DNA from: an uncultured Candidatus Saccharibacteria bacterium
GTDB lineage: Bacteria; Patescibacteriota; Minisyncoccia; Phycocordibacterales; UBA9973
Assembly: GCA_964646765.1 (NCBI GenBank)
Contig: CAZYIA010000003.1
Location: 66,815-130,814, forward strand
Length of the DNA stretch: 64,000 nt
Reading direction: 5' to 3'
Part shown: positions 1-64,000 of the stretch, piece after piece
Layout of the letters: every line of letters starts with the position of its first letter
Numbering within the stretch: position 1 is the first letter of the stretch
The notes under the pieces: model-generated
What the model saw: the letters and a program-made list of their open reading frames with translations, nothing else
What the model was told of the DNA's origin: nothing
Databases searched by the model: none
Program-made: the position numbers and the translations under genes

Positions 1-5
1 TTGTT

Positions 6-701
6 GTGCACGGCGACGGCAAGGCAGATTTTGAAACTCTCGCTGATCTCGTAGCAATGAATCGGCCGGAAATGCTCGGAGTAGGGGAACCTCTGGTTAT
101 TGGCGAAATAACTATCCCACGACCAGGAATTGTGCACCGACTCGATAAAGAAACTTCTGGCGTAATGATTCTAGCGAAAACCCACGAAGCTTTTTCATTG
201 CTTAAGTCTGCATTCGCCGATCGCGAAGTTCAGAAGGTATACCATGCGTTTACCTACGGCGCGATAAAAAATTCCGAAGGAGTAATTGATACGCCAATCG
301 GTCGTTCGTCAGGCGATATTCGCAAATGGGCTGTAGCTCGCGGTGCTCGTGGTGAGCTTCGAGAAGCAGTTACTGAATATACTGTTCTTGCTCGCCTCGG
401 ACTTCCAGAAGGGAAAGAGAGAGGTAGCACAGAACCAGGAACCTACTCATATATAGAAGCGCGACCAAAGACTGGCCGAACCCACCAAATCCGAGTGCAT
501 ATGCGCTCGATTAACCATCCAATTATTTGCGACGCCCTCTATGCCCCAGGCCGAGAGGGAGGACTTGGTTTTTCACGATTAGCGCTTCACGCTCGTTCGC
601 TTACCTTAACGCTTCCAAATGGTACAGAGCAGACTTTTACAGCTCCATTTCCGGCTGATTTTATAGAAGCTCGAAAAGTTGCGGGATGCGAAAACGTGTG
701 A
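6..701 (+). CDS. RluA-family pseudouridine synthase (window-truncated at the 5' end)
   Basis: Catalytic HRLDKETSG motif and a conserved C-terminal [10 protein letters not shown] block. The N-terminal S4 / early core is missing, so the gene probably starts upstream of the window. Confidence 0.8.
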
Positions 702-718
702 TAGAGTAAGCCCCGTTA

Positions 719-1110
719 TGAAATTGGGTATCAAACTCTCTCCAGCTGAGACTGACGAGCGCAAGAAGCTCGCTTTTTCTTCTGGTGACACGCTCCGCGT
801 ATGGTCAAAAGTGAAGGATAAGGATAAGTTCCGTCTCCAAGCTTTTGAAGGTATTGTTCTTGCTCGTAAACATGGGGCAACTGCTGGGGCAACTTTTACT
901 GTTCGCAAAATATCAAATGGTGTTGGTGTTGAACGTATTTTCCCGCTCTACTCACCAATGATCGATAAGATTGAAGTAGTCCGCCAGGCTCGCGCTCGTC
1001 GTTCGAAGCTCTACTACGTTCGAGAAAAAGCTGTTCGCGATATTCGTCGCAAGATGAAGAGCGTTACAGTTACAACTACTGACGAAGCAGAAGCAACTGC
1101 AACTGAATAA
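719..1110 (+). CDS. rplS: 50S ribosomal protein L19
   Basis: FRxGDTxRVxxKVxExxKxRxQxFEGxVxARK...[30 protein letters not shown] matches L19 along its whole length. ATG at 719 chosen over the longer track ORF. Confidence 0.9.
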
Positions 1111-1114
1111 CTAG

Positions 1115-1139
1115 AAAAATCCCGCTTGGCGGGATTTTT
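1115..1139 (+). terminator. Rho-independent terminator after rplS
   Basis: AAAAATCCCGC-ttg-GCGGGATTTTT hairpin followed by a T run. Confidence 0.7.
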
Positions 1140-1156
1140 CGTTGGTCAGAAAATAC

Positions 1157-1185
1157 TTGAAAAATAAGATAAGTTTGGGTATAGT
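1157..1185 (+). promoter_or_regulatory. Candidate sigma70-type promoter for tRNA-Leu
   Basis: TTGAAA (1157-1162), 17-nt spacer, TATAGT (1180-1185), about 21 nt upstream of the mature tRNA 5' end. Confidence 0.45.
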
Positions 1186-1206
1186 GGGGCACGCACTACT
1201 ATATAT

Positions 1207-1290
1207 GCGCGGGTGGCGAAATTGGTAGACGCACTACCTTGAGGTGGTAGCGGCCGCAAGGCTGTGGAAGTTCAAATCTTCTCCCGCGCA
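1207..1290 (+). tRNA. tRNA-Leu (anticodon GAG), class II with long variable arm
   Basis: Cloverleaf folded by hand. Acceptor GCGCGGG/CCCGCGC, anticodon stem CTACC/GGTAG with loop TTGAGGT, a 15-nt variable arm, T-loop TTCAAAT, discriminator A. CCA is not encoded. Confidence 0.85.
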
Positions 1291-1299
1291 CATGATACA

Positions 1300-1326
1300 A
1301 AAAAGGCGACTGCTCGCCTTTTTTGT
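1300..1326 (+). terminator. Rho-independent terminator after tRNA-Leu
   Basis: GGCGAC-tgc-TCGCC hairpin followed by TTTTTTG. Confidence 0.7.
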
Positions 1327-1332
1327 TTACAT

Positions 1333-1560
1333 GGGCGAGGCGGAGTGATGTTTTGCGAGCACGCAAAACCACGAGCCGGGGTCGCGGAATTGTATGAGCG
1401 ACGGCGAATACAATATCCGTGACCACAAGTAAAAGACGAGCGAAGGCTCGTCTTTTACTATGCGCGGGAAGTGAGCAGCCTGCGTTGCTCACGTGGAGAT
1501 TTGAACGCCGGAGCGATATTCGGCTAGCAAGCCGAATCGCGAGGCGGTGCCCAGACAAAG
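1333..1560 (+). ncRNA. Unclassified structured RNA-like element, copy A of a tRNA-adjacent conserved element
   Basis: A core of about 75 nt (1333-1405) is roughly 80 % identical to 19328-19401. It contains stem GTTTTGCG-agcac-CGCAAAAC (1350-1369), whose two variant positions covary in copy B. Further perfect hairpins follow: GACGAGC-gaag-GCTCGTC, GTGAGCA...TGCTCAC and GCGATATTCGGC...GCCGAATCGC. 1461-1510 carries tRNA-Leu-derived fragments: TATGCGCGGG repeats the tRNA 5' end, and the minus strand reads like a tRNA-Leu T-loop plus 3' acceptor interrupted by a hairpin. There is no credible ORF; the 119-aa antisense track ORF is rejected. Confidence 0.4.
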
Positions 1561-1681
1561 GCGAGTGACGATGAGCCTTTAGTTGCGGGCAAATCTTCTT
1601 GTTATGCTTGTTAACTTGTAACCCAAGAAACTATTCCCAGTTTCTGGAGGTTTTTTAGTATACATACGATATACTTGTCTC

Positions 1682-4600
1682 ATGTTACCAATTGCGATTG
1701 CTCGATCATTCCGAGCCACAGTGTTTTCTCTGGTCGTACTTTTCTCATTAACGGCAGTACCGGTATTTGCCGCTCCTCCAACGTTGGCAAATTATACGTA
1801 CGCAACAACAGCAACAACAACGAGTGCGACAGCTGACTACACATTTACTTTTACAACAGCAACTGAGGTTACTAACGCTAGTGAAATGATTTTCAAAGGA
1901 GATTTTGGATCTTCGTTTGATCTCTCATCAAGTACAGCTGCTGTTACTGTTGGCGGCACTCCTATAACAGTTGGAGAATTTTGGAATGGAGGAGGAAGTG
2001 GCAATGTATATATTCGGTTAACTGATACAGTACCCGCAGGCTCAAACGTTGTAGTTACCATTTCAAATATTGTTAATCCAAGTTCAGCAGGGTACTACAC
2101 TATTGACTCGGTTGGGACAGGGGACAGTGGACGAAACACTATTGATGCTGTGCCGTATACAACAACATTTACTATTGGTGATCCTACGCCAATTTTTGAT
2201 GGTGGTGATGGATCTGATGGATCACCATTTTTAATCAGTACATGTTTACAACTACAAGGAATATCGCACGATCTTACTGCTACAGCTCACTATAAACTTA
2301 CGACCGATGTTGATTGTTCAGAAACATCGTCGTGGAATGGTGGTAAAGGATTTACACCACTTGGTGATGGAGGTCATCCATTCATGGGGACATTCTTGGG
2401 TAATGGTCACATAATTTCAAATCTCTATATTAATGATGCAGCTTCTGCGTATGCTGGTTTATTTGGTAATGCCTATGGTGGAGCTGTTATCCGAGGCGTT
2501 CAACTGAGTGGCGCCACCGTTATTGGTGGAACGAGCGTTGGTTCTCTTGTTGGGAGCATGGCTGGCGTTACATTTGAATATAACAGTGTAATAACTGCAA
2601 CGGTAACTGCTTCAAATGGCGCAGGATCCGCTGGAGGACTCATTGGGTATGCGGGAGAAGCGAACAATATTCATGATTCCTACTCACAAGACGCAACCAT
2701 AAACGGAGGCACAAGCGCCGGTGGTGTTATTGGTTGGCTTAATGATGGAGTATACAGTTTAGTTTCTAATCTTTATTTTGCTGGCACCAACCTTACTGCT
2801 GGTGACTTCGCCGGACCAATTGCAGGAAGTTCAAACAATACAGTTTCAAATTCGTTTTATGATCATGATCTATACGGAAGTGATAATGGGGTTGGAACAG
2901 CTAAGACAACCGGTGAGATGCAAACTGAATCAACATTCACTGATGCCACTTGGGATTTTGAAGATGTCTGGGTGCTTAATGTAGAAAGTTATCCAACACT
3001 GCGATGGACAGAGCCGGTAACAGCAACCTATGGTGGAGGCGATGGCTCGGAAGGTAGTCCGTTTCAGATAAGTTCGTGCGATCAGTTGCAGTACATGTCT
3101 CATGATCTTACCGCACATTATATTTTGACCGGAGATGTAGATTGTTCAGGAATTACCAACTTCAAGCCAGTTGGTACGATTGATACTCCGTTTACTGGTG
3201 GATTTGATGGAGATCATCACACTATTTCAAATCTCAATATTAACCGACCACTTCGTGACACGGGTGTTGGTTTGTTCGGCGCAATTCAAGGAGTTGCCAT
3301 CACAGATCTTGTTTTAAACACCAACATAAATATCTCAGGTCATGATTATGTAGGTTCTCTCGTTGGTAACGCTGTTAACAGTCAGATAACAAATGTGACT
3401 GCAACTGCAACAGTTAGTGGCCACGGACAAGTTGGTGGACTGATCGGAGCAATCAATGGTGGAACAAATGTTACGCATTCCTCAGTGCTAAATGGAACCA
3501 CCGTGAGTGGATCCTCAGCTGTTGGTGGTTTGATTGGGTTGGAAGCTTCATCAACATATGGAGTGTTTTATGTGACACAGTCATCCGCGGCAGCTACAAC
3601 CGTGAGCGGTGATAATGGAAACATTGGTGGCTTGATCGGGTATGTTTCAACTGGAGGTATTGCCGATTCATACTCTCAATCAAATATAAGTCTTGGAGGC
3701 ATTGCCGTTTCTCAGGTTGGTGGTCTTATCGGTGGTATGAGTCATGGCATGTTGCTTCGAACCTATGCAGCAGGAACTGTTTCGACAAATAGTACTAATG
3801 CCACTACCGCTGGCTTAGTTGGAGGAGCATTCTTTAGAGGATCAATTACCGACTCATTTAGTGCGGTCCATAACTCTGGTATTGGTGCAAGTTTCGTGTA
3901 TGGATTGTATGGATCATTTAGTCTGGATACTGGTGATGGCTTTGCACTTTCCAATAACTTTTATGACGGAAGTCAAAATGACAGCAACGCATGTTATGCA
4001 AGTGGTCCTGATAGTGAATTAAACTGTGTGCAAATCAATCCAATTGATCCCGCAACATATTGGAAGCAGGTAATTAACAGTCCAATTGCAGTGTGGGATA
4101 CCACTACTGTTTGGAATGTTGCTACCAGTGGTTCAAATTGGCCTGAACTTTATGCAGAAGGTGAGCACGCCCCAACAGTGTTTGCTGGAACAGGTACCAC
4201 AAACGATCCATATCAAATCGGTAGTTGTGGTCAGCTTCAGGCAATGAACGAACACCTCGACTCACACTTTATTCTTTTAAGTGATATTAATTGTTCTGAA
4301 ACTTCAGCTTGGAACAGCGGTCTTGGCTTTTCACCAGTAGGAGATCAGACGGATAGATTCCAGGGAGAACTCAACGGTGACGGTCATACTATTAGCGGTT
4401 TGACGATTAACCGTCCTGCTCAAGTTGATGTTGGTTTGTTTGGATATACAGATGGTGCGCTTATAAAAAATATATCTTTAACCACCGCAACAATTACTGG
4501 TCTTACGTATGTTGGAGCACTGGCAGGTTTTATCCGCGATACGACTCTCAATGATGTATCTATTAGTGCAACCGTGAGTGGTGAAAGTAATATAGGTGCG

Positions 4601-5914
4601 CTTGCCGGAATTATTACAGAATCAACAGTTGAAGACTCAAATTCGGAAGGAACTGTCACCAGTTCTGCTAGTCTTGCTGGTGGTTTTGCTGGGGAGACAG
4701 CTTGCGGATCAGAATTCTCACGTGATTTTTCTACAGCAACTGTGAGCGGCGAAACAGATATTGGTGGATTTACCGGATTTGATGGTTGTGAAGGACCTGG
4801 ATCAATATTTAATGAAGTGTATGCAACTGGTAGTGTGACTGGGACAAATAAAGGCATAGGAGGATTGATTGGTCATGCAGTTCAATCGACAGTTCAAAAT
4901 GCGTATGCGAGTGGTGATGTACACGGATCTGACTTAGTTGGTGGTCTTGTTGGAAACGGAATGGATGGTACCTATGCAAAAGTATATGCTCGAGGCCATG
5001 TAACCGGAACTACAGGAAATGTTGGTGGATTATTTGGTAAATTAGCTGGCCAAGAAATTACCATCTCTAATACCGATACTTTTTTTGACGCAACTATTAT
5101 GTCTAACGATCCTGGAACTTGGGGGACAGGGAAGACAACAGCGCAAATGAATTCTAATGGAACATTTATTACTGCTGGTTGGGATTTTGAAGAAGTGTGG
5201 GCTCGCCGTGATGTGCACAATGATGGCTACCCATACTTTAAGTGGCAGTTTGAAGAAACAGACACAACAGCCCCAGTTATCATTTTGACTTCACAACCTC
5301 CACGAAATACAACTACTTCAAATGTCATTTGGGCATTTCAAACAAATGAAGCTTGTGAGGTGATTGCCGAACCAATAGTTGCATCTCCAGCATATGAGGC
5401 TGAGCTTCTCTTTGAAGAAGTTCAGGTTGGTACTAATGTTCATGGAACACTACAACCAGTTCAAACAGGGGAAACATACACTATTACATTTAGTTGTCGC
5501 GATAACGCAGGTAATGTTTCAAATGAGCTCACCGTCGGACCATTTACTGTTGGGAATGGCTCAGGTCCTGTTCTTATCACCACTCCTATCCCAGGATATG
5601 GAGGAGTTCCGCCACTTAATTCTTCTACGGGCACTCCTGGATTAAATGGTGGAATCTCAAACACTGAAATTTTCACGCACGATCTCGGCTTTGGTATGAC
5701 TGATCCTGATGTGAAGCGTCTCCAAGAGTACCTTAACAGCCACAATGCTCAAATTGCTAAATCTGGTCCTGGATCTCCAGGAAAAGAAACTACCCGATTT
5801 GGTTCTCTCACGAGAAGCGCTCTTAAGAAATTTCAGAAAGCACACGGCATTACCCCAACAACTGGTTACTTTGGACCAAAGACCCGAAAGTGGGTGAATG
5901 AGCACTGGAATTAG
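1682..5914 (+). CDS. Giant secreted GLUG-repeat surface protein with C-terminal peptidoglycan-binding domain (1410 aa)
   Basis: N-terminal signal peptide (FSLVVLFSLTAVPVFAAPP). Three copies of a roughly 280-aa module (GDGSxGSPFxIxxCxQLQxxxHDLxxHYxLxxDxDCSxT...GHxISNLxIN) followed by arrays of GGLIG/GGLVG (GLUG) motifs. The C-terminal 60 aa form a PG_binding_1-like domain (LQEYLN...GPGSPGKETTRFGSLTRSALKKFQKAHGITPTTGYFGPKTR). Confidence 0.85.
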   Translation: MLPIAIARSFRATVFSLVVLFSLTAVPVFAAPPTLANYTYATTATTTSATADYTFTFTTATEVTNASEMIFKGDFGSSFDLSSSTAAVTVGGTPITVGEFWNGGGSGNVYIRLTDTVPAGSNVVVTISNIVNPSSAGYYTIDSVGTGDSGRNTIDAVPYTTTFTIGDPTPIFDGGDGSDGSPFLISTCLQLQGISHDLTATAHYKLTTDVDCSETSSWNGGKGFTPLGDGGHPFMGTFLGNGHIISNLYINDAASAYAGLFGNAYGGAVIRGVQLSGATVIGGTSVGSLVGSMAGVTFEYNSVITATVTASNGAGSAGGLIGYAGEANNIHDSYSQDATINGGTSAGGVIGWLNDGVYSLVSNLYFAGTNLTAGDFAGPIAGSSNNTVSNSFYDHDLYGSDNGVGTAKTTGEMQTESTFTDATWDFEDVWVLNVESYPTLRWTEPVTATYGGGDGSEGSPFQISSCDQLQYMSHDLTAHYILTGDVDCSGITNFKPVGTIDTPFTGGFDGDHHTISNLNINRPLRDTGVGLFGAIQGVAITDLVLNTNINISGHDYVGSLVGNAVNSQITNVTATATVSGHGQVGGLIGAINGGTNVTHSSVLNGTTVSGSSAVGGLIGLEASSTYGVFYVTQSSAAATTVSGDNGNIGGLIGYVSTGGIADSYSQSNISLGGIAVSQVGGLIGGMSHGMLLRTYAAGTVSTNSTNATTAGLVGGAFFRGSITDSFSAVHNSGIGASFVYGLYGSFSLDTGDGFALSNNFYDGSQNDSNACYASGPDSELNCVQINPIDPATYWKQVINSPIAVWDTTTVWNVATSGSNWPELYAEGEHAPTVFAGTGTTNDPYQIGSCGQLQAMNEHLDSHFILLSDINCSETSAWNSGLGFSPVGDQTDRFQGELNGDGHTISGLTINRPAQVDVGLFGYTDGALIKNISLTTATITGLTYVGALAGFIRDTTLNDVSISATVSGESNIGALAGIITESTVEDSNSEGTVTSSASLAGGFAGETACGSEFSRDFSTATVSGETDIGGFTGFDGCEGPGSIFNEVYATGSVTGTNKGIGGLIGHAVQSTVQNAYASGDVHGSDLVGGLVGNGMDGTYAKVYARGHVTGTTGNVGGLFGKLAGQEITISNTDTFFDATIMSNDPGTWGTGKTTAQMNSNGTFITAGWDFEEVWARRDVHNDGYPYFKWQFEETDTTAPVIILTSQPPRNTTTSNVIWAFQTNEACEVIAEPIVASPAYEAELLFEEVQVGTNVHGTLQPVQTGETYTITFSCRDNAGNVSNELTVGPFTVGNGSGPVLITTPIPGYGGVPPLNSSTGTPGLNGGISNTEIFTHDLGFGMTDPDVKRLQEYLNSHNAQIAKSGPGSPGKETTRFGSLTRSALKKFQKAHGITPTTGYFGPKTRKWVNEHWN
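5693..5905 (+). repeat. Shared C-terminal PG-binding cassette, nucleotide-level repeat (partner at 11861-12075; diverged copy at about 9430-9640)
   Basis: 5693-5737 and 11861-11905 match at 41 of 44 nt (GGyATGACTGAyCCTGATGTGAAGCGTCTCCAAGAGTAyCTTAA). Similarity continues through GGATCTCCAGGA...TTTGGACCAAAGAC, about 80 % identity over roughly 200 nt. Confidence 0.7.
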
Positions 5915-5945
5915 GTCTCAGTACTACAAATTTATCCACACATAT

Positions 5946-5978
5946 AGTAAAGGGAGCCAAGTCTTGGCTCCCTTTACT
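5946..5978 (+). terminator. Perfect 16-bp inverted repeat between surface-protein genes 1 and 2
   Basis: AGTAAAGGGAGCCAAG-tc-TTGGCTCCCTTTACT. There is no T tract, so it could be a terminator, an attenuator or an RNA processing/protein-binding site. Confidence 0.5.
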
Positions 5979-5993
5979 ATATACTTAGAGCAT

Positions 5994-8900
5994 ATGTTTA
6001 TATCACGACGTCTTTTTTCAGTCGTTTTCTTTGCGATTGCTATTGTACTAGTATCGGGAGTTTCATTTCCAACCATCGTTCATGCCGCGGCAACCGATGT
6101 TACTTCGTGTGCAGATTTTGAAAATATCAATAACAGTCTTGATGGTGATTATGTTCTAACCACTAACATTGATTGTACCGACGAAGGTAACGCGATCATG
6201 GTAGGCACTGACGGTAGTCCGTTCACTGGTACATTTGATGGCCAAGGTCATAAAATTACCGTAAACATTAATGTTACAGGTAGTGATTATGTCGGTCTCT
6301 TCCGAGCAATTTCAGATCCGGGTACTCGTGTAGAAAATTTGTGGGTTTCTGGCACAATCGCCGTTACCAACCAACATGGTACTGGTGCGGTAGTTGGAGA
6401 AACAAAAAGTAACTCCACTGTTTCAGAAGTAGTTAGCGATGCAACCATTACTTCTAATTATTACAACGTCGGTGGTCTCATTGGCGAAATGACCGGAAAT
6501 TCTCTTCTGGCTGATTCCTACTTCGTTGGTTCAGTCACGGCAAACATTAATATTGGGGGACTGGTTGGTTCGGCGGCAAATGCAGAAATTACTACTTCAT
6601 ATGCTGCGGGAGAAATTCACACAGACTATTTTCATAATTGGGCTGGTGGGTTAGTGGGTCATACATTCAACAGTGCTGTCTATATTATTTACTCTTTCAA
6701 CGCGAGCTCGATGGACACCAACGGCGGCGGTTTGATCGGTTATAGAGATGATACGCTCAGCGTCAGTGATAGTTACTACGATGCCACTATTTCTGGAGCC
6801 ACTGCCTGCGATCATGAAGACGTCGGTGGATCACTCACAGGTTGTACGGCTATTGTTGGTAATTCAGGTTATTTTAAAGATGACGTAACAAGCACCGCAC
6901 CATTTGCAGGCGGTACTTGGAATTTCACCGACACATGGGAGATTGCTACCAATGACTACCCACGACTCAAAGTGTTTGAAGCACTTTACCCAGTTCCGAC
7001 ATACGCAGGCGGAGTTGGCACACCAGAAAATCCATATCAAATCACTACTTGTGCGGGTATTGAAGATATCGACAACCATCTTTCAGCCTCATATGTGCTT
7101 AACAGTGATATCGATTGTACTTCAGCGCAAAATGACATTATTGTCCGAGGCCAATTCTCCGGAACGTTCAATGGTAATGGTCACACCATCACACTTTATA
7201 TAGACACGACAGATGACGGCATCGGTTTGTTTGAAATACTCTACGGTGCACACGTCAAAAATCTGCATCTTAGTGGTCAAATCATGGGAGGTGGTCTTGA
7301 AGGCGCGCTCGCTGGTACAGCAGATAATGGAACAATCATCCAATATGTAGGCAGTGATGTAAGCGTGTCTACACATACTGGTTCAAACCTGACTGGCGGC
7401 CTTGTTGGATTGCTGACACAGCACTCGTTAATTTCAAATTCGTTTAGCACTGGAGAAATTACAGCAGATGGATACGCAACCGGCGGTTTAGTAGGTTCAC
7501 TCTTTTATAGCGGAAGTATTGATCGTTCGTATGCTTCAGGCGCGGTTCATGGCGGGACAGATACAGGTGGCCTCGTTGGTAAGGGTGATACGCAGGCAGG
7601 ATCAATCACTCAAAGTTTCCAAGCCGGCCATGTGGACGGCGGACCGAATACTGGAAGTATTATTGGAGAAAGAGCGGCAGCAACATTGGCTGATGATTAC
7701 TTTGACGCAGACATAAATGGTCTCGGTGCTGTTTGTGCTGGAGATGCAAGTAACGCATGTACTTTTGTGAATGGCGAGGGAAGTAATCCGAATTATTTCA
7801 TTAACAATAGTGAGAATCCTCCGTTTCCTGAATGGGACTTCAATAACGTATGGATAACCAGCACAGGGAAGCTGCCATATTTGCGGACACCAGTTACCGC
7901 TTCGATGGCATACTATCCGCTCGATGATATCAGCGGTTCGTTTACTCAAACTACTCCAGATCTTACAGGGTTTCGTGATGCAACACTGCACGGTGCTACA
8001 CTCCCATCTCGTGTTACGGGCAACTTCCAGCATGCCCTGTCGTTTAACGGATCAAACTATGCAAGTACCTCACTTCCATTTTCTCAAAGCGGCACAATAT
8101 CGCTCTGGGCATACCCAACGACAACAGGTGCTGGCATAAGTCCTGCAGGTTGGAAGCTCACAGGTCCAGGTAATGGTTATGTGCTTTTGGATGAAGGCGA
8201 TGGAAGTCATTGGCGCGCAAATTTTCAGCCGGATATTGATGGTGCGAGTGGAGTAGTAGTAGAAGATTTAAGTTCAATTGCTACCAATCAATGGAACCAT
8301 TTAGTGATGACGTGGTCATATAATTCAATTGCAAATGAGACCACAGTTCATTTGTACGTAAACGGAGTTGATAAAGGCTCAGAGATTTGGGCTGGCACAC
8401 CAGGTGCTAATGGCCTCGGCGGATTCAATATCGGAAAGTCAGGAGATTCTAATGGCGATTACTTCACTGGTAAAATTGATGAAGTCCGCGTATACGATTA
8501 TGCCCTCGGCGCCGGAGAGGTTGCGGATCTCGCCGGTCTCGCTGTTGATCATGTGAGCGGCGTGCCAACCGTCACTGCTACAAGTCCGGAAGACGGCGCA
8601 ACTGGAGTACAAACTAATCATGAAATGAGCGGCACGATTACTTTCTCGGAGGCGATGAATCCGAACCTAAGCGAACTTTCATTTGCTCCATGTGCTTCTA
8701 CATGTCCAACCGCGGTTCTTGGTTGGGACAATGGTGATACCGTACTTGGGTTCTTGATTAATGATCCAAATCCACTCGCCCCAAATACTGAGTATACCGT
8801 TATTGTACGTGGCCAAAGTGTTGAAGGCGTATTAATGGCTTCACCATATTCGTTCTCATTTACTACTGAAGATACAGTTACGGAAACTCCAATCATGGAA

Positions 8901-9665
8901 ATTACCGCTCCACAGTCAGGTAGTTCTTATAAAACCAATGAAACGATGCATTTTAATTTCACACTTCCAGAGTTAATGTCTGCCGATACTTTGTCTATCA
9001 CATTTACGCGAACTGACACAGATGCCTCCGATATTGTTCTCAATATGAAGGATGCAAATGCAGAACAAGAAAATATCTTTGATTTACCTCTCAATAATCT
9101 AGCTGGTGCAGAAGAAGTAGTACTTGCTCACGTGATGCAGGATACGGTAAACAATATTCCTGCTGGAACCTATACCATTACGCTTTCGTACCAAGATGCT
9201 GCAGGAAATCCTGCTGCTACGGCTTCAATTTCAAATATTGTTATTGCTGAACCGACAGTCACTTCGCACAACGTTACTCTTATTCCTTCAGGCCCTGGTA
9301 GTATTGGACACTTTGTTTCATCTTCAGGTACGAACGCATCCGACTGCCAACCAGGATTTCTTGTTTCGCCAAATACGGGGCAATCCTGTATCCAGGAGCA
9401 ACAGCCCACAGCTATCTTCCTCAAGGACCTCAAAAAGGGAATGGTTGATCCCGACGTCTCTAAACTTCAACACTACCTTGATCTCGCTGGTTTCCCAGTA
9501 GCACTTACTGGCCCAGGCTCGCTTAACCATGAAACTACGACTTTTGGGTCAAAAACAGTGATAGCTTTAAAGAAATTTCAGAAAGCTCATGGTATTCCAG
9601 CAACTGGTTTCTTTGGACCAAAAACGAGAGCCTATGTTAATGCTCATCTCGATATACTCAAATAA
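5994..9665 (+). CDS. Giant secreted GLUG-repeat protein with LamG (concanavalin-like) lectin domain and C-terminal peptidoglycan-binding domain
   Basis: ATG at 5994 gives a signal peptide (MFISRRLFSVVFFAIAIVLVSGVSFPTIVHAAA), whereas the track start at 5898 overlaps gene 1. GLUG motifs are present (VGGLIGEMTG, IGGLVGSAAN, TGGLVGKGD). A Laminin_G_3-like block spans LHGATLPS...GTISLWAYP...NQWNHLVMTW...LYVNGV...GKIDEVRVYDYAL. The C-terminus is PG_binding_1-like (DVSKLQHYLD...FQKAHGIPATGFFGPKTRAYV). Confidence 0.85.
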   Translation: MFISRRLFSVVFFAIAIVLVSGVSFPTIVHAAATDVTSCADFENINNSLDGDYVLTTNIDCTDEGNAIMVGTDGSPFTGTFDGQGHKITVNINVTGSDYVGLFRAISDPGTRVENLWVSGTIAVTNQHGTGAVVGETKSNSTVSEVVSDATITSNYYNVGGLIGEMTGNSLLADSYFVGSVTANINIGGLVGSAANAEITTSYAAGEIHTDYFHNWAGGLVGHTFNSAVYIIYSFNASSMDTNGGGLIGYRDDTLSVSDSYYDATISGATACDHEDVGGSLTGCTAIVGNSGYFKDDVTSTAPFAGGTWNFTDTWEIATNDYPRLKVFEALYPVPTYAGGVGTPENPYQITTCAGIEDIDNHLSASYVLNSDIDCTSAQNDIIVRGQFSGTFNGNGHTITLYIDTTDDGIGLFEILYGAHVKNLHLSGQIMGGGLEGALAGTADNGTIIQYVGSDVSVSTHTGSNLTGGLVGLLTQHSLISNSFSTGEITADGYATGGLVGSLFYSGSIDRSYASGAVHGGTDTGGLVGKGDTQAGSITQSFQAGHVDGGPNTGSIIGERAAATLADDYFDADINGLGAVCAGDASNACTFVNGEGSNPNYFINNSENPPFPEWDFNNVWITSTGKLPYLRTPVTASMAYYPLDDISGSFTQTTPDLTGFRDATLHGATLPSRVTGNFQHALSFNGSNYASTSLPFSQSGTISLWAYPTTTGAGISPAGWKLTGPGNGYVLLDEGDGSHWRANFQPDIDGASGVVVEDLSSIATNQWNHLVMTWSYNSIANETTVHLYVNGVDKGSEIWAGTPGANGLGGFNIGKSGDSNGDYFTGKIDEVRVYDYALGAGEVADLAGLAVDHVSGVPTVTATSPEDGATGVQTNHEMSGTITFSEAMNPNLSELSFAPCASTCPTAVLGWDNGDTVLGFLINDPNPLAPNTEYTVIVRGQSVEGVLMASPYSFSFTTEDTVTETPIMEITAPQSGSSYKTNETMHFNFTLPELMSADTLSITFTRTDTDASDIVLNMKDANAEQENIFDLPLNNLAGAEEVVLAHVMQDTVNNIPAGTYTITLSYQDAAGNPAATASISNIVIAEPTVTSHNVTLIPSGPGSIGHFVSSSGTNASDCQPGFLVSPNTGQSCIQEQQPTAIFLKDLKKGMVDPDVSKLQHYLDLAGFPVALTGPGSLNHETTTFGSKTVIALKKFQKAHGIPATGFFGPKTRAYVNAHLDILK

Positions 9666-9681
9666 ATAATAGAACTTTACT

Positions 9682-9718
9682 AAAAAAAACCAGAACAAAT
9701 CCTCGTTCTGGTTTTTTT
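9682..9718 (+). terminator. Rho-independent terminator after surface-protein gene 2
   Basis: A8-CCAGAAC-aaatcctc-GTTCTGG-T7. Confidence 0.8.
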
Positions 9719-9784
9719 AGTTTTACTAACCGTTACCTGAAACCGTGATATACTTCAAATACTAGTAATAACGTTTTTTTGCAT

Positions 9785-12082
9785 ATGGTAAAGAAAATCC
9801 TGTTTCCGGTCGCTTTTATTTTTCTTAGTTTTGCTGTAGCTGGTGGCCTGTCGGCTAAAGTTGCTTTTGCTGCACCACAGTGTCATGCCATTGCTACGGG
9901 TAATTGGAGCGACCCTGCCATCTGGAGCAACTGTCATGGTGTTGGTGGTCTTCCAGACGCAACCGATATTGTAAGTATTTCTACTGATTCAATAGTTACT
10001 GTTGACGTCTCTAATGCTGTAGCCCGATCATTATATGTTTATGATTCTGTAAATGCTTCACGTGGCTATACGTTTACCCCCTCAGGAGTTCTTACGGTTA
10101 CCGATTACGCTACCCTTTCTGGATCAAGTGGTTCAGGGTCACAATTCATAAACGTTGGCGACGGTACTCTTATTCTCGGGGGAAATCTTCGTATAGATGG
10201 AGGGATTCTTGGTACAGCAACCGTAACTGTTAACAATGGCACTCTTACTGTTGGAGGAAGTATTCTGATGTCAGGTGGCCTAAATGCAAGTCTAGTTTCA
10301 ACTGGAACGAGTACTATCAATGTTGGAGGAGACTTAACCAATGGAGTGTTAACAACCTCAGGAACTGGAACGATAAATTTTAATGGAACTGGGGCCCAGG
10401 AGGTTTCTCCATATGCTACTTTTAATAACGTTATCATCTCGAATACTGGTGGTACTGTAACCATTGATTCAGGAGCCACTGTTATTGGCGGGGACTTATC
10501 TGTTACCTCTGGAGATCTTTATCTTGATGGTGGAACACTTGATGTTTTAGGAGATACCACAATTTCGAGTGGTGCTACATGGAGTGAAGGACCAGGTATG
10601 GCGGTTACTTTTGCTGGGAATCTCGAAAATGAAGGAACGTTTACTGCTGATACTGGTAACCATACGTTTACTGGGACTGGTAAAACAATTAGTGGAGGAA
10701 GTGGAATAGATATTCCTAATTTAGTTATTAGTGGAACTATTACTAACCACAATACTCATGCCCTCACAGCATCTTCCAGCCTATCAGGCGCCGGCACCCT
10801 CACTAATGCTAGTAGTGCAATCTTAGAAATTGGTGGAGATCTTACTATTACTACACTTGTTGCCTCTATTCCTGGTAACTTTGTGAAATACACTAAAGCG
10901 GGTGATCAAACAATTCGGGCGATCGAGTACAGCCTCCTTGCGGTGAAAAATGGGGGAGTGAAAACTATTCCTTCTGGTATTACTGTTGATTTTGCTCTAG
11001 TTATCAATGTGGGAAATGTCGTTGATTTGACGGGAACAACAACCACTCAGGTTCTGTATATGAATAATGCTAGCCAAGATGTTGGCTCTTGGGGTGCGAC
11101 TGGATCAGGGGCTGCAAATATTAACGACACCTTCTTTTCTGGAACCGGAACGGTTAATGTCACTGGTCTGACGGCAACCATTACTATCGACAGTATTTCA
11201 AATGATACCGGCGTTTCTTCGTCTGATTTTATTACCAAAACTGCAGGACAAACAGTGAATGTAACGATGAGTTTCCCCTATATTTCTGGAGAAACAGTTG
11301 AAGGTTCTGTTGATGGAGGAGCAACCTATACTAATATCAGCAGCATGGCTTCTGGAACGTCGGTTGTTTGGACTGGAGTGACATTGGCTAGTGGAACAAA
11401 CACGCTGAAAGTACGAGTTACACTTGCTCCTTCAGATATTTCTGGAACACAGGTTTATACACTTGATACTGATGCTCCAGGAACTATCGCAGCGACACCG
11501 AGCGCTGGGACATTTTCGTCATCTCAGAGCGTAACGCTCAGTTCCTCAGGAGCTACGACTGTGTACTATACGACTGATGGCACTTCTCCTTCGTGCTCAT
11601 CAGGTACACTATACTCTGGGCCGATCACTGTTTCTTCATCCGAAACTATAAACGCGATTGCTTGTGATGATGCTGGTAATGAAACGACTGGATCGTTTAC
11701 CTATACGATACACACTGGTGGGGGATCAGTATTTCTTATTCCTACTTTGCCAGTCATATCAGCTAACCTTTTAGGAAATTTGACTCAGCCACAAACCACT
11801 ACAGGTAGAGCAGGTGAACAGAATACTTCAAAAGAGTTATTCCCAAAGAATTTGTATAAAGGCATGACTGACCCTGATGTGAAGCGTCTCCAAGAGTATC
11901 TTAATGGCACATCATTTATGGTTGCGAAAACCGGCCCAGGATCTCCAGGACATGAAACTTCTCGCTTTGGTCCTGCTACGGCAAAGGCGTTAATGCTCTT
12001 CCAAAAGAGTATCGGTATTACACCGGCAACTGGTGGTTTTGGACCAAAGACGAGAGCGTACGTAAACACACATTCTCACTAA
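9785..12082 (+). CDS. Secreted beta-helix-repeat surface protein with chitobiase/hexosaminidase C-terminal-like domain and C-terminal peptidoglycan-binding domain
   Basis: Signal peptide (MVKKILFPVAFIFLSFAVAGGLSAKVAFAAP). Gly/Thr-rich parallel beta-helix-like repeats. TVYYTTDGTSPSCSSGTLYSGPITVSSSETINAIACDDAGNETTGSF resembles the CHB_HEX_C_1 fold. The C-terminus is PG_binding_1-like (DVKRLQEYLN...FQKSIGITPATGGFGPKTRAYV). Confidence 0.8.
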   Translation: MVKKILFPVAFIFLSFAVAGGLSAKVAFAAPQCHAIATGNWSDPAIWSNCHGVGGLPDATDIVSISTDSIVTVDVSNAVARSLYVYDSVNASRGYTFTPSGVLTVTDYATLSGSSGSGSQFINVGDGTLILGGNLRIDGGILGTATVTVNNGTLTVGGSILMSGGLNASLVSTGTSTINVGGDLTNGVLTTSGTGTINFNGTGAQEVSPYATFNNVIISNTGGTVTIDSGATVIGGDLSVTSGDLYLDGGTLDVLGDTTISSGATWSEGPGMAVTFAGNLENEGTFTADTGNHTFTGTGKTISGGSGIDIPNLVISGTITNHNTHALTASSSLSGAGTLTNASSAILEIGGDLTITTLVASIPGNFVKYTKAGDQTIRAIEYSLLAVKNGGVKTIPSGITVDFALVINVGNVVDLTGTTTTQVLYMNNASQDVGSWGATGSGAANINDTFFSGTGTVNVTGLTATITIDSISNDTGVSSSDFITKTAGQTVNVTMSFPYISGETVEGSVDGGATYTNISSMASGTSVVWTGVTLASGTNTLKVRVTLAPSDISGTQVYTLDTDAPGTIAATPSAGTFSSSQSVTLSSSGATTVYYTTDGTSPSCSSGTLYSGPITVSSSETINAIACDDAGNETTGSFTYTIHTGGGSVFLIPTLPVISANLLGNLTQPQTTTGRAGEQNTSKELFPKNLYKGMTDPDVKRLQEYLNGTSFMVAKTGPGSPGHETSRFGPATAKALMLFQKSIGITPATGGFGPKTRAYVNTHSH

Positions 12083-12089
12083 ATGAAAA

Positions 12090-12122
12090 TAAAAAAACTG
12101 GAGCCAAGGCTCCAGTTTTTTT
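12090..12122. terminator. Bidirectional rho-independent terminator between convergent genes
   Basis: A7-CTGGAGCC-aa-GGCTCCAG-T7. Confidence 0.8.
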
Positions 12123-12123
12123 A

Positions 12124-12531
12124 TTAGTCTTTCTTTTTAAGAATTTCAAGAATCTTATCTAGTTTTTCAACTTCAATACTATTTAACCGAACCTGAAGCG
12201 CCTCGATTTCCTTCTTTGCTTCAAGGTTTGTTTGAAAATCTTCAAGTGCCTGAGCCCGGTCACGCTCATTCTGGCGGTTCTGCGCCATCATAATAATTGG
12301 CGCCGCGTAGGCAGCTTGTGTTGAAAAGAGAAGGTTGAGAAGAATAAATGGATACGGGTCCCAGTGGTGGGTATAGCCATAGAGGTTGAGCCCCATCCAG
12401 AGTATGACAAAAAGGGTTTGGCTGATAATGAAACCCCACGATCCCATACCGTTAGCAACAGCATCGGCAATTTTTTGGCCGATGGTGAGCGTTTCTCGAT
12501 GCTTCTCGTGCCATGTTTTTTCTCTTTTCAT
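12124..12531 (-). CDS. DUF1003-family membrane protein
   Basis: GSWxFIIxQTxxxxxWMxLN...LLNLxxSxQAAYAAPIIMMAQNRQxxRD followed by a coiled-coil tail. Start taken at the internal Met (MKREKTW) to avoid overlap with the divergent ABC gene. Confidence 0.7.
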   Translation of the reverse strand: MKREKTWHEKHRETLTIGQKIADAVANGMGSWGFIISQTLFVILWMGLNLYGYTHHWDPYPFILLNLLFSTQAAYAAPIIMMAQNRQNERDRAQALEDFQTNLEAKKEIEALQVRLNSIEVEKLDKILEILKKKD

Positions 12532-12599
12532 ATATCTTGAAGTATAGCGTGCAAAAGCTTGAGGCTCCAACATGTTATACTACAAAGGCTTTTCTCTCT

Positions 12600-14402
12600 A
12601 TGTCGAAAGATTATGTCCACTTAAATCGCGGGTTGGTGCTCTCCTATTTTTGGAAGGTAATTCGTCAGTTTCCGCGAACCTTTTATTCTGTCGTTTTTTG
12701 CACCATCATTGTCGGTGTTTTGGATGTCTATATTCCATTTCAGTATTTAAAGCTTTGGAACATTCTTTCGGGAGTAACTTCCGGTGGAGCTCACGCTGCT
12801 CGTAATATTATTTTCTATATTTTGGCTTGGAATATTGTTCGACACCTTTTTCGTCGGTACGTTACTTTCGCGAATGATTACTTTCAAGCAGGAGTTATGG
12901 CAGGGCTTCGAAAGCAAGCCTTTGGATATATGATCGGGCATTCGCACGCGTTTTTTGCTTCATCATTTGGCGGCAGCTTAGTCCAAAAAGTAAATAAATA
13001 CGCGCGAGCATTTGAAAAACTGATGGACAAGTTTGTCACGGAAGGACTTCCGCTGTTAGTAAAAAGCGTTGGTACAGTTATTGCTATCTACACCTTAAGT
13101 CACACGTATGCCTTCATTATTACGATTTTCACCTCCATTTTTATTCTAACCGGATTTATTTATACTCGGTTTAAATTAAAATACGATGTTATTGCCGCAG
13201 AAAGCGATACGCATACCACTGGAGCACTTGCTGATTCCATTACTAACCACGCATCTATTCAACTATTCACAGGGCATACTTATGAGCGTACTCGCGTCGG
13301 AGAGGTAATTGAAGAGCAGCGCCAAGCAACTGTCTTTAACTGGTATTTGTGGGATGGATTGAATGCTATCCAAGCAAGTTATATTGTCGCCACAGAATTT
13401 ATATTAATGTGGATTGCTATTGGTGATTGGGAGAATGGGATAACAACTGTTGCAGTATTCGTACTTCTTCAAAACTATTTTATCCGACTGGGTGAAAATC
13501 TCTGGAACTTCTCAAGTCTTGTGCGAGCATTTTATGACTCCTTTGCTGATGCCCAAGAAATGGTACAGATTTTTGAAAAACCATACAGTGTGGATGATGA
13601 ACACGCAGCGAAAAAATTAAAAACGGTTTCAGGCACGGTTGCCTTTAATGACGTTACCTATATTTACGATAGCAATACTCGGCCAGTTATTGATCATCTC
13701 TCAATTACTATTCCTCAAGGTCAAAAAATTGCCCTTGTTGGAACTTCAGGAGCAGGGAAGTCAACTTTCGTTCGTCTTATTATGCGCCTTTTTGATGTAA
13801 CCCGTGGCAGTATTACGATAGATGGTATTGATATTCGCACCGTTACCCAAGAAAGTCTCCGTGAACAAATAGCTTTTGTGCCGCAAGATCCAGTGCTCTT
13901 CCATCGAACACTGACCGAAAATATTCGCTACGGTCGTCGCGATGCAACTGACGAAGAAGTTCGCCGAGCTGCGACGCTTGCTCACTGTGATGAATTTATT
14001 GATAGGTTACCACTTGGCTATGATACATACGTAGGTGAGCGTGGTATCAAACTTTCAGGTGGAGAACGTCAGCGTATTGCCATTGCTCGGGCTATTTTAA
14101 AAAATGCTCCGATCTTGGTGCTCGACGAAGCAACCAGTTCGCTCGATTCGCATTCAGAAGTACTTATTCAGGATGCGCTTCATACGCTTATTCAAGGAAA
14201 AACAACGATTGTCATTGCTCATCGACTTTCTACTATTCGAGAAATGGATCGTATCATTGTGCTCGAAAACGGTCGCATACTTGAAGAGGGAACTCATGAT
14301 AGTTTACTTCGCAAGCGCACCAGTCAGTATAAGAAGCTCTGGGACATTCAAGCGAAAGGATTTTCGAAAAAGCGAGAGATGACTGACTCCGTTCTAGTAT
14401 GA
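12600..14402 (+). CDS. ABC transporter, fused permease/ATPase (MsbA/exporter type)
   Basis: Six-TM N-terminal domain. Walker A GTSGAGKST, ABC signature LSGGERQRIAIARA, Walker B ILVLDEATSSLD, H-loop IAHRLST. Confidence 0.9.
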   Translation: MSKDYVHLNRGLVLSYFWKVIRQFPRTFYSVVFCTIIVGVLDVYIPFQYLKLWNILSGVTSGGAHAARNIIFYILAWNIVRHLFRRYVTFANDYFQAGVMAGLRKQAFGYMIGHSHAFFASSFGGSLVQKVNKYARAFEKLMDKFVTEGLPLLVKSVGTVIAIYTLSHTYAFIITIFTSIFILTGFIYTRFKLKYDVIAAESDTHTTGALADSITNHASIQLFTGHTYERTRVGEVIEEQRQATVFNWYLWDGLNAIQASYIVATEFILMWIAIGDWENGITTVAVFVLLQNYFIRLGENLWNFSSLVRAFYDSFADAQEMVQIFEKPYSVDDEHAAKKLKTVSGTVAFNDVTYIYDSNTRPVIDHLSITIPQGQKIALVGTSGAGKSTFVRLIMRLFDVTRGSITIDGIDIRTVTQESLREQIAFVPQDPVLFHRTLTENIRYGRRDATDEEVRRAATLAHCDEFIDRLPLGYDTYVGERGIKLSGGERQRIAIARAILKNAPILVLDEATSSLDSHSEVLIQDALHTLIQGKTTIVIAHRLSTIREMDRIIVLENGRILEEGTHDSLLRKRTSQYKKLWDIQAKGFSKKREMTDSVLV

Positions 14403-15289
14403 ACGACGCTCGTGCAAAGCAGGGAATAGTGTACGCAGTACTTTCAAATATCCTCTGGGCATTTTTTCCAGTACTGACACTCGTAACTTACCGGGCATTT
14501 CCTTCATTGCTTGCGCTTGCCGTTACAACCGGAATTGCTGCCGTGTTTTTTCTGCTCGTCATGCTTACTCGTAACAAGATGCATGAACTGCGCACACCAA
14601 AACTTTTCTACTATATTTTTTTCATCACTCTTTTTATTGCAATTGGCGGCTACGGATTTTATTACTGGGGGCTTACCTATACGTCGCCCGGAAATGCCGG
14701 CATAATTGGACTATTTGAAGTCTTTACCTCATTTTTATTTTTCAATCTTTTTCATAAGGAAGCATTCTCAAAGGTTCACATGATCGGAGCTTTCTGTATG
14801 ATCCTCGGTGCGCTTGTTGTGCTTTTGCCGAAATCTGGCGGCGGAGTGAGTGCAGGTTCGCTCCTTATTCTGGTTTCAACGATGATTGCTCCGTTTGGTA
14901 ACCGATTTCAGCAAAAAGCTCGCGCCATTGCTTCTGGCGAAACAATTATGTTTCTGCGAAATACTTTTGCGACTCTCGTCTTTCTAGTTCTCGCGTTTCT
15001 TTTTAAACAAACAACTCTCTCAGGCCCTCTTACGAGCACGGTTATCATTGCTCTTTTTGCTAATGCCGTACTTATTTTCGGAATTTCAAAACTGTTTTTT
15101 ATTGAGGCGATCCATAGACTTACTGTCACTCGGGTGATTGCCATTTCCAGTTTGGCGCCGTTCATCACCCTCTTTGTTGCATGGTGGTTTCTTCAAATTA
15201 AGCCTGAACCGATCCAGTTTCTAGCTCTTCTGCCGTTAGCGCTTGGTGTGCTATTGCTCACCGATCAGTTTCCACTTCAAAAAACATAG
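14399..15289 (+). CDS. DMT/EamA-like 10-TM transporter
   Basis: Two halves of five TM helices each, overlapping the ABC gene stop (ATGA). Family assignment from topology only. Confidence 0.55.
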   Translation: MNDARAKQGIVYAVLSNILWAFFPVLTLVTYRAFPSLLALAVTTGIAAVFFLLVMLTRNKMHELRTPKLFYYIFFITLFIAIGGYGFYYWGLTYTSPGNAGIIGLFEVFTSFLFFNLFHKEAFSKVHMIGAFCMILGALVVLLPKSGGGVSAGSLLILVSTMIAPFGNRFQQKARAIASGETIMFLRNTFATLVFLVLAFLFKQTTLSGPLTSTVIIALFANAVLIFGISKLFFIEAIHRLTVTRVIAISSLAPFITLFVAWWFLQIKPEPIQFLALLPLALGVLLLTDQFPLQKT

Positions 15290-15325
15290 CTTCCTACTTT
15301 AGGATCGTGGTAGAATAAAACCACT

Positions 15326-17074
15326 ATGATCCATCAGGAACTTCTCTTTTACGTAAAAGAACAGCAAAAGCGTGGCGTGCCAAACGCTTCAATTAAAGAA
15401 GTACTCATGCGTGAAGGCGGCTGGAATGAAGCTGATATTGATGAAGTGTTTCGTTTTGCGGTTGCTCCGACAACTCCTCTTCAACCAGCATCCGTTCAAA
15501 CGTCCACTGTTTCTTCGGTGGCACCAGCTACAAGCACCACAACCACTGCGCCTATTTCTCAACCAGTTAGTAGTGTTGCTCAAAAGCCAGCCGAGCTTGT
15601 ACCATCACAGCCGGTAACTCCCATTTCAACGACTATTGGATCAGCAGCAACTATAGCGGCTCCACTCGTACCGTCAATGAATGAGCCAAAACCAATGATG
15701 TCATCGCCATATGCACCTACAAAAGCAGGAGCAGTACCAGCATTTTCGGGAATGGAAACTAAGGTGATGCTTGAAAAAGCTAAGCCGCGAAAAAGTCGCG
15801 CAGGAATATTTGCCGTTATTTTGGTAGTTATTCTTCTGGGAGGAGCTGGTGCCTACGCCTATACGAACTATGTAAGTCCATCACCAAATGTGGCCTTTGC
15901 TCGAGGAGCTTCAGCATTTGCAAAACAATCAACATTCCGTTTTTCATTTGACGCCACATCACCAAATCTTTCACCAGCACTCTTCTCGTTTTTGCCAGCC
16001 GAAGCAACTCCAACTGAAACAGCTAACCAGGAAGTTGCCGTTGATACGTCGTCGAAACTTTCTCTTTCGGGGACAGTTGCTCCTAGTGGTACACCCAAAT
16101 ATACACTTACTGGGTCACTTGTAACTCCCTCAGTTCCAGTAACTGTTTCTGTACAAGCAAAAACAGGGGATGGAGGTGTCCTTTTCCAATTTCCTAATCT
16201 CGGCTACTTTATTGAGCGTTTCAATTTACCAAATGATACTCAAGCAGAAACTTGGTATAAGGCAACTGGAGCTGATATAGAAGAAGCAATCAATCCAGGA
16301 TTTGTAGCTCTCCGTGCTCTCGCTCCACTTATTACTCCAGGAGCTAATACTCTGGCAAGTGTTTCAAATCTCCTTGCTAAATATCCAATTCTTGTCCCAA
16401 CAACTTCACTACCACGAGGAACTGATGACGGTTCTTCATATCTCCGTTACCAAGTCACGGTAAGTAAAGAAGCTCTCCGTGCTCTATCACTTGAAGTAAT
16501 TAAACAAGGACAAGGAACAGCGGCAACGGCAGAGCAAACCGCAAGTGTAGATCAGATGCTCGAGAATCTCACATTCTCAAATGGAGAACTCTGGCTCGCC
16601 CCATTTACTTTTTTGCCACATCGTCTTTCTTTAACCATAACCTCTAAAGCGGGTTCAGGACTCCCGTTCGATAGTATCAATACTATGCTGACACTGTCTG
16701 GTTACGGCGATGCATTCCCAGTTGAAGCTACGCCAGCATCTACTACTTCAGTCAGAGATGTCATAGATAGTGCTGTTACAAAGCAGAAAGATGCTAGTGT
16801 TCAATCACTTATGTCTCAGTCACGAGTAGAAGCTGAAATGTTTTATGGTAAGCGTCGCTCTTACTACAACTTATGTAAGGGATCAACGGAACTTGTTGGA
16901 ACTTTTGCCGAAATTAAAACTATTACCGGCACTGACCCAACTTGTGTCGCTACTGCGCGTGCGTATGCGATTGCAACGCCGCTTCCAAGTGATACTACGA
17001 AGATTGCCTGTGTTGATAGTTCTGGAACTAATGGTACGGTGTCTTCTGTTCCAACAAAGACGGTATGCCAGTAA
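15326..17074 (+). CDS. Hypothetical membrane-anchored protein (cytosolic N-domain, Ser/Thr/Pro-rich linker, single TM, large extracytoplasmic domain)
   Basis: TM segment IFAVILVVILLGGAGAYAY after a low-complexity linker. No family recognised. Confidence 0.5.
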   Translation: MIHQELLFYVKEQQKRGVPNASIKEVLMREGGWNEADIDEVFRFAVAPTTPLQPASVQTSTVSSVAPATSTTTTAPISQPVSSVAQKPAELVPSQPVTPISTTIGSAATIAAPLVPSMNEPKPMMSSPYAPTKAGAVPAFSGMETKVMLEKAKPRKSRAGIFAVILVVILLGGAGAYAYTNYVSPSPNVAFARGASAFAKQSTFRFSFDATSPNLSPALFSFLPAEATPTETANQEVAVDTSSKLSLSGTVAPSGTPKYTLTGSLVTPSVPVTVSVQAKTGDGGVLFQFPNLGYFIERFNLPNDTQAETWYKATGADIEEAINPGFVALRALAPLITPGANTLASVSNLLAKYPILVPTTSLPRGTDDGSSYLRYQVTVSKEALRALSLEVIKQGQGTAATAEQTASVDQMLENLTFSNGELWLAPFTFLPHRLSLTITSKAGSGLPFDSINTMLTLSGYGDAFPVEATPASTTSVRDVIDSAVTKQKDASVQSLMSQSRVEAEMFYGKRRSYYNLCKGSTELVGTFAEIKTITGTDPTCVATARAYAIATPLPSDTTKIACVDSSGTNGTVSSVPTKTVCQ

Positions 17075-17256
17075 TTGGTTCGCTCCAAGAAACAGTCACC
17101 CTTCGCTTAATGATTCTTTGCGGAATCGCTCTTGTAGTTTTTGGAATTTTTCTTTCGCAACAGGTAACTATTCTGGCTGCAGATATTGCGTATCATCAGA
17201 CAGAAAATGAACATGCGTTAAACGAAACAGGAACTATAAAAAATCTCACCCAATGA
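17065..17256 (+). CDS. Small single-TM protein, translationally coupled (ATGCCAGTAA overlap) to the upstream gene
   Basis: 63 aa with one hydrophobic helix. Start and stop overlap the flanking genes. Confidence 0.35.
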   Translation: MPVIGSLQETVTLRLMILCGIALVVFGIFLSQQVTILAADIAYHQTENEHALNETGTIKNLTQ

Positions 17257-17597
17257 GCCTCTCAAACAAAAAATGTGTTCCGTGTGAGGACCCAAACAAA
17301 AGTTATTTACTCTCTCAAGATGCGCAAACCAACCTGCTTAATGAACTTACTGGCTGGAGCGTAGATGGTGATGGAAAAAGTATCAGTAAGGAGTATCACT
17401 TCTCAGATTTTGTCCACGCCCTTTCATTTGTAAACCAGGTAGGGGATGTTGCTGAAGGAGAAGGGCATCATCCGGATATTGCCATATGGTACAATCGAGT
17501 ACGCCTCACTCTTACCACGCATTCACAAGGGGGACTTACTGAAAACGATTTTATTGTAGCTAGCAAGATTGATACGATAACTGAAGCGCTCGCCTAA
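17253..17597 (+). CDS. Pterin-4a-carbinolamine dehydratase (PCD/DCoH)
   Basis: EGHHPDIAIWYNRVRLTLTTHSxGGLTENDFIxASKID matches the PCD signature ([EDKH]HHP...W..V.L.TH). Confidence 0.85.
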   Translation: MSLSNKKCVPCEDPNKSYLLSQDAQTNLLNELTGWSVDGDGKSISKEYHFSDFVHALSFVNQVGDVAEGEGHHPDIAIWYNRVRLTLTTHSQGGLTENDFIVASKIDTITEALA

Positions 17598-17608
17598 TTG
17601 TAGTTTCT

Positions 17609-18607
17609 ATGTATATTCTTCTTGATTCCGCATCACTTGTACTTGGCCTCATGGGCTTCGGTATTGCTCAGCATATTTATGGTAAAAAGCGAAGCGGTAA
17701 GACCCTCGTTTGTCCACTTCGATCAAATTGCAATCTCGTCATTAACTCTGACTATTCCAAATTTTTTGGTATCCCAGTTGAGATTCTTGGCATGGTGTAT
17801 TATGGCACCGTCGTTGTATACCATCTTGCTCATATTCTTTTTCCGGAAATACTAGGTTCCTCTGTTATTCTCGCGGCACTTGCCTTCTCTACTATTGCTT
17901 TTCTTTTTTCCATGTACCTCACCGCAGTACAGGCTTTTATTCTTAAGCAGTGGTGCGCGTGGTGTTTAACTTCTGCTGGCCTCTCGCTCTCCATATTCCT
18001 GCTCACTATTTTTGCGACACCCATACCAATTGCAGTATTGCTTGGAGAGCATACCCGTTTGTTTACTATTTTACATTTGGCTGGGGTTGCCATCGGTGTT
18101 GGGTCGGCAACAGTTACCGACGTCTTATTCTTTCGATTTTTGCATGATTACCGCATCTCTTTAGAGGAAAGTAGCGTCATGCAGGTACTCTCTCAGGTTA
18201 TTTGGGCAGCTCTGGTTATCTTGATCCTTTCCGGTATCTCTCTCTTTATTCCTTCATCTGAACGTTTGCTCGATTCTGGAAAATTTATCACTAAAATGAT
18301 AGGGATTGGCGTTTTGATTATCAACGGATTTGTCTTAAATGGCATTATCGCGCCTAAACTCGTACAGATTTCTTTTGCCGACGAAAATAGTCCAGAACTT
18401 CGCCGTATGCGCAAATTAGCATTTGCCTGCGGAGCAATTTCTATCACTACTTGGTATTTTGTCTTCATTCTTGGAGCCCTTCGTGGGGTTACATTCCCGT
18501 TTCTTCCTTTGTTTTTATTGTATATTGTTCTTTTCCTATTTGCAGTTACTGGAAGCCAGATTGCTGAGTATCTGGTTTCTAAAAAACAGTTTCCAGGAAT
18601 GGAGTAA
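17609..18607 (+). CDS. VKOR (vitamin K epoxide reductase) domain membrane protein fused to an extra C-terminal polytopic domain
   Basis: Loop cysteine pair CPLRSNC, then GIPVEILGMVYY, then the active-site CxxC (KQWCAWCLTSAG) at the start of a TM helix. About 170 additional C-terminal residues add 4-5 more TM helices. Confidence 0.7.
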   Translation: MYILLDSASLVLGLMGFGIAQHIYGKKRSGKTLVCPLRSNCNLVINSDYSKFFGIPVEILGMVYYGTVVVYHLAHILFPEILGSSVILAALAFSTIAFLFSMYLTAVQAFILKQWCAWCLTSAGLSLSIFLLTIFATPIPIAVLLGEHTRLFTILHLAGVAIGVGSATVTDVLFFRFLHDYRISLEESSVMQVLSQVIWAALVILILSGISLFIPSSERLLDSGKFITKMIGIGVLIINGFVLNGIIAPKLVQISFADENSPELRRMRKLAFACGAISITTWYFVFILGALRGVTFPFLPLFLLYIVLFLFAVTGSQIAEYLVSKKQFPGME

Positions 18608-18612
18608 AAGTT

Positions 18613-19113
18613 TTATTCGCTCTTTTCGGTTCCGGCGGCTTTCTCATTAATACTGTCCTCGGCAAGTTCTGAAAGGCGTTCGTCGCCACTTTTTTCTTCT
18701 TCCAATGTTTCACTAAGAAGTTCGTGTGCACGGGCGTGATCCATTGCTTTTGCCCAACTTGAAGCGGTGCCGTAGAGGGCTATTTCTAAATGTTCAATAG
18801 CTTGCACCGAAGCAATAATGATTGCATCGCGCAACGAAAGATCTTCTATCTCAAGTGATGGCTCACTTTCCTCTAGTAGGACATCGAGCGGGGGAAAGGG
18901 AATGCCGTTCGGTTCTTCCCCAAATGATTCAAGAAGTTCACCAACTCGCTCCAATTGTTTTTTGGTTTCTTCGAGATGAGACTCAAGAGCATCTTTTAGT
19001 TCTGAGTCCCGAGCATGTTCAATTCGTCTGGGAACTCGCTTAATGAGTTCTTCCTCAATGTAGTACAGAATATGTAGTTTTTCGATAAAAAGTTTATGAA
19101 ATGTTTCGTTCAT
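18613..19113 (-). CDS. DUF892/YciE-like ferritin-like protein
   Basis: Four-helix-bundle pattern with H..E...L...ET..QLERV and Glu/His ligand spacing as in YciE/YciF. Start at MNETFHK. Confidence 0.65.
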   Translation of the reverse strand: MNETFHKLFIEKLHILYYIEEELIKRVPRRIEHARDSELKDALESHLEETKKQLERVGELLESFGEEPNGIPFPPLDVLLEESEPSLEIEDLSLRDAIIIASVQAIEHLEIALYGTASSWAKAMDHARAHELLSETLEEEKSGDERLSELAEDSINEKAAGTEKSE

Positions 19114-19221
19114 GGTGTAGATATAAAATAGATACAAAGATAGTGAGGAAAGCAAAAACTAGATTTTCCTCGCTATTTTTGGTATAACGAGCACGCTTCA
19201 CCTTGCGTGACGCAGTAGCAT

Positions 19222-19296
19222 GGTGCCCATGGTGTAACGGTTAACACAGAGGTTTGTGGAACCTTTAATTCGAGTTCGATTCTCGATGGGCACCCA
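19222..19296 (+). tRNA. tRNA-His (anticodon GTG) with genome-encoded G-1
   Basis: G-1 plus acceptor GTGCCCA/TGGGCAC, discriminator C. Anticodon stem GAGGT/ACCTT with loop TTGTGGA. T-arm TCGAG-TTCGATT-CTCGA. Confidence 0.85.
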
Positions 19297-19305
19297 AGAC
19301 GAAAC

Positions 19306-19330
19306 AAACGGCAACTACTTGCCGTTTTTT
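19306..19330 (+). terminator. Rho-independent terminator after tRNA-His
   Basis: GGCAA-ctact-TTGCC followed by T6. Confidence 0.7.
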
Positions 19331-19500
19331 CGTACTTGGGTGAGCCGGAGCCATGTTTCGCGAGCACGCGAAACCGGCGAGGCGGGGTCGCGAGCAAAAT
19401 TGCTCGACGGAGCAGTTTTGACTTGTGACCCCAAGGCTAGTGCCCAAGTGACTGGCGAGCCAAGAGTCGCGGACGATTCTCGATGGGCGATGATACTTTT
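19328..19500 (+). ncRNA. Unclassified structured RNA-like element, copy B of the tRNA-adjacent conserved element
   Basis: Core 19328-19401 is homologous to 1333-1405. Stem GTTTCGCG-agcac-CGCGAAAC (19345-19364) differs from copy A by a compensatory pair (U.A to C.G). A second hairpin CGAGCA-aaat-TGCTCG follows. The element ends with CGATTCTCGATGGGC (19474-19488), a 15-nt direct repeat of the tRNA-His T-arm/acceptor 3' end (19277-19291). Confidence 0.4.
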
Positions 19501-19515
19501 GCTACACTATAGTTC

Positions 19516-19875
19516 ATGAAAATCATCTTCATTGCCGGCCCAGTTCGTGGGGACGGCTCGCTTGAATCAAAGCGAAAAAATATTGAGAGTGCTCGCGTAC
19601 TTATACGCGAGTGTATTACCCAGGGGATCCCATTTTATTCACCACATTTAAATGTGGATCAGGAAAGTATCGAAATGATAGGGGATCTTGGTCAATTTGC
19701 TTGGAATTTAAATGCTGAAATGCTTCGCCGCTCAGATGCTCTCGCAGTTCTTCCAGGATTTGAAGATTCGGTTGGTACAAAAAAAGAAATTTCAATTGCT
19801 ACAGATAGCGGGAAACCAGTGTTTTATCTTCCTAACGATTTTGCCAAAATTGTAAGTTGGCTTTCAGAATCGTAA
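19516..19875 (+). CDS. DUF4406-like protein (nucleoside 2-deoxyribosyltransferase-like fold)
   Basis: MKIIFIAGP...DALAVLPGFEDSVGTKKEISIATDSGKPVFY follows the DUF4406 pattern (Y/FIAGP ... D..v.L.gWe.S.G...E...A...gkpV). Confidence 0.5.
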   Translation: MKIIFIAGPVRGDGSLESKRKNIESARVLIRECITQGIPFYSPHLNVDQESIEMIGDLGQFAWNLNAEMLRRSDALAVLPGFEDSVGTKKEISIATDSGKPVFYLPNDFAKIVSWLSES

Positions 19876-20133
19876 AAGTGTGAGAAGAAAAATACATACA
19901 ATACTAAACAGAGAACCTGTTAGCGTTGCTAAAATATCAAGGAGCTCTACATTTCCTCCTGTCACGGAGTCGTAGGCTTCTTTGCTTATAGCTGAGAAAA
20001 TCCCAAGGAGAAGCGCTATCGTTATACTCTCGATTGGGGAGTGTCCGAATAGAAAAAAAGACAGGATCCAAGAGAAAAGCGTAATACTAAAACCAGCGAG
20101 GAGGTGTTTCTGTTTATCTTCTGGGAAAAACAT
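19864..20133 (-). CDS. Small hypothetical membrane protein (3 TM)
   Basis: Hydrophobic helices. Start taken at the internal Met. No family recognised. Confidence 0.35.
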   Translation of the reverse strand: MFFPEDKQKHLLAGFSITLFSWILSFFLFGHSPIESITIALLLGIFSAISKEAYDSVTGGNVELLDILATLTGSLFSIVCIFLLTLLRF

Positions 20134-20248
20134 AATTATATTCCAGCACACCTGTTACAAAAATCAATATTTTACGCGTCACGGGATAGAGAACACTCCC
20201 GTTATTTCTTGAGGTCGATTTAGTAAATCTACTAGATATTCTTACGCT

Positions 20249-20905
20249 ATGAAAAAAATTCTAACATTTATGGTTGGCGCTGCATTTATTATTGCTGCTG
20301 TTGTTCTCTCAGGAGCACAGGCAAAGGCGCAGACTTTTCCGTCTGGTTGTTCTTCGTCTAGCGGTTATAGTACGACAACAGGTGTAGCATGTAATGGCAC
20401 AACAAGTTATCCAGCAGGATGTATCTCTTCATCTGGATATAGTTCGATAAGTGGTGTTCCATGTAACGGAATGGCGCTTGGTGCAAATGGCGGCTCACCA
20501 ACAATATATGGTTGTTCAGCTGGATACACGTATAGTGTCTATACCGGTGCACCATGTAATGGAGCAACTGGGCCAAACGTTGGTTCCCCTGGTGTTACCT
20601 ACTATGTCGCTGGTTGTACTTCTGCAACAGGCTATAGTTCAGTCTCAGGACTTTCCTGTGGCACCGTAGCAAGCTCTCCTGGATCGGTTAATGGTTACGC
20701 CATTCTTCCAGGTTGTGCTAATGCAGCGAGTGGATACAGTGTTGTAACAGGCCAATCATGTTATATTGCCGCGGCGAATATTAATACAGGTACGGTACCG
20801 GGAGTCCCAAATACTGATGGTGACCCAATTCGTCTTGTAGCACTTATTCTCGCAGGACTTTCTCTCTTCGGTATTGCGTATAGTATGAAACGTGTACTTG
20901 CGTAG
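20249..20905 (+). CDS. Secreted cysteine-rich repeat protein with C-terminal hydrophobic anchor / candidate sorting signal
   Basis: Signal peptide, then five tandem copies of GC-x(3-5)-GYS-x(3)-G-x(2)-C-NG (for example GCSSSSGYSTTTGVACNG, GCISSSGYSSISGVPCNG). The C-terminus is VPNTDGD-PIRLVALILAGLSLFGIAYS-MKRVLA: an LPxTG-like pentapeptide (VPNTD), a hydrophobic span and a basic tail. Confidence 0.7.
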   Translation: MKKILTFMVGAAFIIAAVVLSGAQAKAQTFPSGCSSSSGYSTTTGVACNGTTSYPAGCISSSGYSSISGVPCNGMALGANGGSPTIYGCSAGYTYSVYTGAPCNGATGPNVGSPGVTYYVAGCTSATGYSSVSGLSCGTVASSPGSVNGYAILPGCANAASGYSVVTGQSCYIAAANINTGTVPGVPNTDGDPIRLVALILAGLSLFGIAYSMKRVLA

Positions 20906-20912
20906 TTCTTAA

Positions 20913-20947
20913 CAAAAACGGATACCGAAAACGGGTATCCGTTTTTG
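20913..20947 (+). terminator. Rho-independent terminator
   Basis: AAAAACGGATACC-gaaaa-CGGGTATCCGTTTTTG. Confidence 0.65.
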
Positions 20948-20957
20948 TGTCGATAGT

Positions 20958-21593
20958 ATGAAAAAAAATTTTCTCATTTTTATATGTTTCCTGCTCATTA
21001 TCTTTATTGGAAGTGTGTGGTACATTCGCACTTCATCAGACCAGGAAGAAGCTATCCAGGCACCACTTATGGTGGTTTCTAGTCCTAGTGATGTGACCCA
21101 GCCACTCCCACAAAATACTTCGGTACTTCCGCAAGATACAACTGATACGACACTTCCCACACAGCTATCTATTCCTACTATTGGCGTAGAAACTTCTATA
21201 CAACAAGTTGGAGTAACCACGAGCGGCAATATGGCTACGCCGACAAATTATACGGATGTTGGTTGGTATAAGTATGGACCGCGGCCTGGTGAAATGGGAA
21301 GCGCCGTTATTGCTGGTCACCGTCGAAATGCAGCTTTTCTCCCTGCAGTTTTTTATCACATTAAAGATCTTGCGATAGGTGACGAAATTTTTATAACACG
21401 AAAGGATGGTACAAAACTCCGATTTAAAGTTATTCGGAGTGAGTTTTATAACTATGAAGATGTGCCAACACGACAATTATTTTTGGAAACTGGTGCCGCG
21501 TATCTAAAATTGGTTACCTGCGAAGGTGAGTGGCGAGAAGTTGATCGGACTGCTCGTGAGCGCCGAATTATAACCGCGATTCTAGAATCCTAG
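20958..21593 (+). CDS. Class F-like sortase (transpeptidase)
   Basis: N-terminal TM anchor and Pro/Thr-rich linker. Sortase core LSIPTIGVETSIQQVG...GSAVIAGHR (catalytic His) ... LVTCEG (TLxTC-type Cys) ... R (catalytic Arg). Confidence 0.8.
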   Translation: MKKNFLIFICFLLIIFIGSVWYIRTSSDQEEAIQAPLMVVSSPSDVTQPLPQNTSVLPQDTTDTTLPTQLSIPTIGVETSIQQVGVTTSGNMATPTNYTDVGWYKYGPRPGEMGSAVIAGHRRNAAFLPAVFYHIKDLAIGDEIFITRKDGTKLRFKVIRSEFYNYEDVPTRQLFLETGAAYLKLVTCEGEWREVDRTARERRIITAILES

Positions 21594-21845
21594 ACCAGAA
21601 TCATTGGTGATCGCATTGATCTGACTGTAGTTTGAAAGGAAACTTGGAATAGCGAGAGCAAGACCAATAAGCGGAAGAATAAAAAGTGCCACAGTGATAA
21701 TTGCCGACCAGAGAAAATATTTTCTGGTTTTTTCAACCGATTGGTAGATTTGATCAATCTTTTGCTCTAACGCGGCCAAGCGCTCTTCGGTGCTTTGCAT
21801 ACTAAAAGTGTACCACAGAAAAAATTTGTTTTTTAAATCACGCAA
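21582..21845 (-). CDS. Small hypothetical membrane protein
   Basis: 87 aa with a coiled-coil N-terminus and one or two TM helices. Confidence 0.35.
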   Translation of the reverse strand: MRDLKNKFFLWYTFSMQSTEERLAALEQKIDQIYQSVEKTRKYFLWSAIITVALFILPLIGLALAIPSFLSNYSQINAITNDSGLGF

Positions 21846-21868
21846 AAATCCCCAAAAGGGGATTTTTG
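21845..21868 (-). terminator. Rho-independent terminator after the DUF1328 gene
   Basis: AAAAATCCCC-aaaa-GGGGATTTTT. Confidence 0.6.
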
Positions 21869-21874
21869 TTGTAG

Positions 21875-22060
21875 TTACTTCAATGCGTTCTTAGCTCCGC
21901 CGACAAAGGCTCCTCCGGCAATGAGTGTAACAAGGAAGAGTACTAAGAAGACATAAAAGAGAACTTTAGCGATTGCAATTGAAGCACCAGCGATCGTTGT
22001 AAAACCAAAAATTGCAGCAACAATAGCAACAACTAAGAAAATTAAACTCCATTTAAGCAT
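21875..22060 (-). CDS. DUF1328/YtjA-like small membrane protein
   Basis: [47 protein letters not shown] matches the UPF0391 pattern. Confidence 0.6.
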
Positions 22061-22201
22061 AGCGTAACTCATATATAACTAAGCTCTAATAACCTGGTAC
22101 GCATCTTTTAAGGGTTGTACCCCCTCCTAAAGCTAACGATTTCTTAAAAAGTGCTGTGACAGTGCATTTTTGAAACAAATAAAATCTGATATAGTCCTCG
22201 T

Positions 22202-22576
22202 ATGAAAGAAGGGTCCAAGGGAAGAGTTATTGCTTTTGACTTTGATGGAGTGATTGCGCACTACGCGGGATTTGTGGCAAAAGATCATGTGCGTGAGCCT
22301 AATGAACAGGTTGTAGAAGCAATGAGAACACTTCAAAAAGATGGTTATAAAATCCTCGTGCACTCAACTCGCGGCGAGGCGTTCCTAAAATCATATTGCG
22401 AGAAGTTTGGTATTCCACACGATTACATAAATCGCCGACCTGACCGAGAAGGTGAAAATCCTGGTAAACCAATTGCCTACGTATATATTGATGATAACTC
22501 TATTTGTTATCACGGCCAGAGTGCTGGTGAGTTGGTCCAGCAGATTGAGGAGTTTAAGCCGTACTGGAGAAGTTAA
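22202..22576 (+). CDS. Small HAD-like phosphatase
   Basis: VIAFDFDGVIA (DxDG nucleophile motif) ... YVYIDDNS. Confidence 0.45.
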   Translation: MKEGSKGRVIAFDFDGVIAHYAGFVAKDHVREPNEQVVEAMRTLQKDGYKILVHSTRGEAFLKSYCEKFGIPHDYINRRPDREGENPGKPIAYVYIDDNSICYHGQSAGELVQQIEEFKPYWRS

Positions 22577-22578
22577 GT

Positions 22579-22914
22579 ATGGATCAGATTTCGTGGAACG
22601 ATTTTGAAAAAGTAGAACTTCGAGTTGGTACGGTACTTGCTGTTGATGATTTCCCGGAAGCTCGTAAACCAGCTTGGAAATTGACTATTGATTTTGGTCA
22701 ATTTGGTATAAAGCGTTCTAGTGCTCAGATTACCAAGCACTATACCAAAGAGAATCTCGTGGGAACTCAGGTGCTTGCCGTTATTAATTTCCCGGCCAAA
22801 CAAGTTGGTCCATTCATGTCAGAGTGTCTCACCACGGGGTTTGCTGATGACCAAGGAGATATCGTTCTTGCTCGACCAGAAAAACCAGTACCTAATGGGA
22901 CAAAGCTCCTCTAG
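22579..22914 (+). CDS. csaA: tRNA-binding protein CsaA/Trbp111-like
   Basis: F.KVELRVGTV...FPEARKPAWKLTIDFG...SSAQIT..Y..E.L.G.QV.AV.NFP.KQ. Confidence 0.8.
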   Translation: MDQISWNDFEKVELRVGTVLAVDDFPEARKPAWKLTIDFGQFGIKRSSAQITKHYTKENLVGTQVLAVINFPAKQVGPFMSECLTTGFADDQGDIVLARPEKPVPNGTKLL

Positions 22915-22938
22915 CCCTCTTCGTGGTACTATAGTGAT

Positions 22939-23529
22939 ATGTTTCAAGAAGGCGTGTATTACCGTTTTGGCAAGAAAACACTTACTCTTGCTCTTTCTCG
23001 ATCATTCTCTTTTCTCATCTTTGCGGTTCTTGCATTCATGGTACTTTTTTTTGCCCGAGGGAAAGTCGCTCTTCTTTCGATCGCTCACCAGGGAACATTT
23101 CTTACGCTCTTTGATTCAATCTTAAAAAACATTACCTTTTACGGAATGATTGCTCTCGGGATTATTTTTGTCATTCTTGTTTTTTCAGCGTGGCTTGATT
23201 ATCAAAGTCGTGAGTTTATGCTCGATCAGTATGCTTTACGAATCAGAAGCGGTATATTTTCCCGCCATGAAATTACGATTCCTTACGGAGAAATTCAGAA
23301 CGTGAACATGAATGAAACTTTTTCTGGTCGGATGATGGGAGTCGTTGAGTTGTTGGTGCTCACCGCTGGTCACGAGGACAAAGGAGAAGAGTCCTCAGGA
23401 ATATTCCAGATGATTGATCGAAATGTTGCTACTAATCTTCAGGATGAATTATTGCGTCGAGCCAGTGCTTCTAATTTTCATTTTGGGTCCGGAGCTCCCG
23501 CTTCCTCTATACCATCGCATGTCGAATGA
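22939..23529 (+). CDS. Membrane protein with bacterial PH domain (YdbS/bPH_2-like)
   Basis: Two N-terminal TM helices, then YALRIRSGIFSRHEITIPYGEIQNVNMNETFSGRMMGVVELLVLTAG. Confidence 0.6.
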   Translation: MFQEGVYYRFGKKTLTLALSRSFSFLIFAVLAFMVLFFARGKVALLSIAHQGTFLTLFDSILKNITFYGMIALGIIFVILVFSAWLDYQSREFMLDQYALRIRSGIFSRHEITIPYGEIQNVNMNETFSGRMMGVVELLVLTAGHEDKGEESSGIFQMIDRNVATNLQDELLRRASASNFHFGSGAPASSIPSHVE

Positions 23530-24886
23530 TTTTCTTAAAAAAATAGTTAGTGAGCCAGCTGAACTACTCGAAAAGGGGATAGAAGTGGCAGAACAAGCTG
23601 AGCATACTGTCGCCTCAAAGAAGACAGTAGCGAAAATTTCAGGTTACTTGAATGCGCTGGGTCCTGGGCTTATTACCGGAGCAGCTGATGATGATCCTTC
23701 TGGTATTGCTACCTACTCACAAACAGGGGCTCAGTTCGGTTTTCAATTTATTTGGCTTTCGCTTTTTACGTTTCCCTTGATGGCGGTGGTACAAGAAATG
23801 TGTGCACGTATCGGACTCTCTACTGGCAGGGGATTAGCCGCAAATGTCCGTATGCATTTCCCAAAATGGTTTCTGTATGGTTCCACTTTTTTTCTTGTCG
23901 TAGCAAACACTTTTAATATTGCTGCTGACCTAGGAGCTATGGCAGAAGCAACGAAGCTTGTATTTGCAGGAGCCTCATTTACACTCCTCGTGGTATTTTT
24001 TGCCTTAGCATCGTTACTGCTTCAGATTTTTACTACGTATCAAACGTACGCCCGATACCTAAAATATCTTACGTTCATCCTTTTTTCGTACGTTGCAGTT
24101 GTTTTTTTTATCCATATCAATTGGCATGATCTTTTTATTCACTTAGTTGTTCCAACTATTTCGTTTACCAAAGACGAGCTACTTATTGTTTGTGCTGTGT
24201 TGGGAACTACAATCTCACCATACCTTTTCTTCTGGCAAAGTTCACAAGAAGTAGAGGAGGAGGTGCTTCACGGAAAAACTACTGTTACTCTTCGCAAAGA
24301 AGCAGTTGAACCAACCATGATTCGAGATATGCGTCTTGATGTCTGGAGTGGCATGTTGGTTTCAAATGTAGTGATGTTCTTTATTATTGCTGCATGTGGA
24401 GCAACACTTCATCAGGCAGGTATAACAACGATACAGACAGCAGGGGACGCGGCTCTAGCTTTAAAGCCGTTCGCCGGAAATTTTGCTTTTACACTTTTCG
24501 CTTTAGGTATTATCGGTACTGGCATGCTTGCAACCCCAGTGCTTGCTGGAGCATCATCGTATGCAGTCTCTGAAACTTTTCGTTTTAAAGAAGGACTCTA
24601 TCGAAAATTAAAAGATGCCTACGCATTCTACGGGGTGATTATTATTGGCATGGTGCTCGGGATTCTCTTAAACTTTGTTGGCCTTGATCCAATTAGAATG
24701 CTTTTGTATGCCGCTGTACTTAATGGATTAGTTGCGCCGCTTATTCTTGTTGCCATTGTCTATCTAGCTTCAAATAAAAAAGTTATGGGAGTCTGGGTAA
24801 ATCGCAAGGGAACGTCGCTTCTTGGTTGGTTCATCATTATTATGATGGTTATCTCAGGTACGTGTGCGGTAGTTGCTCTGTTTTAA
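23519..24886 (+). CDS. Nramp-family divalent metal cation transporter
   Basis: LGPGLITGAADDDPSGIATYSQTGAQFGF...LMAVVQEMCARIGLSTGRGLA matches the Nramp consensus. 11-12 TM helices. Start at MSNDFLKK. Confidence 0.8.
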   Translation: MSNDFLKKIVSEPAELLEKGIEVAEQAEHTVASKKTVAKISGYLNALGPGLITGAADDDPSGIATYSQTGAQFGFQFIWLSLFTFPLMAVVQEMCARIGLSTGRGLAANVRMHFPKWFLYGSTFFLVVANTFNIAADLGAMAEATKLVFAGASFTLLVVFFALASLLLQIFTTYQTYARYLKYLTFILFSYVAVVFFIHINWHDLFIHLVVPTISFTKDELLIVCAVLGTTISPYLFFWQSSQEVEEEVLHGKTTVTLRKEAVEPTMIRDMRLDVWSGMLVSNVVMFFIIAACGATLHQAGITTIQTAGDAALALKPFAGNFAFTLFALGIIGTGMLATPVLAGASSYAVSETFRFKEGLYRKLKDAYAFYGVIIIGMVLGILLNFVGLDPIRMLLYAAVLNGLVAPLILVAIVYLASNKKVMGVWVNRKGTSLLGWFIIIMMVISGTCAVVALF

Positions 24887-24928
24887 GCATTTGTCTCTAC
24901 TACATACTCTCGGTATACTCTACGATAT

Positions 24929-25897
24929 ATGTCTACTGGAACGCTTATTGCTACTATTACGGCCTTAGTTGCCGTTTTTCTCTTTGCGATAACAAAATTT
25001 TCTCATCAAATTGAACGTAATGCTGGTCCAAAATTTCGCTCGTTCATTCATCATGTTACCGGAACACCCATTACGGGAGCATTGGCCGGATTTGTAACCT
25101 CCGCAGTTTCTCAATCGAGTAGTGTAACCTCAGTATTGGCTGTCTCTTTAGCTGAAGCAGGAATGCTCTCTTTTAGCGGGAGCCTCGGGGTTATTATTGG
25201 AGCCAATGTTGGCACCACGATTACGTCGCAACTCGTAGCTTTCAAGCTTACGGCGATTGCTCCGTATTTTGTTATTTTAGGCCTCGTGCTTCACTATACG
25301 CCAAGCTCTTTTAGACGATATGGCAAGCCCATTTTTTATTTTGGGTTACTTTTCTTCACGTTGTTTCTCATGCAAGATAAGCTTGCTACTCTCGCGCAGA
25401 CCCCTTTTATGGTTCGTTTTCTTACCCTCTCAAGCGCTCCTATCTTAGCTGCGTTGGTTGGAGCCTTTGCTGCCTTAATTTTTCAATCAAGCACGCTCGT
25501 AACCACGATTGCTATTCTTTTAGTTGGTTCAGGCGGTATCCCATTTTCTCAAGCGTTGCCGATTATTCTTGGTGCTAATGTTGGTACAACTTCAACTGCG
25601 ATTATTGCGTCGTTGCCGCTATCTGCCCGTGCACGAGAGGTTGCTGTTGCGCACGCCATTTTTAACGTTGTTGGTTCTGTTGTGTTCATGTTTATTTTGA
25701 ATCCATTTTCAAAACTTATTTATTTTATTGGCGGTACTCCTGAGCAGTATGTTGCTAATGCGCATCTCATCTTTAATGCAACATGTGCTATCGTTGCGTT
25801 ACTTCTCTTTCCTCTTTATGAACGCGCAACACGATTTATATCAGTTTGGTTTGAAAAAGTAGTTGCTCCCTTGCCACGTAATCACGAATTGTCATAA
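24929..25897 (+). CDS. Na/Pi-cotransporter family protein (NptA/YjbB-like)
   Basis: Duplicated GANVGTT motifs (GANVGTTITSQ and GANVGTTSTAIIAS) in a polytopic membrane protein. Confidence 0.75.
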   Translation: MSTGTLIATITALVAVFLFAITKFSHQIERNAGPKFRSFIHHVTGTPITGALAGFVTSAVSQSSSVTSVLAVSLAEAGMLSFSGSLGVIIGANVGTTITSQLVAFKLTAIAPYFVILGLVLHYTPSSFRRYGKPIFYFGLLFFTLFLMQDKLATLAQTPFMVRFLTLSSAPILAALVGAFAALIFQSSTLVTTIAILLVGSGGIPFSQALPIILGANVGTTSTAIIASLPLSARAREVAVAHAIFNVVGSVVFMFILNPFSKLIYFIGGTPEQYVANAHLIFNATCAIVALLLFPLYERATRFISVWFEKVVAPLPRNHELS

Positions 25898-25952
25898 AGT
25901 GAAATGTGCGCATGTGATATACTAATGCTTGTAAGTAACTAATGTTAATTCT

Positions 25953-26735
25953 ATGGCCAACGACACTGTCGCAAAAAAAATAGTTGAAGGAACAGATCTT
26001 CCAACTCATGTTCCACTCCAAGATTTTCGTAAAACACCAACCACTGGTTTAGTTCCAGAAGAAATAAAAAAAATTTGTCGTGGTCTTGCCCCAAAAGATC
26101 GCGAGAAGCAACTTCTCTGTGTGATTGAAGAAGAAACGAAGCAGGGATTTGAGTTTCTAAAACAGTATCCACGTATCGTTACTATTTTGGGTTCAGCTCG
26201 AACACCAGAAGGGGATATGTACTACGAAGCTGCTCGAGAATGCGGTCGCCGCCTTGTTGAAGATTTTGGTGTTGCGGTTGCTACTGGTGGTGGTCCCGGC
26301 ATTATGGAAGCAGCAAATCGTGGAGCAAAAGAGGCAAACGGTAAGTCTCTCGGTATTGCTATTGCGCTTCCACATGAACAAGCAACCAATCCCTACGTTA
26401 CTGATTCACTAACATTTCACTTTTTCTTTACCCGTAAAGTGATTATGAGTTATGCCGCTAAAGCATATATCTTTTTCCCTGGTGGTTTTGGGACACTCAA
26501 TGAACTTTTTGAATTTTTGACTTTAGTTCAAACAGAAAAGGTTCCGCCAATGCCAATTTTCCTTTTTGGTAGCGAATATTGGAATCCACTCCTCTCCCTT
26601 GTTGAAGATGAACTTCGCGGCAGACGTTATATCGATCCAAAAGATGAGCACCTTTTTGTTATTTCTGACTCTCTTGATGAGATCATGGAGAGCCTCTCCC
26701 ACTTTTTGAAGCGAGAAGAGGGGAATGCTCTCTAA
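25953..26735 (+). CDS. LOG-family (TIGR00730) nucleotide 5'-monophosphate phosphoribohydrolase
   Basis: VTILGSAR...GVAVATGGGPGIMEAANRGA...PGGFGTLNELFE. Confidence 0.8.
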   Translation: MANDTVAKKIVEGTDLPTHVPLQDFRKTPTTGLVPEEIKKICRGLAPKDREKQLLCVIEEETKQGFEFLKQYPRIVTILGSARTPEGDMYYEAARECGRRLVEDFGVAVATGGGPGIMEAANRGAKEANGKSLGIAIALPHEQATNPYVTDSLTFHFFFTRKVIMSYAAKAYIFFPGGFGTLNELFEFLTLVQTEKVPPMPIFLFGSEYWNPLLSLVEDELRGRRYIDPKDEHLFVISDSLDEIMESLSHFLKREEGNAL

Positions 26736-26774
26736 ACAGGTAAAAAATTTTTTCCATCATAGTATTTTTCTTTT

Positions 26775-26800
26775 AAAAAGAGCTCTCCGGAGCTCTTTTT
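26775..26800 (+). terminator. Rho-independent terminator after the LOG gene
   Basis: AAAAAGAGCTC-tccg-GAGCTCTTTTT. Confidence 0.75.
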
Positions 26801-27064
26801 AAAGCGTCGTTTGGCGTGCATATTGACCCCTGCGAGAGACCATGTCCAAAGCCCCAAAAAAGTACTTTTCCACTATTAAACCCGACCTCGCCACGTGCTA
26901 AAATCTGACTCCAACCGAGGTAGGCTGGGAAAAACGAGGATACGCAGCTCCCAAAAAAGCGCGTTCTTTCCTCTCCACGGAAAGGTACATCTTCTCATTG
27001 GCATGGTAGCCACACGTGAGTACAGAGAACACCTCTCCTTTATAAAGTAAGCGAGAAATATTTT

Positions 27065-29761
27065 ATGACAACCAGTATCACCAAGCGTGACGGCACAAAA
27101 GAAGAGTTCAATGCCGACCGTATCAACCGTTCAATTGAACGTGCTTGTTACGGAATTCAAAATCCGATCGAAAAGGTGACACAGATTGCTTCTGAAACTC
27201 AGCTTACCCTCTACGAAGGTATTACCACTGAAGAAATGGATCAGGCTACCATCAATGCTGCTCTTCAAAATGCTCAGTACGACCTCGACTACGATAAAAT
27301 TGCTACCCGCCTCCTCCTCAAAACTATTTACAAGCGTGTACTTGGTGACTATGAAACCAAAGAAGAGCTTGTAACGATGCACAAAGGTCACTTCAAACAC
27401 TATATTCGTCTTGGTATTGAACTTGGATTGCTCGATAAAAAACTACAGAGCAAGTTTGATCTTGATGAACTCGGCAAGCACTTAAAACTTGATCGTGATG
27501 AGCTCTACAAATATTCTGGTGTGTCGACAATGCTCGATCGTTATCTCATTAAAGATGAGAAGCGTCACCCCCTTGAAGCGCCGCAGTATTTTTGGATGCG
27601 TGTAGCGATGACGATGGCGCTTCCTGAAAAGAATCCAACCGAATGGGCAAAAAAGTTTTACGACAAAATGTCTCGTCTCGAGTATCTTTCAGCAGGAAGT
27701 ACAAACGTAAACGCGGGAACAAACTCACCATCATTCTCAAATTGTTACTTGATGCAGGTTGAAGATGACATGGATCATATTGGGAAGACGGTACGCGATG
27801 TGCTCATGCTCTCAAAAGCAACCGGTGGTATTGGTTTGGCAGTCACCAAACTTCGTGCATCGGGATCTCTCCTTCGTTCATCAAATACTGTTTCCTCTGG
27901 TCCAATTCCGTTCCTGCACATTATCGACTCAGCAATCAGAGCAGTGCAGCGTGGTGGAAAAAAACTTGGTGCCCTCTGTTTCTATATGGAAAACTGGCAC
28001 CTTGATTTCCAGGACTTCCTCGATTTGAAGCAAAATGCTGGTGATGACTACCGTCGAACCCGCACTGCCAATATCGCCGTCTACCTTTCTGATGAATTTA
28101 TGGCTCGTGTCCGTGACGATAAAGACTGGTACCTCTTTGATCCAAAAGAAACCCCTGACCTCGTTGAGCTTTACGGTAAGGCTTTCTCGAAGCGTTACCA
28201 AGAGTACTGCGACCTTGCCGAAAAAGGAGAAATTACTCTCTGGAAGAAGCTTCCAGCTCGTCAACAATATAAAAATATCTTAGTTTCTCTGCAGACTACT
28301 TCTCACCCATGGCTTACCTGGAAGGATACTATTAATGTTCGCGCACTAAATAACAACACCGGCACTATTCACTGTTCAAACCTTTGTACCGAAGTAACAC
28401 TTCCTCAGAACAAAGATAATGTGGCCGTCTGTAACCTGATTTCTGTAAACCTGCCGAAACACTTAGTAGGGAAGCAGATGGACTGGATGCGTCTCGAAGA
28501 ATCAGTTCGTCTTTCAATTCGCCAGCTCGATAACTTGATCGATATTAACCAACCGCCAATCCCTGAAGCAAAGCGTGCTGACAGTGAGAATCGCGCTGTT
28601 GGTCTTGGTCTCATGGGTCTCTCTGACACGATTGAACAACTTGGATATTCATATGAAGATACGGCCGCTCACGACTTCGTCGATAAAGTTTTTGAGTTCA
28701 TGAGTTATATGGCAATCGACGAGAGTGCTAAACTCGCTGAAGAACGCGGAGCGTACAAAAATTTTGATGGTTCAGGGTGGAGTAAGGGAATGGTTCCAAT
28801 GGATACACTTTCTAAACTGGCAGCTGATCGTGGTATTGAGCTCGCTATTCCAACTGGCCCAGTCGGTGGAATTCCAGAACTTGATTGGGAAGCACTTCGC
28901 AAGAAGGTGCGCAAAGGTGTACGTAATGCAACTGTGATGGCAATTGCTCCAAACGCAAACATTGGTTTGGTTGCTGGAACTTCTCCTGGTATTGATCCTC
29001 GTTTTGCTCAGATGTTCTCCCGCAACAAGATTTCTGGTAAGTATCTCGAAGTGAACTCAAACTTGGTAAATGACTTGAAAGAAGAAGGTCTTTGGGAAAA
29101 ATATCAAAGTGAAATTCTGGAAAACCATGGAGATATCCAAAACATTGCTGGTATCCCAGAATCTCTTAAGCGAATTTATAAAACTTCATTTTCTACTTCA
29201 CCATACGCGTTCATTGAAATAGCCGCTCGTGCTCAGAAATGGGTAGACCAAGCAATTTCTCGCAACATGTATCTTGATGTGCGTGATATCGACGAAGTGA
29301 TGAATATTTACAGTTCGGCATGGGAGAAGGGTTTGAAAACTACGTACTATCTCCACATGAAGCCAAAGCATACCGTTGAGCAATCAACTGTTGCCGTTAA
29401 TAAAGCAGCAGCTATGGGTAAGAAAGGTTTCTCCTCACTCTTTAATACTGCTCCAAAATCTGATACTCAAGCTACAGCTGTAGTTGTTGAAGAAGTCGTG
29501 AAAGTAGAAACGACTGAATCAACTCCATCACCAGTCATTATCGAGGCAACTGTCGCGGTTGCTGCTGCTCCTGTTATAGAACCTATCCAGGTAAAAGAGG
29601 AAGCAGTGCAGCAAAAACCTCAGCTTGAGAAACGAAAAGCCGCCTTTGCTCCACTTTCAGAACTCGCGAACGTTGCCAAAGCAGTGGATCGAAAACCAAA
29701 AGTAGTCATTCATGGTCCTGTGGACCCAAATGATGCCCTCTTGTGTGAAGGCTGTCAGTAG
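27065..29761 (+). CDS. nrdA: Ribonucleoside-diphosphate reductase alpha subunit (class I, with ATP-cone)
   Basis: N-terminal ATP-cone (ITKRDGTKEEFNADRINRSI). Active-site NLCTEV. C-terminal CEGCQ redox cysteines. Confidence 0.9.
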   Translation: MTTSITKRDGTKEEFNADRINRSIERACYGIQNPIEKVTQIASETQLTLYEGITTEEMDQATINAALQNAQYDLDYDKIATRLLLKTIYKRVLGDYETKEELVTMHKGHFKHYIRLGIELGLLDKKLQSKFDLDELGKHLKLDRDELYKYSGVSTMLDRYLIKDEKRHPLEAPQYFWMRVAMTMALPEKNPTEWAKKFYDKMSRLEYLSAGSTNVNAGTNSPSFSNCYLMQVEDDMDHIGKTVRDVLMLSKATGGIGLAVTKLRASGSLLRSSNTVSSGPIPFLHIIDSAIRAVQRGGKKLGALCFYMENWHLDFQDFLDLKQNAGDDYRRTRTANIAVYLSDEFMARVRDDKDWYLFDPKETPDLVELYGKAFSKRYQEYCDLAEKGEITLWKKLPARQQYKNILVSLQTTSHPWLTWKDTINVRALNNNTGTIHCSNLCTEVTLPQNKDNVAVCNLISVNLPKHLVGKQMDWMRLEESVRLSIRQLDNLIDINQPPIPEAKRADSENRAVGLGLMGLSDTIEQLGYSYEDTAAHDFVDKVFEFMSYMAIDESAKLAEERGAYKNFDGSGWSKGMVPMDTLSKLAADRGIELAIPTGPVGGIPELDWEALRKKVRKGVRNATVMAIAPNANIGLVAGTSPGIDPRFAQMFSRNKISGKYLEVNSNLVNDLKEEGLWEKYQSEILENHGDIQNIAGIPESLKRIYKTSFSTSPYAFIEIAARAQKWVDQAISRNMYLDVRDIDEVMNIYSSAWEKGLKTTYYLHMKPKHTVEQSTVAVNKAAAMGKKGFSSLFNTAPKSDTQATAVVVEEVVKVETTESTPSPVIIEATVAVAAAPVIEPIQVKEEAVQQKPQLEKRKAAFAPLSELANVAKAVDRKPKVVIHGPVDPNDALLCEGCQ

Positions 29762-29835
29762 GATAGTCTCCCGTTAGTCACTATTAGCCCGTCAGGATTG
29801 TCGCCTGGCGCAGTACTTCTAACCCTCAATTATTT

Positions 29836-30837
29836 ATGCTCGTCGGAAAAGCTACCCCTGAAGACACAAGTCTTCACCCAATGCACTATAAGTGGGCCTA
29901 TGATCTCTATAACCAAGCAGTGCGCAACACCTGGTTCCCACACGAAATTCCACTCGGTGAAGATCTCAAAGACTGGAACGAAATGACCCAAGATGAACGC
30001 CATGCGGTGAAGTTCTTGATGTCATTTTTTAACCCAGCCGAACTTATCGTGAATCGTTCACTCGCACTTGGCGTATACCCATACATCAAATCGCCAGAGT
30101 GTCACCTCTATCTCGCGAAGCAAATGTGGGAAGAAGCAAACCACTGCGTGGCTTTTGAATACGTACTTGAAACATTTCCGATGGATCGCGATACCATCTA
30201 TAAAATTCACACCGAAACTGAATCGATGGTAAAGAAAGAGGCCTTCATCACGAAATACTTGAAGCGCATGACCGAAGATCTTCTTGATATTGATACACCA
30301 GAAGGGAAGAAGGACTTTATCCGAAACCTTGTTGCTACCAACATTGTGATGGAAGGTATCTGGTTCTACTCAGGATTCATGGTGGTGCTTTCATTCCGCC
30401 AGCGCAACAAATTGCGAAACTTTGCTTCGATGGTGAACTGGGTAATTCGTGATGAATCGCTCCACCTTAAATTCGGTATGAGTCTTATCATGAACATTCT
30501 TGAAGAAAATCCAGAACTTCTTACCCAAGAATTTGCTGAAGAACTTCGCAATATTGTGATTGAAGGAGTTGATCTTGAAGTAGCCTACAACAAAGATCTC
30601 TTCCCAACAGGTATTCTTGGTTTGAATGCTGAATACGTAAACCAGTATGTGAAGTACGTTGCTGATCGTCGTCTCGAAGAGCTCGGCATGCCAAAACACT
30701 ACGGTGCAACGAACCCAGCAAAGTGGATGAGTACTGCAACCGACGTCTACGAATTGGTGAATTTCTTCGAAGCCCAGAACACCGCCTACGAAGTGGACGC
30801 CCACGGCCACTCAAAAAAGGACGGAGAAAAGAAATAA
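29836..30837 (+). CDS. nrdB: Ribonucleoside-diphosphate reductase beta subunit
   Basis: Di-iron ligand motifs EEANHCVAFEYV and VIRDESLHLKFG. C-terminal Tyr/Glu-rich tail. Confidence 0.9.
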   Translation: MLVGKATPEDTSLHPMHYKWAYDLYNQAVRNTWFPHEIPLGEDLKDWNEMTQDERHAVKFLMSFFNPAELIVNRSLALGVYPYIKSPECHLYLAKQMWEEANHCVAFEYVLETFPMDRDTIYKIHTETESMVKKEAFITKYLKRMTEDLLDIDTPEGKKDFIRNLVATNIVMEGIWFYSGFMVVLSFRQRNKLRNFASMVNWVIRDESLHLKFGMSLIMNILEENPELLTQEFAEELRNIVIEGVDLEVAYNKDLFPTGILGLNAEYVNQYVKYVADRRLEELGMPKHYGATNPAKWMSTATDVYELVNFFEAQNTAYEVDAHGHSKKDGEKK

Positions 30838-30848
30838 TCTCTCTGCGA

Positions 30849-30873
30849 CAAACCCGCCTGTACGGCGGGTTTT
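30849..30873 (+). terminator. Rho-independent terminator after nrdB
   Basis: AAACCCGCC-tgtac-GGCGGGTTTT. Confidence 0.75.
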
Positions 30874-30892
30874 AGCGTGCTAGAATCGCTCT

Positions 30893-32632
30893 ATGACCGA
30901 AAGCCGAAACTGCCAGAACTGTAAGGCTACTTTTACTATTTATCCGGAAGACGTTCTGTTTTACGAGCGAATTTCAGTTCCAAAACCAACTTTTTGCCCT
31001 GATTGTCGGATGGCTCGAAGAATGAGTTTCCGGAATCTTCGAAGTTTATATCGTCGAGTATGTGGTTTGTGCGCAAGAGCAATTATTACGATGTATCATA
31101 CTGATGATCCGGCTCCGGTTTTTTGTAATGAGTGCTGGCTCAGTGATGGATGGGATGGGTCAGAATACGCCCAAGATATTGACTGGTCTCGGCCGTTCTT
31201 AGCCCAGTGGCACGAGCTTTATCAAAAAGTGCCACGATATGCGCTTTGGAAACCTGGGGGCGCAATGCAAAATTCTGAATATACAAATTATTCTATAGAT
31301 AACAAAAATTGTTATTTGTCGTACTCTGTTGTTCGATGCGAAGATGTTGCATATTCTGAAAACATTGACGATTCAAAAGAATGCCTGGATTGTTTGTATA
31401 TGAAAGGCGGAGAACTCTGTTATGAGAACATTGAGAGTAGTAAGAATTCTCGTTGTCGATATACCTTCCAATGTCGTGATTCAATAGATTCGTGGTTTAT
31501 CTATGACTGTGCCAATTGCCAGGATTGTTTTATGTCCGCTAATCTTCGCAATAATCGATATGTTTTCCGCGGTGAACAGCTTTCGCGAGAAGAATACCAA
31601 AAAAGAATGGCAAACATTGATACTGAGGATCAGGAAGTTATTAATTCCCTAAGAGAGGAATTTCGTGCACTCATACAGTCAAGTATTCATCGTTTTGCTA
31701 ATATTTTGCAGAGTCCGGACGCAACCGGAGAACAGATCCAAAACGCTCGCAGTGTCTTTCGGTCGTTTGGTGTTTACAATGCCGAGTACGTCCGTTATGG
31801 TGCCCGTGTTTTATCAGGGTCAGATCTTTTCGATGTCTATGGAATTTCTGAAACTGAACTTGCCTACGAATCCATGGCGACATCGTTCGGTATGCAAAAC
31901 AGTAAGTGCTCTTTTTTGTGTGATAATACAACGAGTGATATTACCTATTGTGTTCTTTCAAAAGGCCTTTCGAATTGTTTTGGTTGCATTGGTTTAAAGA
32001 AAAAATCATATTCAATTTTGAACAAGCAATATTCCCAAGAAGAATATGAAATTCTTGTACCGAAACTCATTGAGCATATGAATGTGATGCCATATATCGA
32101 TAGAAAAGGACATGAGTACAAGTATGGAGAGTTTTTCCCATTTGAATTTTCCCCGTTTGCATATAACGAAACTGTCGCCCATGATTATTTCCCGATAACA
32201 GAGGTAGGAGCTGACAGTTTTGGATATCTATGGAAAGGGAAAGAAGAGCGAGACTATAAAATAACTATTCCTATGGGATCGTTTGCTGCTACCCCAAGTG
32301 AAATGGATGAGGCTGTTACAAAGGAAGTTGTGGGGTGTGTAAATCAAGGAAGTTCTGAAACTCAATGTACAACAGCTTTCCGCATTACGTCGGATGAACT
32401 GCTACTGCTGCAACGTCTGAAATTACCATTTCCTAAAAAATGCCCAAACTGTCGTCATTATGAGCGACTAGCAATACGCGCACCGATGTGTCTTAACCAG
32501 GGAAGTTGTATGTGCGAAGTAAAAACTCATAACCACGGTGATGTTTGTGGTAAGAATTTTGAAACTCCATGGAATCCGGGCAAAATCTCAAAACTCTACT
32601 GTGAACCTTGTTACCAACAAGAAGTAAGTTAA
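30893..32632 (+). CDS. Hypothetical cysteine-rich (about 27 Cys) protein with N- and C-terminal zinc-ribbon-like CxxC pairs and internal Cys-led repeats
   Basis: N-terminus CQNC...CPDCR...CGLC...CNEC. Middle region has repeated approximately 20-aa units each beginning with Cys (CYLSYSVVRCEDVAYSENIDDSKECLDCLYMKGGELCYENIESSKNSRCRYTFQCRDSIDS...). C-terminus CPNCRHYE...CMCE...CGKN...CEPC. No family recognised. Confidence 0.5.
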   Translation: MTESRNCQNCKATFTIYPEDVLFYERISVPKPTFCPDCRMARRMSFRNLRSLYRRVCGLCARAIITMYHTDDPAPVFCNECWLSDGWDGSEYAQDIDWSRPFLAQWHELYQKVPRYALWKPGGAMQNSEYTNYSIDNKNCYLSYSVVRCEDVAYSENIDDSKECLDCLYMKGGELCYENIESSKNSRCRYTFQCRDSIDSWFIYDCANCQDCFMSANLRNNRYVFRGEQLSREEYQKRMANIDTEDQEVINSLREEFRALIQSSIHRFANILQSPDATGEQIQNARSVFRSFGVYNAEYVRYGARVLSGSDLFDVYGISETELAYESMATSFGMQNSKCSFLCDNTTSDITYCVLSKGLSNCFGCIGLKKKSYSILNKQYSQEEYEILVPKLIEHMNVMPYIDRKGHEYKYGEFFPFEFSPFAYNETVAHDYFPITEVGADSFGYLWKGKEERDYKITIPMGSFAATPSEMDEAVTKEVVGCVNQGSSETQCTTAFRITSDELLLLQRLKLPFPKKCPNCRHYERLAIRAPMCLNQGSCMCEVKTHNHGDVCGKNFETPWNPGKISKLYCEPCYQQEVS

Positions 32633-32711
32633 AAATGTATATATACACTCCACGTCAGGGGTGAGAAATGTATATAAAGACAAAAAGGGCTTACTTTGCT
32701 ATAGTTTTTTC

Positions 32712-33035
32712 ATGGAAAACCCTAATGTGCAGCATGAGCAAGCAACTGCCCACGTGTCTTATAAAGAAACTCGAGAGCTTTTAGATGAACTTCGGGTTGA
32801 CCGGTTAGCGAACCAATTTTCAAATCGAGTAGCCACATTGGTGATTGCTTCACTTGGTTTAACTACTGCGCTTGCTTGGGACGATACCCTTCGTGGAATT
32901 TTCCATGCCATCTTCGGCGCTAGTGAGTCGCTTGGTGAAAAAATTCTCTATTCGGTTTTAGTTACTCTATGCGCGGTTATCATTACCATTGTTCTGGCTC
33001 GCTCGATTCGCCGGAAAGATAAAATAAAGGAATAA
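32712..33035 (+). CDS. Small hypothetical 2-TM membrane protein
   Basis: Two hydrophobic helices. Start at MENPN. Confidence 0.35.
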   Translation: MENPNVQHEQATAHVSYKETRELLDELRVDRLANQFSNRVATLVIASLGLTTALAWDDTLRGIFHAIFGASESLGEKILYSVLVTLCAVIITIVLARSIRRKDKIKE

Positions 33036-33907
33036 TGATTCTCACTACTAAACCAGAAAAAGACTACGAACTACTCGATAGTGGTAGCGGCTTAAAACTC
33101 GAACGTTACGGCTCGTTCGTTCTTTCTCGTCCTGATCCGCAGGCATTGTGGCAGCCGCTTTTGAAAGGCGAGTGGCAAACTGCCGATGCAACGTTTATTC
33201 GGAAAGGGAAACATGTTGAGTGGAAAAAGAAAAAAACTTTTCCGGCTGCTTGGCCGATACAGTTTGGTGGACTCACGTTTGAAATCAGACCATCTTCATT
33301 TAAGCATACCGGCTTATTTCCTGAGCATCTTTCGAGTTGGCAATGGATGGCCTGGAAGATAGAGCAAAGAACAACCCCAGTAAAGGTATTGAATCTTTTT
33401 GGCTATACCGGCGGAGCAACTCTCGCGTGTGCCAAGGCAGGTGGAGAAGTGACTCATGTTGATGGCTCAAAAATGGCCATTGCTTGGGCGCGCAAAAATC
33501 AAGAACTCTCAGGTCTTTCTGAAAAACCAATTCGCTGGATTCTTGATGACGCTGTGCAGTTTCTAAAACGTGAAGTAAAGCGTGGAAACAAATACGACGG
33601 TATCGTGATGGATCCACCAGCTTTTGGGCATGGAGCGAAAGGGGAAGTGTGGAAAATTGAAGAGAATTTCCAAGAACTAATGAGCTTATGTTTCCAAGTT
33701 CTCTCGGATAAACCGCTGTTCTTTTTGATCAACGGTTATGCTTCCGGCTATTCACCGATTGCGTACCAAAACAATCTTTTGCCGCTTACTGAAAAGTTCG
33801 GTGGCATAGTCGAAACAGGGGAATTAGCTATCGAAGAATCAAACAAAACGTCTGGTAACCTAGGCCGGCTGTTGCCGTGTGGTATTTTTGCCCGTTGGAG
33901 CAAATAG
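33035..33907 (+). CDS. Class I SAM-dependent methyltransferase (RlmI/YccW-like rRNA methyltransferase core)
   Basis: Rossmann SAM motif LNLFGYTGGATLACAKAGG and DPPAFG catalytic motif. Confidence 0.65.
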   Translation: MILTTKPEKDYELLDSGSGLKLERYGSFVLSRPDPQALWQPLLKGEWQTADATFIRKGKHVEWKKKKTFPAAWPIQFGGLTFEIRPSSFKHTGLFPEHLSSWQWMAWKIEQRTTPVKVLNLFGYTGGATLACAKAGGEVTHVDGSKMAIAWARKNQELSGLSEKPIRWILDDAVQFLKREVKRGNKYDGIVMDPPAFGHGAKGEVWKIEENFQELMSLCFQVLSDKPLFFLINGYASGYSPIAYQNNLLPLTEKFGGIVETGELAIEESNKTSGNLGRLLPCGIFARWSK

Positions 33908-33999
33908 TTGCTTCTCTATAAAAAGGGTTTACACTGTACATAACAGATCACTTTTTAAAGTTTGATCACTGAAAATTTCATACACAAAACCTACTTTCT

Positions 34000-34269
34000 A
34001 TGGCTAGGAAAACGAAATTCTATTACCGGATTGAAGGGGAATTTCATCAAAGAAAGTACGCTCCGTTTGAATTTGAATTCTATGCAGAAACACACCGAAC
34101 CCTTGAAAGCCTGGGTATCGCAGATATTCTCGATATTCTTACCCAGATATCTCCCCAAGATAGTATTGGGGCAGAAGAAGTAAAAGGATGGTCGTTTGAG
34201 CCCATTACCAAAAAAGAATTTAAATCACAGGATGCAACTTTTATTATTCCCGTACCACAAACAAAGTGA
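34000..34269 (+). CDS. Hypothetical protein
   Basis: 89-aa ORF. No family recognised. Confidence 0.3.
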   Translation: MARKTKFYYRIEGEFHQRKYAPFEFEFYAETHRTLESLGIADILDILTQISPQDSIGAEEVKGWSFEPITKKEFKSQDATFIIPVPQTK

Positions 34270-34336
34270 AACTGAGCGGTATATATAGTATCGCTCTTTT
34301 TCTAATTTCATTTGACGCCCATGCTATAGTGAACGT

Positions 34337-34963
34337 ATGGGGTTTTTAGACAAACTGAATTGGCGCTACGCTGTCAAAAAATTCAATACCCAAGTTGTTT
34401 CAGAGGATGCTCTTACAAAGATTATTGAGGCTATTCGTATGGCTCCATCGGCTTCAGGGCTCCAGCCGTACCATATTACCGTGGTTCGTGATCAGGCACT
34501 CCGCGAAAAGTTGTTTGAACACGCCAAAGGTAATCCAAAAATTTTGAATTGCTCACATTTATTTGTGTTTTCTTCCCGAGTAGATTTTCCAAAACGTGTC
34601 GAAGATTTTATTGCCGAAGTAAAAAAGACTCGAAATCAAACTGATGAAGATGTCCTACTCTATCGAGAGAGTCTTTTAAAAGGTGTTACTGTAAAAACTC
34701 CTGACGAGCTTCGGGTATGGGCAGGGAAGCAAACCTACCTTGCGTTAGGTTTTGGGTTAGCAGCGGCAGCAGAACTTGGCGTTGATTCTGGCCCGATGGA
34801 AGGATTCAAAAAAGACGAATTCAAACGAGTGCTCGAGCTTCCAGACTATATGTATCCAGAAGCACTTATGGCTATTGGTTATCGCGATCCAACTGACGAG
34901 AATCAGCCAGAATTTCGTAAAAAAGTACGGTTCCAAAAAGATGAGCTTTTTGATTTTCGCTAA
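34337..34963 (+). CDS. Nitroreductase-family NAD(P)H flavin oxidoreductase
   Basis: RYAVKKF...IEAIRMAPSASGLQPYHITVV at the N-terminus and a nitroreductase C-terminal fold. Confidence 0.75.
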   Translation: MGFLDKLNWRYAVKKFNTQVVSEDALTKIIEAIRMAPSASGLQPYHITVVRDQALREKLFEHAKGNPKILNCSHLFVFSSRVDFPKRVEDFIAEVKKTRNQTDEDVLLYRESLLKGVTVKTPDELRVWAGKQTYLALGFGLAAAAELGVDSGPMEGFKKDEFKRVLELPDYMYPEALMAIGYRDPTDENQPEFRKKVRFQKDELFDFR

Positions 34964-35196
34964 GCTATTGATGTGGAAAAGAGATTTTGCTCTTACCAGT
35001 CGAGTGCTACCATAGGTGTATGACACTTACGCAAATTTGGAACGGTATCGCGCTCGCCATTAATAATATTGGTGTTGTCTTGTTTCTCATTCTTCTCCTT
35101 ATTGATGCCGTTCTGTGGCGAATTCACCCGGTACTCGGTACTTTAGGAGCACTCTTTATTTTCGCGCTTCTTTTTGGCCTTATTCACATTTAAGTC

Positions 35197-35793
35197 ATGC
35201 GACACGTTTCTCGCGAGAACTTAATAACCGTTCTCGCTCTCTCGATCATTTTCTCTCTGATTCTTGGAGTGAGTACTTTTTGGTTTGCGCCAACAGGACT
35301 TACTTATAGCAAAGCATCCTTTATTAATTTTGCTTGGTTAGTATTTGGGCTTGGTCTCGCAAGGTTTTTTGCTCGAGATACTCTAGAGTCAATTCATCTT
35401 TCAAAAATTGGAAGCCTTCTTATTATTTGTGTGAGTATAACAGCAGTCATTCTTGCCTTTTTTGCCGGTGATCCTATGACTCGGGCAATTAAGCTTTTAG
35501 AAATCTTATTTCAAGATTTGGTGATTGCTGGTGTTCTTGTGTCTCTGTTTCCGGTACTCGAAAAAACTAAAGAACGTTTAGTATTAGCATTTTCTTTTGC
35601 AGCAATTCATCTGCCTTTAATCGCTGTTGCTCCACTTGCTCATGCTGGGGTGGTGGTTATTGCTTCATATATTGTGGCGTATCTCACACCGCACTGGTTT
35701 GTGCAGTCAAAACGGGATATGGCATTTATTATCGTGCCACACATTGTTTTCTATTTACTTTTCGGGAGCTACCTTGTTGGGATTACGTGGTAG
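35197..35793 (+). CDS. Hypothetical polytopic membrane protein
   Basis: Five or six TM helices. No firm family assignment; the CPBP motifs are not clearly present. Confidence 0.35.
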   Translation: MRHVSRENLITVLALSIIFSLILGVSTFWFAPTGLTYSKASFINFAWLVFGLGLARFFARDTLESIHLSKIGSLLIICVSITAVILAFFAGDPMTRAIKLLEILFQDLVIAGVLVSLFPVLEKTKERLVLAFSFAAIHLPLIAVAPLAHAGVVVIASYIVAYLTPHWFVQSKRDMAFIIVPHIVFYLLFGSYLVGITW

Positions 35794-36981
35794 TTAGACA
35801 ATGGTAAGTATTGCGACTTCAGGGTCTGTTCCGATACGGAGAAGCGGACCTGCAGTGCCGACTCCAACGGAAGTGAAACCAGCGGTTTCACCCAAGGTGT
35901 AGTGACCCTTTGTTTTCTTTTTATAAATTGCCTTCACAAACAACGTAAGAGGGAAAAATTGGCCGCTATGAGTGTGGCCTGAGATGATAAGTGAAATACC
36001 TGCCTCTGCCAGAGCCTCAGCGTTTTTAGGATCATGGAGAATGGCAATTGAAGGCTTATCGTTTTTAGTGAAGCCGGCACGACTTAGTCGTTCGCGTGTT
36101 GCTGTAAATTTTTCGTGAGCATAAATGAGGCCAACAATAGTTGTATCGTTTATCGTAACTGTTTGATCATTGAGTACCGTTACATGCTTACCTAAGGCCT
36201 GATAGTACGCTTCCTGATCACGGTTGTATTCATCGTGATTGCCGGCTGTATAGAAGGCACCAAAAGTACTTTTAAGTTCCGAGAGTGGTGCCAGTGCTTC
36301 TTCGTAGGGAATTACTGGACCATCGATGAGATCGCCAGCAATGAAAATAATATCCGGTTTTTCAGCATTCGTGAGATCAACCACTTTCTTCATGAACCGT
36401 TCGCGGCGTACCATGCCGAGGTGAACATCAGAAATTACTGCAATTTTTTTGCCACTCCACAGCGGTGAAAGAGTTGGTGCGGTAATTCTGTAGTGAACCG
36501 CATTTGGGGTGAGGGCATTATAAATACCATAGATAAGTAAAGCCGCAATTCCGAGAAGGGTTATTACTAGCGTAGTAACGAGCGGAAGATGAATTCCAAT
36601 CGTTATAGTAACGATATACAGAATAGTAAGTAGTGCTGATGCAAAGAAGAGATAAATTAGAATTGGTATCCAAAAAATGACGATACTATATACAAGTGCT
36701 AATGCCCCGTGGTAACGGAATCGGCCAAAAATCATTGTTGCTACAATGAAGAGTGGTCCAAAGAGCATCGTCATCTTAAGTGCTACAACGAGGGCAAGTA
36801 GCTTCCCTGAAGCAAAGGTTGTAACCGTTGTAAGGGTTACAAACGAACAGGCAGCAATAATAACTAAGAAGAGGATGATCGAAAAAAGATACATGCGGTT
36901 TAACATCCGAGTGAGTATAACATACCGCCCTAGAGTGATTGGAACACGGCCGTTCTTCATGTACAATACAAGCCTAATCAT
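35794..36981 (-). CDS. Membrane-anchored metallophosphoesterase (calcineurin-like, YkuE-type)
   Basis: Multiple N-terminal TM helices, then SDVHLG...DIIFIAGDLID...AGNHDEY...GHTHSGQ metal-ligand motifs. The true start may be an internal Met. Confidence 0.75.
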   Translation of the reverse strand: MIRLVLYMKNGRVPITLGRYVILTRMLNRMYLFSIILFLVIIAACSFVTLTTVTTFASGKLLALVVALKMTMLFGPLFIVATMIFGRFRYHGALALVYSIVIFWIPILIYLFFASALLTILYIVTITIGIHLPLVTTLVITLLGIAALLIYGIYNALTPNAVHYRITAPTLSPLWSGKKIAVISDVHLGMVRRERFMKKVVDLTNAEKPDIIFIAGDLIDGPVIPYEEALAPLSELKSTFGAFYTAGNHDEYNRDQEAYYQALGKHVTVLNDQTVTINDTTIVGLIYAHEKFTATRERLSRAGFTKNDKPSIAILHDPKNAEALAEAGISLIISGHTHSGQFFPLTLFVKAIYKKKTKGHYTLGETAGFTSVGVGTAGPLLRIGTDPEVAILTIV

Positions 36982-36995
36982 AAGTTGTACCTCGT

Positions 36996-37547
36996 ATGCA
37001 AAAATCTGACCTTGTATTTCCCATTGTTTTGATTATTGTATGTGCACTCGTGTTTGGTGGCATCTATTATGCTGCCTCTCGTGATAAGGGAACGACACAA
37101 TCTTCATCAACTAGTGGAGATTTATCAGCTAATAACAATCAATCTATGAGTACCGCAGAGAAGAATTTACAAGATGGTCAGGCTTTTTTGGCAGAAAATG
37201 GCAAGCGTTCGGAAGTGCATACAACCACTAGTGGACTTCAGTATGAAATTCTTCGTGAAGGAACTGGACCAAAGCCAACCAAAAATCAAACAGTTAAAGT
37301 TGATTACGAAGGAACATTAATTGACGGCACTGTTTTTGATAGTTCATACAAGCGAGGTGAACCGATCGAATTCGGTGTCACCCAGGTAATTGCGGGTTGG
37401 ACAGAAGCACTTCAGCTTATGCCAGTTGGTTCTAAATGGAAACTCTATATTCCATCCAATTTAGCCTATGGCCCATACGGGGCAGGTGGAGCAATTGGCC
37501 CGAATGAGACGCTTATTTTTACTGTCGAACTTCTTGGTGTCCGCTAA
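36996..37547 (+). CDS. FKBP-type peptidyl-prolyl cis-trans isomerase
   Basis: [12 protein letters not shown]...[40 protein letters not shown]...[10 protein letters not shown]. Confidence 0.85.
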
Positions 37548-37556
37548 ATAGCATAT

Positions 37557-39116
37557 ATGCGTCGTACAGGAGATTTTTTTGCCCACCTCGGAGGATGGAT
37601 ATGGGCTCATAAATGGAAAAGTGTCGGAGTTCTTATTCTTATTGCCGTCATTCTTTTTAGTGTTCTTTCACCAAAAAAACCAAAAACACCGATTGTCTTT
37701 GAATCAGTGAAAGAGGGAAACTTGAAAGCAACCGTGCTTGCAACAGGAACGGTTACGTCGGTTACCGACCTCGCACTCTCATTTCCAGCTTCAGATATTC
37801 TTCGGAAACTCTCTGTGGTTGTTGGCGATAAAGTAAAATCAGGTACCATACTCGCAACTCTTGATAATCGTGACGAGCGAGCCGCTCTTACTTCTGCGCA
37901 AGGAGCCGTGGCTTCTGCAGAAGCTGCTAAGCAAAAACTTATTGAGGGAGCTTCAAACGAAGAAATTAAAGTTGCTCAAACAGCAGTTGATAATGCTCAA
38001 GCTGAACTTACTCAGACAACTAAAGAACAGAATCAGCTTGTTGAAAATGCTCACCGGGCTCTCTTAAGTGGGGGGCTTGCAGCAATTCCTGTCGATACCA
38101 AGACAACCATACCAGCTCCAACAATTTCTGGAACATATACAAGTAGCCAAGAAGGTACATATACGATCGATATCTCGAGTACTGGAGGCGGAGGCCAATT
38201 CTCAATTTCTGGGCTCGAGACCGGTGGAGGATTGGTTTCGACAACCGCTCCAGTTGCACTTGGTACTCGAGGACTTTTTATAGAGTTTCCATCGAACTTT
38301 ACTGCAGTTTCTGGTACTTCTTGGACTGTTCAAATTCCAAATACCCAAGCTTCCGTTTATGCTGCTAACTACAATGCGTATCAAGCCGCAATACAAATGC
38401 GTGAAAGTGCCCTCGTTTCTGCTCAAGCAGTTGTAAATGCACGACAAGCTGACCTCGCTCTAAAGCAGGCAGATGCTCGCCCAGCTGAAATTGCAGCTGC
38501 TGAAGCTGATATCCTTTCTGCCCGCGGCAAGCTTGAAGCTGCTCAGGTTGCATACGACAATACACTCCTTCGGGCTCCAGCGTCCGGCACTATTACCGCT
38601 GTTGATGTAAAACTTGGCGAGCAGGTAACGGCACAGAAACCAGTTATTACACTCGAAGATGTATCAAATATTTATATTGAGGCAAATATTAATGAGTCTG
38701 ATATTCCTCGCGTTGTTGTAGGACAAAAAGTAAATGTGACCTTTGATGCGTTTGGTCCAGAAAAAGTTTACGATGCAACAGTCTCAAGTATTGATCCTTC
38801 TTCAACGACGGTTTCAGGAGTGGTTAACTATAAAGTTAAAGCGACCTTAGCTGACAGTACTGGAGTCTTGCCAGGTATGACCGCAAATATGACTATTGTG
38901 ACGGGCGAAAAAGATACTGTTCTCTATATACCCAAAGCCGCTATCCATACTGATGGGGTAGGGTCATTTGTGTATGTTGTCACTGATCAAAAAGGAAATA
39001 AGTATGAACGGCGCGCTGTAACAACTGGTTTTGTGGGTGACGGTAATCAAGTTGAAATTACAACTGGGCTAACAGAAAATGATCGGGTAATTGTCTCCGA
39101 TATCAGTACTCTATGA
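37557..39116 (+). CDS. Efflux-system periplasmic adaptor (HlyD/MacA-like membrane fusion protein)
   Basis: N-terminal TM helix, biotinyl-lipoyl-like hairpin, long coiled coil, beta-barrel (LLRAPASGTITAVDVKLGEQV). Confidence 0.8.
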   Translation: MRRTGDFFAHLGGWIWAHKWKSVGVLILIAVILFSVLSPKKPKTPIVFESVKEGNLKATVLATGTVTSVTDLALSFPASDILRKLSVVVGDKVKSGTILATLDNRDERAALTSAQGAVASAEAAKQKLIEGASNEEIKVAQTAVDNAQAELTQTTKEQNQLVENAHRALLSGGLAAIPVDTKTTIPAPTISGTYTSSQEGTYTIDISSTGGGGQFSISGLETGGGLVSTTAPVALGTRGLFIEFPSNFTAVSGTSWTVQIPNTQASVYAANYNAYQAAIQMRESALVSAQAVVNARQADLALKQADARPAEIAAAEADILSARGKLEAAQVAYDNTLLRAPASGTITAVDVKLGEQVTAQKPVITLEDVSNIYIEANINESDIPRVVVGQKVNVTFDAFGPEKVYDATVSSIDPSSTTVSGVVNYKVKATLADSTGVLPGMTANMTIVTGEKDTVLYIPKAAIHTDGVGSFVYVVTDQKGNKYERRAVTTGFVGDGNQVEITTGLTENDRVIVSDISTL

Positions 39117-40390
39117 ACGCCCGTTCTCGCGTTGAAAATTCATTCTCTCAAAACATAAAAGTGGGATGGTTTTTGGCGTCTCGAGATATTAAACGAGCGA
39201 ATATTTGGACAACACTCCTTATTACCTTGGTGATGACGCTTACTTTCCTTAACCTTGTAGTAGTCTCAGGAATTCTTGTCGGTCTTATTCAAGGTTCAGA
39301 AGATGCTGAAAAAAAATATGCCATTGGTGATTTAGTTATTTCGCCTTTTCTCAACAAAGTTGCCATTGATGAAACACCAGATGTCGTTAATATTGTTAAA
39401 ACAATTCCAGGATATAAGAATCACACCGTCCGCTATACAGGAAGTGCTCGAGTTGAATCAAATTATCGCACTACTATTGCTCCAGATGAAATTCGTGATG
39501 GAGCAGGGGCTGCGTTTTTAGGCATCGATCCTATTCAAGAAGAAAAATTTTCCGGACTTTCAAAATTTGTTATCCGAGGATCGTACTTATCGCCTGAAGA
39601 TCAAGATAGTATTTTGATTGGGAAAAATTTGCTGTATGAATTTACGCCAATTGAAGCTCCAGGCTTTCAAACTCTCAAAAATGTTGCAATCGGCTCACGA
39701 ATAAAAATAACTGTCGGGGATGTTTCAAAGGAATACGTCCTTAAGGGGATTATCTCAAGTAAGGTTGATACCTTTGATACTTCTGTTATTGCTCTCTCAT
39801 CTGAAGTTCGTAAAATGACCGGACGAAGTGATTTAGATGCTGGCACTATTGCGATTCAGCTTTTACCAGATACAACGCCTGAGTCAGCCCAGCAATTTCT
39901 GATTGCCAATGGTGTCGATCGTTTAGCGCGAATACAAACCGCGGAGGAAGCTTTTCCAAAGTTTTTGAAGGATATTAAAGCCACGTTTAATATTTTAGGT
40001 GTGGCGATTTCAAGTATTGGTTTAGTGGTTGCTTCCATCACTATTTTTATTGTGATTTTCGTCAATGCTATTACCCGTCGTCGCTTCATTGGTATTTTGA
40101 AGGGAATCGGTATCCATCAAAAGGCCATTTTATATTCGTATATTATGCAAGCGCTCATCTATGCGTTTCTAGGAACGGCGATTGGTCTTGTTTTAGTATT
40201 CTTTTTGATTAAGCCGTATTTTGCAGCACACCCAATTAATTTTCCATTCTCTGATGGTATTCTCGTAGCAACGCTCTCTGGTACCTTTATTCGTGCAGGA
40301 GTCCTCATGCTTGCAACACTGATTGCCGGCTATATTCCTGCCCGTATTGTTATTAAGCAAAATACGTTAAGTGCCATCCTTGGCCGATAG
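39113..40390 (+). CDS. ABC transporter permease (FtsX/MacB-type)
   Basis: N-terminal TM helix, large extracytoplasmic domain, C-terminal FtsX-like four-TM bundle. Confidence 0.8.
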   Translation: MNARSRVENSFSQNIKVGWFLASRDIKRANIWTTLLITLVMTLTFLNLVVVSGILVGLIQGSEDAEKKYAIGDLVISPFLNKVAIDETPDVVNIVKTIPGYKNHTVRYTGSARVESNYRTTIAPDEIRDGAGAAFLGIDPIQEEKFSGLSKFVIRGSYLSPEDQDSILIGKNLLYEFTPIEAPGFQTLKNVAIGSRIKITVGDVSKEYVLKGIISSKVDTFDTSVIALSSEVRKMTGRSDLDAGTIAIQLLPDTTPESAQQFLIANGVDRLARIQTAEEAFPKFLKDIKATFNILGVAISSIGLVVASITIFIVIFVNAITRRRFIGILKGIGIHQKAILYSYIMQALIYAFLGTAIGLVLVFFLIKPYFAAHPINFPFSDGILVATLSGTFIRAGVLMLATLIAGYIPARIVIKQNTLSAILGR

Positions 40391-40394
40391 GAAT

Positions 40395-41072
40395 ATGATT
40401 AAAGCCGAAGCATTACGAAAAGAATTTCAAAGTGGCGACACAAAAATTGTTGCCGTGAATAGTCTTTCATTTGATATTCCCAAAGGACAGTTTTTAACTG
40501 TAACGGGAAAGTCAGGATCCGGTAAATCAACTCTTTTGTACCAGCTTGGTCTTCTTGATACTCCCACTTCAGGTGAAGTTTTTATTGATGGAGAGGAGGT
40601 TATCAATATTCCTGAAAAGGAACGTACGATGATTCGGCTAAATGAGTTAGGTTATATATTCCAAGACTATGCCATTATTCCATCACTTACTGCTCTTGAA
40701 AATACACTCGTTCCGCTTTTAATGCAGGGATATGCAACAAGCACTGCAGAGAAAAAGGCAAAAGTAGCTCTTGGGCGAGTAGGACTTACTGATCGCATGC
40801 ATAACTTACCGAGTCAGCTTTCTGGTGGTCAGCAACAACGAGTTGCAATCGCGCGAGCAATTGCTCACGAACCAAAAATTATTTTTGCCGACGAGCCGAC
40901 AGCAAACCTCGACTCAGAAACATCTGATCAAGTTATCAACGCTTTTCTTGATTTAAATAGGGAAGGACAAACCATTGTTATGGTGACGCATGAACCTGAG
41001 TATGCTGCTCTCGCTCACCGTACATTCGTAATGGCGGACGGCTCAATTATTAACGATATTGTAAATCGCTAG
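40395..41072 (+). CDS. ABC transporter ATP-binding protein (MacB/LolD-type)
   Basis: Walker A GKSGSGKST, signature LSGGQQQRVAIARA, Walker B IIFADEPTANLD. Confidence 0.9.
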   Translation: MIKAEALRKEFQSGDTKIVAVNSLSFDIPKGQFLTVTGKSGSGKSTLLYQLGLLDTPTSGEVFIDGEEVINIPEKERTMIRLNELGYIFQDYAIIPSLTALENTLVPLLMQGYATSTAEKKAKVALGRVGLTDRMHNLPSQLSGGQQQRVAIARAIAHEPKIIFADEPTANLDSETSDQVINAFLDLNREGQTIVMVTHEPEYAALAHRTFVMADGSIINDIVNR

Positions 41073-41073
41073 T

Positions 41074-42108
41074 ATGTTGTATCGAGGTCTACGCACGATT
41101 CTGTTCTGGTTTAACCCAGAAGATGTGCACTATGTGACGTTGTATATATTTCGTAGTGTGCGCCGTGTTCCAGTACTAGGAGCGCTCGTAAAGCGGATGA
41201 TTGGTGTTTCGAATATTACAAAACCAATCCAAGCGCTTGGTCTGACATTTAAAAACCAGGTTGGTCTTGCCGCTGGTTTCGACAAAGACGCTCGCTTTAT
41301 TCCTGAATTTGCTGAACTAGGTTTTGGGTTTATTGAAGTGGGGACGGTAACACCACTCGCACAGTCAGGAAATCCGAAGCCACGATTGTTTCGGTTGCCA
41401 AAAGATCAGGCGATTATTAATCGAATGGGATTTAATAATGCCGGCGCAGACGAAATGGCAAAACGTTTACAAAAAAAACCAGCAGGAATTATTGTCGGTG
41501 TTAATATTGGGAAAAATAAAGTTACTCCTAATGAAGAAGCTCTCCACGATTACGAAATGTGCTTCACAACATTGTACGATGGTGCTGACTATTTTGTGAT
41601 TAATGTAAGTTCCCCTAATACTCCGGGTCTTCGGGCATTACAAGATAAAGAACCGCTTCGAAAACTTTTGGAGCACATACTCTCTCTTCGAGTGAAAGAG
41701 GTCCAGGCAGGAAAAATACAAAAGCCGGTACTCTTAAAAATTGCTCCTGATCTTTCACAACCAGAGCTCGACGACGTTATTGACTTAGTACTTGAAACTA
41801 AAATTGATGGTATCGTGGCAACCAACACCACTATTTCACGAGCTGACTTAATAACCGAAACACAGGAGATTGAAGGTATCGGTGCTGGTGGACTTTCAGG
41901 GAAACCACTCTTTAATCGAGCAACAGACGTCGTTCGCTATATTTCTGAAAAAAGTGGAGGAAAGATTTTCATTATTGGTGTCGGTGGCATTTTTTCTGCT
42001 CTCGATGCCAAAGCAAAATTTGCCGCAGGGGCAAGTCTTGTACAACTATACTCTGGTTTTATTTATCAAGGACCTGGGCTTATCAGAGACATTCTTGAGT
42101 CACAGTAA
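41074..42108 (+). CDS. pyrD: Dihydroorotate dehydrogenase, class 2 (quinone-dependent type)
   Basis: N-terminal membrane-association extension; GLTFKNQVGLAAGFDKD...GFIEVGTVTP...NPKPRLFRL...NRMGFNN. Confidence 0.85.
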   Translation: MLYRGLRTILFWFNPEDVHYVTLYIFRSVRRVPVLGALVKRMIGVSNITKPIQALGLTFKNQVGLAAGFDKDARFIPEFAELGFGFIEVGTVTPLAQSGNPKPRLFRLPKDQAIINRMGFNNAGADEMAKRLQKKPAGIIVGVNIGKNKVTPNEEALHDYEMCFTTLYDGADYFVINVSSPNTPGLRALQDKEPLRKLLEHILSLRVKEVQAGKIQKPVLLKIAPDLSQPELDDVIDLVLETKIDGIVATNTTISRADLITETQEIEGIGAGGLSGKPLFNRATDVVRYISEKSGGKIFIIGVGGIFSALDAKAKFAAGASLVQLYSGFIYQGPGLIRDILESQ

Positions 42109-42406
42109 CTATTCCTTGACTTGGAAGGGGAGAACGATACTATTGAGATATGGCGCAGCACGAACTGTATAATTTTGGGGAGTCGAACGATCACGATAAT
42201 CCACTCTTGAAACATATCTTGAAAGGGATGAATCTCACCAAAGAAAGCCAGGAAGAACAAGCCCAAAAAATAAAAAAGGCCCTTGAAGAAAAAGCAAAGC
42301 GGGAGCAGCTCTTTCAAGAGGGGAAACAGGGAGAAATCAACTTTCCTAATAAGCTTTCGTAAGAAAAAGTACCGTCGTTCGTCATTAGTAGTGTTAAAAG
42401 TTAAGT

Positions 42407-43222
42407 ATGCAAACTATGTTTGGAGACTATACGCCACGTGTGGCAAAAATGTCAGCGACCCTCTTAGCGGTCCTCGCTGTTTTTTTCGTTTTTAAAACGA
42501 TAACTGTTATTAAGCAACTTCCGTTTATTGCCAGTGGTACCACGGCAACGAACACCATCGCCGTTTCTGGAGAAGGTGAGGCGTTTGCTGTACCAGATAT
42601 TGCCCAAATTACGGCAACTATTGAGAAGGATGGAAAATCTGCAAAAGATGCGCAGACTACCGTAAGTGCACAAGAAAAAGCATTGCTCTCGTACCTTAAG
42701 AGTGCGGGGATTGCTGATAAGGATATTAAGACAACCAACTACAGTTCATATCCAAAGTATGAATGGCAGGAAGGTGGCGTGGTTACCTGTGCCCTAAACA
42801 CAGCTTGTCCACCACGACCAGGAAAAAATGTCTTAACCGGATACACGGTGAGCGAAACAATTACGATTAAAGTTCGTGACACTGATAAGGCAGGTGATAT
42901 CGTTGACGGCATTGCAAAGGCTGGTATTAATCAAGTCTCTGGTCCTGACTACACTGTTGATGACGATACTGCAATCCAAGCGCAGGCTCGTGATAAAGCA
43001 ATTGCTGACGCAAAAACTAAGGCAGAAGCTTTAGCTAAATCACTCGGTGTTCACATCGTTCGCATTGTAAACTTTAGTGAAAATGGTGGTGGTTACCCAA
43101 TGCCAATGTACGCCAAAATGGAGTTTGCTTCCGCTGACAGTGGCGGCTCATCTGCTCCATCACTTCCAAAAGGAGAAAATAAGTACACGTCCAACGTTAC
43201 TATTACCTACGAAATTCGTTAA
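42407..43222 (+). CDS. SIMPL/DUF541 (YggE-like) periplasmic protein
   Basis: N-terminal TM helix, then IAVSGEGEAFAVPDIAQITATIEKDGKSAKDAQ matching the SIMPL family. Confidence 0.7.
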   Translation: MQTMFGDYTPRVAKMSATLLAVLAVFFVFKTITVIKQLPFIASGTTATNTIAVSGEGEAFAVPDIAQITATIEKDGKSAKDAQTTVSAQEKALLSYLKSAGIADKDIKTTNYSSYPKYEWQEGGVVTCALNTACPPRPGKNVLTGYTVSETITIKVRDTDKAGDIVDGIAKAGINQVSGPDYTVDDDTAIQAQARDKAIADAKTKAEALAKSLGVHIVRIVNFSENGGGYPMPMYAKMEFASADSGGSSAPSLPKGENKYTSNVTITYEIR

Positions 43223-43235
43223 ATTTTCTTGTTAG

Positions 43236-43272
43236 AACAAGCGCCAAACCTAAAAGTTTGGCGCTTGTTTCT
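43236..43272 (+). terminator. Rho-independent terminator
   Basis: AACAAGCGCCAAAC-ctaaaa-GTTTGGCGCTTGTT. Confidence 0.7.
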
Positions 43273-43358
43273 TACTTGCAGGGTTTCTGGAAGCGTGGTA
43301 ATCTTACGACAGACGTCCCTCGCGGGCGTTTTAAATTAGCCAAAATACGTTTATCTAT

Positions 43359-43544
43359 ATGTCTATTACCTCATATCTTAAAGAAACACGTGCTGAACTC
43401 TCTCAAGTAACGTGGCCAACTTGGAACCAGGCAGTTCTCTTTACTGTTGCTGTTATTGTTATTTCACTTGCAGTCGCGTATTTTCTTGGCTTCTTTGATT
43501 TCCTCTTCTCACTCGGTCTTGGCAAACTCCTACAGCTCCGCTAA
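43359..43544 (+). CDS. secE: Preprotein translocase subunit SecE
   Basis: KETRAELSQVTWPTW...single TM helix. Conserved position upstream of nusG. Confidence 0.85.
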   Translation: MSITSYLKETRAELSQVTWPTWNQAVLFTVAVIVISLAVAYFLGFFDFLFSLGLGKLLQLR

Positions 43545-43578
43545 CGACCGTCTACGTTACTAACTAACTCTAGAATTT

Positions 43579-44127
43579 ATGGCAAAACAAGAACTCCAAG
43601 GTGAGCGAAACTGGTATGCAGTGCATACCTATGCTGGATACGAAAATGCAGTGCAGCGTAACTTAAAGCAGCGTATCGAATCGCTCGGCATGCAAGACAA
43701 AATTTTTAATGTCGTCGTGCCAACCGAAAAGAAAATCAAAATCAAAGCAGGGAAGCGCGTAGAAGTTGAAGAAAAAGTCTACCCAGGTTACGTACTCGTT
43801 GATATGGTGGTAACTGATGACTCCTGGTATGTTGTGCGTAACACCCCACGCGTAACCGGTTTCGTTGGTGCCGGTGTAAATCCAGTGCCGCTTAATAAGG
43901 ACGAAATGGCGATGCTCTTTAAATCAATGGATGATACTCAGACAGCTCGTCACAACATTGATCTCGTTACCGGTGAAATTGTTCGCATTGCAGACGGTCC
44001 GTTTAAGGATCTCGAAGGCAAAGTAGACGCAGTAGACCAAGAGCGTGGCAAGGTTCGAGTACTTGTTTCAATGTTCGGTCGCGAAACCCCGGTAGAACTT
44101 GATTTCTTACAGGTAAAAAAGATTTAG
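43579..44127 (+). CDS. nusG: Transcription termination/antitermination factor NusG
   Basis: NWYAVHTYAGYENAV (NGN domain) ... GEIVRIADGPFKDLEGKV (KOW domain). Confidence 0.9.
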   Translation: MAKQELQGERNWYAVHTYAGYENAVQRNLKQRIESLGMQDKIFNVVVPTEKKIKIKAGKRVEVEEKVYPGYVLVDMVVTDDSWYVVRNTPRVTGFVGAGVNPVPLNKDEMAMLFKSMDDTQTARHNIDLVTGEIVRIADGPFKDLEGKVDAVDQERGKVRVLVSMFGRETPVELDFLQVKKI

Positions 44128-44232
44128 TTTACAAGGTTTTTAAACCGTGCTAAAGTAATGCCCGTTACGCTTTCCAATTAAGAAATTAGACAGCTTCTAC
44201 GTTCTAATTTCTAGTATCTAAATTCTAAATTT

Positions 44233-44661
44233 ATGGCCGCAAAGAAAGTAACAAAAAAAGTAAAAGTTCGCGTTATAGGGGGCAAAGCTACCCCAGCGCC
44301 ACCACTTGGTCCAGCTCTTGGTCAGGCGGGTGTAAACATCGGTGACTTCGTACAGAAGTTTAACGCCGCTTCTCAGCAATTTGTTGGAGAAACTGTCGGT
44401 GTTGTTATCTCTGTCTACGAAGATCGAACCTATGATTTCGTCATTAAGACTCCACCGGTAATTAATTACCTTACGAAAGCCGCTGGAATTGAAAAAGGTT
44501 CAGGTAAGCCAAACACATCGAAAGTAGGCAAGATTACGAGAGCTCAGCTTAAGGAAATCGCCGAAAAGAAAATGCCTGATCTTAATGCTAATGACATCGA
44601 AGCCGCAATGAAAATCATCGCTGGCTCCGCTCGTCAGGCAGGTATCACGATCGTTGACTAA
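44233..44661 (+). CDS. rplK: 50S ribosomal protein L11
   Basis: [35 protein letters not shown]. Confidence 0.9.
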
Positions 44662-44677
44662 GTCTCTTGTTTTCAAA

Positions 44678-44702
44678 CAAAACCCCCAGAAAGGGGGTTT
44701 TG
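44678..44702 (+). terminator. Rho-independent terminator immediately after rplK
   Basis: AAAACCCCC-agaa-AGGGGGTTTTG. Confidence 0.75.
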
Positions 44703-44717
44703 TGTTATAGTGCCCAC

Positions 44718-45368
44718 ATGCAAAATCTCACCCAGCGCGATTATACAAAGCTTTTTATTTGTCTCACGCTCTATATTACGGCTCTTATTGCTTCAAATAC
44801 TTTAGGCATTAAGGTCATGCCATTTCTTTTTGGAACCCATCTTTCAGTTTCGGTATTTTACTTTCCAATCGTATTTTTGATGACTGACATTATCGGGGAA
44901 GTGTATGGTAAAGAGTGGGCTCGCCGCTTTGTGCTCGCTGGTTTTATTTCGGTGCTTGCCTTTCTCTTGTTTAATATTCTCTCAGTTATTACACCGTGGT
45001 CGGGGGCTGGGGCATGGGCGCATACTGCGTACAATACGCTCTACAGCGTTTCAATGCGAATCTCTGTTGCTTCAGTGCTCGCGTTCGTCATCGGCGAATA
45101 CCAAGATGTTTTTACTTTTTTCTTTTTTAAGGCAAAACAAGGAGACAAATATTTTTGGCTGCGTTCAAATCTTTCTAATATCTGGAGCCAATTTCTTGAC
45201 ACGGTGATCTTCATGACTGTGGCTTTTGCTGGGGTGTATTCTTGGCCAACACTTTTTATGATGATTATTCCGTGGTGGATATATAAAGTACTCATGGGTG
45301 TAGCTTTCACTCCGCTTTCATACCTAGGACTCGCCTTATTAAAGAGAGATGAAACCAAGCAAGCCTAA
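44718..45368 (+). CDS. YhhQ-family queuosine-precursor transporter
   Basis: FPIVFLMTDIIGEVYGKEWARRFV matches the YhhQ signature. Six TM helices. Confidence 0.7.
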   Translation: MQNLTQRDYTKLFICLTLYITALIASNTLGIKVMPFLFGTHLSVSVFYFPIVFLMTDIIGEVYGKEWARRFVLAGFISVLAFLLFNILSVITPWSGAGAWAHTAYNTLYSVSMRISVASVLAFVIGEYQDVFTFFFFKAKQGDKYFWLRSNLSNIWSQFLDTVIFMTVAFAGVYSWPTLFMMIIPWWIYKVLMGVAFTPLSYLGLALLKRDETKQA

Positions 45369-45873
45369 ATTAAAGACTCACTTTGTTGCCTATGTGGCAG
45401 CAAGTATAGATGGCCGCATTTCACTCGACGAAAAAACTGTGCCTGATTGGACAAGTAAAGAAGACTGGAAATTTTTTCAAAAAGGTCTTTCAAAAGCAGA
45501 TGCAGTTATTGCTGGCCGAAATACCTATCTAGCCGCACAAAAGAGGTTAGACAAAAGAAATACGTTTGTTTTTACAAGTACAGTGACGAAGTTAAGCAAA
45601 AAAGGTAACGTCATGTTTCTAAATCCGAAACATACAAACCTAAGTCAGCTGTTTCAAGAATATACAACCGTTGTTATTGTCGGTGGTGCACGAGTATATC
45701 AAACAATGCTTGAGCATAACATGCTTGATGAGCTGTTTGTTACTATCGAACCTTTAGTATTTGGCCGTGGCCAAACAATGTTTAGTAATGGAACAAAAAA
45801 TAGTAGACTCAAACTCAAAAATGTTCGAAAGTTAAATAAAAAAGGGACTCTACTTCTTCACTATGTACGTTAA
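45349..45873 (+). CDS. RibD C-terminal-domain / dihydrofolate-reductase-family protein
   Basis: HFVAYVAASIDGRISLDEKT...FKNAGLSKADAVIAGRNTY...VVIVGGARVYQ. Confidence 0.7.
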   Translation: MKPSKPKLKTHFVAYVAASIDGRISLDEKTVPDWTSKEDWKFFQKGLSKADAVIAGRNTYLAAQKRLDKRNTFVFTSTVTKLSKKGNVMFLNPKHTNLSQLFQEYTTVVIVGGARVYQTMLEHNMLDELFVTIEPLVFGRGQTMFSNGTKNSRLKLKNVRKLNKKGTLLLHYVR

Positions 45874-46561
45874 AGCAATTACAACAAAAGTTTTTCAGGA
45901 AAAAGAAAATCTTAACGATTTTATTCTCAAGTATCTTCCTCGTGTTTCTGAAGGTTCAGTTATTGTGGTGACCTCAAAAATTGTCGCCTTGGCTGAAGGG
46001 CGAACGGCTGTTTTTAAAAATCAAAAAGAAAAAGAAGTTCTCATCAAGAAAGAAAGTACTTTTGCCATCAAAACACCATTGGTGTGGCTCACTATTAAGG
46101 ATGGCACAGTTATGGCGAATGCTGGGGTAGACGAGTCAAATGCTCAGGGGAAAATTATTCTTTTGCCACAAGATAGTTTCCAGGCTGCAGAAAAACTGCG
46201 AATAGCACTTAAAAAGCATTACAAGGTTAAAAAGCTTGGCATCTTAATTACCGATTCTCGTCTTATGCCGCTCAGAGCTGGAGTGGTTGGTGTGGCGCTT
46301 GGGTACGCAGGATTTCAGGGATTAAAAAATTATGTTGGCAAAAAAGATATTTTTGGTCGGAAATTTAAATTTGAACAAACGGATATTGCTGATAGTTTAG
46401 CTACGGCCGCAGTGCTTACGATGGGTGAGGGTGCAGAACAAAAACCGTTAGCTCTTATAATAGAGGCTCCAGTTACCTTTACTAACCAAGTAAACAAAAA
46501 AGAGCTTCGCATTGATCCTAAGAAGGATCTCTATGCTCCTTTATTTAAGAAATTGAAATAA
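45863..46561 (+). CDS. CofE-like (F420-0:gamma-glutamyl ligase family) protein
   Basis: VIVVTSKIVALAEGR...GTVMANAGVDESNA...ITDSRLMPLRAGVVGVALGYAGF follows the CofE/F420_ligase fold. Confidence 0.65.
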   Translation: MYVKAITTKVFQEKENLNDFILKYLPRVSEGSVIVVTSKIVALAEGRTAVFKNQKEKEVLIKKESTFAIKTPLVWLTIKDGTVMANAGVDESNAQGKIILLPQDSFQAAEKLRIALKKHYKVKKLGILITDSRLMPLRAGVVGVALGYAGFQGLKNYVGKKDIFGRKFKFEQTDIADSLATAAVLTMGEGAEQKPLALIIEAPVTFTNQVNKKELRIDPKKDLYAPLFKKLK

Positions 46562-46563
46562 GT

Positions 46564-47568
46564 ATGGCAGTTCCACTACTTTCAAAAATTTTACCTCGCA
46601 TTGCTAAAAAAATCGGAGCTACAGTAGTTGTTGAACCAAAGTACGGTTATGTAGGTCAGATTATTTTTAAAAACGGCAAAAAGAAATATTTTCGGGTTTC
46701 TACTCTTGATATTAATACGGTTGGCTCTGTCGACATTGCTAAAGACAAAGGTTACGCCAAATTTTTTATGGAGCGAATGGGATATCCGGTAGCAGAAGGG
46801 AAAGTATTTTTTCGACCAAATTTTGCCAAAGCGATTGGTTCCCGAGAGAGTATTGAAGCTGCTTGGCGCTATGCTAAAAAACGAGGCGTACCGGTTATCG
46901 TTAAACCCAATAGTTTAAGTATGGGATTTGGTGTCGCTAAAGTTTCCACCAAGCAATCGTTTTTCCGTGCTGCGCGAGAAATTTTTAAAGCCGATCGCGT
47001 CATGCTTGTTGAAGAAGTGCTCATCGGTCGCGATTATCGCATTGTAGTGCTCGACAATAATGTTATTTCTGCCTACGAGCGCATGCCACTTGCAGTAATT
47101 GGTGATGGTAAAAGCAGTATCCGAGCGCTGCTAAAAAGATTACAGCAAGAGTTTGTGGCTAATGATCGTGATACAGTGATAAAAATGGACGACCCGCGAA
47201 TGCGCGAGGTACTTCTTCGGAGCAAAAAAACTTTTGCATCAGTTCCAAAGAAAGGGGAGCGCGTACAACTTCTTGATAACGCGAATCTTTCAACCGGAGG
47301 CAAAGCAATTGATGTAACTTCCGAGCTTCATCCTTCAATCAAAAAACTAGCCATCAAACTCACCAAAGATATGGGTCTCCGAATTTGCGGTGTTGATTTG
47401 ATGCTTTCGGAAAATGCAAAAGTTTCGCTCTCACAACAAAAGTACTGGGTTATTGAAGTAAACGGAGCTCCAGGACTTGACCACTATTTTGAAACAGGTA
47501 AGAAGCAACAAAAAATTGTTGAAGCGATGTATCTCAAAGTACTGAAAGCAATGGAGAAAGGCGCCTAG
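46564..47568 (+). CDS. ATP-grasp ligase (RimK/CofF/MptN-like)
   Basis: GVPVIVKPNSLSMGFGV (ATP-binding loop) ... RIVVLDNNVISAYERMP ... GVDLMLS ... EVNGAPG. Confidence 0.7.
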   Translation: MAVPLLSKILPRIAKKIGATVVVEPKYGYVGQIIFKNGKKKYFRVSTLDINTVGSVDIAKDKGYAKFFMERMGYPVAEGKVFFRPNFAKAIGSRESIEAAWRYAKKRGVPVIVKPNSLSMGFGVAKVSTKQSFFRAAREIFKADRVMLVEEVLIGRDYRIVVLDNNVISAYERMPLAVIGDGKSSIRALLKRLQQEFVANDRDTVIKMDDPRMREVLLRSKKTFASVPKKGERVQLLDNANLSTGGKAIDVTSELHPSIKKLAIKLTKDMGLRICGVDLMLSENAKVSLSQQKYWVIEVNGAPGLDHYFETGKKQQKIVEAMYLKVLKAMEKGA

Positions 47569-48158
47569 CGACTATTCATGTTTTTGAAAATGGTATAGAG
47601 CGGACCAGAACAAGTTGGGTTTTTTGCGGCAACTGCTGTTTCAAATACTTTTTGAAAAGCGTTCTGGAATGAGAGAGTGTTGTCGTAAGTGCACGTGAGA
47701 TCTTGGTTTACCCAAGCAGGGTTAGCAACTTCTGTGTAGCGAAAAGTAACTTGGCAGCCACCTGATACTTTTTTCACAATGGTTAATTTTTCGCCGCCGA
47801 GGCCTGAAACGGTCGTGGTGACAGTCGCCGGGGAACATGTTTTGAAATTTTCCTCAAAGCAGCTTTGTGTTCCACAGGTTACTGTTGAAGTTACTGACCC
47901 TTCGTATGAAATGTTTGCGTGTAACGTACCAACCTGTTGATCATCTTGGGTTGTGAGCGGGTAGTCGTTTTCTACTTTTGTAGAAACAGATTCAGTGGTT
48001 GTTATAGGGGAGTCACTAACTAGAGTGGGTGGTGGAGTAAACTCAGTTTCAGGAGGCGTTGCTATTTTTGGCTGTGACTCGAAAAAGATTCCCAAAGCAA
48101 TTATGGCTATAAGGCCAAAACCGAGAATCCCCAAAGCAAATACTTTTGGTGACATATG
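47565..48158 (-). CDS. Hypothetical secreted/membrane-anchored protein
   Basis: Signal-anchor MSPKVFALGILGFGLIAIIALGIFF, a Pro/Thr linker, a Cys-containing globular domain. Confidence 0.4.
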   Translation of the reverse strand, partial: HMSPKVFALGILGFGLIAIIALGIFFESQPKIATPPETEFTPPPTLVSDSPITTTESVSTKVENDYPLTTQDDQQVGTLHANISYEGSVTSTVTCGTQSCFEENFKTCSPATVTTTVSGLGGEKLTIVKKVSGGCQVTFRYTEVANPAWVNQDLTCTYDNTLSFQNAFQKVFETAVAAKNPTCSGPLYTIFKNMNSR

Positions 48159-48210
48159 GCAAAGTATACCACTGTAGCCCCTCGTTCGCTCTTTTGCTAT
48201 GCTAGGAGCT

Positions 48211-48699
48211 ATGATGTCTGACGTACATAAACGCCCTTCTTGGGATGAATACTTTATGGGTATTGCCAAGATGGTGGCTACTCGAGCTACTTGTGATCGT
48301 GGCCGCTCTGGTGCTGTAACTGTAATGGGTCATCACATTTTAACTACCGGCTATGTTGGTGCGCCGCCAGGCATTGCGCATTGTGATGATGTTGGTCATG
48401 AAATGTCGACGGTTATTGATGACGCAGGGAATGAATCCAAACACTGTATCCGCTCAACCCATGCCGAACAGAATGCTATTGTTCAAGCTGCTCGAAATGG
48501 AGTCACCCTTAAAGGAGCAACACTCTATTGTAAAATGACTCCATGCTATACCTGCGCCAAACTTATTATTACTGCTGGTATTGCGCGCGTTGTTGCCGAA
48601 AAAGATTATCATGTCGGGAATCGTACGAAGGAGGTCTTTAAAGAAGCTGGTATCCAGTTTGACCTTTTAGGAGAAATAGAAGCATATCCAAATCAATAA
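48211..48699 (+). CDS. dCMP deaminase / CMP-dCMP-type zinc deaminase
   Basis: HAEQNAI...PCYTCAKLI zinc-ligand motifs (HAE plus PCxxC). Confidence 0.85.
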   Translation: MMSDVHKRPSWDEYFMGIAKMVATRATCDRGRSGAVTVMGHHILTTGYVGAPPGIAHCDDVGHEMSTVIDDAGNESKHCIRSTHAEQNAIVQAARNGVTLKGATLYCKMTPCYTCAKLIITAGIARVVAEKDYHVGNRTKEVFKEAGIQFDLLGEIEAYPNQ

Positions 48700-48702
48700 T
48701 AT

Positions 48703-49035
48703 ATGTCAGTTGATCTCAAACAACTTCAAAAAGAAGTAATGCGCAACAAAATAGAGAAGGGTTTTAATACTCAAGATATGGCTCTTGAATTTTGTCGTGC
48801 ACACGAGGAACTATCCGAGGCATTTTCTAAATATAATAAAGCTGAAGCAGGCGTGGCAGAGGAATTTGCCGATGTCGCCATTTTTCTCTTGGGAATGTGT
48901 GAAACCCTTGGGTACGATTTGGAGGCTGAATTGGTTCGAAAAATTGAGATAAATAAAAAACGAAAATACCGTAAGGAAAAATCCCCCGATGGTAAAGACG
49001 TTTTCATTCGCGTAAAAACCGATGAAGATCCATGA
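48703..49035 (+). CDS. MazG-like nucleotide pyrophosphohydrolase
   Basis: EExxEAxxK...EEFADVAIFLLGM pattern (EExxE / ExxD metal motifs). Confidence 0.7.
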   Translation: MSVDLKQLQKEVMRNKIEKGFNTQDMALEFCRAHEELSEAFSKYNKAEAGVAEEFADVAIFLLGMCETLGYDLEAELVRKIEINKKRKYRKEKSPDGKDVFIRVKTDEDP

Positions 49036-49639
49036 TCCTATTGAAATAATTACTTTCGATTTTTTCGGAGTGCTTTGTGCCCCAATGTACGGGGGATTAT
49101 TACGCGATTTATTTCCTGGTGATCAGGTCGCGTGGAGAAAATGGATGGACCTTGTTGAGTTTGAAGTTGATATCGGAACAGTCACTGAAGATGCTTTTAT
49201 TGAGCTTCTTTCTAAAGAGTGCGGTGTTCCTGCGCCAGAATTAAAGAATCGTTCCTATGAATACGCAAAACTGAATGAATCACTCTTTGAGATTATTGCC
49301 GACCTTAAGCATTACTATCGTGTTGGTCTTTTAACTAACGCTCCACGAAGTATCATTGAGACAGCACTTAAGGAAAAATTGGAGCTTTTTAATACGGTGA
49401 CCATTTCAGGTGATATTGGCATTATCAAGCCGCACGCGGAAATTTACGAACAGTACATTAAAGCTTGTGCGCTGCCGGCGGACAGAATATTTTTTACTGA
49501 TGATAACGTACGAAATGTTGCCGCAGCTCGAGTTTCAGGAATAATTGCAACCCAGTATCTCACCATTCCTCAGTTTTTACTTGATCTTGAGCACGAGGGT
49601 GTTGTATTCCCCCGATACCAAACACTCGAGAGTATCTAA
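49022..49639 (+). CDS. HAD-superfamily hydrolase
   Basis: ITFDFFGVL (motif I) ... LLTNAP (motif II) ... FFTDDNVRN (motif IV). Confidence 0.7.
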   Translation: MKIHDPIEIITFDFFGVLCAPMYGGLLRDLFPGDQVAWRKWMDLVEFEVDIGTVTEDAFIELLSKECGVPAPELKNRSYEYAKLNESLFEIIADLKHYYRVGLLTNAPRSIIETALKEKLELFNTVTISGDIGIIKPHAEIYEQYIKACALPADRIFFTDDNVRNVAAARVSGIIATQYLTIPQFLLDLEHEGVVFPRYQTLESI

Positions 49640-50127
49640 AGGTGCTTCTCGTAGATTACAAATGAATAGGGATAGGCATGAGCTTCATCTGGAGCGTAAT
49701 CGTCTCGGAAGGCCTCTTTCCATTCTTGGTCAATTTCAGGAAAGAAAGCATCTGCGTCAAAAGAACTATTAACACGGGTAATATATAGCCGGTTAGCATA
49801 GGGGAGAAAGAGTTTATAAATTTGTGCTCCTCCAATGACAAAAATTTCTTCATCAGAATCCTTAAAAAGATTCAACGCTTCTTCAACACTGCTCACATTT
49901 TCACATCCCGGAGCTTGATAATTTTCAGTACTTCGAGAGAGGACAATGTTGCGGCGGTTAGGAAGTGGTCGGCCAATAGATTCGAACGTTTTACGGCCCA
50001 TAATTACCGGGTGGCCACTAGTAGTCTCCCGAAAATGTCGCATATCTGCTGGCAAATCCCACAGAAGCTTATTATCTTTCCCGAGTTCATTATTTATACC
50101 AATGGCTGCAATCAGAGAGAGAATCAT
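49636..50127 (-). CDS. folA: Dihydrofolate reductase
   Basis: ISLIAAIGINNELGKDNKLLWDLPADMRHFRETTSGHPVIMGRKTFESIG...FVIGGAQIY. Confidence 0.9.
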   Translation of the reverse strand: MILSLIAAIGINNELGKDNKLLWDLPADMRHFRETTSGHPVIMGRKTFESIGRPLPNRRNIVLSRSTENYQAPGCENVSSVEEALNLFKDSDEEIFVIGGAQIYKLFLPYANRLYITRVNSSFDADAFFPEIDQEWKEAFRDDYAPDEAHAYPYSFVIYEKHL

Positions 50128-50217
50128 AGAGAGAGTGTACCACGGATCATAAAAAGTTAATCCTCTGTTTAGAGTTTCATTAGCAGCGATTTTCTATAGT
50201 TTTAAAAACCGTTCCCA

Positions 50218-50850
50218 ATGAAAAATCTATATTTCCTTACGTTATTACTCATAGCAGTAATCCTCCCCACAGCACGTGCACAAGTTGGACCTTGCCTGCA
50301 CAATCCAATTTTTTCTGACACCTGCTGCCCAATTGTAATGAATGAAATCCTTCCTGAAGGCTACAGCGGCGAAACTTGGGTTGAACTGTATAATTGCAAC
50401 CCTGATACCGCTGTAGTTCTGGAAGGGTGGTTTCTTTCTCCAAAACCGGATAGTACTTTCTTTGTTCCGTTTCCTCTCGGATACACAGTCTTACCAAATT
50501 ATTATCGAGTATTTTCGCTTCCGTTTACCATTTCGCGGTCGTTTGGGTTACTACAACTCTTTCGGCCAGACTCAACACTCGCGTACGGCATTACCTTTGA
50601 TAATGTTGCTATCGGCGAGTCGGTTGGTTATTGCGATTTAATAATTACTCGACAAACTCCCACTCCTGGATTGCCAAATAGTTGTACGGTAACAAGTATT
50701 TCTGAAGTTCCTTATACGGAAGGGAAACAGACGTTTCTCTATGACCTACTTGGCCGTAGGGTTGCTAGCCCTGTGTCAGGAATCTTTATTTCAGTCACAG
50801 AAGAACGAGGACTACGTTTAGTTAAGAAACTAACTTTACTTCGCGAATAG
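50218..50850 (+). CDS. Secreted lamin-tail-domain (LTD) protein with T9SS-type C-terminal sorting domain
   Basis: Signal peptide. INEILPEGYSGETWVELYNCNPDTAVVLEGWFL matches LTD (iNEi...ewvElyN...v.L.gw.L). The C-terminus FLYDLLGRRVASPVSGIFISVTEERGLRLVKK resembles the Por_Secre_tail / T9SS type-A CTD. Confidence 0.6.
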   Translation: MKNLYFLTLLLIAVILPTARAQVGPCLHNPIFSDTCCPIVMNEILPEGYSGETWVELYNCNPDTAVVLEGWFLSPKPDSTFFVPFPLGYTVLPNYYRVFSLPFTISRSFGLLQLFRPDSTLAYGITFDNVAIGESVGYCDLIITRQTPTPGLPNSCTVTSISEVPYTEGKQTFLYDLLGRRVASPVSGIFISVTEERGLRLVKKLTLLRE

Positions 50851-50853
50851 AAC

Positions 50854-50876
50854 AAAACCCGGTACCTGCCGGGTTT
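50854..50876 (+). terminator. Rho-independent terminator
   Basis: AAAACCCGG-tacctg-CCGGGTTT. Confidence 0.65.
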
Positions 50877-50920
50877 CGCGCTGCTAAGCTAGCATTGACT
50901 CCATTTGTGCTTGTGGTGCA

Positions 50921-51370
50921 ATGAAGAAACAACCCTTTTATATGAGCAATAAAAATAATGATGTACAAGATAAGCTAAAAGAGAGGATTAGGGGAGTTAC
51001 CAATAATCCCAGCCTTCAAAGAAACATTTACAAAGATGTAAAAGAATACTCTGAGGGTGTTCAAATAAATTTCCTCTTCTTTTTAGAAGACCGTGAAGCC
51101 ATTATTAGACGACCACTCAAAGTTGAGTGCCATAAAGTTGATTTACCAGAAGATGACCCTCTATCATGGACAGAATTCTGCATTCCCGGAGATATTCTTT
51201 TGTCAGTTAATCGTTTCTGGTTTCAAGGTTTTCTAATAGATGGTCAGGAAAGCAACAAGGTATTTCCCGTTCTTTACTTCTATATAGAAAATTTTAGGTT
51301 ACCTTCTCTTCCTTATGGAAAAAGAATCCTCACTCGCTGTTTTCTCAGCGACTTCATCAAAGCAGTGTAA
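50921..51370 (+). CDS. Hypothetical protein in a low-GC islet
   Basis: 149-aa ORF. Local GC is lower than the surroundings. No family recognised. Confidence 0.3.
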   Translation: MKKQPFYMSNKNNDVQDKLKERIRGVTNNPSLQRNIYKDVKEYSEGVQINFLFFLEDREAIIRRPLKVECHKVDLPEDDPLSWTEFCIPGDILLSVNRFWFQGFLIDGQESNKVFPVLYFYIENFRLPSLPYGKRILTRCFLSDFIKAV

Positions 51371-51410
51371 ATAGCAGATTGCTTGTATATCCCACACGCG
51401 ATCTGTTTTT

Positions 51411-51836
51411 TTATTTACGTCGATTTTGAAAATACGCAACTGCTGGAAATGATGCTTTAGCGATAGGTGAGGGAAGCGCATTAAGTGAAAACCACTCCAG
51501 CGCCTCACATTTTTCTGGCTCCTGAATTTTTGGAACACCTCTAATAATTTTCGCCTTAAAAATATTAGTTACCCAATGTTGGCTTTCTTCAGGTAAAAGA
51601 ACCTCATAAGCTGGAAGTTGTTCTAGAATTTCAATAGCTACATCAAGCTCTTCTTTCACTTCGCGAATAGCGGTTTGTTTGAGTGTTTCGCTAAAATCAA
51701 CTGTACCGCCAGGCACGCTCCATGCACCAACCTCATTTTTTGATTTTACCCCGCGCTTCATGAGTAAAAGCTCATCTTTTTCATTGAAGATGAAAACACC
51801 AACACCAAGGCCAATATAATCAACGCCAGCTTTCAT
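51411..51836 (-). CDS. NUDIX hydrolase (MutT-like)
   Basis: Nudix box GGTVDFSETLKQTAIREVKEELDV, matching Gx5Ex7REUxEExGU. Confidence 0.8.
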   Translation of the reverse strand: MKAGVDYIGLGVGVFIFNEKDELLLMKRGVKSKNEVGAWSVPGGTVDFSETLKQTAIREVKEELDVAIEILEQLPAYEVLLPEESQHWVTNIFKAKIIRGVPKIQEPEKCEALEWFSLNALPSPIAKASFPAVAYFQNRRK

Positions 51837-51838
51837 AT

Positions 51839-52777
51839 TTATACTGCAATCGGTGCACGAATCCCTTCATGCGACGTGTAGTTTTCGAGCGTGAAGTCAT
51901 CGATAGTAAAGTCGGCGATATTTTTTACATTTGGATTTAATTTCATTGTTGGCATTGGGTAGAGAGAATCTTTTCGTGAAAGTTGCAGTTTAGCCTGTTC
52001 GATATGATTTGAATACAAGTGAACATCACCACCGGTCCACACAAAATCTCCTGGTTCGAGGCCGGTTACTTGTGCAACCATCATAACTAAAAGGGCATAC
52101 GAGGCGATATTAAATGGAACACCCAAGAAGGTATCGCAACTTCGCTGATAGAGCTGGCATGAAAGTTTTCCGTTCGCTACATAGAACTGAAAGAAACAGT
52201 GACATGGCGGCAGTCCTGCTTTTGCCATCTCATCGATGTCGGCAACATTCCATGCTGAAACAATTAATCGGCGAGAGTTCGGATTATTTTTGATGTCCTC
52301 AATAACTTTTCCAAGTTGGTCGATGTGTTTACCGTTCGGTGCTGGCCAACTTCGCCACTGGTATCCATAAATTGGGCCAAGGTTGCCATATTCTTTGGCA
52401 AATGCCGGATCGGTTTTTATTTTCTCTACGAACCCTTTCATTTGGCTGTTCCAGTCTTCACCATTCACTTCAGGAATCGGGAGATTGTTTCTTTGAAGAT
52501 ATGCCTTAAATGGCCACTCGTTCCAGATAGGGACATTGTTGTCGGCCAAGTATTTTAAATTAGTGTCACCACGAACAAACCAAATGAGTTCGTGAATAAT
52601 TGATTTCAGCGGTACTTTTTTTGTAGTGAGTAGGGGGAAGCCTTTAGAAAGATCAAATCGCATCTGGTATCCAAAGATGCTTTTTGTGCCGGTACCGGTG
52701 CGGTCACTTTTATCCGTGCCCTCGTTTATAAGCTTTTCGAGGAGAGGGAGGTACTCTCGGTCAACGTGATATTCCAT
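51839..52777 (-). CDS. thyA: Thymidylate synthase (ThyA)
   Basis: [30 protein letters not shown]...[32 protein letters not shown]...[26 protein letters not shown]. Start at the internal Met (MEYHVD); the track ORF extends 14 codons further. Confidence 0.9.
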
Positions 52778-52916
52778 AGGCCGATTATAGGGCAAAGTGC
52801 ACTCTTTTTCCATTTGCAAAAAATATAGGAGGAGTACAATGAAAATAAGTCCGGTCCTGTACCGTCCCCAAACTGAATATTTGTTATAACCCTTTTAAAA
52901 ACCAAAACTTAAGCAC

Positions 52917-53234
52917 ATGAAAGCTAAATTACTCATTGTGACTGTAGCTCTGCTGTTATGCCAGCTCTGTCACGCACAGCAAAACGTTTTAAACGCATCA
53001 AGCGAAGTAAAGATTTACCCCAATCCTGCTGCCGGTACGTTATATGTAGTTGTAGATACTGCATCTAAAGTAACTATCTTTAACCTATTGGGAGAACCGC
53101 TGCCTGCTGCGAATGACAAATTAGTCTCTGCTGGTCGCACCGGCTTTGATTTTACTGAAGTACCGCAAGGGTACTATCTGGTGCAAGTACTTTCGAGAGA
53201 TGAAAAGTACACAAAACGAATTTTGAAGGAATAA
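52917..53234 (+). CDS. Small secreted protein consisting of a signal peptide plus a T9SS C-terminal sorting domain (Por_Secre_tail-like)
   Basis: SP MKAKLLIVTVALLLCQLCHA. Then VKIYPNPAAGTLYVVVDTASKVTIFNLLGEPL...DFTEVPQGYYLVQVLSRDEKYTKRILKE, matching the KIYPNPA ... IFNLLG ... G.YLV.V ... K.LK CTD pattern typical of Bacteroidota. Confidence 0.6.
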   Translation: MKAKLLIVTVALLLCQLCHAQQNVLNASSEVKIYPNPAAGTLYVVVDTASKVTIFNLLGEPLPAANDKLVSAGRTGFDFTEVPQGYYLVQVLSRDEKYTKRILKE

Positions 53235-53431
53235 TTTTTACCCAACATGTTTTAAAAGATTAGCCCTGGCTTCCCGTCAGGTGCTTTTCTTACCTGGATG
53301 AGGGTTGACAAATACATATGGTTGTGTTAATTTTTAACTACCATTCTCACTTATACATAATCGGGAATGACGATTATGGAAATCAGCGTACGCAGTTGTT
53401 GTGTTAGTTCTGATTAGCCATACACAACAAT

Positions 53432-54889
53432 ATGCAGAATATGCACCGAAGTGGTGCGCGCGGTAAAAATCCGACGCGTACCGGAACTTCGCAGGGAGGG
53501 CGAAAACCCCGCTCTAGCGGAGGACATTTTAATAGAGACGTCCAGCACCATGGAGGAGCGTTTCGGGCCGAAGGCCCACGACCATCATTTGGTCGTCGTA
53601 TTCACGTGCCTGGCGAAAGTCTTGGGCAGGGCAGCGAAAGCCGTCAATCAAAGCCGCAAGGCTTCCGTAGCCACGGAAGCAGTACTTTTCGTGCTCCGCG
53701 AACCGGAGGCTTTCGTGGCCGCTCGCAGGGCGGTTTTCGTGGAGGTGGAAGTCGTGGTGGTAATCGAGGCGGTGGTCGCAGTCGCGGCGAACGCATTGAT
53801 TACAGTCGTTTTATTCGTAAGGCAGAACTCGTAGAAGTAAAACCATACGTAGCCCAGCATTCATTTGTTGATTTTCCTTTTGACGCTCGTCTTGCAAAAA
53901 ATATAGAAAAGAAAGGATACGAAAAACCAACGCCAATTCAAGATCAAGCGATTCCATTTAGTTTGCTTGGCCGTGACATTTTTGGTTTGGCTAATACAGG
54001 AACAGGTAAAACAGCAGCCTTTCTCTTGCCGCTCATTCAAAAAGTATTAAACAGTCGCAAAGAACAAGTTCTTATTCTTGCGCCAACACGTGAACTTGCT
54101 CTCCAAATTGAAAAAGAATTTATTGAGTTTACCTACGGCACCAGCTTGTTTTCTGTGTCAGCTGTTGGTGGTATGCCAATTTTCCGTCAGATTACGAAAC
54201 TTAAGCGCGGAGTTTCCTTTGTTATTGGAACCCCAGGCCGTGTAAAAGATCTGATTGATCGCAAAGCACTTAATCTGGGAACTTTCAAATCAATCGTGCT
54301 CGATGAAGCTGATCGCATGCTTGATATGGGATTCCGTGATGACATGGAGTTTGTGATGAATAAAATGGGGGAAGATCGCCAAACGCTCTTTTTCTCAGCA
54401 ACAATCTCGCCAGACATTCGTAAACTTTCTGAAAAGTATCTCAAGGATCCTGAGTTTATTTCAGTTGTTGTTCGCGAAACTTCAAAGAATATTGATCAGG
54501 ATGTTGTCCGAGTTCTTTCTCGTGACAAGAAAATTGATCAGCTCCACGATATTCTTATCGGTGAGCAGGACAGCAAGATTCTTATCTTTAGTGAAACTAA
54601 GCGTGATGTTGATCGCCTTGCACGTGAATTAGTCGCTCGCGGTTTCCGCGTTGGGGCTATTCACGGCGACAAGCGTAACCGTGAACGTGTACGCACTCTT
54701 GAAGATTTCAAAACTGGCCGCATCGGTATTTTGATTGCTACCGACGTTGCTGCTCGCGGACTTGATATCCCAGATGTGACACATGTTATTAACTACGATG
54801 TGCCGCAAACGTACGATACCTACGTACACCGCATTGGCCGAACTGGCCGCGCAGGGAAGACTGGAAAAGCGTTAACCTTCGTTCATTAG
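53432..54889 (+). CDS. DEAD-box ATP-dependent RNA helicase with N-terminal Arg/Gly-rich (RGG) extension
   Basis: Q-motif/PTPIQ, GTGKT (motif I), PTRELA, DEAD (LDEADRMLDMGF), SAT, HRIGRTGRAG. The N-terminal approximately 120 aa are RGG/FRG repeats. Confidence 0.9.
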   Translation: MQNMHRSGARGKNPTRTGTSQGGRKPRSSGGHFNRDVQHHGGAFRAEGPRPSFGRRIHVPGESLGQGSESRQSKPQGFRSHGSSTFRAPRTGGFRGRSQGGFRGGGSRGGNRGGGRSRGERIDYSRFIRKAELVEVKPYVAQHSFVDFPFDARLAKNIEKKGYEKPTPIQDQAIPFSLLGRDIFGLANTGTGKTAAFLLPLIQKVLNSRKEQVLILAPTRELALQIEKEFIEFTYGTSLFSVSAVGGMPIFRQITKLKRGVSFVIGTPGRVKDLIDRKALNLGTFKSIVLDEADRMLDMGFRDDMEFVMNKMGEDRQTLFFSATISPDIRKLSEKYLKDPEFISVVVRETSKNIDQDVVRVLSRDKKIDQLHDILIGEQDSKILIFSETKRDVDRLARELVARGFRVGAIHGDKRNRERVRTLEDFKTGRIGILIATDVAARGLDIPDVTHVINYDVPQTYDTYVHRIGRTGRAGKTGKALTFVH

Positions 54890-54894
54890 GACTA

Positions 54895-54930
54895 AAGTCA
54901 AAAAGCCGCCTAAAGGCGGCTTTTTGACTT
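54895..54930 (+). terminator. Rho-independent terminator
   Basis: AAGTCAAAAAGCCGCC-taaa-GGCGGCTTTTTGACTT, a perfect 16-bp stem. Confidence 0.8.
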
Positions 54931-55003
54931 TATCGGTATTTTTAGTACAGTTCGGATAACCTATAAAAACATTAAATATTTTTTTTAACCTCAATCAATT
55001 TTT

Positions 55004-55378
55004 ATGAAGCCACAAAACAGCAATGGCGTTACTTTGGTTAGCTATATTCGCCAAATAGCTATTTTACTTAGCAATGTTCTTTACTTATTCGATGCTCCCG
55101 AGCGCGAAAAACATAAGGACCATAGCGAGCCCCCGAAAGATAAGACCTTAGGCGGCAATATTCCGCACGCATCATGGGTATTACCTATCATCATCAATAT
55201 CCTTCGGAGCGTACCCGCCCCTGACATGGAGCAGGAACTAAAGTTCCTAACTGCCGACCTCGACCTGACCGTGGAGGATAATTTCAAAAAGTTGCAGGAT
55301 TTTGTGGCTAAGCTCAAAGCGTTTAACAGCGCCTTTTCGCAAACCAGCGACAAGTATGAAGAGCATATCCACGATTAA
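55004..55378 (+). CDS. Hypothetical protein in a compositionally atypical islet
   Basis: 124-aa ORF with GC-richer codons than its neighbours, followed by hairpin GTGCAG...CTGCAC plus a T run (55407-55446). No family recognised. Confidence 0.3.
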   Translation: MKPQNSNGVTLVSYIRQIAILLSNVLYLFDAPEREKHKDHSEPPKDKTLGGNIPHASWVLPIIINILRSVPAPDMEQELKFLTADLDLTVEDNFKKLQDFVAKLKAFNSAFSQTSDKYEEHIHD

Positions 55379-55546
55379 CCAATTCAGCCGGTTACAAAAT
55401 GAGAAGGTGCAGCTAAACTTTACGGTTTATCTGCACTTTTTCTTTTTATCTTTTTCAGTGTATGATGGGGGCACGTAACCTCGTTCAGGCTTATGGTATA
55501 ACGATTCCACAACGCTTTTCCTATTATTTCTTAAGCTTATTTTGCT

Positions 55547-56803
55547 ATGCACTATCTCGAACAAGACCCTGAAATTTTCGCCGCTTTAAAAGGTGAAGAA
55601 AAGCGCCAAAAAGAAGGCCTCGAACTTATTCCTTCGGAAAACTACGTTTCCAAAGCCGTGCTTGAAGCGAACGGTTCTATTTTCACCAACAAATACTCAG
55701 AAGGATATCCAGGTCGCCGTTACTATGGTGGACAAGAATTTACTGATGTTGTTGAGCGTTTAGCAATTGAGCGCATTTGTAAACTCTTTAACTGTAAATT
55801 TGCCAACGTTCAGCCGCACTCAGGTGCACCAGCAAACTTAGCTGTGTATGCCGCACTCCTTGAACCAGGCGACACTGTGCTTGGTATGGATCTCTCACAT
55901 GGCGGTCACTTAACGCACGGTCACCCAATGACGCTGCCTGCTAAGATCTACAAATTCGTCACCTACAAGATGAAAGATCCTGACACAGGTGAAATTGATT
56001 ACGATCATCTCCGTCAAATGACACTTGAACACAAACCAAAAATTATTTTGGCTGGTTTTTCTGCATACCCTCGCACTCTCGACTACAAAAAATTTGTTGA
56101 GATTGCTAAAGAAGTTGGGGCAATTACGATGGCTGACATGGCACACATCGCAGGTTTGATTGCTGGTAAGGCGCTCCGCAATCCATTTGATGATGGTTTT
56201 GATATCATCACGTCAACTACTCATAAAACTCTTCGTGGTCCACGCGGGGGGATCATTCTCACTCGAGAAAATGAAGAGATCGCCAAGAAAATCGACAAAT
56301 CTATTTTCCCTGGAATTCAAGGTGGTCCACACATGCACACTATCGCTGCGAAGGCCGTTGCCTTCGGCGAAGCATTAACGCCTGCGTATCAAACCTACGT
56401 ACAGCAGATTTTGAAAAATGCCAAGGCAATGGAAGCTGTGCTCAAAGAGAAAGGTGTTCGGATGATTGGTGGGGGAACCGATAACCACCTTATCCTCGCC
56501 GACGTATTTGGCTCACTTGGTGTTACTGGAAAAGAAGCGCAAACAGTACTCGACGAAGTTGGAATTACACTCAACATGAACTCAATTGCTGGTGACACGC
56601 GCAAGCCGCTCGATCCATCAGGTATTCGTTTTGGCACTCCAGCTATCACTACTCGTGGCTTTAAAGAAAAAGAATGTGCCGAAGTTGCCGAACTCTTGAT
56701 TGAAACACTCAAAAATAAAGACGACGCAGAAAAGAAAAAAGAAATTCGGGCAAAAGTTTTGGCACTTGCTGAAAAATTCCCGATTCCGGAGAAGTTTGTG
56801 TAG
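55547..56803 (+). CDS. glyA: Serine hydroxymethyltransferase
   Basis: YYGGQEFTDVVERLAIERI...VQPHSGAPANLAVY...LSHGGHLTHG...TTHKTLRGPRGG (PLP lysine region). Confidence 0.9.
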   Translation: MHYLEQDPEIFAALKGEEKRQKEGLELIPSENYVSKAVLEANGSIFTNKYSEGYPGRRYYGGQEFTDVVERLAIERICKLFNCKFANVQPHSGAPANLAVYAALLEPGDTVLGMDLSHGGHLTHGHPMTLPAKIYKFVTYKMKDPDTGEIDYDHLRQMTLEHKPKIILAGFSAYPRTLDYKKFVEIAKEVGAITMADMAHIAGLIAGKALRNPFDDGFDIITSTTHKTLRGPRGGIILTRENEEIAKKIDKSIFPGIQGGPHMHTIAAKAVAFGEALTPAYQTYVQQILKNAKAMEAVLKEKGVRMIGGGTDNHLILADVFGSLGVTGKEAQTVLDEVGITLNMNSIAGDTRKPLDPSGIRFGTPAITTRGFKEKECAEVAELLIETLKNKDDAEKKKEIRAKVLALAEKFPIPEKFV

Positions 56804-56807
56804 CTCT

Positions 56808-57506
56808 ATGTCGGCTACGAAGAAAAAAGGAAAATTAATTGTTATTGATGGAACTGACGGCTCGGGTAAAGCAACTCAAGCTGCGCTTTTGGCTGCGCAT
56901 TTAAAGAAAGCAGGCTATAAAGTAGCAACCATTGATTTTCCGCAATATGGCGATAATTTTTTTGGTGAATTTCTTGGACGTTGTCTGTCGCGTCAGTACT
57001 ATAACTTCGTGAAGGTCCACCCTAAAATTGCTTCAGTTTTGTATGCAGCAGACCGTTGGGAGTCAAAAGAAAAAATTGAAGGTTGGCTTAACAAAGGTTA
57101 CATCGTGATTGCTGATCGCTATGTGTCAGCAAACCAAATTCACCAAGGTGGAAAAATAACGAGCACTAAGAAGCGCCGAGACTTTTTGAAGTGGCTCGAT
57201 GAGATGGAATACAACGTATTTAAAATTCCACGACCAAACCTGGTACTATACTTGTCACTACCACTTACTACCATGCGCTCTCTGATTAAAGAGCGCAATA
57301 AAAAAGAAGTCCGTGCCTATCTTGGCAAGGGGAAGGACGTACACGAAAAAGACATGGCGCACTTAGCGAATGCTCGCGAGAGTGCACTCAAGTTAGTGAA
57401 AGAGCTCAACAATTTCAAAAAAATTGACTGTGCTCCTGAAGGTAACCTTTTACCACCACCAGTTATTCACGAAAAAGTTTTTGAAGAAGTCTCAAAAATT
57501 ATATGA
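56808..57506 (+). CDS. tmk: Thymidylate kinase (dTMP kinase)
   Basis: P-loop IVIDGTDGSGKATQ, DRY-like ADRYVSANQIHQGG, and a lid region. Confidence 0.85.
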   Translation: MSATKKKGKLIVIDGTDGSGKATQAALLAAHLKKAGYKVATIDFPQYGDNFFGEFLGRCLSRQYYNFVKVHPKIASVLYAADRWESKEKIEGWLNKGYIVIADRYVSANQIHQGGKITSTKKRRDFLKWLDEMEYNVFKIPRPNLVLYLSLPLTTMRSLIKERNKKEVRAYLGKGKDVHEKDMAHLANARESALKLVKELNNFKKIDCAPEGNLLPPPVIHEKVFEEVSKII

Positions 57507-58018
57507 ACGCACGCATTCCAGTCGTTAATGAACAAGATGAAGTAATTGGCTACCGTATTCGCCGAGAATTGCAACCTGGCGATATTTTTCGAGTCACTGG
57601 TCTTTGGATTTATGATACCGAAGGTACTATTTTACTAGCTCGTCGAGCGGAAACTAAAGCGCTCCATCCAGGTTTATGGGCCCTTGGCGTTGCCGGGACT
57701 GTTGAAGAAGGGGAAACATATGACAGTAATATCGTGAAAGAAATGGGAGAAGAAATTGGCCTTACAGGTTACACCCCAACGTTCTTAAATAAAGAATTAC
57801 GCGACACTCCAGTGAAGGGGCTTCGTCGGTTTGCTTCGCACTACGCGGTGACTATCCCGCACGATTACCCATTTAAATTAAAGGAAGATGAAGTGGCAGA
57901 AGTTAAATGGTTCACCCCATCTGAAATTGACCAAGCAGTAACCGAGCATCCTGAATTATTTGTGCCAACATTTGTTTTGTACTATAAAGATTTTCTCTAT
58001 GCGGATTCCCATCGTTAA
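57503..58018 (+). CDS. NUDIX-family hydrolase (paralog 1)
   Basis: IPVVNEQDEVIGY...LLARRAETKALHPGLWALGVAGTVEEGETYDSNIVKEMGEEIGL (Nudix box). Confidence 0.7.
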   Translation: MNARIPVVNEQDEVIGYRIRRELQPGDIFRVTGLWIYDTEGTILLARRAETKALHPGLWALGVAGTVEEGETYDSNIVKEMGEEIGLTGYTPTFLNKELRDTPVKGLRRFASHYAVTIPHDYPFKLKEDEVAEVKWFTPSEIDQAVTEHPELFVPTFVLYYKDFLYADSHR

Positions 58019-58553
58019 TGAACAAGATGAAATAATTGGAGAGGAGGAGCGCGCAGTCATTCACCGTGATGGTTTACGACATCGGGAGATTCACGTATGG
58101 CTCGTTACTCCTCAAAAAGAATTTATCTTCCAAAAACGAGGTCCTCATCAAGATACCTGGCCCGGATATTTAGACGTTACCGTTGGGGGACATGTTGATA
58201 CTAAAACTGAATCATACGAAGAGTGTGCGAAACGAGAACTGTATGAGGAGACAGGGACGAAACTACCGATTACTCTTATCATAAAGCGTTATTCAGAAAG
58301 TTATGATCCAAATACTCAAACCAAGAACCACGCTTTTCGTGCCGTATTCGGGGCGATTTATACGGGAGCATTACATGATTTAAAAGTTGAAGAGGGTAAT
58401 GGTCAAGGTTTTATAAAATATTCCCTCGAAGAATTGAAATCTCTATCAGAAGAAGATAGAAAGAAATTTATTCCGCGATATTTTACCGAAGCTTATTTTG
58501 ATTTATTTCAGAAAATTATAACTACTCTTTTTAGTCATGAATCTCAAAATTAA
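57999..58553 (+). CDS. NUDIX-family hydrolase (paralog 2, tandem duplicate)
   Basis: IPIVNEQDEIIGE...FQKRGPHQDTWPGYLDVTVGGHVDTKTESYEECAKRELYEETG (canonical Nudix box). Confidence 0.7.
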   Translation: MRIPIVNEQDEIIGEEERAVIHRDGLRHREIHVWLVTPQKEFIFQKRGPHQDTWPGYLDVTVGGHVDTKTESYEECAKRELYEETGTKLPITLIIKRYSESYDPNTQTKNHAFRAVFGAIYTGALHDLKVEEGNGQGFIKYSLEELKSLSEEDRKKFIPRYFTEAYFDLFQKIITTLFSHESQN

Positions 58554-58959
58554 AAAACTGAAACCGGAAGCTAAACTTCCTCGCTATGCGCATCCTGGCG
58601 ATGTTGGTTTGGATTTGTTTGCCATGGAAACAGTAACGATTGCTCCAGGCGAGCACTATCGTTTTTGGCACGGTTTCGCGCTTGAATTTCCAGAAGGTTT
58701 CGCCGCGTGTGTGATGGATAAATCGAGCATTTCAAAAGCAGGGCTTAAAACCATGGGCGGTGTATTTGATGCTGGCTACAGAGGTGAATACAATACACAC
58801 TTAGTAAACCTTGGAAAAGAAGCGTACACATTTGAAGCAGGTGATAAAGTTGCTCAATTAGTTATTTTCCCAGTTGCACAGGCCAACATTGAAGAGGTGA
58901 GTGAGCTCACAGAATCATCTCGTGGTGAGGGAAGCTTTGGTTCCACAGGGAAAAAATAA
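58537..58959 (+). CDS. dut: dUTP diphosphatase
   Basis: dUTPase motifs AHPGDVGLDL, GVFDAGYRGE, RxxQLV and the C-terminal SSRGEGSFGSTG motif V. Confidence 0.9.
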   Translation: MNLKIKKLKPEAKLPRYAHPGDVGLDLFAMETVTIAPGEHYRFWHGFALEFPEGFAACVMDKSSISKAGLKTMGGVFDAGYRGEYNTHLVNLGKEAYTFEAGDKVAQLVIFPVAQANIEEVSELTESSRGEGSFGSTGKK

Positions 58960-58980
58960 AAAGTCTGGTACAATTTAGGT

Positions 58981-61900
58981 ATGTCCAGTCTGTGGGGCGT
59001 CCTCGTTAGGTATAAAACACTCGTTGTTACTTTGAGTGTGGTTTTTCTGTATTCCGGAAGTGTCGCTCTTGCTGCAATGACGTATGTTGCACCCGGAGCA
59101 ACCACTGATCCTGCTGGAACTCCTGGGAACTATACTGTTGGCCCGCTTCTCTCTTACGGCTTTACCGCAACTTCGGGTCACAATAATGAAGCTCTCTACA
59201 TTGATGGGTCAGGAAACGTGGCAAGCGATCCGCTGTTCTATCGCTACTCAAGTACTGGTGATTTTGGTGTTGCTGGAAGTTTTGCAACGAATGAAATGGC
59301 CGCACTTAATTTAAATAGCAACAAGCAACAGGCTAGTTTAATGTATCAAAATACCGTAACTGGCGAACGAGCCCAGTATAGTGCAGGTGGCGGCGGATCT
59401 ATTGGTCTTGAGGCATCCTATGAAGACGGGGGGAACATGCTTAATACTTTTGACATGAACGCAAATGCTACGACACTTACCTGGGATCCAGATACTACTG
59501 ATGGTGTAACCACAAAAATTATTCAGTCGCAAAATGGGAGCGCATTTGCTGTTCCAGGAACATTTCTTTTATGGGACGATACAGCAGCAAATATTGAAGG
59601 GGCAATTGGGGTAGCTGATACTACAGCGCTGGGCGGTACACCAGGAACAGCCGCAATGACTAGTCGGAATACTGCAACGGGGAATATTGCTAGTTGGAAT
59701 ACAACCTATGATCCTGGACTCGGTGAAGCAGATGCTTCTGGGAGTGCTCAGAATGGTTCCACAATTGCCGTTATTGATTTAAATAGTACCCATTCAAATT
59801 TTGTTTTTTCAAACGATGGAGGTTCTACCTATTCATTAGTACAAGCTGAGGCAAGCAAGTCCTATATGGGGGTTAATACTGGTATTGCCCTATATCAGGC
59901 CATGATCAACTCATCAGGCAGTTTTAAAGTGAAAGATTCAGTACTCGACCAGCATGTGCTTGAGGCTAATGTTTCCAACTTTCATTTTGCAGTTGGAGAT
60001 CTCGATGAGGCAGTAAATAAAACTATGCTTACTCTCGATGACTTCAGTCGAGCAATTACATTTAGTTACGGTACAGGTACTCACGATTGGTATACATTCC
60101 CAGTTGGTGATGGAAATTCTGGCGAGGTATTAATGACTGACGGGAATGGACAGTTAAGTTGGGGAATCCCAGCAAGTAGCGGTTGGTCTCTTTCGGGTAA
60201 TACCGGAACAACTTATGGAACAAATTTTTTAGGAACAATTGATTCTGAAAATTTGCAGTTTCGAGTAAATAATCAACCATCTGGAATGATCGAGTGGCAG
60301 GGTACTTCTAATACTGGTTTTGGTTATTCAACCCTCACGAGTATTGTTTCGGGAGCTCAAAATGCGGCGTTTGGAATTTCGGCATTACAAAACAATCAGA
60401 ATGGTTTATTTAATTCAGCAATCGGAGCTTTTTCTTTATTCTCAAATACCGATGGTGATGAAAATACTGCAGTTGGTGCATATTCTCTCTATTCAAACCT
60501 TGCGGACTATAACGTTGCGGTAGGTCGATCAGCATTGACCACCAATACAACTGGTTCGAGCAACACAGCTATTGGACATCAAGCAGGGTATTCAATTACA
60601 TCTGGAAGTAATAATACTCTTGTTGGTTTTCATGCTGGTTACAATCAACAGACCGCTTCAAATAATATTGCTATCGGACGAGAAGCATTATTTGGATCCG
60701 GAACTCTCGCGAATAATACAGGAGCTTATAATATTGCAGTGGGATACCATTCTGGATATGCAAACTCTACAGGTAATTACAATCTATTTGCTGGATATAA
60801 TGCTGGTAGTGTAAATGATATAGGTTATGAAAACGTTTTTTTAGGGTATCAATCCGGATCGAATAATAGTAACGGTGGGCAAAATACATTTATAGGGCCT
60901 TCATCGGGTTATGCAAACACCTCGGGAAGTAATAACGTGTTTGTTGGAAATGGGGCTGGAAATGACAACAATAGTGGATTCTTTAATACCTACCTTGGAT
61001 CACAGGCGGGGAATCACACTACTTCTGGCTGGGAAAATACTGCAGTCGGAACATATGCAGGTGCCGCCAATACTACTGGAAAGACGAATATTTACGTAGG
61101 ATATCAGGCTGGTGCAAACGTTACCACCGGTAGTAGTAATATTATTATCGGACATGATATTAACGCTCCTTCTGCAACTACTGATGGCCAACTTTCAATT
61201 GGTAATCTCATTTTTGGTACCAATGTTGATGGTACCGGTACAACCATCTCAACCGGAAATGTTGGTATTGGTTTAAATAATCCGTCATATCGTCTTGATG
61301 TAAAAGCAAACTCTGGAGATGATGTTGCTCGATTCCAAGGTTCAACTGGCTCAGTTGCCTGTACGCTTTCTGGCGCAAACGGAATTATTAACTGTTCATC
61401 AGACCAACGACTAAAGAAAGATATAACATCCTTAGATACGACAACGCTCGGTAAGATTCTTTTACTCAACCCAGTAACATACCACTGGAATCAAGAAGAT
61501 TCTTCAGTAGCTCCTCATGCAGGTTTTATTGCTCAAGAAGTACAACAAGTATTTCCAGAACTTGTTGGGACAGATAAAGATACAGGATATCTCACGCTCT
61601 CTACCGTTGGGATGACGCCGTACATTGTTGAAGCAATTAAAGAAATCAATATGAAGATTAAACCTCTCGAAGATCTTCTATCTCAAGAAAATTCTTTTGC
61701 TGATCTACTGCGTACGTTCTTTGCAACAGCGGAGAATGGTATCGGTGATTTCTTTGCGAGCCGCGGGATGTTTAAAGAATCAATTTGTGTTGATGGAGAA
61801 TGTCTTACGAAAGACGATATTCATGCTCTTCTTCTACAAGCACGTGGAGGAACAACGGTAACTACAACGAACTCGGGAGGAGAGGAAGGAACAAACACTG

Positions 61901-62100
61901 ATAGTGGTAATACCACGGGAACTACTAATGGAGATGGCGGACAAGTCACTCCAACTGATACTGGAGGAACTACAGGAAATGATACTGACGTAACATCCAA
62001 CGATACAAGCTCTTCTGGAGATACTGGAATTTCTTCTGATACAGGTACTACTGGCGATACAGGAGGAGCGTCTCTTGATGGAGGTGAAGTAAGTTCATAG
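58981..62100 (+). CDS. Large secreted tail-fibre-like protein with repetitive fibre repeats and C-terminal peptidase-S74 intramolecular-chaperone (endosialidase chaperone) domain
   Basis: N-terminal signal-anchor. Long array of NTAxG/NNxxxG heptad-like fibre repeats (SNTAIGHQAGY...NNTLVGFHAGY...NNIAIGREAL...). Hallmark SDQRLKKDI ... GFIAQEVQQVFPELV chaperone motif. Thr/Gly/Asp-rich C-terminal tail. Confidence 0.75.
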   Translation: MSSLWGVLVRYKTLVVTLSVVFLYSGSVALAAMTYVAPGATTDPAGTPGNYTVGPLLSYGFTATSGHNNEALYIDGSGNVASDPLFYRYSSTGDFGVAGSFATNEMAALNLNSNKQQASLMYQNTVTGERAQYSAGGGGSIGLEASYEDGGNMLNTFDMNANATTLTWDPDTTDGVTTKIIQSQNGSAFAVPGTFLLWDDTAANIEGAIGVADTTALGGTPGTAAMTSRNTATGNIASWNTTYDPGLGEADASGSAQNGSTIAVIDLNSTHSNFVFSNDGGSTYSLVQAEASKSYMGVNTGIALYQAMINSSGSFKVKDSVLDQHVLEANVSNFHFAVGDLDEAVNKTMLTLDDFSRAITFSYGTGTHDWYTFPVGDGNSGEVLMTDGNGQLSWGIPASSGWSLSGNTGTTYGTNFLGTIDSENLQFRVNNQPSGMIEWQGTSNTGFGYSTLTSIVSGAQNAAFGISALQNNQNGLFNSAIGAFSLFSNTDGDENTAVGAYSLYSNLADYNVAVGRSALTTNTTGSSNTAIGHQAGYSITSGSNNTLVGFHAGYNQQTASNNIAIGREALFGSGTLANNTGAYNIAVGYHSGYANSTGNYNLFAGYNAGSVNDIGYENVFLGYQSGSNNSNGGQNTFIGPSSGYANTSGSNNVFVGNGAGNDNNSGFFNTYLGSQAGNHTTSGWENTAVGTYAGAANTTGKTNIYVGYQAGANVTTGSSNIIIGHDINAPSATTDGQLSIGNLIFGTNVDGTGTTISTGNVGIGLNNPSYRLDVKANSGDDVARFQGSTGSVACTLSGANGIINCSSDQRLKKDITSLDTTTLGKILLLNPVTYHWNQEDSSVAPHAGFIAQEVQQVFPELVGTDKDTGYLTLSTVGMTPYIVEAIKEINMKIKPLEDLLSQENSFADLLRTFFATAENGIGDFFASRGMFKESICVDGECLTKDDIHALLLQARGGTTVTTTNSGGEEGTNTDSGNTTGTTNGDGGQVTPTDTGGTTGNDTDVTSNDTSSSGDTGISSDTGTTGDTGGASLDGGEVSS

Positions 62101-62136
62101 TTCGACAGGGAAGCATCATCCTGTTACTATAATCGC

Positions 62137-63846
62137 GTGCAGGAACAACTCCGAAAATATCTTGAAGAAACCCTTACAACGCTTGCCATTTCTGCAGGTG
62201 ACTTTGTTATTGAGCATCCAGCTGATATGGCTCACGGTGACTACTCAACCAATGTGGCACTAGCGACCGCAAAAAAGGTTGGGAAAAATCCACGTGAACT
62301 TGCCCAAAAAATTACTGAGACGCTTATAGAAAAACAGTATCCGGAAATTAAAGACGTCTCAGTTGCCGGTCCTGGATTCATCAACATCACACTTACTCCA
62401 GAATTTTTCACTAACGCAACTAAAACTATTGTTGATGACGGTGTTACGTGGGGTCATAACAAAAAACTTTCAGGTAAGAAAATTATGGTTGAGTACACGG
62501 ATCCTAATCCGTTTAAACCATTTCATATTGGTCATTTGATGACGAACGCTATTGGCGAATCTCTTGCGCGTATTGTCGAATTTTCTGGTGCAACGACGGT
62601 GCGAGCAAACTACCAAGGTGATGTTGGCCAGCATGTGGCAAAAGCAATCTATGGACTCCAAAAAAATCCAATGCCAGAAGATATCACAACCGTTGCAAAA
62701 CAATCAGAATATATTGGTACTTGCTATGTGAAGGGGAGCGAGGCATACGAGAACGATCCAGAAGCAAAAAAAGAAATTGATCGTATTAACAAAGCAGTGT
62801 ACGAAAAGAGTGATCCGGAAATAAACAAGATGTATGACTGGGGAAGAAAAGTAACTCTCGAAGCGTTCGAAGACCTCTATGTTCTCCTAGGTACCAAGTT
62901 TAATCACTACTTTTTTGAGAGTGACATGGCGAAGAGCGGTACAGCTATTGTTCAAGCGAATGTTCCGAAAGTATTTGAAGAAAGCGATGGCGCTATTGTT
63001 TTTAAGGGAGAAAAGTATGATCCAAAGTTACATACTCGCGTTTTTATCAATGCAGCTGGCTTGCCAACGTATGAAACTAAAGAAATTGGTCTAACGAAAA
63101 CAAAATTTGAGAAGGAGCCTGATCTCGAGAAATCAATCGTTATTACTGCGGTTGAGCAGGGTGAGTACATGAAAGTTGTTACTAAAGCAATTTCACTACT
63201 CTATCCTGATATTGCGCCGCGCATGCAGCATATTACGCACGGCATGATGCGCTGGGCGCACGGGAAGATGAGTTCACGAAAAGGGAATGTGGTTACCGGT
63301 GAATCTCTTATTCATGACTCCTGCGAAATTATTTTTGAGAAAATTAAAGATCGTGAGTTTAGTGAAGAAACTCAGAAACATATTGCTGAGGCTGTTGGTA
63401 TTGGTGCAATTAAATATTCTATTCTTCGTCAGGCAATTGGCGGCGATATTATTTACGATATGGAGAAATCGTTTTCGTTTGAAGGTGATTCTGGCCCGTA
63501 TCTTCAGTATGCAACTGTTCGAGCAAAATCAATTTTAGAAAAAGCAAAAGTTGCTGGCATTACTCCGCTCGCTAAACCTCTCGATTGGCAAGTTACTTCT
63601 CTCGAGCGATACCTCTATCGTTTTCCTGAAGTTGTTGAGCGGGCACTTACAGACTTAGAACCCCATCATATTGCTACGTACTTAATTGAACTTTCAAGTT
63701 TGTTCAATGCTTTTTATGCTAATCACCAAATCATTAATGTGGAAGATGCGCATTCACCGTATAAGGTTGCTTTAACCAACGCTTTTGCCATTACGATGGA
63801 AAATGGTCTCAAACTCCTTGGTATTCGGGTGCCAACAGCAATGTAA
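62137..63846 (+). CDS. argS: Arginine--tRNA ligase
   Basis: Class I HIGH-type motif region (PNPFKPFHIGHL), KMSSR (KMSKS equivalent), and an anticodon-binding DALR domain at the C-terminus. Confidence 0.9.
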   Translation: MQEQLRKYLEETLTTLAISAGDFVIEHPADMAHGDYSTNVALATAKKVGKNPRELAQKITETLIEKQYPEIKDVSVAGPGFINITLTPEFFTNATKTIVDDGVTWGHNKKLSGKKIMVEYTDPNPFKPFHIGHLMTNAIGESLARIVEFSGATTVRANYQGDVGQHVAKAIYGLQKNPMPEDITTVAKQSEYIGTCYVKGSEAYENDPEAKKEIDRINKAVYEKSDPEINKMYDWGRKVTLEAFEDLYVLLGTKFNHYFFESDMAKSGTAIVQANVPKVFEESDGAIVFKGEKYDPKLHTRVFINAAGLPTYETKEIGLTKTKFEKEPDLEKSIVITAVEQGEYMKVVTKAISLLYPDIAPRMQHITHGMMRWAHGKMSSRKGNVVTGESLIHDSCEIIFEKIKDREFSEETQKHIAEAVGIGAIKYSILRQAIGGDIIYDMEKSFSFEGDSGPYLQYATVRAKSILEKAKVAGITPLAKPLDWQVTSLERYLYRFPEVVERALTDLEPHHIATYLIELSSLFNAFYANHQIINVEDAHSPYKVALTNAFAITMENGLKLLGIRVPTAM

Positions 63847-64000
63847 CAAGGCGTGAGATAGACTCGTTATATGTAGCAGAACAACGTTGTTCGTAAACAG
63901 GTTATGCCTTGTGAGCATAGCCTGTTTCTTGCTTTTTTACTCTTACTCCCTATACTTTAAGAAAGCGATACAGGAGCTATCACTCCTGTGCTCCGGAAAG

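Follow-up and report, generated by a model that had tools for sequence, protein, structure and literature searches.

Small structured-RNA elements with locus-specific antisense guides downstream of tRNA and other genes in Patescibacteria

[quoted passage not shown] Group II introns have been reported to be absent from Patescibacteria (PMC13011429). The integrative elements of tRNA and tmRNA genes, together with CIMEs, insert at gene 3′ ends with a repeat, can have their junction in the T-loop, accrete in tandem and sometimes carry a replacement 3′ end of foreign origin. IS110 elements, through their bridge RNA, and IS200/IS605 elements choose a target by pairing to a programmable segment that they carry, and have folded non-coding ends. 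In eukaryotes R2 (in rDNA), SINEs and the Dada DNA transposons, which sit in tRNA and snRNA genes (PMC8869645), find a safe haven in RNA genes that are conserved and highly expressed, and rely on host transcription.

Here we describe a bacterial locus that resembles each of these systems in part. The likeness to introns lies in an internal antisense segment that pairs on both sides of the joining point, in the joining of the element 3′ end to the next nucleotide, and in the sense orientation. The element differs from them in having no group I or II core (Rfam), a core of only ~85 nt, a 3′ C rather than omega-G, no intron-encoded protein, and a guide of which 7-12 nt read downstream of the joining point and just 2 nt upstream. 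Unlike that of an intron, the host gene is uninterrupted, because its full 3′ end lies upstream of the element. With the tRNA/tmRNA integrative elements it has in common all the properties listed above; those elements span kilobases, whereas the element here measures 150-300 nt, has no integrase at any copy, serves many targets with one conserved, RNA-like core, and carries a locus-specific antisense guide. It shares target pairing and folded ends with IS110 and IS200/IS605, but adjoins neither an IS110 recombinase nor TnpA, and makes a long target duplication of variable length; its three-way junction contrasts with the two internal loops of the bridge RNA and the simple subterminal hairpins of IS200/IS605. 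The eukaryotic elements provide parallels for its choice of haven, for its presumed reliance on host-gene transcription, for non-autonomy and, among the retroelements, for duplications of varying length. They need a known transposase or reverse transcriptase, however, and none is linked to the element here, which is found in CPR bacteria, is much smaller and has an antisense guide.

The copies belong to a previously undescribed family of small structured-RNA elements that lack a protein and are widespread in the ultra-small CPR/Patescibacteria. From the sequence we read the feature as a locus-specific copy of a new family of small, non-coding, guide-directed insertion elements, with a probability of about 0.5; the mechanism we infer.

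Three copies, which we term A1, A2 and B, and a decayed remnant are present in the window (the whole stretch of 64,000 nucleotides that was analysed). The original prediction had recognised two copies, in a block shared by the regions after tRNA-Leu and tRNA-His. Both are real: the two downstream regions align from the post-tRNA hairpin through the core, and a 23-nt pattern, ATGTTTYGCGAGCACGCRAAACC, is found at both 1348-1370 and 19353-19375, the expectation from 100 shuffles being 0. What had been overlooked is A2 (73 bits), in tandem with A1, and the remnant. The features around tRNA-Leu (locus A) are:

1157-1185: promoter-like site of tRNA-Leu, TTGAAA-17-TATAGT
1207..1291, + strand: tRNA-Leu(GAG), host gene of locus A (ARAGORN; Rfam tRNA, 52.3 bits)
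1289..1335, + strand: long hairpin from the tRNA-Leu 3′ end (sequence, fold)
1324..1439, + strand: element copy A1 (cmsearch R1, 119.7 bits, E 1e-30; structure and covariation)
1328-1337, + strand: guide of A1, the P1 5′ strand
1339-1423, + strand: core of A1 (P2, GGA/GA loop, P3, P4 hairpin with AGCA loop, GGG, P5)
1419-1423, + strand: GTGAC, end of the A1 core
1424-1431, + strand: X (CACAAGTA), the P1 3′ strand of A1
1431..1456, + strand: terminator-like hairpin, AAAAGACGAGC-GAAG-GCTCGTCTTTT (sequence, fold)
1459..1470, + strand: TATGCGCGGGAA, upstream half of the split guide of A2 (compared with tRNA-Leu 1281-1292)
1471..1492, + strand: P0 hairpin of A2, GTGAGCA-GCCTGCG-TTGCTCAC, with the loop CCUGCG typical of the family (fold, family comparison)
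1492..1605, + strand: element copy A2, tandem to A1 and more diverged (cmsearch, 73.1 bits, E 1.3e-17; alignment)
1493-1506, + strand: guide of A2, GTGGAGATTTGAAC, antisense to the tRNA-Leu T-arm (GTTCAAATCT)
1590..1599, + strand: CAAATCTTCT, direct repeat of tRNA-Leu positions 56-65 (window 1273-1282)

The P0 stem of A1 is GGCGA/TCGCC with the loop CTGC (1310-1313) and A- and T-runs on its flanks, and the 3′ arm of the long hairpin at 1289..1335 continues into the A1 guide. This hairpin is homologous to that after tRNA-His, with compensatory changes. The hairpin at 1431..1456 is laid out like the trailer and terminator that follow tRNA-Leu; by analogy with the duplicated trailers and terminators at two other loci of the family (L002 and L016) it may be read as a displaced or duplicated trailer, forming part of T2, the copy of the host gene 3′ end that follows the core. 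In A2 the segment TATGCGCGGGAA is antisense to the acceptor 3′ strand of tRNA-Leu, and the guide pairs with the TT that lies 5′ of the junction. The P4 stem of A2 is wholly covaried (ATTCGGCT/AGCCGAAT), and the copy ends in ...GCGGG followed by CAAATCTTCT, which is at once its P1 3′ strand and its displaced target copy (match 9/9).

Some details of the original prediction require correction here. The loop given as agcac is the 4-nt AGCA, and TATGCGCGGG, placed at 1460-1469, lies at 1459-1468. The three further perfect hairpins and the tRNA fragments of copy A, far from being stray debris, correspond to the long A1 arm P5, the hairpin at 1431-1456 and a complete A2. The degenerate tRNA-Leu T-loop and acceptor end described on the minus strand, with a hairpin between them (1459-1506), form the antisense guide of A2, which its P0 hairpin splits in two.

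The tRNA-His locus (locus B) has the following features:

19223..19295, + strand: tRNA-His(GTG), host gene of locus B (ARAGORN; Rfam, 61.4 bits)
19291..19343, + strand: long hairpin after tRNA-His, with P0 stem GGCAA/TTGCC and loop CTAC (19315-19318) (sequence, fold)
19329..19445, + strand: element copy B (cmsearch, 101.2 bits, E 2e-25)
19333-19342, + strand: guide of B, CTTGGGTG, perfect antisense of CACCCAAG at 19291-19298
19425-19429, + strand: GTGAC, end of the core of B
19430-19435, + strand: X of B (CCCAAG)
19437..19488, + strand: remnant, ..GTGCCCAAGTGAC TGGCGAGCCAAGAGTCGCGGA, then CGATTCTCGATGGGC (sequence; repeat search)

The 3′ arm of the long hairpin is the guide of copy B, which crosses the joining point GGCA|CCCAAG by 2 nt. 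At 19474-19488, CGATTCTCGATGGGC is an exact repeat of tRNA-His 19277-19291 (15/15, z 6.9), running from C56 to the acceptor 3′ strand. The remnant is probably an older copy of the T-loop type, to judge by its resemblance by eye to the 3′ part of A2. Copies orthologous to those after tRNA-Leu(GAG) and tRNA-His(GTG) in the window occur at locus L036, with compensatory changes in P0.

The family was first collected with one degenerate pattern, giving 42 loci, and afterwards with a covariance model (R1, cmsearch). Because the pattern fixes several of the "invariant" core positions in these first 42 copies, conservation of the core sequence is overstated among them. All but one of the pattern loci (41/42) are Patescibacteria MAGs, or short contigs, with the same element. 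The remaining one, L011 from Mycobacterium, is a chance match in a coding region that the covariance model does not recognise. The model gave 62 matches at E<1, of which 56 had E<1e-12, and we put the family at ~60 copies. The inserts are 150-300 nt long and contain no ORF.

In Rfam 15 at the gathering threshold only the two tRNAs of the window pass, with no family for the element, and E-value scans of both window loci and of the type-2 locus L025 gave chance-level matches below 25 bits. The gathering scan of 16 related loci returned only one tmRNA and one tRNA, each adjoining the element, and full-text literature searches did not find a description of it. Of the two hypotheses in the original prediction, that of a novel small RNA family using tRNA genes as landmarks gains support and can be extended: there are ~60 homologues in Patescibacteria with strong covariation, and no match to a known Rfam family, among them tmRNA, RNase P, SRP, 6S, riboswitches, ribozymes and ROOL/GOLLD/HEARO. 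The junction is exact in tRNA genes, but the element also follows tmRNA, topA, rpsI and efp.

From 5′ to 3′ the unit comprises the hairpin P0 (loop CUGC, CUUC or CCUGCG), the locus-specific antisense guide, the three-way-junction core, and T2. The core of ~85 nt is made up of P2, a GGA/GA internal loop, P3, an optional P4 hairpin, GGG, and a long P5 with a conserved G.U, ending in GUGAC; P4 is dispensable, as the matches found by the model only show. Tandem G.A motifs were seen by eye in the alignment. The fold is clearly conserved in the family. Paired cells amount to 89.1%, compared with 71.7% after shuffling and 33-41% when the partners are slid, and 28 of the 39 pairs exhibit double changes. 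The covariation score of 0.46, which 0/500 shuffles reach, compares with 0.165, and RNAalifold agrees. The U-A to C-G compensatory change originally noted in the hairpin is confirmed, and further ones are present in the post-tRNA hairpin, in P2 and P3, and on the inner side of P5. No covariation was seen for a kissing interaction between the P0 and P4 loops when copies were compared by eye, and we have rejected it.

The strand of the fold can be assigned. A G.U pair is found at columns 62-99 in 38/39 copies, and another at columns 65-97 in 20 copies; these conserved pairs show that the folded strand is the one carrying the upstream gene. A small RNA on the minus strand with a bidirectional terminator is rejected, since the conserved G.U pairs would be A.C there; the + strand also folds more stably. 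Protein coding is likewise rejected for the minus-strand ORF at 1199-1558, which has no Pfam match and overlaps the region of compensatory RNA-helix substitutions.

The guide is 9-14 nt long and antisense to the host gene at the insertion point. Its longest perfect antisense run averages 8.0 nt with the upstream gene, compared with 5.3 nt for the downstream copy and 5.3 nt for shuffled guides, and the upstream run is the longer in 41/50 copies. The register is fixed: in 23/27 copies the guide reaches precisely 2 nt past the junction on its 5′ side. Guide columns 13 and 14 pair with target positions -1 and -2 in 37/45 and 35/45 copies, and at least 8 dinucleotide types covary between them; the same columns pair with the element's own 3′ end in only 3/45 and 1/45. 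In tRNA genes the junction falls between T-loop positions 55 and 56 or at the tRNA 3′ end, and C56 of the T-loop, or a comparable CRAA site, is where the T2 repeat starts. The antisense guide, which the original prediction had missed, is in our view the most informative feature of the element. In the older copies L026, L041 and L012 the T2 repeat has decayed while the guide remains perfect to the functional upstream gene; this could equally mean that the pairing has a cis function in the resident transcript, and not mobility.

About half of the copies lie directly 3′ of a tRNA, with at least 12 tRNA species represented. Among the pattern loci, 21/42 have a same-strand tRNA 39-230 nt upstream, with at least 11 amino-acid specificities. 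The further hosts are tmRNA, topA (in 9 + 7 loci), rpsI and efp. The orientation is always that of the host gene, with no promoter between gene and element, and from this we infer that the element forms a 3′ extension of the tRNA, tmRNA, topA, rpsI and efp transcripts. At L020, L034 and L037 it lies inside a tRNA operon, and must be transcribed there. Copies thus follow genes, sit between tRNAs and precede unrelated genes, so that a riboswitch or 5′ leader is rejected; the original prediction was right that this is not a gene-specific leader.

At each insertion the intact, functional gene 3′ end (T1) lies upstream of P0, and T2 is joined directly to the core, the T1/T2 direct repeat starting exactly at the P1 3′ strand. 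The length of the duplication is variable, ~7-110 nt. Direct repeats measure 91 nt at L015 (z 91), 62 nt at L002, 21/21 at L037 and 15/15 at locus B, and repeats of the 3′ part of the tRNA flank the insert, as expected of attL and attR, at L037 (21/21), L002 (24 nt) and locus B (15/15). The trailers and terminators of T1 and T2 differ at L002 and L016. In topA the differences between T1 and T2 are mostly synonymous (at L026 ~14 synonymous and 3 non-synonymous, counted by hand); the nearest empty topA loci, compared in order to tell whether T1 or T2 is the native end, proved too distant for this at 83% or less. A template and variable repeat as in DGRs is rejected, as the T1/T2 differences, inspected by hand, extend beyond adenines and there is no nearby reverse transcriptase. 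We also considered whether P1 derives from a duplicated tRNA, as a T-stem whose T-loop has received an insertion. Such a reading superficially fits A2, but fails at topA, rpsI and efp, and for guides that complement the T-loop bases themselves.

Distribution of the element is patchy. Only 7/80 CPR topA loci (~9%) are filled; these have P0 hairpins with CUGC, CUUC or CCUGCG loops, and the empty sites lack P0. Tandem arrays are present in the window and at L012, L026, L036, L039 and L098. A copy often has its nearest relatives in other genomes, at other targets. No "free" form was found among the copies, nor any simple insertion that lacks the duplicated 3′ end.

Neighbouring proteins were clustered over 42 loci, each of ~8 kb. 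No integrase, transposase, reverse transcriptase or other conserved neighbour protein was found beside the element at ~60 copies, and 30 tested ORFs of the window encode none of these three enzymes; Pfam on 38 window ORFs gives no recombinase. A protein acting in trans from outside the ~8-kb loci may be a partner. The lack of any conserved neighbour, the size of 150-300 nt and the tandem copies together make the core look like the element itself and not what is left of a larger one. No match came from pattern scans of IMG/VR or from blastn of phage and plasmid collections, and a phage or plasmid origin is rejected on this absence.

A number of known classes were considered and set aside. For a group I intron there is no Intron_gpI match even at E<=10, the element ends in the C of GUGAC, and the upstream tRNA and topA genes are complete; for a group II intron there is no Rfam match, the size is ~115 nt and no reverse transcriptase is adjacent. 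An IS110 bridge RNA or seekRNA is contradicted by the lack of a recombinase beside any copy. A retron ncRNA (msr-msd) would share the P1-like inverted repeat, but no copy has a reverse transcriptase downstream. In the case of a MITE or DDE-type IS, P1 is the sole inverted repeat and its sequence varies with the locus, matching the target, and the duplications range from ~7 to >100 nt rather than being fixed.

If insertion is directed by the guide, the guide would base-pair with the target sense strand over 2 nt 5′ and 7-12 nt 3′ of the CRAA motif (C56 of the tRNA T-loop), and the GUGAC 3′ end would be joined to the +1 C in a register set by this pairing, a geometry that would resemble reverse splicing by an intron internal guide. 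RNA, rather than single-stranded DNA, would be the active form, and the joining would be carried out by a putative enzyme or ribozyme. The gene 3′ end would be regenerated, or supplied, upstream, so that the gene stays intact. The inserted cassette could then spread between lineages by recombination, with the gene as left homology arm and T2 as right arm. Saccharibacteria have been shown to be naturally competent and to undergo homologous recombination, and CPR bacteria conserve com genes (PMC10633639). We have counted against the insertion reading that a move to a new gene needs a new guide and a matching 3′-end copy together.

In a more specific form of this mechanism, which we consider quite unlikely, the core would be a new small ribozyme, or the RNA part of a reaction assisted by a host enzyme, acting like a minimal mobile intron. 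The guide would dock on the exposed sense strand or the RNA of a heavily transcribed gene, the 3′-OH of GUGAC would attack the phosphodiester 5′ of the +1 C as in the first step of reverse splicing, and repair or copying would restore the gene 3′ end upstream. The fixed 2-nt register, the conserved purines of the junction and the conserved G.U pair are indirect hints of a putative self-cleaving or self-ligating ribozyme.

It is unlikely that the element is instead a cis-acting 3′ trailer RNA of benefit to the host, one that signals processing or termination, holds off 3′-exonucleases, or regulates by sequestering the T-arm or last codons through pairing, with the duplicated 3′ ends as by-products of copying. 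The constant orientation with no intervening promoter would be expected of such a trailer, as would the positions within tRNA operons, the guides that stay perfect to the functional gene after T2 has decayed, and the orthologous copies after tRNA-Leu(GAG) and tRNA-His(GTG) with their compensatory changes in P0. Against it, the small fraction of topA loci that are filled, and the many tRNAs of the same loci that have no element, indicate that the element is dispensable and patchy. Tandem arrays and long duplicates of coding sequence have no obvious role in cis, near-identical cores are found at differing targets in differing genomes, and the perfect 17-19-nt antisense to the tRNA's own T-arm at L012 and L025 would hinder folding of the tRNA.

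The original prediction offered as its second hypothesis the att-proximal RNA of a decayed integrating element, and the flanking of insertions by a duplicated gene 3′ end is in keeping with this, but the lack of an integrase both in the window and at ~60 copies is not. In its general form the element would be a non-autonomous, site-specific integrative element (CIME- or MITE-like), or the remnant of an island, with a tyrosine recombinase elsewhere making a crossover in the T-loop, the duplicated 3′ ends being attL and attR and the core att-proximal. The crossover point in the T-loop corresponds to the class II sublocation of Williams (2002). Tandem accumulation fits, and differing T1 and T2 trailers and synonymously diverged topA copies would be expected if a foreign 3′ end were brought in. 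We nevertheless regard this as improbable. The inserts have no ORF, and so lack the recombinase gene that an integrase-type island or prophage remnant would carry; one integrase family is unlikely to serve at least 12 tRNAs as well as tmRNA, topA, rpsI and efp; and the phage, plasmid and viral collections have no match. Strand-specific conserved G.U pairs, abundant compensatory changes and tandem G.A motifs would serve no purpose if the att site were double-stranded, and known attP sites carry no locus-specific antisense guide in fixed register. A derivative of a single-stranded-DNA transposon of the IS200/IS605 type (PATE-like), whose hairpins would be read on one strand by a HUH transposase in trans while guide-target pairing chooses the site of cleavage and insertion, would account for the strand-specific structure with G.T-compatible pairs, the hairpins at both ends (P0 and P5), the junction set by pairing, the fixed orientation and the lack of terminal inverted repeats. 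We think it very improbable, since IS200/IS605 elements make no target duplication, compared with 7-110 nt here, and have guides of 4-5 nt rather than 9-14 nt. Neither TnpA nor TnpB is found beside any copy, and a multi-helix junction with conserved unpaired purines resembles the end of an IS less than it does an RNA tertiary fold.

Were the guide-directed insertion reading correct, streamlined CPR genomes would host a widespread, protein-less mobile element whose target is written in a short antisense guide, and whose preferred site, the tRNA T-loop, is more conserved than any other sequence in biology. The few known systems of nucleic-acid-guided insertion (group I/II introns, IS200/IS605, IS110 bridge RNA and CAST) would gain a new member, very small and potentially programmable. 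If the ribozyme or minimal-intron version were true, it would be a protein-less, programmable, RNA-guided insertion with the universal tRNA T-loop as ancestral target. Whatever the mechanism, this structured RNA family of ~115 nt is new, covaries strongly and is present in many classes of Patescibacteria. For annotation, an "att" repeat beside a tRNA in a CPR MAG is not necessarily the sign of a prophage. The element accounts for pseudo-tRNA fragments and duplicated gene ends near tRNA, tmRNA and topA in these genomes. Downstream of topA a "longer housekeeping RNA" had been considered; the extra conserved block there is a second copy of the topA C-terminal coding sequence.

In the window, the regions 3′ of tRNA-Leu(GAG) and tRNA-His(GTG) can be aligned from the first post-tRNA hairpin through a block of ~100 nt. 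A 23-nt pattern of the shared block occurs exactly twice in the window and never in 100 shuffles, and plus-strand folding is far more stable than in shuffled controls (z = −8.2 and −6.5), the minus strand being weaker. Scanning the window loci with Rfam 15 returned the tRNAs and nothing else, even at E ≤ 10. Evidently the shared block described in the original prediction is real, small details of its coordinates and loops being incorrect. A covariance model of the core (R1) finds three copies of the element.

1207-1291: tRNA-Leu(GAG) (ARAGORN, Rfam)
1324-1439: copy A1 (R1, 120 bits)
1492-1605: copy A2, the third window copy, in tandem behind A1 (R1, 73 bits)
19223-19295: tRNA-His(GTG) (ARAGORN, Rfam)
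19329-19445: copy B (R1, 101 bits)
19437-19488: remnant of the inner layer of locus B

Behind tRNA-Leu (locus A), A2 is the inner, older layer, of T-loop type, and A1 is the outer layer, of trailer type. Locus B, behind tRNA-His, has the same two layers, the inner now being a remnant.

A degenerate pattern restricted to putatively unpaired nucleotides, GGAGNNATGN{4,8}GAGCACN{8,14}GAGNCGGGGTC, was scanned against one genome per GTDB species and gave 42 loci. All but one (41/42) are Patescibacteria MAGs or short contigs bearing the same element, with Paceibacterota, Saccharibacteria, Moran-, Kaiser-, Nomura-, Yonath- and Taylorbacteria represented. The sole match outside the CPR, L011:386-429 in a Mycobacterium MAG, lies inside a coding region, is blank with R1 and is a chance match. 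Two bona fide copies (L006, L032) are on short contigs labelled Bdellovibrionales, which may be mis-binned. Viral, phage and plasmid collections contained no match. A small RNA family had been proposed from the two copies first seen, and R1 bears this out with 62 matches at E < 1 in the window and the pattern loci. A copy on the minus strand of L017 (1461-1553, 34 bits) is diverged and convergent with a tRNA-Val-linked copy; it lies at the 3′ end of a 165-aa minus-strand ORF, another protein-gene host. The Parcubacteria MAG ant_bin.260 has four copies within 3 kb (L036:4688-7951), two of them 3′ of tRNA-Leu(GAG) and tRNA-His(GTG) and with fully compensated P0 stems. Both of these tRNAs are also hosts in the window, and the insertions are therefore probably orthologous and old.

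In half of the loci (21/42) a tRNA gene precedes the core on the same strand at a distance of 39-230 nt, against a chance expectation estimated at ~0.5% (at ~45 tRNAs per megabase). Among the tRNAs are those for Lys, Asp, Arg, Trp, Phe, Ala, Leu, Tyr, Val, Ile and Ser; three of the copies sit between two tRNAs. Other copies are found 3′ of the tmRNA gene (L004), of the stop codon of DNA topoisomerase I (topA; nine GTDB loci), of rpsI, encoding ribosomal protein S9 (L007, L024), and of efp (L031), the last two genes being identified from their translations rather than by family search.

An alignment of 39 copies supports a three-way junction. P1 is its outer helix. One arm consists of P2, a GGA/GA internal loop, P3 and a P4 hairpin whose loop is AGCA; after three unpaired G comes the long arm P5, its 5′ strand reading GUCGCG... 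and its 3′ strand ...YGUGAC. Cells assigned to pairs are complementary in 89.1% of cases, compared with 71.7% on shuffling and 33-41% with the partners slid. Both sides have changed in 28 of the 39 pairs, and the covariation score of 0.46 (control 0.165) was reached in 0/500 shuffles, so that the covariation extends well beyond the single pair originally noted. RNAalifold independently recovers identical helices. One G⋅U pair is retained in 38/39 copies, and a second varies among G⋅U, G-C and A-U, which places the fold on the strand of the upstream gene. Matches found by R1 only show that neither P4 nor the tip of P5 is required, and the constant part is the junction GNC-GGAG...CGAG-GNC-GGGGUC...GUGAC, a constancy to be read knowing that the first 42 copies were ascertained by a pattern forcing several junction positions.

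Behind the core the 3′ end of the host gene is repeated. In topA loci this block repeats, in frame, the last ~25 codons of the gene (..KTIPERCSNK.C.NHNPHK..stop), at some loci together with the following hairpin. Systematic comparison of the flanks shows that the repeat between T1, the intact 3′ end upstream of the P0 hairpin, and T2, the copy behind the core, starts exactly with the 3′ strand of P1. It extends for 91 nt at topA (L015), 62 nt at tRNA-Asp (L002, T-loop to terminator), 32 nt at tRNA-Tyr (L016), 22 nt at tRNA-Arg (L006), 21/21 nt at tRNA-Leu (L037) and 15/15 nt at tRNA-His (window B). With ^ marking the junction, the repeat starts in tRNA hosts at C56 of the T-loop (GGTT^CGAATCC), in topA hosts at GGCA^C(A/G)AAAAC and in rpsI hosts at TGGT^CAAAGCG. 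On the side of the element the sequence is ...GUGAC^ in every case. A trailer subtype, to which A1 and B belong, has its site at the last nucleotides of the tRNA (GGCA^CCCAAG in B). Arrays of T1, T2 and T3 in L012, L039, L098 and window locus A are the result of serial insertions.

The 5′ strand of P1 pairs with T2 and is also perfectly antisense to the upstream gene in its intact form. For this guide, the longest run of Watson-Crick pairs has a mean length of 8.0 nt with the upstream site and 5.3 nt with the downstream copy (5.3 and 3.4 nt with shuffled guides); the upstream run is the longer in 41/50 copies, reaching 13-14 nt. Of 27 registrable copies, 23 have a run that extends exactly 2 nt beyond the T1/T2 junction. 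Guide columns 13, 14 and 15 pair with target positions −1, −2 and −3 in 37/45, 35/45 and 8/45 copies respectively, and columns 13 and 14 pair with the element's own end (..AC) in 3/45 and 1/45. The guide:target dinucleotides covary through at least eight types (UG:CA, AA:UU, AC:GU, GA:UC, CG:CG, UA:UA, CC:GG, UC:GA), and target +1, the partner of column 12, is C in 33/39 copies. The guide thus amounts to a record, within the element, of the target before interruption, in fixed register with the joining point of the element's 3′ end. Among the window copies, the guide of B, CTTGGGTG (19335-19342), matches CACCCAAG (19291-19298); that of A2, AGATTTGAAC, matches GTTCAAATCT of the tRNA-Leu T-arm, with its upstream half, TATGCGCGGGAA, matching the acceptor 3′ strand. 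The A1 guide is partly decayed; in old copies guides are still perfect to the functional gene.

A metagenome scan by TopA C-terminus gave 80 CPR-like topA loci, only seven with the element, all in the layout T1-P0-guide-core-T2. The 73 empty loci have ordinary terminators or none, and none has a P0 hairpin with CUGC, CUUC or CCUGCG loop, from which it follows that the element brings P0 with it. By hand count, topA T1 and T2 differ mostly by synonymous changes (~14 against 3 non-synonymous in L026, including an AGT/TCA serine switch; ~10 against 3 in L040), and rpsI of L024 shows AAG to AAA and CGT to CGC. T1 and T2 thus diverged while each belonged to a functional gene, a sign of transfer from one lineage to another. 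In L098 a mosaic T2 is flanked by T1 and T3 that are identical in nucleotides. The displaced topA copies 3′ of the core (L015, L019, L026, L039, L040, L090, L096, L097, L098; T2, with T3 as well in L039 and L098) still have their reading frame open and differ from T1 mainly by synonymous changes. Natural competence and homologous recombination are documented in Saccharibacteria, and com genes are conserved across the CPR (PMC10633639), so that the cassette could spread by recombination, with the gene as left flank and T2 as right flank.

We give about an even chance to the reading that this is a host-transcribed, guide-directed insertion element, whose description (anatomy, folded strand, targets, junction register, duplication, no linked protein, patchy distribution) is established and much firmer than its mechanism. 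The element would be transcribed as a 3′ extension of the host gene, since the one promoter-like site precedes tRNA-Leu (a sigma-70-like match, TTGAAA-17-TATAGT, at 1157-1185, 22 nt 5′ of the gene), none being found in the window between either tRNA and its elements, and since tRNA operons contain some of the copies. The guide may pair with the sense strand of the target, as RNA or as exposed DNA of a heavily transcribed gene, whereupon the GUGAC 3′ end would be joined to the +1 C and the 3′ end of the gene regenerated or supplied upstream. The joining geometry would resemble the first step of intron reverse splicing, with the RNA itself or some host enzyme as possible catalyst; we regard that specific chemistry as improbable.

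Position 3′ of a gene on its strand would also suit a cis-acting trailer RNA of the host, which we consider unlikely, if the least so of the alternatives. Cores are no more alike within genomes (69%) than between them (67%), and their nearest relatives are often at different targets in other genomes (A1 and a topA-type copy share 89% identity, a topA copy and a tRNA-Ser copy 93%). This fits a mobile family that changes target, and not a vertically inherited host RNA. Mobility with duplicated ends might be the work of an integrase acting on a miniature element, now perhaps a remnant. Clustering of all neighbour ORFs gave host genes and ordinary synteny only, with no integrase, transposase or reverse transcriptase adjoining the element; nor is there one among 30 further window ORFs, which are housekeeping or transport genes. 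The element does not pass as an integrase island by definition, and we hold this origin to be rather improbable. A derivative of a single-strand transposon of the IS200/IS605 kind would likewise account for movement; the element does not fit the definition of IS200/IS605 or DDE-type MITEs, and this is the most remote of the explanations.

The guide-directed element works most like an intron internal guide or a guided transposon. It does not qualify as a group I or II intron, an IS110 bridge RNA, a retron, a riboswitch or a member of any Rfam family, and a full-text literature search found no description of it. The nearest published topic, group I introns in anticodon loops of Patescibacteria tRNAs (PMC13011429), is a different thing.

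A second, distinct structured core of ~100 nt (type 2) occurs at L012:2854-3065 and L025:3475-3625, where it separates the tRNA from the type-1 element. It reads GAG(A)GGGG.GGGUCGG.., a hairpin with CCUGCG loop, then ..GUUCGAAACCGAGGGUUUCGAAAGAG.., with a blank Rfam result and a weak R1 match (14.6 bits). The flanking scheme is that of type 1: one flank is perfectly antisense to the tRNA T-arm and acceptor 3′ strand over 17-19 nt, and the opposite flank repeats the sense sequence from the T-loop.

A 119-aa minus-strand ORF (1199-1558), antisense over the tRNA and both A copies and blank in Pfam, is almost certainly spurious. Three very large ORFs in a row (1410, 1255 and 767 aa; 1682-12082) have a common repeated C-terminal module (DNA repeats 5693-5905, 9438-9647 and 11861-12073), the first also carrying M26-peptidase-N, GLUG and peptidoglycan-binding domains; the trio looks like a paralogous surface-protein array. 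The DUF4406 protein 3′ of locus B (19516-19875) has exact matches on Logan and ENA contigs (SRR11845619, SRR11845634, ERZ17987222, ERZ27283008).

Follow-up and report, generated by a model that had tools for sequence, protein, structure and literature searches.

Three tandem genes for putative wall-anchored modular surface proteins with a common PG_binding_1 tail in a Paceibacteria-type bacterium

Three consecutive genes, here called g1, g2 and g3, encode large proteins that differ along most of their length and end in the same type of module, which raises the question of what these proteins do at the cell surface and whether their common end is an anchor or a piece of DNA through which the genes recombine. 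The genes lie on the plus strand of the window, i.e. the whole 64-kb stretch of DNA that was analysed, and according to its list of open reading frames they encode proteins of 1410, 1223 and 765 aa, covering the span of about 10.4 kb given by the first-pass annotation. The end reported there (12122) includes the terminator hairpin 3' of g3. Two independent assemblies of the locus were found to be identical. The arginyl-tRNA synthetase (ArgRS) of the organism shares about 62% identity with proteins named Nomurabacteria, Pacebacteria and Patescibacteria, and the organism is on this basis probably a Paceibacteria-type Patescibacteria (CPR) bacterium; the earlier assignment to the CPR agrees with this and with the relatives of the common module, which occur overwhelmingly in CPR-labelled metagenome-assembled genomes (MAGs). 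The search for relatives yielded no close strain or species, the best relative of g1 being 41% identical. Each gene has a -10-like box upstream and a hairpin downstream, and the one that separates g1 from g2 extends into the -10-like TATACT of g2; from these signals g1, g2 and g3 are predicted to be three separate transcription units. The coordinates of all features are collected in Table 1.

Table 1. Features of the g1-g3 locus (positions in the 64-kb window; AF2, predicted structure model)
Feature	Position	Strand	Basis or remark
g1	1682..5914	+	ORF; protein identical (P0001) in NCBI and Logan; Pfam
g1 DUF2808-like domain (aa 29-141)	1766..2104	+	Pfam PF10989, 1.3e-7, above cut-off
g1 GLUG module 1 (aa 172-445)	2195..3016	+	start/end motifs; five-module alignment
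g1 GLUG module 2 (aa 450-832)	3029..4177	+	motifs, alignment; holds best Peptidase_M26_N/Glug stretch
g1 GLUG module 3 (aa 833-1190)	4178..5251	+	AF2 model a right-handed beta-helix, pLDDT 95.2
g1 Ig-like domain and linker (tail block)	5276..5665	+	travels with cassette
g1 PG_binding_1 cassette (82 aa)	5666..5911	+	Pfam 1.4e-11
g1-g3 patch	g1 5693..5736 vs g3 11861-11904	+	41/44 identical; 26-nt exact run from 5705
g1/g2 intergenic hairpin, 18-bp stem	5943..5981	+	-30 kcal/mol, z -7.8
g2	5994..9665	+	start as called on identical Logan contig; Pfam
g2 GLUG modules 1 and 2	6087..6989 and 7002..7913	+	module alignment
g2 Laminin_G_3 (concanavalin A-like lectin/glucanase fold)	8064..8525	+	Pfam 6.2e-23
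g2 Big_5 and DUF4625-like Ig domain	8565..9224	+	Pfam Big_5 5.8e-12; DUF4625 4e-3, below cut-off
g2 PG_binding_1 cassette	9411..9653	+	Pfam 1.9e-10
Intrinsic-terminator-like hairpin 3' of g2	9683..9718	+	z -6.2
g3	9785..12082	+	start as called on identical Logan contig; Pfam
g3 N-terminal beta-solenoid	9857..11194	+	no Pfam family; AF2 all-beta, pLDDT 90.2
g3 CHB_HEX_C_1 / Fn3_assoc domain	11498..11686	+	Pfam 3.5e-18
g3 PG_binding_1 cassette	11834..12079	+	Pfam 5.6e-8
Bidirectional terminator hairpin, common to g3 and convergent DUF1003 gene	12088..12125	.	z -7.9

The architecture of the three proteins was established with Pfam matches counted only above the gathering cut-offs, and the four families named at first, GLUG, Laminin_G_3, CHB_HEX_C_1 and PG_binding_1, were all recovered. 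The g1 protein matched DUF2808, Peptidase_M26_N, Glug and PG_binding_1, and consists of a signal peptide, a DUF2808-like N-domain, three GLUG beta-helix modules, an Ig-like domain, a linker and the PG_binding_1 cassette. The DUF2808-like domain, which is also kept in the proteins P0002 and P0012, would be the distal tip of g1 once the signal peptide is cleaved. In g2, where GLUG repeats and a LamG lectin domain had been proposed, Glug and Laminin_G_3 (6e-23) both matched together with Big_5 and PG_binding_1, in the order signal peptide, two GLUG modules, LamG, Big_5, DUF4625-like Ig domain, Cys-loop motif and cassette. In g3 a signal peptide is followed by a beta-solenoid of about 450 aa, an Ig-like domain, CHB_HEX_C_1 and the cassette, with Pfam matches to CHB_HEX_C_1, Fn3_assoc and PG_binding_1; the chitobiase-C-like domain annotated previously was recovered, and the beta-helix repeats correspond to the solenoid, which however shows no relationship to the GLUG module (0.1% probability in hhalign). 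The solenoid had no significant PDB neighbour, the best, non-significant ones being Ag43 and pertactin-type passengers.

All three N-termini were judged by inspection to be signal-peptide-like with an AXA-type site, as had been noted, and the ectodomains are long, acidic and rich in Gly, Ser and Thr. The C-termini of g1-g3 lack an LPXTG-type signal, in agreement with the earlier statement that no sortase motif is present, although a sortase gene lies within the window. These data support the reading of g1-g3 as modular secreted proteins that end in one common type of module, a genuine PG_binding_1 domain.

The profile of the cassette matched the peptidoglycan-binding domains of PDB entries 5nm7, 7rum, 4lpq, 6tci, 1lbu and 3bkh, and its solved relatives belong to endolysins, SleB, an L,D-transpeptidase and a DD-carboxypeptidase. 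Like the PF01471 wall-binding domains of AP3 (5nm7), phiKZ gp144 (3bkh), SleB (6tci/4fet) and the Streptomyces albus DD-carboxypeptidase (1lbu), the three tails, all above the Pfam cut-off, retain the paired F/x-G-x-x-T ... F-Q ... G-x-x-G-P-K-T pattern; in contrast to them, they carry a conserved 9-residue insertion (G-x-G-S-x-G-x-E-T) before the first FG..T motif. Relatives of the cassette, 205 as database matches and 199 as genome loci, come mostly from CPR-labelled MAGs; they form the C-terminus of proteins between 150 and 2900 aa long, frequently in tandem genes. In the enzymes the domain accompanies wall hydrolases, whereas here and in 75 other Patescibacteria proteins it is fused to non-enzymatic surface modules: 63 Pfam families are represented in these 75 proteins, fn3, Ig, InlB repeats, LamG and GDSL lipase being examples, and the top 25 include no peptidoglycan hydrolase. 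Because so many different families occur with the tail, it would act as a generic anchor, and its distribution marks it as a PG_binding_1 subfamily that appears typical of Patescibacteria and a common surface-protein anchor in the group.

We consider it probable that g1-g3 are separately transcribed, Sec-exported and non-covalently wall-anchored modular surface proteins for binding or adhesion, whose tails are old paralogues. In cultured Paceibacteria, extracellular proteins bearing peptidoglycan-binding domains (PGBD) rank with the most strongly expressed genes of unknown function, and it has been proposed that they take part in host attachment (PMC10936435). Compared by description, the proteins of Ca. 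Yanofskyibacterium, Microsyncoccus and Minisyncoccus belong to the same class-level group and combine a PGBD with Ig-like or other binding folds, but GLUG, LamG and solenoid architectures or a tandem trio like that of g1-g3 are not described in that work.

It could be asked whether the tail is itself the attachment device, gripping the peptidoglycan of a bacterial host like an endolysin wall-binding domain, with the protein secreted or otherwise held. The nearest solved relatives are indeed endolysin domains (5nm7, 7rum and 3bkh), participation in host attachment is what the above proposal for PGBD proteins implies, and the insertion could change the ligand specificity. Methanogenic archaeal hosts have no murein. 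It is such archaea that the cultured Paceibacteria parasitise (PMC10936435), and the signal peptides of g1-g3 look cleavable, leaving no second anchor in these proteins; moreover, 63 unrelated families including lipases are a better fit to a generic retention signal, and viral contigs hold next to no members of the subfamily. This explanation is unlikely.

Less likely again is a structural, S-layer-like coat tethered to the wall, with envelope architecture rather than specific adhesion as the main role. The large size of these secreted proteins, their acidic, Gly/Ser/Thr-rich composition and the wall-binding module at one terminus do recall S-layer proteins anchored by SLH or CWB2, and very high expression of the related Paceibacteria proteins (PMC10936435) would suit a coat. 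Three different architectures side by side and the poor conservation even in relatives (the best g1 homologue cited above) do not; relatives of the flank gene (identity <=68%) lack the locus beside it, and mosaics of beta-helix, LamG and Ig domains are typical of adhesins.

The modules of g1 and g2 bear on a possible enzymatic function. A five-module alignment identified paralogous GLUG modules, three in g1, of 274, 383 and 358 aa and only 32-39% identical to each other, and two in g2, 29-37% identical to one another and to those of g1. The first-pass annotation had listed a triplicated 280-aa module beside GLUG arrays; the three modules were found, but the uniform size was not, and the GLUG repeats are rungs inside the modules rather than separate elements. 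Structure prediction and Foldseek comparison, as suggested at that stage, gave a beta-helix for g1 module 3, and both profile and structure searches placed it closest to IgA1-protease beta-helix domains (3n6z, 6xjb and 7uvk). These domains, from Streptococcus pneumoniae ZmpA (6xja/6xjb), G. haemolysans (7uvk) and B. ovatus (3n6z), match at profile E 3e-29 to 4e-20, and the beta-helix of IgA1 protease has been described as its NTD (PMC7695701). Unlike the Gram-positive IgA1 metalloproteases, g1 and g2 repeat the module and lack the M26 catalytic domain, HExxH, G5 domains and LPXTG, the anchor being PG_binding_1; neither an HExxH motif nor an M26 catalytic-domain match was found in g3 either. 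That the beta-helices are polysaccharide lyases, hydrolases or epimerases attacking polymers of a host or of the environment, assisted by LamG and CHB_HEX_C as carbohydrate-binding accessories, is improbable, a little more so than a coat: the next Foldseek matches are a pectate lyase, the AlgE4 epimerase and PL6 alginate lyases, and LamG and CHB_HEX_C are frequent companions of glycoside hydrolases, but those matches are weak (TM 0.27-0.35, 8-12% identity, E >1e-3) and reflect the generic fold only, no catalytic family was found in g1-g3 by Pfam or NCBIfam, and the beta-helix of IgA1 protease, to which they are homologous, serves as a gating domain and is not catalytic (PMC7695701).

The tails had been described as near-identical modules of about 60 aa. 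A PG_binding_1 domain does end each protein, but in pairwise comparison the tails are only 62-69% identical as protein (63-69% by tblastn, 62-63% when 82 profile columns are compared) and 59-64% as DNA, over a length of 246 nt. Between g1 and g3, blastn aligned 193 nt at 73% DNA identity and the entire 246-nt cassette is 63.8% identical, where roughly 80% over some 200 bp had first been reported; identity to the best foreign cassette is 62.4%. Divergence among the three tails equals their divergence from tails of other Patescibacteria orders, synonymous sites of the tails are saturated, and no within-genome homogenisation of the tails was detected. At identical residues the same codon is used at the level given by codon usage for g1-g2 and g2-g3 (P 0.16 and 0.30) and marginally above expectation for g1-g3 (P 0.018). 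The longest exact matches are 26 nt (g1-g3), 17 nt and 11 nt. The stretch of 41 in 44 nt between g1 and g3 was confirmed; in 99 other cassettes it is matched at most at 33/45, and the simulated P for the 26-nt run is 0.003. This patch alone (41/44-45 nt, P about 0.003-0.01) is more alike than chance at the codon level would give, and these approximately 45 nt may be the relic of an old gene micro-conversion.

On a longer time scale the tails have moved. The g1 protein aligns with its orthologue L001B over residues 5-1198 only; L001B ends in a tail of another type, and it is its neighbour, L001A, that bears the g1-type tail. The tail block of g1 is homologous to the tail of L001A and to the end of g2 and is missing from L001B, which places the evolutionary breakpoint 5' of the cassette, where GLUG module 3 ends. 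This comparison supports shuffling of modules or tails over evolutionary time, in which whole tail blocks have been exchanged between paralogues.

That the cassette is a working recombination substrate today, as first proposed, which would drive ectodomain swapping, deletion of g2, or phase or antigenic variation, is very improbable, the least probable of the explanations considered: the cassettes all point the same way as direct repeats, the g1-g3 run exceeds chance and tails were exchanged in evolution, but the tails are no closer than foreign ones, in two of the three pairs identical codons are no commoner than expected, the exact runs of 17 and 11 nt fall far short of the minimum reported for RecA-dependent exchange in E. 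coli and that of 26 nt only just reaches it, the breakpoint does not coincide with the cassette, the two assemblies do not differ, and neither a recombinase or reverse transcriptase nor any silent cassette or near-identical repeat is present in the 64-kb window. The relatives available for comparison are all distant, and some recent recombination in the population may have gone unseen.

Wall-anchored binding or adhesion proteins of the kind we favour have counterparts elsewhere. Monoderm adhesins and S-layer proteins anchored by SLH, CWB2, LysM, GW or choline-binding modules show the same plan of signal peptide, variable ectodomain and conserved terminal wall-binding module, with several clustered paralogues having a common anchor, but the anchor of g1-g3 is of a different fold family. 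GLUG homologues of other phyla bear SLH, Por_Secre_tail, two-partner-secretion (TPS) or LPXTG signals instead of the PG_binding_1 tail (those of Firmicutes use SLH, PF00395). By their description, the Giant1-5 proteins of Apilactobacillus kunkeei (PMC12863079) are likewise very large surface proteins encoded by consecutive genes in a small genome, but g1-g3 are far smaller (0.8-1.4 against 3-8 kaa), with other domains and from another phylum.

In the proposed mechanism the signal peptide of each protein would be cleaved after Sec export, and the 82-aa tail would most likely grip the cell's own peptidoglycan non-covalently, so that the variable ectodomain projects outward; the tail would then do for these proteins what SLH, LPXTG, T9SS or two-partner-secretion signals do for GLUG proteins of other phyla. 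The three tails would be old paralogues held alike by selection at the protein level, without ongoing recombination. The projecting ectodomains, built of putatively non-catalytic binding or spacer modules (GLUG beta-helices, the LamG lectin fold, Ig-like domains, CHB_HEX_C and an unclassified beta-solenoid), could bind polymers of partner cells or of the environment, and a role of g1-g3 in adhesion or host contact may be envisaged.

The three consecutive surface-protein genes g1, g2 and g3 described in the first-pass annotation lie on the plus strand, their open reading frames spanning 1682-12082. That account of their anatomy is essentially right, but the near-identical recombining cassette that it placed at their C-termini did not withstand analysis. 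The trio is a typical example of a widespread design of the Patescibacteria (CPR), in which secreted modular binding proteins are probably retained by a lineage-specific PG_binding_1 tail. The genes were called on a Logan contig, an independent assembly which is base-identical to that of the window at this locus.

Positions of the features discussed, in the window unless another locus is named
Feature	Position	Strand	Remark
tRNA-Leu(GAG) gene	1207-1291		390 bp upstream of g1
Spacer	1292-1681		non-coding, several hairpins
g1	1682-5914	+	1410 aa; gene call on Logan contig
g2	5994-9665	+	1223 aa; gene call on Logan contig
g3	9785-12082	+	765 aa; gene call on Logan contig
Copies of ATATACTT	1669-1676, 5979-5986, 9748-9755	+	before g1, g2 and g3
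g1 stretch matching g3	5693-5736		41 of 44 nt
Cassettes of g1, g2, g3	5666-5911, 9411-9653, 11834-12079		C-terminal
g3 N-terminal region	9857-11194		about 450 aa
Cys-loop motif of g2	9345-9389		CQPGFLVSPNTGQSC
218-aa secreted protein gene	20249-20905		adjoins sortase gene
Sortase gene	20958-21593		
Direct repeat	57512-57549, 58002-58039		38 nt
Small ORFs linked by the repeat	57503-58018, 57960-58553		
Peptidase_S74 protein gene	58981-62100		1039 aa
P0002, g1 orthologue	L001 5018-9256		
YadA_head + Peptidase_S74 protein gene	L001 10449-12764		
Three tandem cassette genes	L041 8467-14177		another Patescibacteria genome

Signal peptides had been proposed for all three products, and fitting N-termini are seen by eye at the called starts, where a basic n-region and a hydrophobic core are followed by an AXA-type site (VFA/AP, VHA/AA and AFA/AP in g1, g2 and g3, respectively). 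The products are acidic and rich in Gly, Ser and Thr. It was confirmed that their C-termini carry no sortase signal of the LPXTG type, that is, no LPXTG-like motif with a hydrophobic stretch and a basic tail behind it, and all end in PG_binding_1; the sole LPXTG-like match, IPATG in g2, falls within the cassette. Downstream of each gene stands a strong hairpin (z -6 to -8), and upstream of it the 8-mer ATATACTT, which includes the -10-like TATACT and has only three plus-strand copies in the 64 kb, each 6-30 nt 5' of the start codon of one of the three genes. On account of these flanking elements each gene appears to form a monocistronic unit of its own. Many other genes of the window likewise have a -10-like hexamer 8-15 nt 5' of the ATG and lack a Shine-Dalgarno sequence, so that leaderless mRNAs, or mRNAs with a very short leader, seem to be common in the source genome.

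The domain assignments stood up to the Pfam search. The matches were DUF2808, Peptidase_M26_N, Glug and PG_binding_1 in g1; Glug, Laminin_G_3, Big_5, PG_binding_1 and, weakly, DUF4625 in g2; and CHB_HEX_C_1, Fn3_assoc and PG_binding_1 in g3. The Laminin_G_3 (concanavalin A-like lectin/glucanase) match of g2 (82.1 bits, 6.2e-23) and the CHB_HEX_C_1 (PF13290) match of g3 (65.7 bits, 3.5e-18) are both above the gathering score. What had been listed as separate features, a triplicated module and GLUG arrays, are both present but are two names for one thing, a beta-helix unit found three times in g1 (aa 172-445, 450-832 and 833-1190) and twice in g2. The modules start with P-[FY]-x-I-x-x-C, close with W-D-F-x-x-V-W...Y-P and share 29-39% pairwise identity. 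Their scores are 30.3 bits (g1) and 36 bits (g2) against Glug (PF07581), and 46.1 bits (g1) and a below-cut-off 17.3 bits (g2) against Peptidase_M26_N (PF05342).

A profile of 30 GLUG modules matched solved IgA1-protease structures (3n6z, 3e-29; 6xja/6xjb/7jgj, 3e-23; also 7uvk/7uvl). The AlphaFold (AF2) model of the third g1 module is a right-handed beta-helix (pLDDT 95.2), for which the best Foldseek matches were the IgA1-protease domains 3n6z, 6xjb and 7uvk (probability 1.00), followed by weaker matches to generic pectate-lyase-like helices and an SRRP adhesin. Identification of any of the three products as an M26 IgA1-specific metalloprotease (ZmpA/B/C) was rejected, as they have neither a Peptidase_M26_C match nor an HExxH motif; the NCBIfam ZmpA/B/C scores reach only 18-34 bits against a cut-off of 3000 bits, and these far-sub-threshold matches are explained by the beta-helix in common. 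An enzymatic role of the beta-helix ectodomains is a less probable rival to the binding role preferred here; the beta-helix of the S. pneumoniae IgA1 protease is a non-catalytic gating domain (PMC7695701).

The N-terminal region of g3 matched no Pfam family. Its model, built on an alignment of 14 homologues, is an all-beta solenoid (pLDDT 90.2) that opens with a C-x4-T-G-N-W-S-x4-W cap. Foldseek found no significant neighbour of it in the PDB, the best, non-significant matches being passengers of the Ag43 and pertactin type, and a profile comparison showed no relationship to the GLUG module. An exhaustive search gave 13,527 proteins with g3 modules in common, and PG_binding_1 also forms the C-terminus of several relatives that were tested. 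The solenoid looks like an unannotated, widespread family of surface proteins.

All three tails exceed the gathering score of PG_binding_1 (PF01471; 23 bits), with 44.8, 41.2 and 33.3 bits for g1, g2 and g3, and the window holds only these three copies, of 82 aa each. The cassette profile matched solved peptidoglycan-binding domains (5nm7, 5e-7; 7rum, 4lpq, 6tci, 1lbu and 3bkh), and the cassettes resemble those of endolysins (5nm7, 7rum, 3bkh), SleB (6tci), an L,D-transpeptidase (4lpq) and a DD-carboxypeptidase (1lbu). A conserved stretch of 9 residues, G-x-G-S-x-G-x-E-T, is inserted ahead of the first F-G-x-x-T and sets the cassettes apart from these domains. A profile search returned 205 cassette proteins, the named ones being 'peptidoglycan-binding' proteins of Patescibacteria/Pacebacteria. 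The GTDB representative genomes, which do not include the source genome, yielded 199 cassette loci (best cassette match 68%), of which 79 distinct ones were kept. These are mostly from CPR-labelled MAGs, including Kaiser-, Nomura-, Taylor-, Buchanan- and Magasanikbacteria, Paceibacterota and Saccharibacteria. The cassette there is usually C-terminal, on proteins of 150-2900 aa, and sometimes follows the signal peptide instead; about 15 of the GTDB loci have cassette genes in tandem. At locus L041 three tandem genes carry the same cassette N-terminally, directly after the signal peptide.

Every one of 75 related cassette proteins passed PG_binding_1, and 63 other Pfam families occur among them, including fn3, Ig-like domains, InlB repeats, GDSL lipases, LamG, CHB_HEX_C and propellers; the 25 commonest of these families include no wall hydrolase. 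In other phyla the GLUG homologues carry SLH, Por_Secre_tail, two-partner-secretion or LPXTG signals instead of the cassette. Therefore the cassette appears to serve the Patescibacteria as their own form of a generic module for surface retention. In viral contigs, where it was sought as part of CPR-phage endolysins, only 6 weak matches (34-46% identity) were obtained. It is tempting to speculate, although we consider it somewhat improbable, that the insertion-bearing tail is a Patescibacteria-wide sorting/retention signal defining a wall-attached 'surfaceome', its conserved loop recognising a CPR-specific feature of the wall or, more radically, the wall of the host cell. If this were true, the tail would do for these bacteria what LPXTG or SLH does elsewhere, and the host-interaction proteins could be listed for any CPR genome by a scan for the tail module alone.

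The tails had been called near-identical; their protein identity is 63-69% by tblastn and 62-63% over profile columns. For g1 and g3 about 80% nucleotide identity over roughly 200 bp had been given, and blastn found 73% over 193 nt; it aligned g1 with g2 at 83% over 65 nt and g2 with g3 at 79% over 53 nt. Over the 246 nt of the cassette the DNA identity is 59-64%, and the longest exact runs between pairs are 26, 17 and 11 nt. The same codon is used at identical residues 23 times in g1-g2 (19.3 expected from codon usage, P 0.16), 22 times in g2-g3 (19.7 expected, P 0.30) and, slightly above expectation, 28 times in g1-g3 (20.5 expected, P 0.018). Concerted evolution was rejected, since for each window cassette there are equally or more similar ones in unrelated genomes (e.g. 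67.5% at locus L003) and the g1 cassette DNA is 63.8% identical to that of g3 vs 62.4% to the best foreign one, so that the paralogues are no closer than homologues elsewhere. These identities, together with the two identical assemblies of the locus, speak against a recombining cassette.

The reported 41/44-nt match between g1 and g3 was confirmed. At this patch 99 other cassettes reach at most 33/45, and back-translation simulations put an exact run of 26 nt at P = 0.003 and the overall identity at P = 0.013. An old and short conversion tract would account for the patch, as would a somewhat more recent common origin for the tails of g1 and g3; active exchange would not. Repeats within the 64 kb are at best 44 nt long at 93% identity, or 51 nt at 73-78%, and near-identical (>90%) repeats of at least 50 nt are lacking there. 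Since such repeats are missing, and neither a reverse transcriptase nor a recombinase occurs among about 33 window proteins scanned, including all those adjoining the locus, a DGR or silent-cassette model was discarded. The trio shows no unusual genetic mechanism.

Over evolutionary time the tails have been shuffled. The closest relative of g1 among 5.8 billion clustered proteins, P0002, is just 41% identical and adjoins another GLUG protein gene on L001, a related contig. The alignment is collinear over residues 5-1198, i.e. to the end of module 3, and the g1-type tail (Ig-like domain plus cassette) is carried on L001 by the neighbour gene; tail blocks have therefore undergone exchange or replacement between paralogues, with the junction upstream of the cassette. 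P0002 itself ends in two different tandem Cys-flanked modules of about 75 aa each, with a faint PG_binding_1 match; they occupy the position that the insertion-bearing cassette has in g1, so that one kind of anchor seems to have given way to another.

With its genes for ArgRS, SHMT, ThyA, class I RNR, DHODH and transporters, the window is ordinary chromosomal sequence, of even GC content. Its attribution to CPR holds, because the named relatives of its ArgRS (about 62% identity) are Patescibacteria, Nomurabacteria and Pacebacteria; others reach 80-82%. The episymbiotic lifestyle is presumed from membership of this group, not from the window sequence. When metagenomes were scanned with the ABC-transporter gene downstream of the trio, 80 loci were obtained (45-78% identity; at most 68% over the full length), in none of which GLUG or cassette genes lie upstream of the orthologue, so the trio locus is lineage-specific. 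Neither an integrase nor a composition shift was seen at the locus, and there is thus no evidence that it is an island.

The 218-aa secreted protein encoded next to the sortase gene contains five C-x2-G-Y-x2-S-x2-T-G-x2-C repeats and ends in VPNTDG, a hydrophobic stretch and KR, which makes it a likely substrate of a sortase, by way of a non-canonical motif. Its Cys-loop motif stands once directly before the g2 cassette, and the motif also occurs in gene A of L001 and in L033; found in 3 of 85 cassette cases examined, it does not regularly accompany the cassette. A large protein of the window has a Peptidase_S74 intramolecular-chaperone domain (phage tail-spike/endosialidase type), and a YadA_head + Peptidase_S74 protein is encoded close to the GLUG genes of L001. 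The starts of two adjacent small ORFs are linked by a direct repeat (89% identity), which suggests a local tandem duplication.

To our knowledge, host attachment and exploitation by the ultra-small Patescibacteria are largely unknown beyond type IV pili. In the literature searched no paper linked GLUG or PG_binding_1 by name with CPR; a host-attachment role has been proposed by Kuroda et al. (PMC10936435) for extracellular proteins with a peptidoglycan-binding domain, whose genes rank among the most strongly expressed ones of unknown function in cultured Paceibacteria. Wall anchoring and adhesion by the three products are well-motivated inferences. As rivals, the tail could bind the wall of the host cell rather than that of its producer, or the products could have an S-layer-like role. 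Under the preferred reading of anchored adhesins, the trio is a clear case of a recurring design, diverse binding ectodomains on one conserved peptidoglycan-binding tail, and its products are reasonable candidates for cell-cell contact factors. Its practical value lies mainly in the general pattern, as the tail subfamily could serve for an inventory of surface proteins in CPR genomes.

Follow-up and report, generated by a model that had tools for sequence, protein, structure and literature searches.

We conclude that the second copy of a 15-nt repeat lying downstream of the tRNA-His gene in the window (the whole 64-kb stretch of DNA that was analysed) is, with little doubt, the 3' strand of a tRNA-derived frame. 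This frame belongs to a large family of modules that are found in the 3' flank of tRNA genes of CPR bacteria (Patescibacteria), on the same strand as the tRNA. We are confident that each module comprises a structured core, a closing helix (P1) and a hairpin (P0) whose loop is usually of the CUGC type. To our knowledge, the CPR make up a large share of bacterial diversity, and we know of almost nothing concerning their non-coding RNAs. The result presented here is at least one widespread and strongly covarying RNA family, together with several sister cores, all of them absent from Rfam 15. A literature search found no description of such elements, or of their architecture, in which the closing stem is formed by a copy and an inverted copy of the 3' end of the preceding tRNA.

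The tRNA-His locus, copy B, carries the following features.

19222 to 19295, + strand: tRNA-His(GUG), placed at 19223–19295 by ARAGORN and scoring 61.4 bits with the Rfam tRNA model; the encoded G-1, read from the sequence, is 19222.
19277 to 19291, + strand: first copy of the repeat, CGATTCTCGATGGGC, an exact match running from C56 of the T loop to acceptor position 70.
19299 to 19333, + strand: P0 hairpin of unit B in the minimum-free-energy fold, with an A tract, a 9-bp GC-rich stem, a CUAC loop and a U tract.
19334 to 19449, + strand: core of unit B, of the unframed class (fold z-score −8.1; covariance model match at 19331–19391, E = 1e-16).
19436 to 19491, + strand: probable decayed remnant of a framed unit, from its 3' half, with the sequence GUGCCCA..AGUGAC.GGCGAGCC..AGAGUCGCGGA, then the copy of the tRNA-His 3' end.
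19474 to 19488, + strand: second copy of the repeat, CGATTCTCGATGGGC, at the position where framed units hold their direct copy of the tRNA 3' end.

As an initial annotation of this DNA had described, the two copies match exactly and are 197 nt apart, measured from start to start. They are the only occurrences of the 15-mer in the 64-kb window, both on the + strand, and no third copy with up to two mismatches was found there (shuffled sequences give a mean of 0.11 matches). Within tRNA-His, the first copy spans C56 of the T loop, the 3' strand of the T stem and acceptor 3'-strand positions 66–70, so that the last two bases of the acceptor stem are not included; the next bases are ACCCA in the tRNA and GATGA after the second copy. 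When the last 28 nt of each tRNA are compared with the 3' flank of elements at other tRNA types, the 99th percentile of the longest shared word is only 10 nt, which places the 15-nt repeat well outside chance.

The two 15-mers had also been described as bracketing the conserved core. The core unit instead closes on its own stem, P1, in which 19334–19341 are paired with 19442–19449; its two hairpins are P2 (19344–19383), with a GGA/GA internal loop and a GCG-AGCA-CGC tip, and P3 (19384–19432), with a GACG tip. The stretch that follows, 19436–19491, aligns with the part of framed units that comprises P3b and the repeat, both in unit A2 of the window and in the units L014, L036, L098, L108 and L026. 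As judged from these alignments, copy B would in all likelihood combine an unframed unit with the decayed remains of the 3' half of a framed one, and the 3' segment 19436–19496 folds no better than shuffled sequences (z = −0.4). The GTGCCCA of copy B was considered as a copy of the tRNA-His 5' end, and rejected because the same GGTGCCCAGA is kept in framed units at Ser, Tyr and Leu tRNAs. The P0 hairpin of unit B looks, in its predicted fold, like an intrinsic terminator, and throughout the family the core is preceded by a hairpin of the P0 type, its loop being CUGC, CUAC or UUCG.

Copy A, at the tRNA-Leu gene, is more elaborate.

1207 to 1291, + strand: tRNA-Leu(GAG), identified by ARAGORN and Rfam.
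1297 to 1326, + strand: P0 hairpin of unit A1 in the predicted fold, with an A tract, GGCGA-CUGC-UCGCC and a U tract.
1326 to 1433, + strand: core of unit A1, of the unframed class (covariance model match at 1326–1385, E = 7e-19; fold z-score −5.7).
1429 to 1458, + strand: second terminator-like hairpin in the predicted fold, between units A1 and A2.
1462 to 1599, + strand: unit A2, framed by tRNA-Leu (covariance model match at 1494–1553, E = 3e-13; fold z-score −4.6).

In this copy, very probably, an unframed unit comes first and a complete unit with a tRNA-Leu frame second. Three units of the window are recognised by the covariance model of the P2 hairpin region (1326–1385, 1494–1553 and 19331–19391, with E values from 7e-19 to 3e-13), which bears out the earlier observation that copies A and B share a conserved core. 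In unit A1, P1 pairs 1326–1333 with 1426–1433, P2 is formed by 1339–1377 and P3 by 1380–1424. Unit A2 contains the inverted tRNA-Leu fragments that the initial annotation had reported, and these do match the tRNA: GCGCGGG (1462–1468) is a copy of the acceptor 5' strand, and GGAGATTTGAAC, from 1495, is the complement of tRNA-Leu GTTCAAATCTTCTCC with one gap, 1495–1506 representing the 5' strand of the T stem plus UUUGAAC. P0 (1471–1492, with a CUGC loop) lies between the two fragments. P2 (1506–1546, with the variant hairpin AUUCGGCU-AGCA-AGCCGAAU) and P3b (1549–1590) come next, and the unit ends with CAAATCTTCT (1590–1599), a direct copy of the T loop and the 3' part of the T stem of tRNA-Leu.

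Framed units in general end with an exact copy, 11–22 nt long, of the 3' end of the neighbouring tRNA, usually from C56, and open with an inverted copy of the tRNA end that is split by P0. The direct and inverted copies together would give an acceptor/T-arm-like stem that encloses the core. The framed fold is thus very likely a minihelix, in which the core takes the place of the T loop and P0 that of the D and anticodon arms. A direct repeat of at least 11 nt is present in 18 of the 28 framed units, and an inverted copy of at least 9 nt also in 18 of 28, the 99th percentile of the null being 10 nt in each case. For the 24 units of both classes that have a repeat of at least 11 nt, the repeat starts 19 nt before the end of the tRNA, at C56, in 11. 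Its length in the frame ranges from below 10 to above 25 nt, with ends that differ for each tRNA and that run on into the tRNA trailer at L014 and L042, and the paired length on the acceptor side varies from 4 to 10 bp.

The frame also surrounds cores of other kinds: at 19 of 65 tRNAs without a type A core, the core type of the window, a repeat of the tRNA 3' end of at least 13 nt occurs 35–212 nt downstream, and several unrelated cores share the one frame architecture. An independent scan seeded on P0 gave 35 tRNA-linked contexts, 33 of them scorable, with a direct repeat of at least 11 nt in 15 and an inverted copy of at least 7 nt in 26. Most tRNA-adjacent units are nevertheless of the unframed class, located 56–65 nt from the tRNA end and without a tRNA-derived repeat; just 6 of 40 have one of at least 11 nt. 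The proposal that copies A and B represent a family of miniature tRNA-targeting elements therefore stands as regards a family with a conserved structured core, but the tRNA-derived repeat expected of such elements is missing from most of its unframed members.

The type A core is a junction of two hairpins. P2 has the GGA/GA internal loop and GCG-AGCA-CGC tip already noted for unit B, and P3 has a conserved G·U pair, a bulged A and a GC-GACG-GC tip; in the unframed class, P1 is a short UUUGUG/CACAAA-like helix. Covariation in P2 is extensive, with 96% of cells paired and 134 double-change cells, a level reached by none of 500 shuffles. P3 also covaries, and the G·U pair is present in 58 of 65 sequences. 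The P3 region is more stable by 6.1 kcal/mol on the tRNA-sense strand (91 of 101 units), strand-specific folding of this kind fitting RNA and single-stranded DNA alike. Related cores and P0 contain GUAA (GNRA) and UUCG tetraloops, and loops and tips are nearly invariant in sequence across members. Since the tRNA-Leu and tRNA-His copies are separated by many compensatory changes (A1 and B differ in this way in P2a, P2b, the P2 hairpin and P3), the type A cores of the window are old paralogues, not the products of a recent burst.

Could the units be non-functional debris, tandem duplicates of tRNAs and terminators or pseudogenes of these in the course of decay, with the 15-mer as a leftover? The poor folding of the 3' segment of copy B points this way, partial frames are common, and in a congener (L160) tRNA-Leu is preceded by a duplicate of part of its own 5' end. 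Such a reading can hold for the 19436–19491 remnant alone. For the family it is very improbable, given the conservation of the cores in several CPR candidate phyla, their extensive compensatory changes and invariant loops, the strand-specific folding, and the occurrence of the same architecture at more than 30 tRNA types. A double-stranded, protein-binding palindrome was rejected on the evidence of two compensatory variants in one genome and, again, of strand-specific folding. Several further candidates were set aside by eye: a canonical kink-turn in P2, which would need a longer bulge; an anticodon arm formed by P0, whose loop has 4–6 nt; a pseudoknot between the P0 and P2 loops, where CUGC and GCAG do not co-vary among members; and guide RNAs of the H/ACA-like or C/D-like kind, for which there is no pocket and there are no boxes.

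How widely is the family distributed? It is, we believe with high confidence, restricted to the CPR/Patescibacteria. A search of contigs from one genome per species, seeded with one exact 20-nt P2 hairpin pattern, matched at least 117 stretches, about 100 of which have the family context and are true members; these counts are not counts of independent events, since the loci were seeded on one exact hairpin and many of the sequences are related. Host labels include Saccharibacteria, Paceibacterota, Moraniibacteriota, Kaiser-, Nomura-, Lloyd- and Yonathbacteria, or simply 'bacterium'. Three family matches carry the label Bdellovibrionales. Rfam 15 has no match for any core. In the window only tRNAs reach the gathering score, excluding a known RNA family, and around both copies nothing relevant appears up to an E-value of 10; the classes without a match include HDV-like and other ribozymes, tmRNA, Y RNA, T-box, 6S, SRP and RNase P. 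Close to a tmRNA gene (L254), a P0 hairpin lies outside the tmRNA and on the other strand, and was left out of the counts. Same-strand copies of P0 are also found in the spacer between a 16S rRNA and a tRNA and directly 3' of a 5S rRNA.

The association of the units with tRNA genes is strong. A same-strand tRNA lies less than 300 nt upstream in 85 of 111 units, representing more than 30 anticodons, and across these anticodons the spacing from the tRNA end to P2 has peaks at 56–62 nt, a fixed distance seen in about 40 cases, and at 74–112 nt; 13 units are preceded by a same-strand ORF. The gene downstream is on the same strand in 52 cases and on the opposite strand in 36, without strong orientation bias, implying that the link is to the tRNA. 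These proportions, and the 12 units after which another tRNA comes next, also led us to reject a 5' UTR or riboswitch of the downstream gene.

A link of this kind would suit a cis-acting switch on maturation of the neighbouring tRNA, in which the inverted copy pairs either with the T-stem and acceptor 3' strands of the tRNA, causing it to misfold, or with the downstream direct copy, freeing the tRNA, the choice being made by a factor bound to the core. A tRNA 3' end, its complement and a second copy are the classic geometry of mutually exclusive helices, and units A2 and L122 keep the complement of the acceptor though its downstream partner has been lost, leaving the tRNA as the sole partner. 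The larger, unframed class, however, has no complement to the tRNA, a terminator often stands between tRNA and unit, the 13 units noted above come after protein genes, and several unrelated cores in one frame are ill-suited to a single sensor. We regard a switch as improbable in consequence. Priming by mature tRNA, in the style of a retroviral primer-binding site, was rejected by eye, the inverted copy being complementary to the discriminator and genomic trailer and not to CCA.

What, then, is the origin and role of the modules? Our preferred reading, which we hold tentatively and at a little below even confidence, is that they are RNA modules situated in the 3' flank of the tRNA, whose 3' end was duplicated locally to build them. 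If the frame is built in this way, the repeat is a by-product of construction of the closing stem and not a phage-type scar. The mechanism as a whole, covering transcription, processing, upkeep of the frame and exchange of cores, is put forward with slightly more reserve. The modules would act as RNA, made by transcription running on from the tRNA gene, and could be released and stabilised by the enzymes of stable RNA, with RNase P or RNase Z recognising the tRNA-like stem and RNase III the long stem. The invariant hairpin tips may be sites of contact with protein or RNA. The frame would arise through local duplication of the tRNA 3' end, from T loop to trailer; gene conversion, together with templated correction of the inverted arm, would keep it similar to the tRNA, and recombination would swap cores between frames.

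Some features argue against parts of this scheme. In unframed units, P0 and its U tract, which are like an intrinsic terminator, stand before the core, counter to its being read as RNA, and many framed units come after a separate terminator. With terminator-like P0 or another terminator ahead of the core, its transcription would depend on read-through; a search for a sigma-70 promoter belonging to the unit itself gave no convincing match. Pairing often extends past the discriminator into the trailer (as at L014 and L106), which speaks against a clean RNase P substrate, and tRNA mimicry is not strictly required, as the acceptor part of the frame has been lost in A2 of the window, L122 and L097. 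Moreover, a mobile element would account just as well for the variable occurrence of units among relatives, for the tandem arrays and for the gene cassettes between units.

Orthologous loci in relatives were reached through ribosomal protein L19. The DUF892 neighbour of tRNA-His was also tried as an anchor, but its nearest homologue is 47% identical and gave no usable empty site. The initial annotation had allowed that the segment might prove ancestral at every tRNA-His locus of related genomes; an empty site does exist in a relative (L164), where the upstream synteny of pterin-4a dehydratase, VKOR and tRNA-His is kept and the next gene follows after 70 nt, with no unit. At tRNA-Leu, the congener L160 (∼80% nucleotide identity) has a frame without either type A P2-P3 core, and this orthologous frame holds the remnant of another core. 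In a sister strain (L161), the tRNA-Leu site is occupied by a genuine element with a large serine recombinase and a Prim-Pol; in the 7.4 kb examined there, the covariance model gives one sub-threshold match (15.3 bits, E = 0.04), adjacent to tRNA-Arg and far from the recombinase.

These differences between relatives raise the possibility, in our view an unlikely one, that the units are miniature, non-autonomous integrative elements, each a folded attachment site inserted at the tRNA T loop by a recombinase encoded elsewhere. In integron attC sites and in CTX phage attP, single-stranded DNA folds into a duplex resembling the target. In the CPR units the inverted copy would likewise let a single strand fold into a target-mimicking duplex, the direct repeat would be attL/attR, the variable core would serve either as the terminal structure of that site or as small RNA cargo, and larger versions would carry genes. 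Consistent with this, the repeat starts at a fixed point in the T loop and reaches to the tRNA end and trailer, sites in relatives are empty, differently filled or, as in the sister strain, taken by the serine-recombinase element, and a core has been replaced inside an orthologous frame. Near-identical interiors are found at different tRNAs of one genome (L097/L122, L015/L103 and L047/L125), units form tandem arrays at L095 and L042, and genes sit between repeated blocks of spacer plus unit at L098, L104 and L093, with a remnant at L043.

Against integration stands the missing machinery. The initial annotation had proposed looking for the core beside tyrosine-integrase genes in other CPR genomes and phages; no integrase, recombinase, transposase or reverse transcriptase recurs near the roughly 100 units (779 ORFs compared all against all), the clusters of neighbouring ORFs being scattered housekeeping families, each at nine loci at most. 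Pattern scans of IMG/VR gave no true copies, each yielding either no match or just chance matches in high-GC coding DNA, and sensitive blastn in 'distant' mode gave no match in phage and plasmid collections. The conserved G·U pair, GNRA and UUCG loops and invariant loop sequences are features of RNA type, the two type A cores of the window are old, the unframed class is mostly without tRNA-derived repeats, and a different target copy would be needed for each of more than 30 tRNAs. An attL/attR pair, as first suggested for the 15-mers, is thus supported in its geometry, a duplication of the tRNA 3' end that recurs in the 18 of 28 framed units, but not in any link to integrase, phage or plasmid. 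It is weakened further because an att scar predicts neither the inverted copy of the tRNA end nor the RNA-type signals.

A more speculative variant, to which we give little credence although it is less improbable than the switch, would make the units the cassettes of an integron-like system for small RNAs, with the T loop and 3' end of the tRNA as attI and the frame as attC. Cores, and sometimes protein genes, could then be swapped by a recombinase or an RNA-templated enzyme encoded elsewhere in CPR genomes, and the target specificity of each cassette could be written as its copy of the tRNA end.

If, as in our preferred reading, the modules are processed RNAs, they would be a natural counterpart of engineered "tRNA scaffolds", and organisms with minimal genomes would be expressing small RNAs from tRNA transcription units. 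If they are mobile, they would be tRNA-targeted cassettes of a novel, protein-less type. In both cases, the family accounts for many of the tRNA-fragment "pseudogenes" and tRNA-adjacent repeats in CPR assemblies, and offers concrete targets for study in the few cultivated CPR strains.

Finally, comparison with known systems shows where the CPR units are familiar and where they differ. Integrative elements that use tRNA 3' ends are tyrosine-integrase islands and prophages that cross over within the T loop, the sublocation of their integration sites reportedly having been treated by Williams in 2002. As in the CPR units, a direct repeat from T loop to 3' end and further on brackets the insert, the tRNA stays intact, relatives have empty sites and genes may lie between the repeats. 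Unlike them, the CPR units have no linked integrase and no phage or plasmid copies, their insert is only 100–250 nt, they carry an inverted copy of the target and an RNA-like fold, and their largest class is repeat-free. Integron attC sites share with them an imperfect inverted-repeat stem, an extruded element and a variable terminal structure, and form arrays with or without ORFs. The attC sites are conserved mainly in structure, whereas the loop and tip sequences of the CPR units are strongly conserved; no IntI-like gene is found near the latter, their stem is copied from the neighbouring tRNA, and GNRA/UUCG loops and the G·U pair point to RNA.

Among tRNA-like RNAs (the tmRNA domain, YrlA/Y RNAs, MALAT1 mascRNA and viral tRNA-like structures), an acceptor/T-arm-like coaxial stem, which the framed fold would resemble, is combined with replacement of the anticodon domain, and by analogy processing by tRNA enzymes is plausible for the CPR modules. 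In these, however, a large structured core stands in place of the T loop itself, the stem has the same sequence as the adjacent tRNA and may pass the discriminator, and each of the many copies per genome matches a different tRNA. Some functional RNAs come from tRNA 3' trailers or spacers, 3'ETS-leuZ of E. coli being an example. Theta HDV-like ribozymes adjoin phage tRNAs (PMC10879173). Both resemble the CPR modules in that a structured RNA directly follows a tRNA gene, shares its strand and is presumably co-transcribed with it. The CPR core, in contrast, has no similarity to HDV-like or Rfam families, forms a three-way junction and not a nested double pseudoknot, and begins 40–100 nt past the tRNA, and the tRNA-copied frame has no counterpart in those RNAs. 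MITEs and REP-like repeats, lastly, are also short, non-coding, multi-copy, hairpin-rich and intergenic, and often lie by terminators. The CPR units differ from these in having no constant terminal inverted repeats and no target duplication of fixed length, and no related transposase was found; they are conserved over several candidate phyla with compensatory changes, and take their ends from the local tRNA.

The 15-nt sequence CGATTCTCGATGGGC that the initial annotation described as a direct repeat of the tRNA-His 3' end is exact, occurring in the window only at 19277-19291 and 19474-19488; no third copy is present there even when two mismatches are allowed, and shuffled sequence yields a mean of 0.11 matches. 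Read against the sequence, the first copy starts at C56 in the T loop and ends at acceptor-strand position 70. tRNA-His(GUG) and tRNA-Leu(GAG) are the only tRNAs that ARAGORN and Rfam find in the window, and each is followed by a conserved segment that folds much better than shuffled sequence (z-scores of -7.4 and -8.6). Compared with Rfam 15, this segment has no match to any family at E-values up to 10. We refer to the folded module 3' of a tRNA as a unit, consisting of a hairpin P0, a closing helix P1 and a core, which in type A contains hairpins P2 and P3. A covariance model of the P2 region matches the window three times.

1207-1291, tRNA-Leu(GAG), ARAGORN and Rfam
1326-1385, P2-region covariance model match
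1494-1553, P2-region covariance model match
19223-19295, tRNA-His(GUG), ARAGORN and Rfam
19331-19391, P2-region covariance model match

Units fall into two classes: framed, with P1 strands copied from the neighbouring tRNA 3' end, and unframed, with a short closing helix resembling UUUGUG/CACAAA. In copy A, after tRNA-Leu, an unframed unit (1326-1433) precedes a complete tRNA-Leu-framed one (1462-1599); the inverted tRNA-Leu fragments already noticed here are the 5' strands of the latter's frame. Copy B, after tRNA-His, contains an unframed unit with its own closing stem, 19334-19341 with 19442-19449 (z = -8.1). The segment 19436-19496 folds no better than chance (z = -0.4) and matches, column for column, the 3' half of framed units adjoining Ser, Tyr and Leu tRNAs. 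This alignment, in which the second copy of CGATTCTCGATGGGC takes the exact position of the tRNA copy, identifies the 3' segment of copy B as the remnant of a framed unit. The two 15-mers had been thought to bracket one enclosed element; the repeat stands, but the core unit closes on its own stem and the second 15-mer lies in the remnant. To regard the elements as debris is very hard to credit, and plausible for the remnant at 19436-19491 only. The motif GTGCCCA in copy B, considered as a tRNA-His 5'-end fragment, was rejected as such; it is a conserved part of the framed-unit 3' half.

The gene directly after unit B (19516-19875) encodes a 119-aa protein resembling DUF4406 and nucleoside 2-deoxyribosyltransferases. 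Identical copies of it occur on six contigs in Logan and ENA assemblies, and L001-L003, the three fetched loci with enough upstream sequence, all carry the element. Elsewhere in the window, three large secreted proteins share a C-terminal repeat of ~70 residues (5693-5905, 9438-9647 and 11861-12073); for one copy, at 5672-5911, Pfam gives a match to the peptidoglycan-binding domain PG_binding_1. The 1410-aa gene is followed directly by a perfect inverted repeat (5942-5982), probably a terminator, with arms of 20 nt separated by 1 nt.

How widespread are such units? The search seed GTTTNGCGAGCACGCNAAAC, built from a 20-nt hairpin that varies by compensatory changes between the window copies, finds at least 117 stretches in a one-genome-per-species collection. 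About 100 of the 117 matches listed share the same flanking context, the remainder being chance matches in unrelated genomes; in the fetched loci the P2 covariance model picks up additional copies whose hairpins have diverged. As loci were gathered by exact seed patterns, diversity is under-sampled and counts are biased. The family members listed are labelled Saccharibacteria, Paceibacterota, Moraniibacteriota, Kaiser-, Nomura-, Lloyd- or Yonathbacteria or plain 'bacterium', and three among the matches listed carry a Bdellovibrionales label. We conclude that the family is large and restricted to CPR bacteria. One Saccharibacteria genome (L095) has two near-identical tandem units after tRNA-Ala(GGC) and a third after tRNA-Ala(CGC), ~2 kb away.

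L095, 1761-1954 and 4135-4195, minus strand, units

Units are linked to tRNA genes. Among the matches listed, 85 of 111 units have a same-strand tRNA less than 300 nt upstream (13 follow a same-strand ORF), more than 30 anticodons are represented, and the distance from tRNA end, as called by ARAGORN, to P2 hairpin peaks at 56-62 nt (~40 cases) and at 74-112 nt. In the fetched loci a unit follows 83 of 157 tRNAs that have no other tRNA after them, a proportion inflated by the choice of loci. A role as leader of the downstream gene was rejected, since among the matches listed that gene shares the strand of the unit in 52 cases and is on the opposite one in 36. Another conceivable role, as a switch in tRNA maturation, we consider improbable.

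In the framed class, which has the longer spacing, the unit ends in an exact copy of the neighbouring tRNA 3' end. This copy reaches at least 11 nt in 18 of the 28 framed units listed, the 99th percentile for mismatched tRNA/element pairs being 10 nt, and in only six of the 40 listed unframed units, which have the shorter spacing; copy B is among these six. Over both classes, 11 of the 24 listed units with a copy of at least 11 nt begin it 19 nt before the tRNA end, at C56. Often the copy extends into the trailer, by 10 nt in L014 and ~40 nt in L042. An inverted copy lies 5' of the core, in the order acceptor 5' strand, P0, T-stem 5' strand and a UUCGAA-like stretch (match of at least 9 nt in 18 of the 28 listed). 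From the direct 3' and inverted 5' copies, the framed unit is therefore predicted to fold as an acceptor/T-arm-like stem, with the core in place of the T loop and P0 in place of the D and anticodon arms. Since the inverted copy can pair with the discriminator and genomic trailer (L014, L106), its model is the gene or primary transcript rather than the mature CCA-ended tRNA. The 15-nt repeat is a family trait.

The frame also occurs around other cores. A tRNA 3'-end copy of at least 13 nt, 35-212 nt downstream, is found at 19 of 65 tRNAs without a type A core, and between these repeats lies the same frame with cores of provisional types B, C and D, delimited by eye and without a match in Rfam 15.

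Type B: UUAUUUUU...AAAAAUGGAAAAGGUGUAC with a GUAA-capped hairpin
Type C: GGGGUCGGGAAA...GGUCUUCCGAGGGCUAGAGGG
Type D: GC-rich

One general frame accommodates variable cores. At least three structured cores other than type A share it (L015 6964-7152; L114 ~530-707, minus strand; L079, L125, L018 and L117). A common P0 sequence, GAAGCCAACTGCTTGGCTTC (20 nt, CUGC loop), gives at least 120 stretches in an exact scan of JGI metagenomes. Among the matches listed, 35 of 106 distinct contexts are tRNA-linked, and the 33 of these that can be scored include 15 with a direct repeat of at least 11 nt and 26 with an inverted copy of at least 7 nt. This hairpin is likewise present within a 16S-tRNA spacer and directly 3' of 5S rRNA, on the same strand. 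About two thirds of the distinct contexts listed (loci L167-L286) are not tRNA frames; GAAGCCAACTGCTTGGCTTC is very common in CPR-rich metagenomes (e.g. L170 4959-4978, L199 215-234) and lies inside several recurrent unannotated motifs, such as GGGAGTCGAGGAGGAGTAAA-hairpin-GTACCTCCGAGACGGGTTGG.

The structure of the type A core bears on its chemical nature. P2 has standard pairing in 96% of cells, with changes on both sides in 134; none of 500 shuffles reaches these values, although relatedness among many family sequences means that shuffle tests overstate independence, and pairing is lost when the partners are shifted. In P3 most positions covary; it has one G.U pair in 58 of 65 sequences and ends in a GC-GACG-GC tip, frequently flanked by tandem G.A. 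Over the P3 region the tRNA-sense strand is more stable than its complement by 6.1 kcal/mol on average (91 of the 101 units listed), and GUAA and UUCG tetraloops occur in sister cores and P0 hairpins. Covariation, strand-specific folding and tetraloops together point to an RNA core; computation by itself is compatible with folded single-stranded DNA too.

The repeat had been read as an attL/attR-like pair left by integration at a tRNA 3' end, and a protein-less integrative cassette mobilised by a recombinase whose gene lies elsewhere is the main rival explanation, possible and on balance doubtful. Relatives fetched through ribosomal protein L19 homologues do provide the empty sites that this predicts. 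L164 (~70% nucleotide identity over rluD-rplS-tRNA-Leu) shares the order pterin-4a dehydratase, VKOR, tRNA-His; its tRNA-His has no unit, the next gene following after 70 nt, and its tRNA-Arg and tRNA-Val carry units. L160 (~80% nucleotide identity) has tRNA-Leu together with a terminator and a homologue of the frame of unit 1462-1599, and lacks both type A cores; the core position is taken by the 3' hairpin from type B. Turnover is also seen as near-identical interiors at different tRNAs of one genome (L097/L122, L015/L103, L047/L125) and as genes between repeated spacer-plus-unit blocks (L098, L104, L093; a remnant in L043). Several results speak against integration: units have no recurrent neighbour among recombinases or other protein families, no copies were found in IMG/VR (no match to GTTTNGCGAGCACGCNAAAC), phage or plasmid collections, and the window's type A cores behind tRNA-Leu and tRNA-His, which differ by compensatory changes in the 20-nt hairpin, are old, compensated paralogues. 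As a further sign of turnover, in a sister strain of L160, whose L19 protein is identical, a mobile element is inserted at the tRNA-Leu(GAG) 3' end (L161 4116-7396; L162), encoding a 547-aa large serine recombinase (Resolvase and Recombinase domains), with the reading frame running into the tRNA, and then a Prim-Pol/PriCT_1 protein.

The gene-containing blocks adjoin tRNA-Ser or tRNA-Tyr (L098 4660-5830; L104 4067-7700, minus strand; L093 6871-7900; L043 2080-4311), and the genes encode a 145-aa protein with no Pfam match, a 994-aa protein, a DUF488 protein and a serine hydrolase with an AAA_33 kinase; in L043 a truncated gene fragment precedes the unit remnant. In L160 a 19-nt tRNA-Leu 5'-end duplicate, ATGCGCAGGTGGCGAAATT, lies ~100 nt upstream of the tRNA (3989-4007 and 4087-4105), with a tRNA-Leu-like fragment between the two copies.

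Overall we favour, tentatively and with an inferred mechanism, RNA modules flanking tRNAs on the 3' side. Read-through transcription from the tRNA would produce them and stable-RNA processing enzymes would excise them; frames would arise as local duplicates of the tRNA 3' end, and cores would be swapped by recombination. We are confident that the finding belongs to a real, widespread and unannotated family of tRNA-linked structured modules, of which the 15-nt repeat is the tRNA-derived frame.
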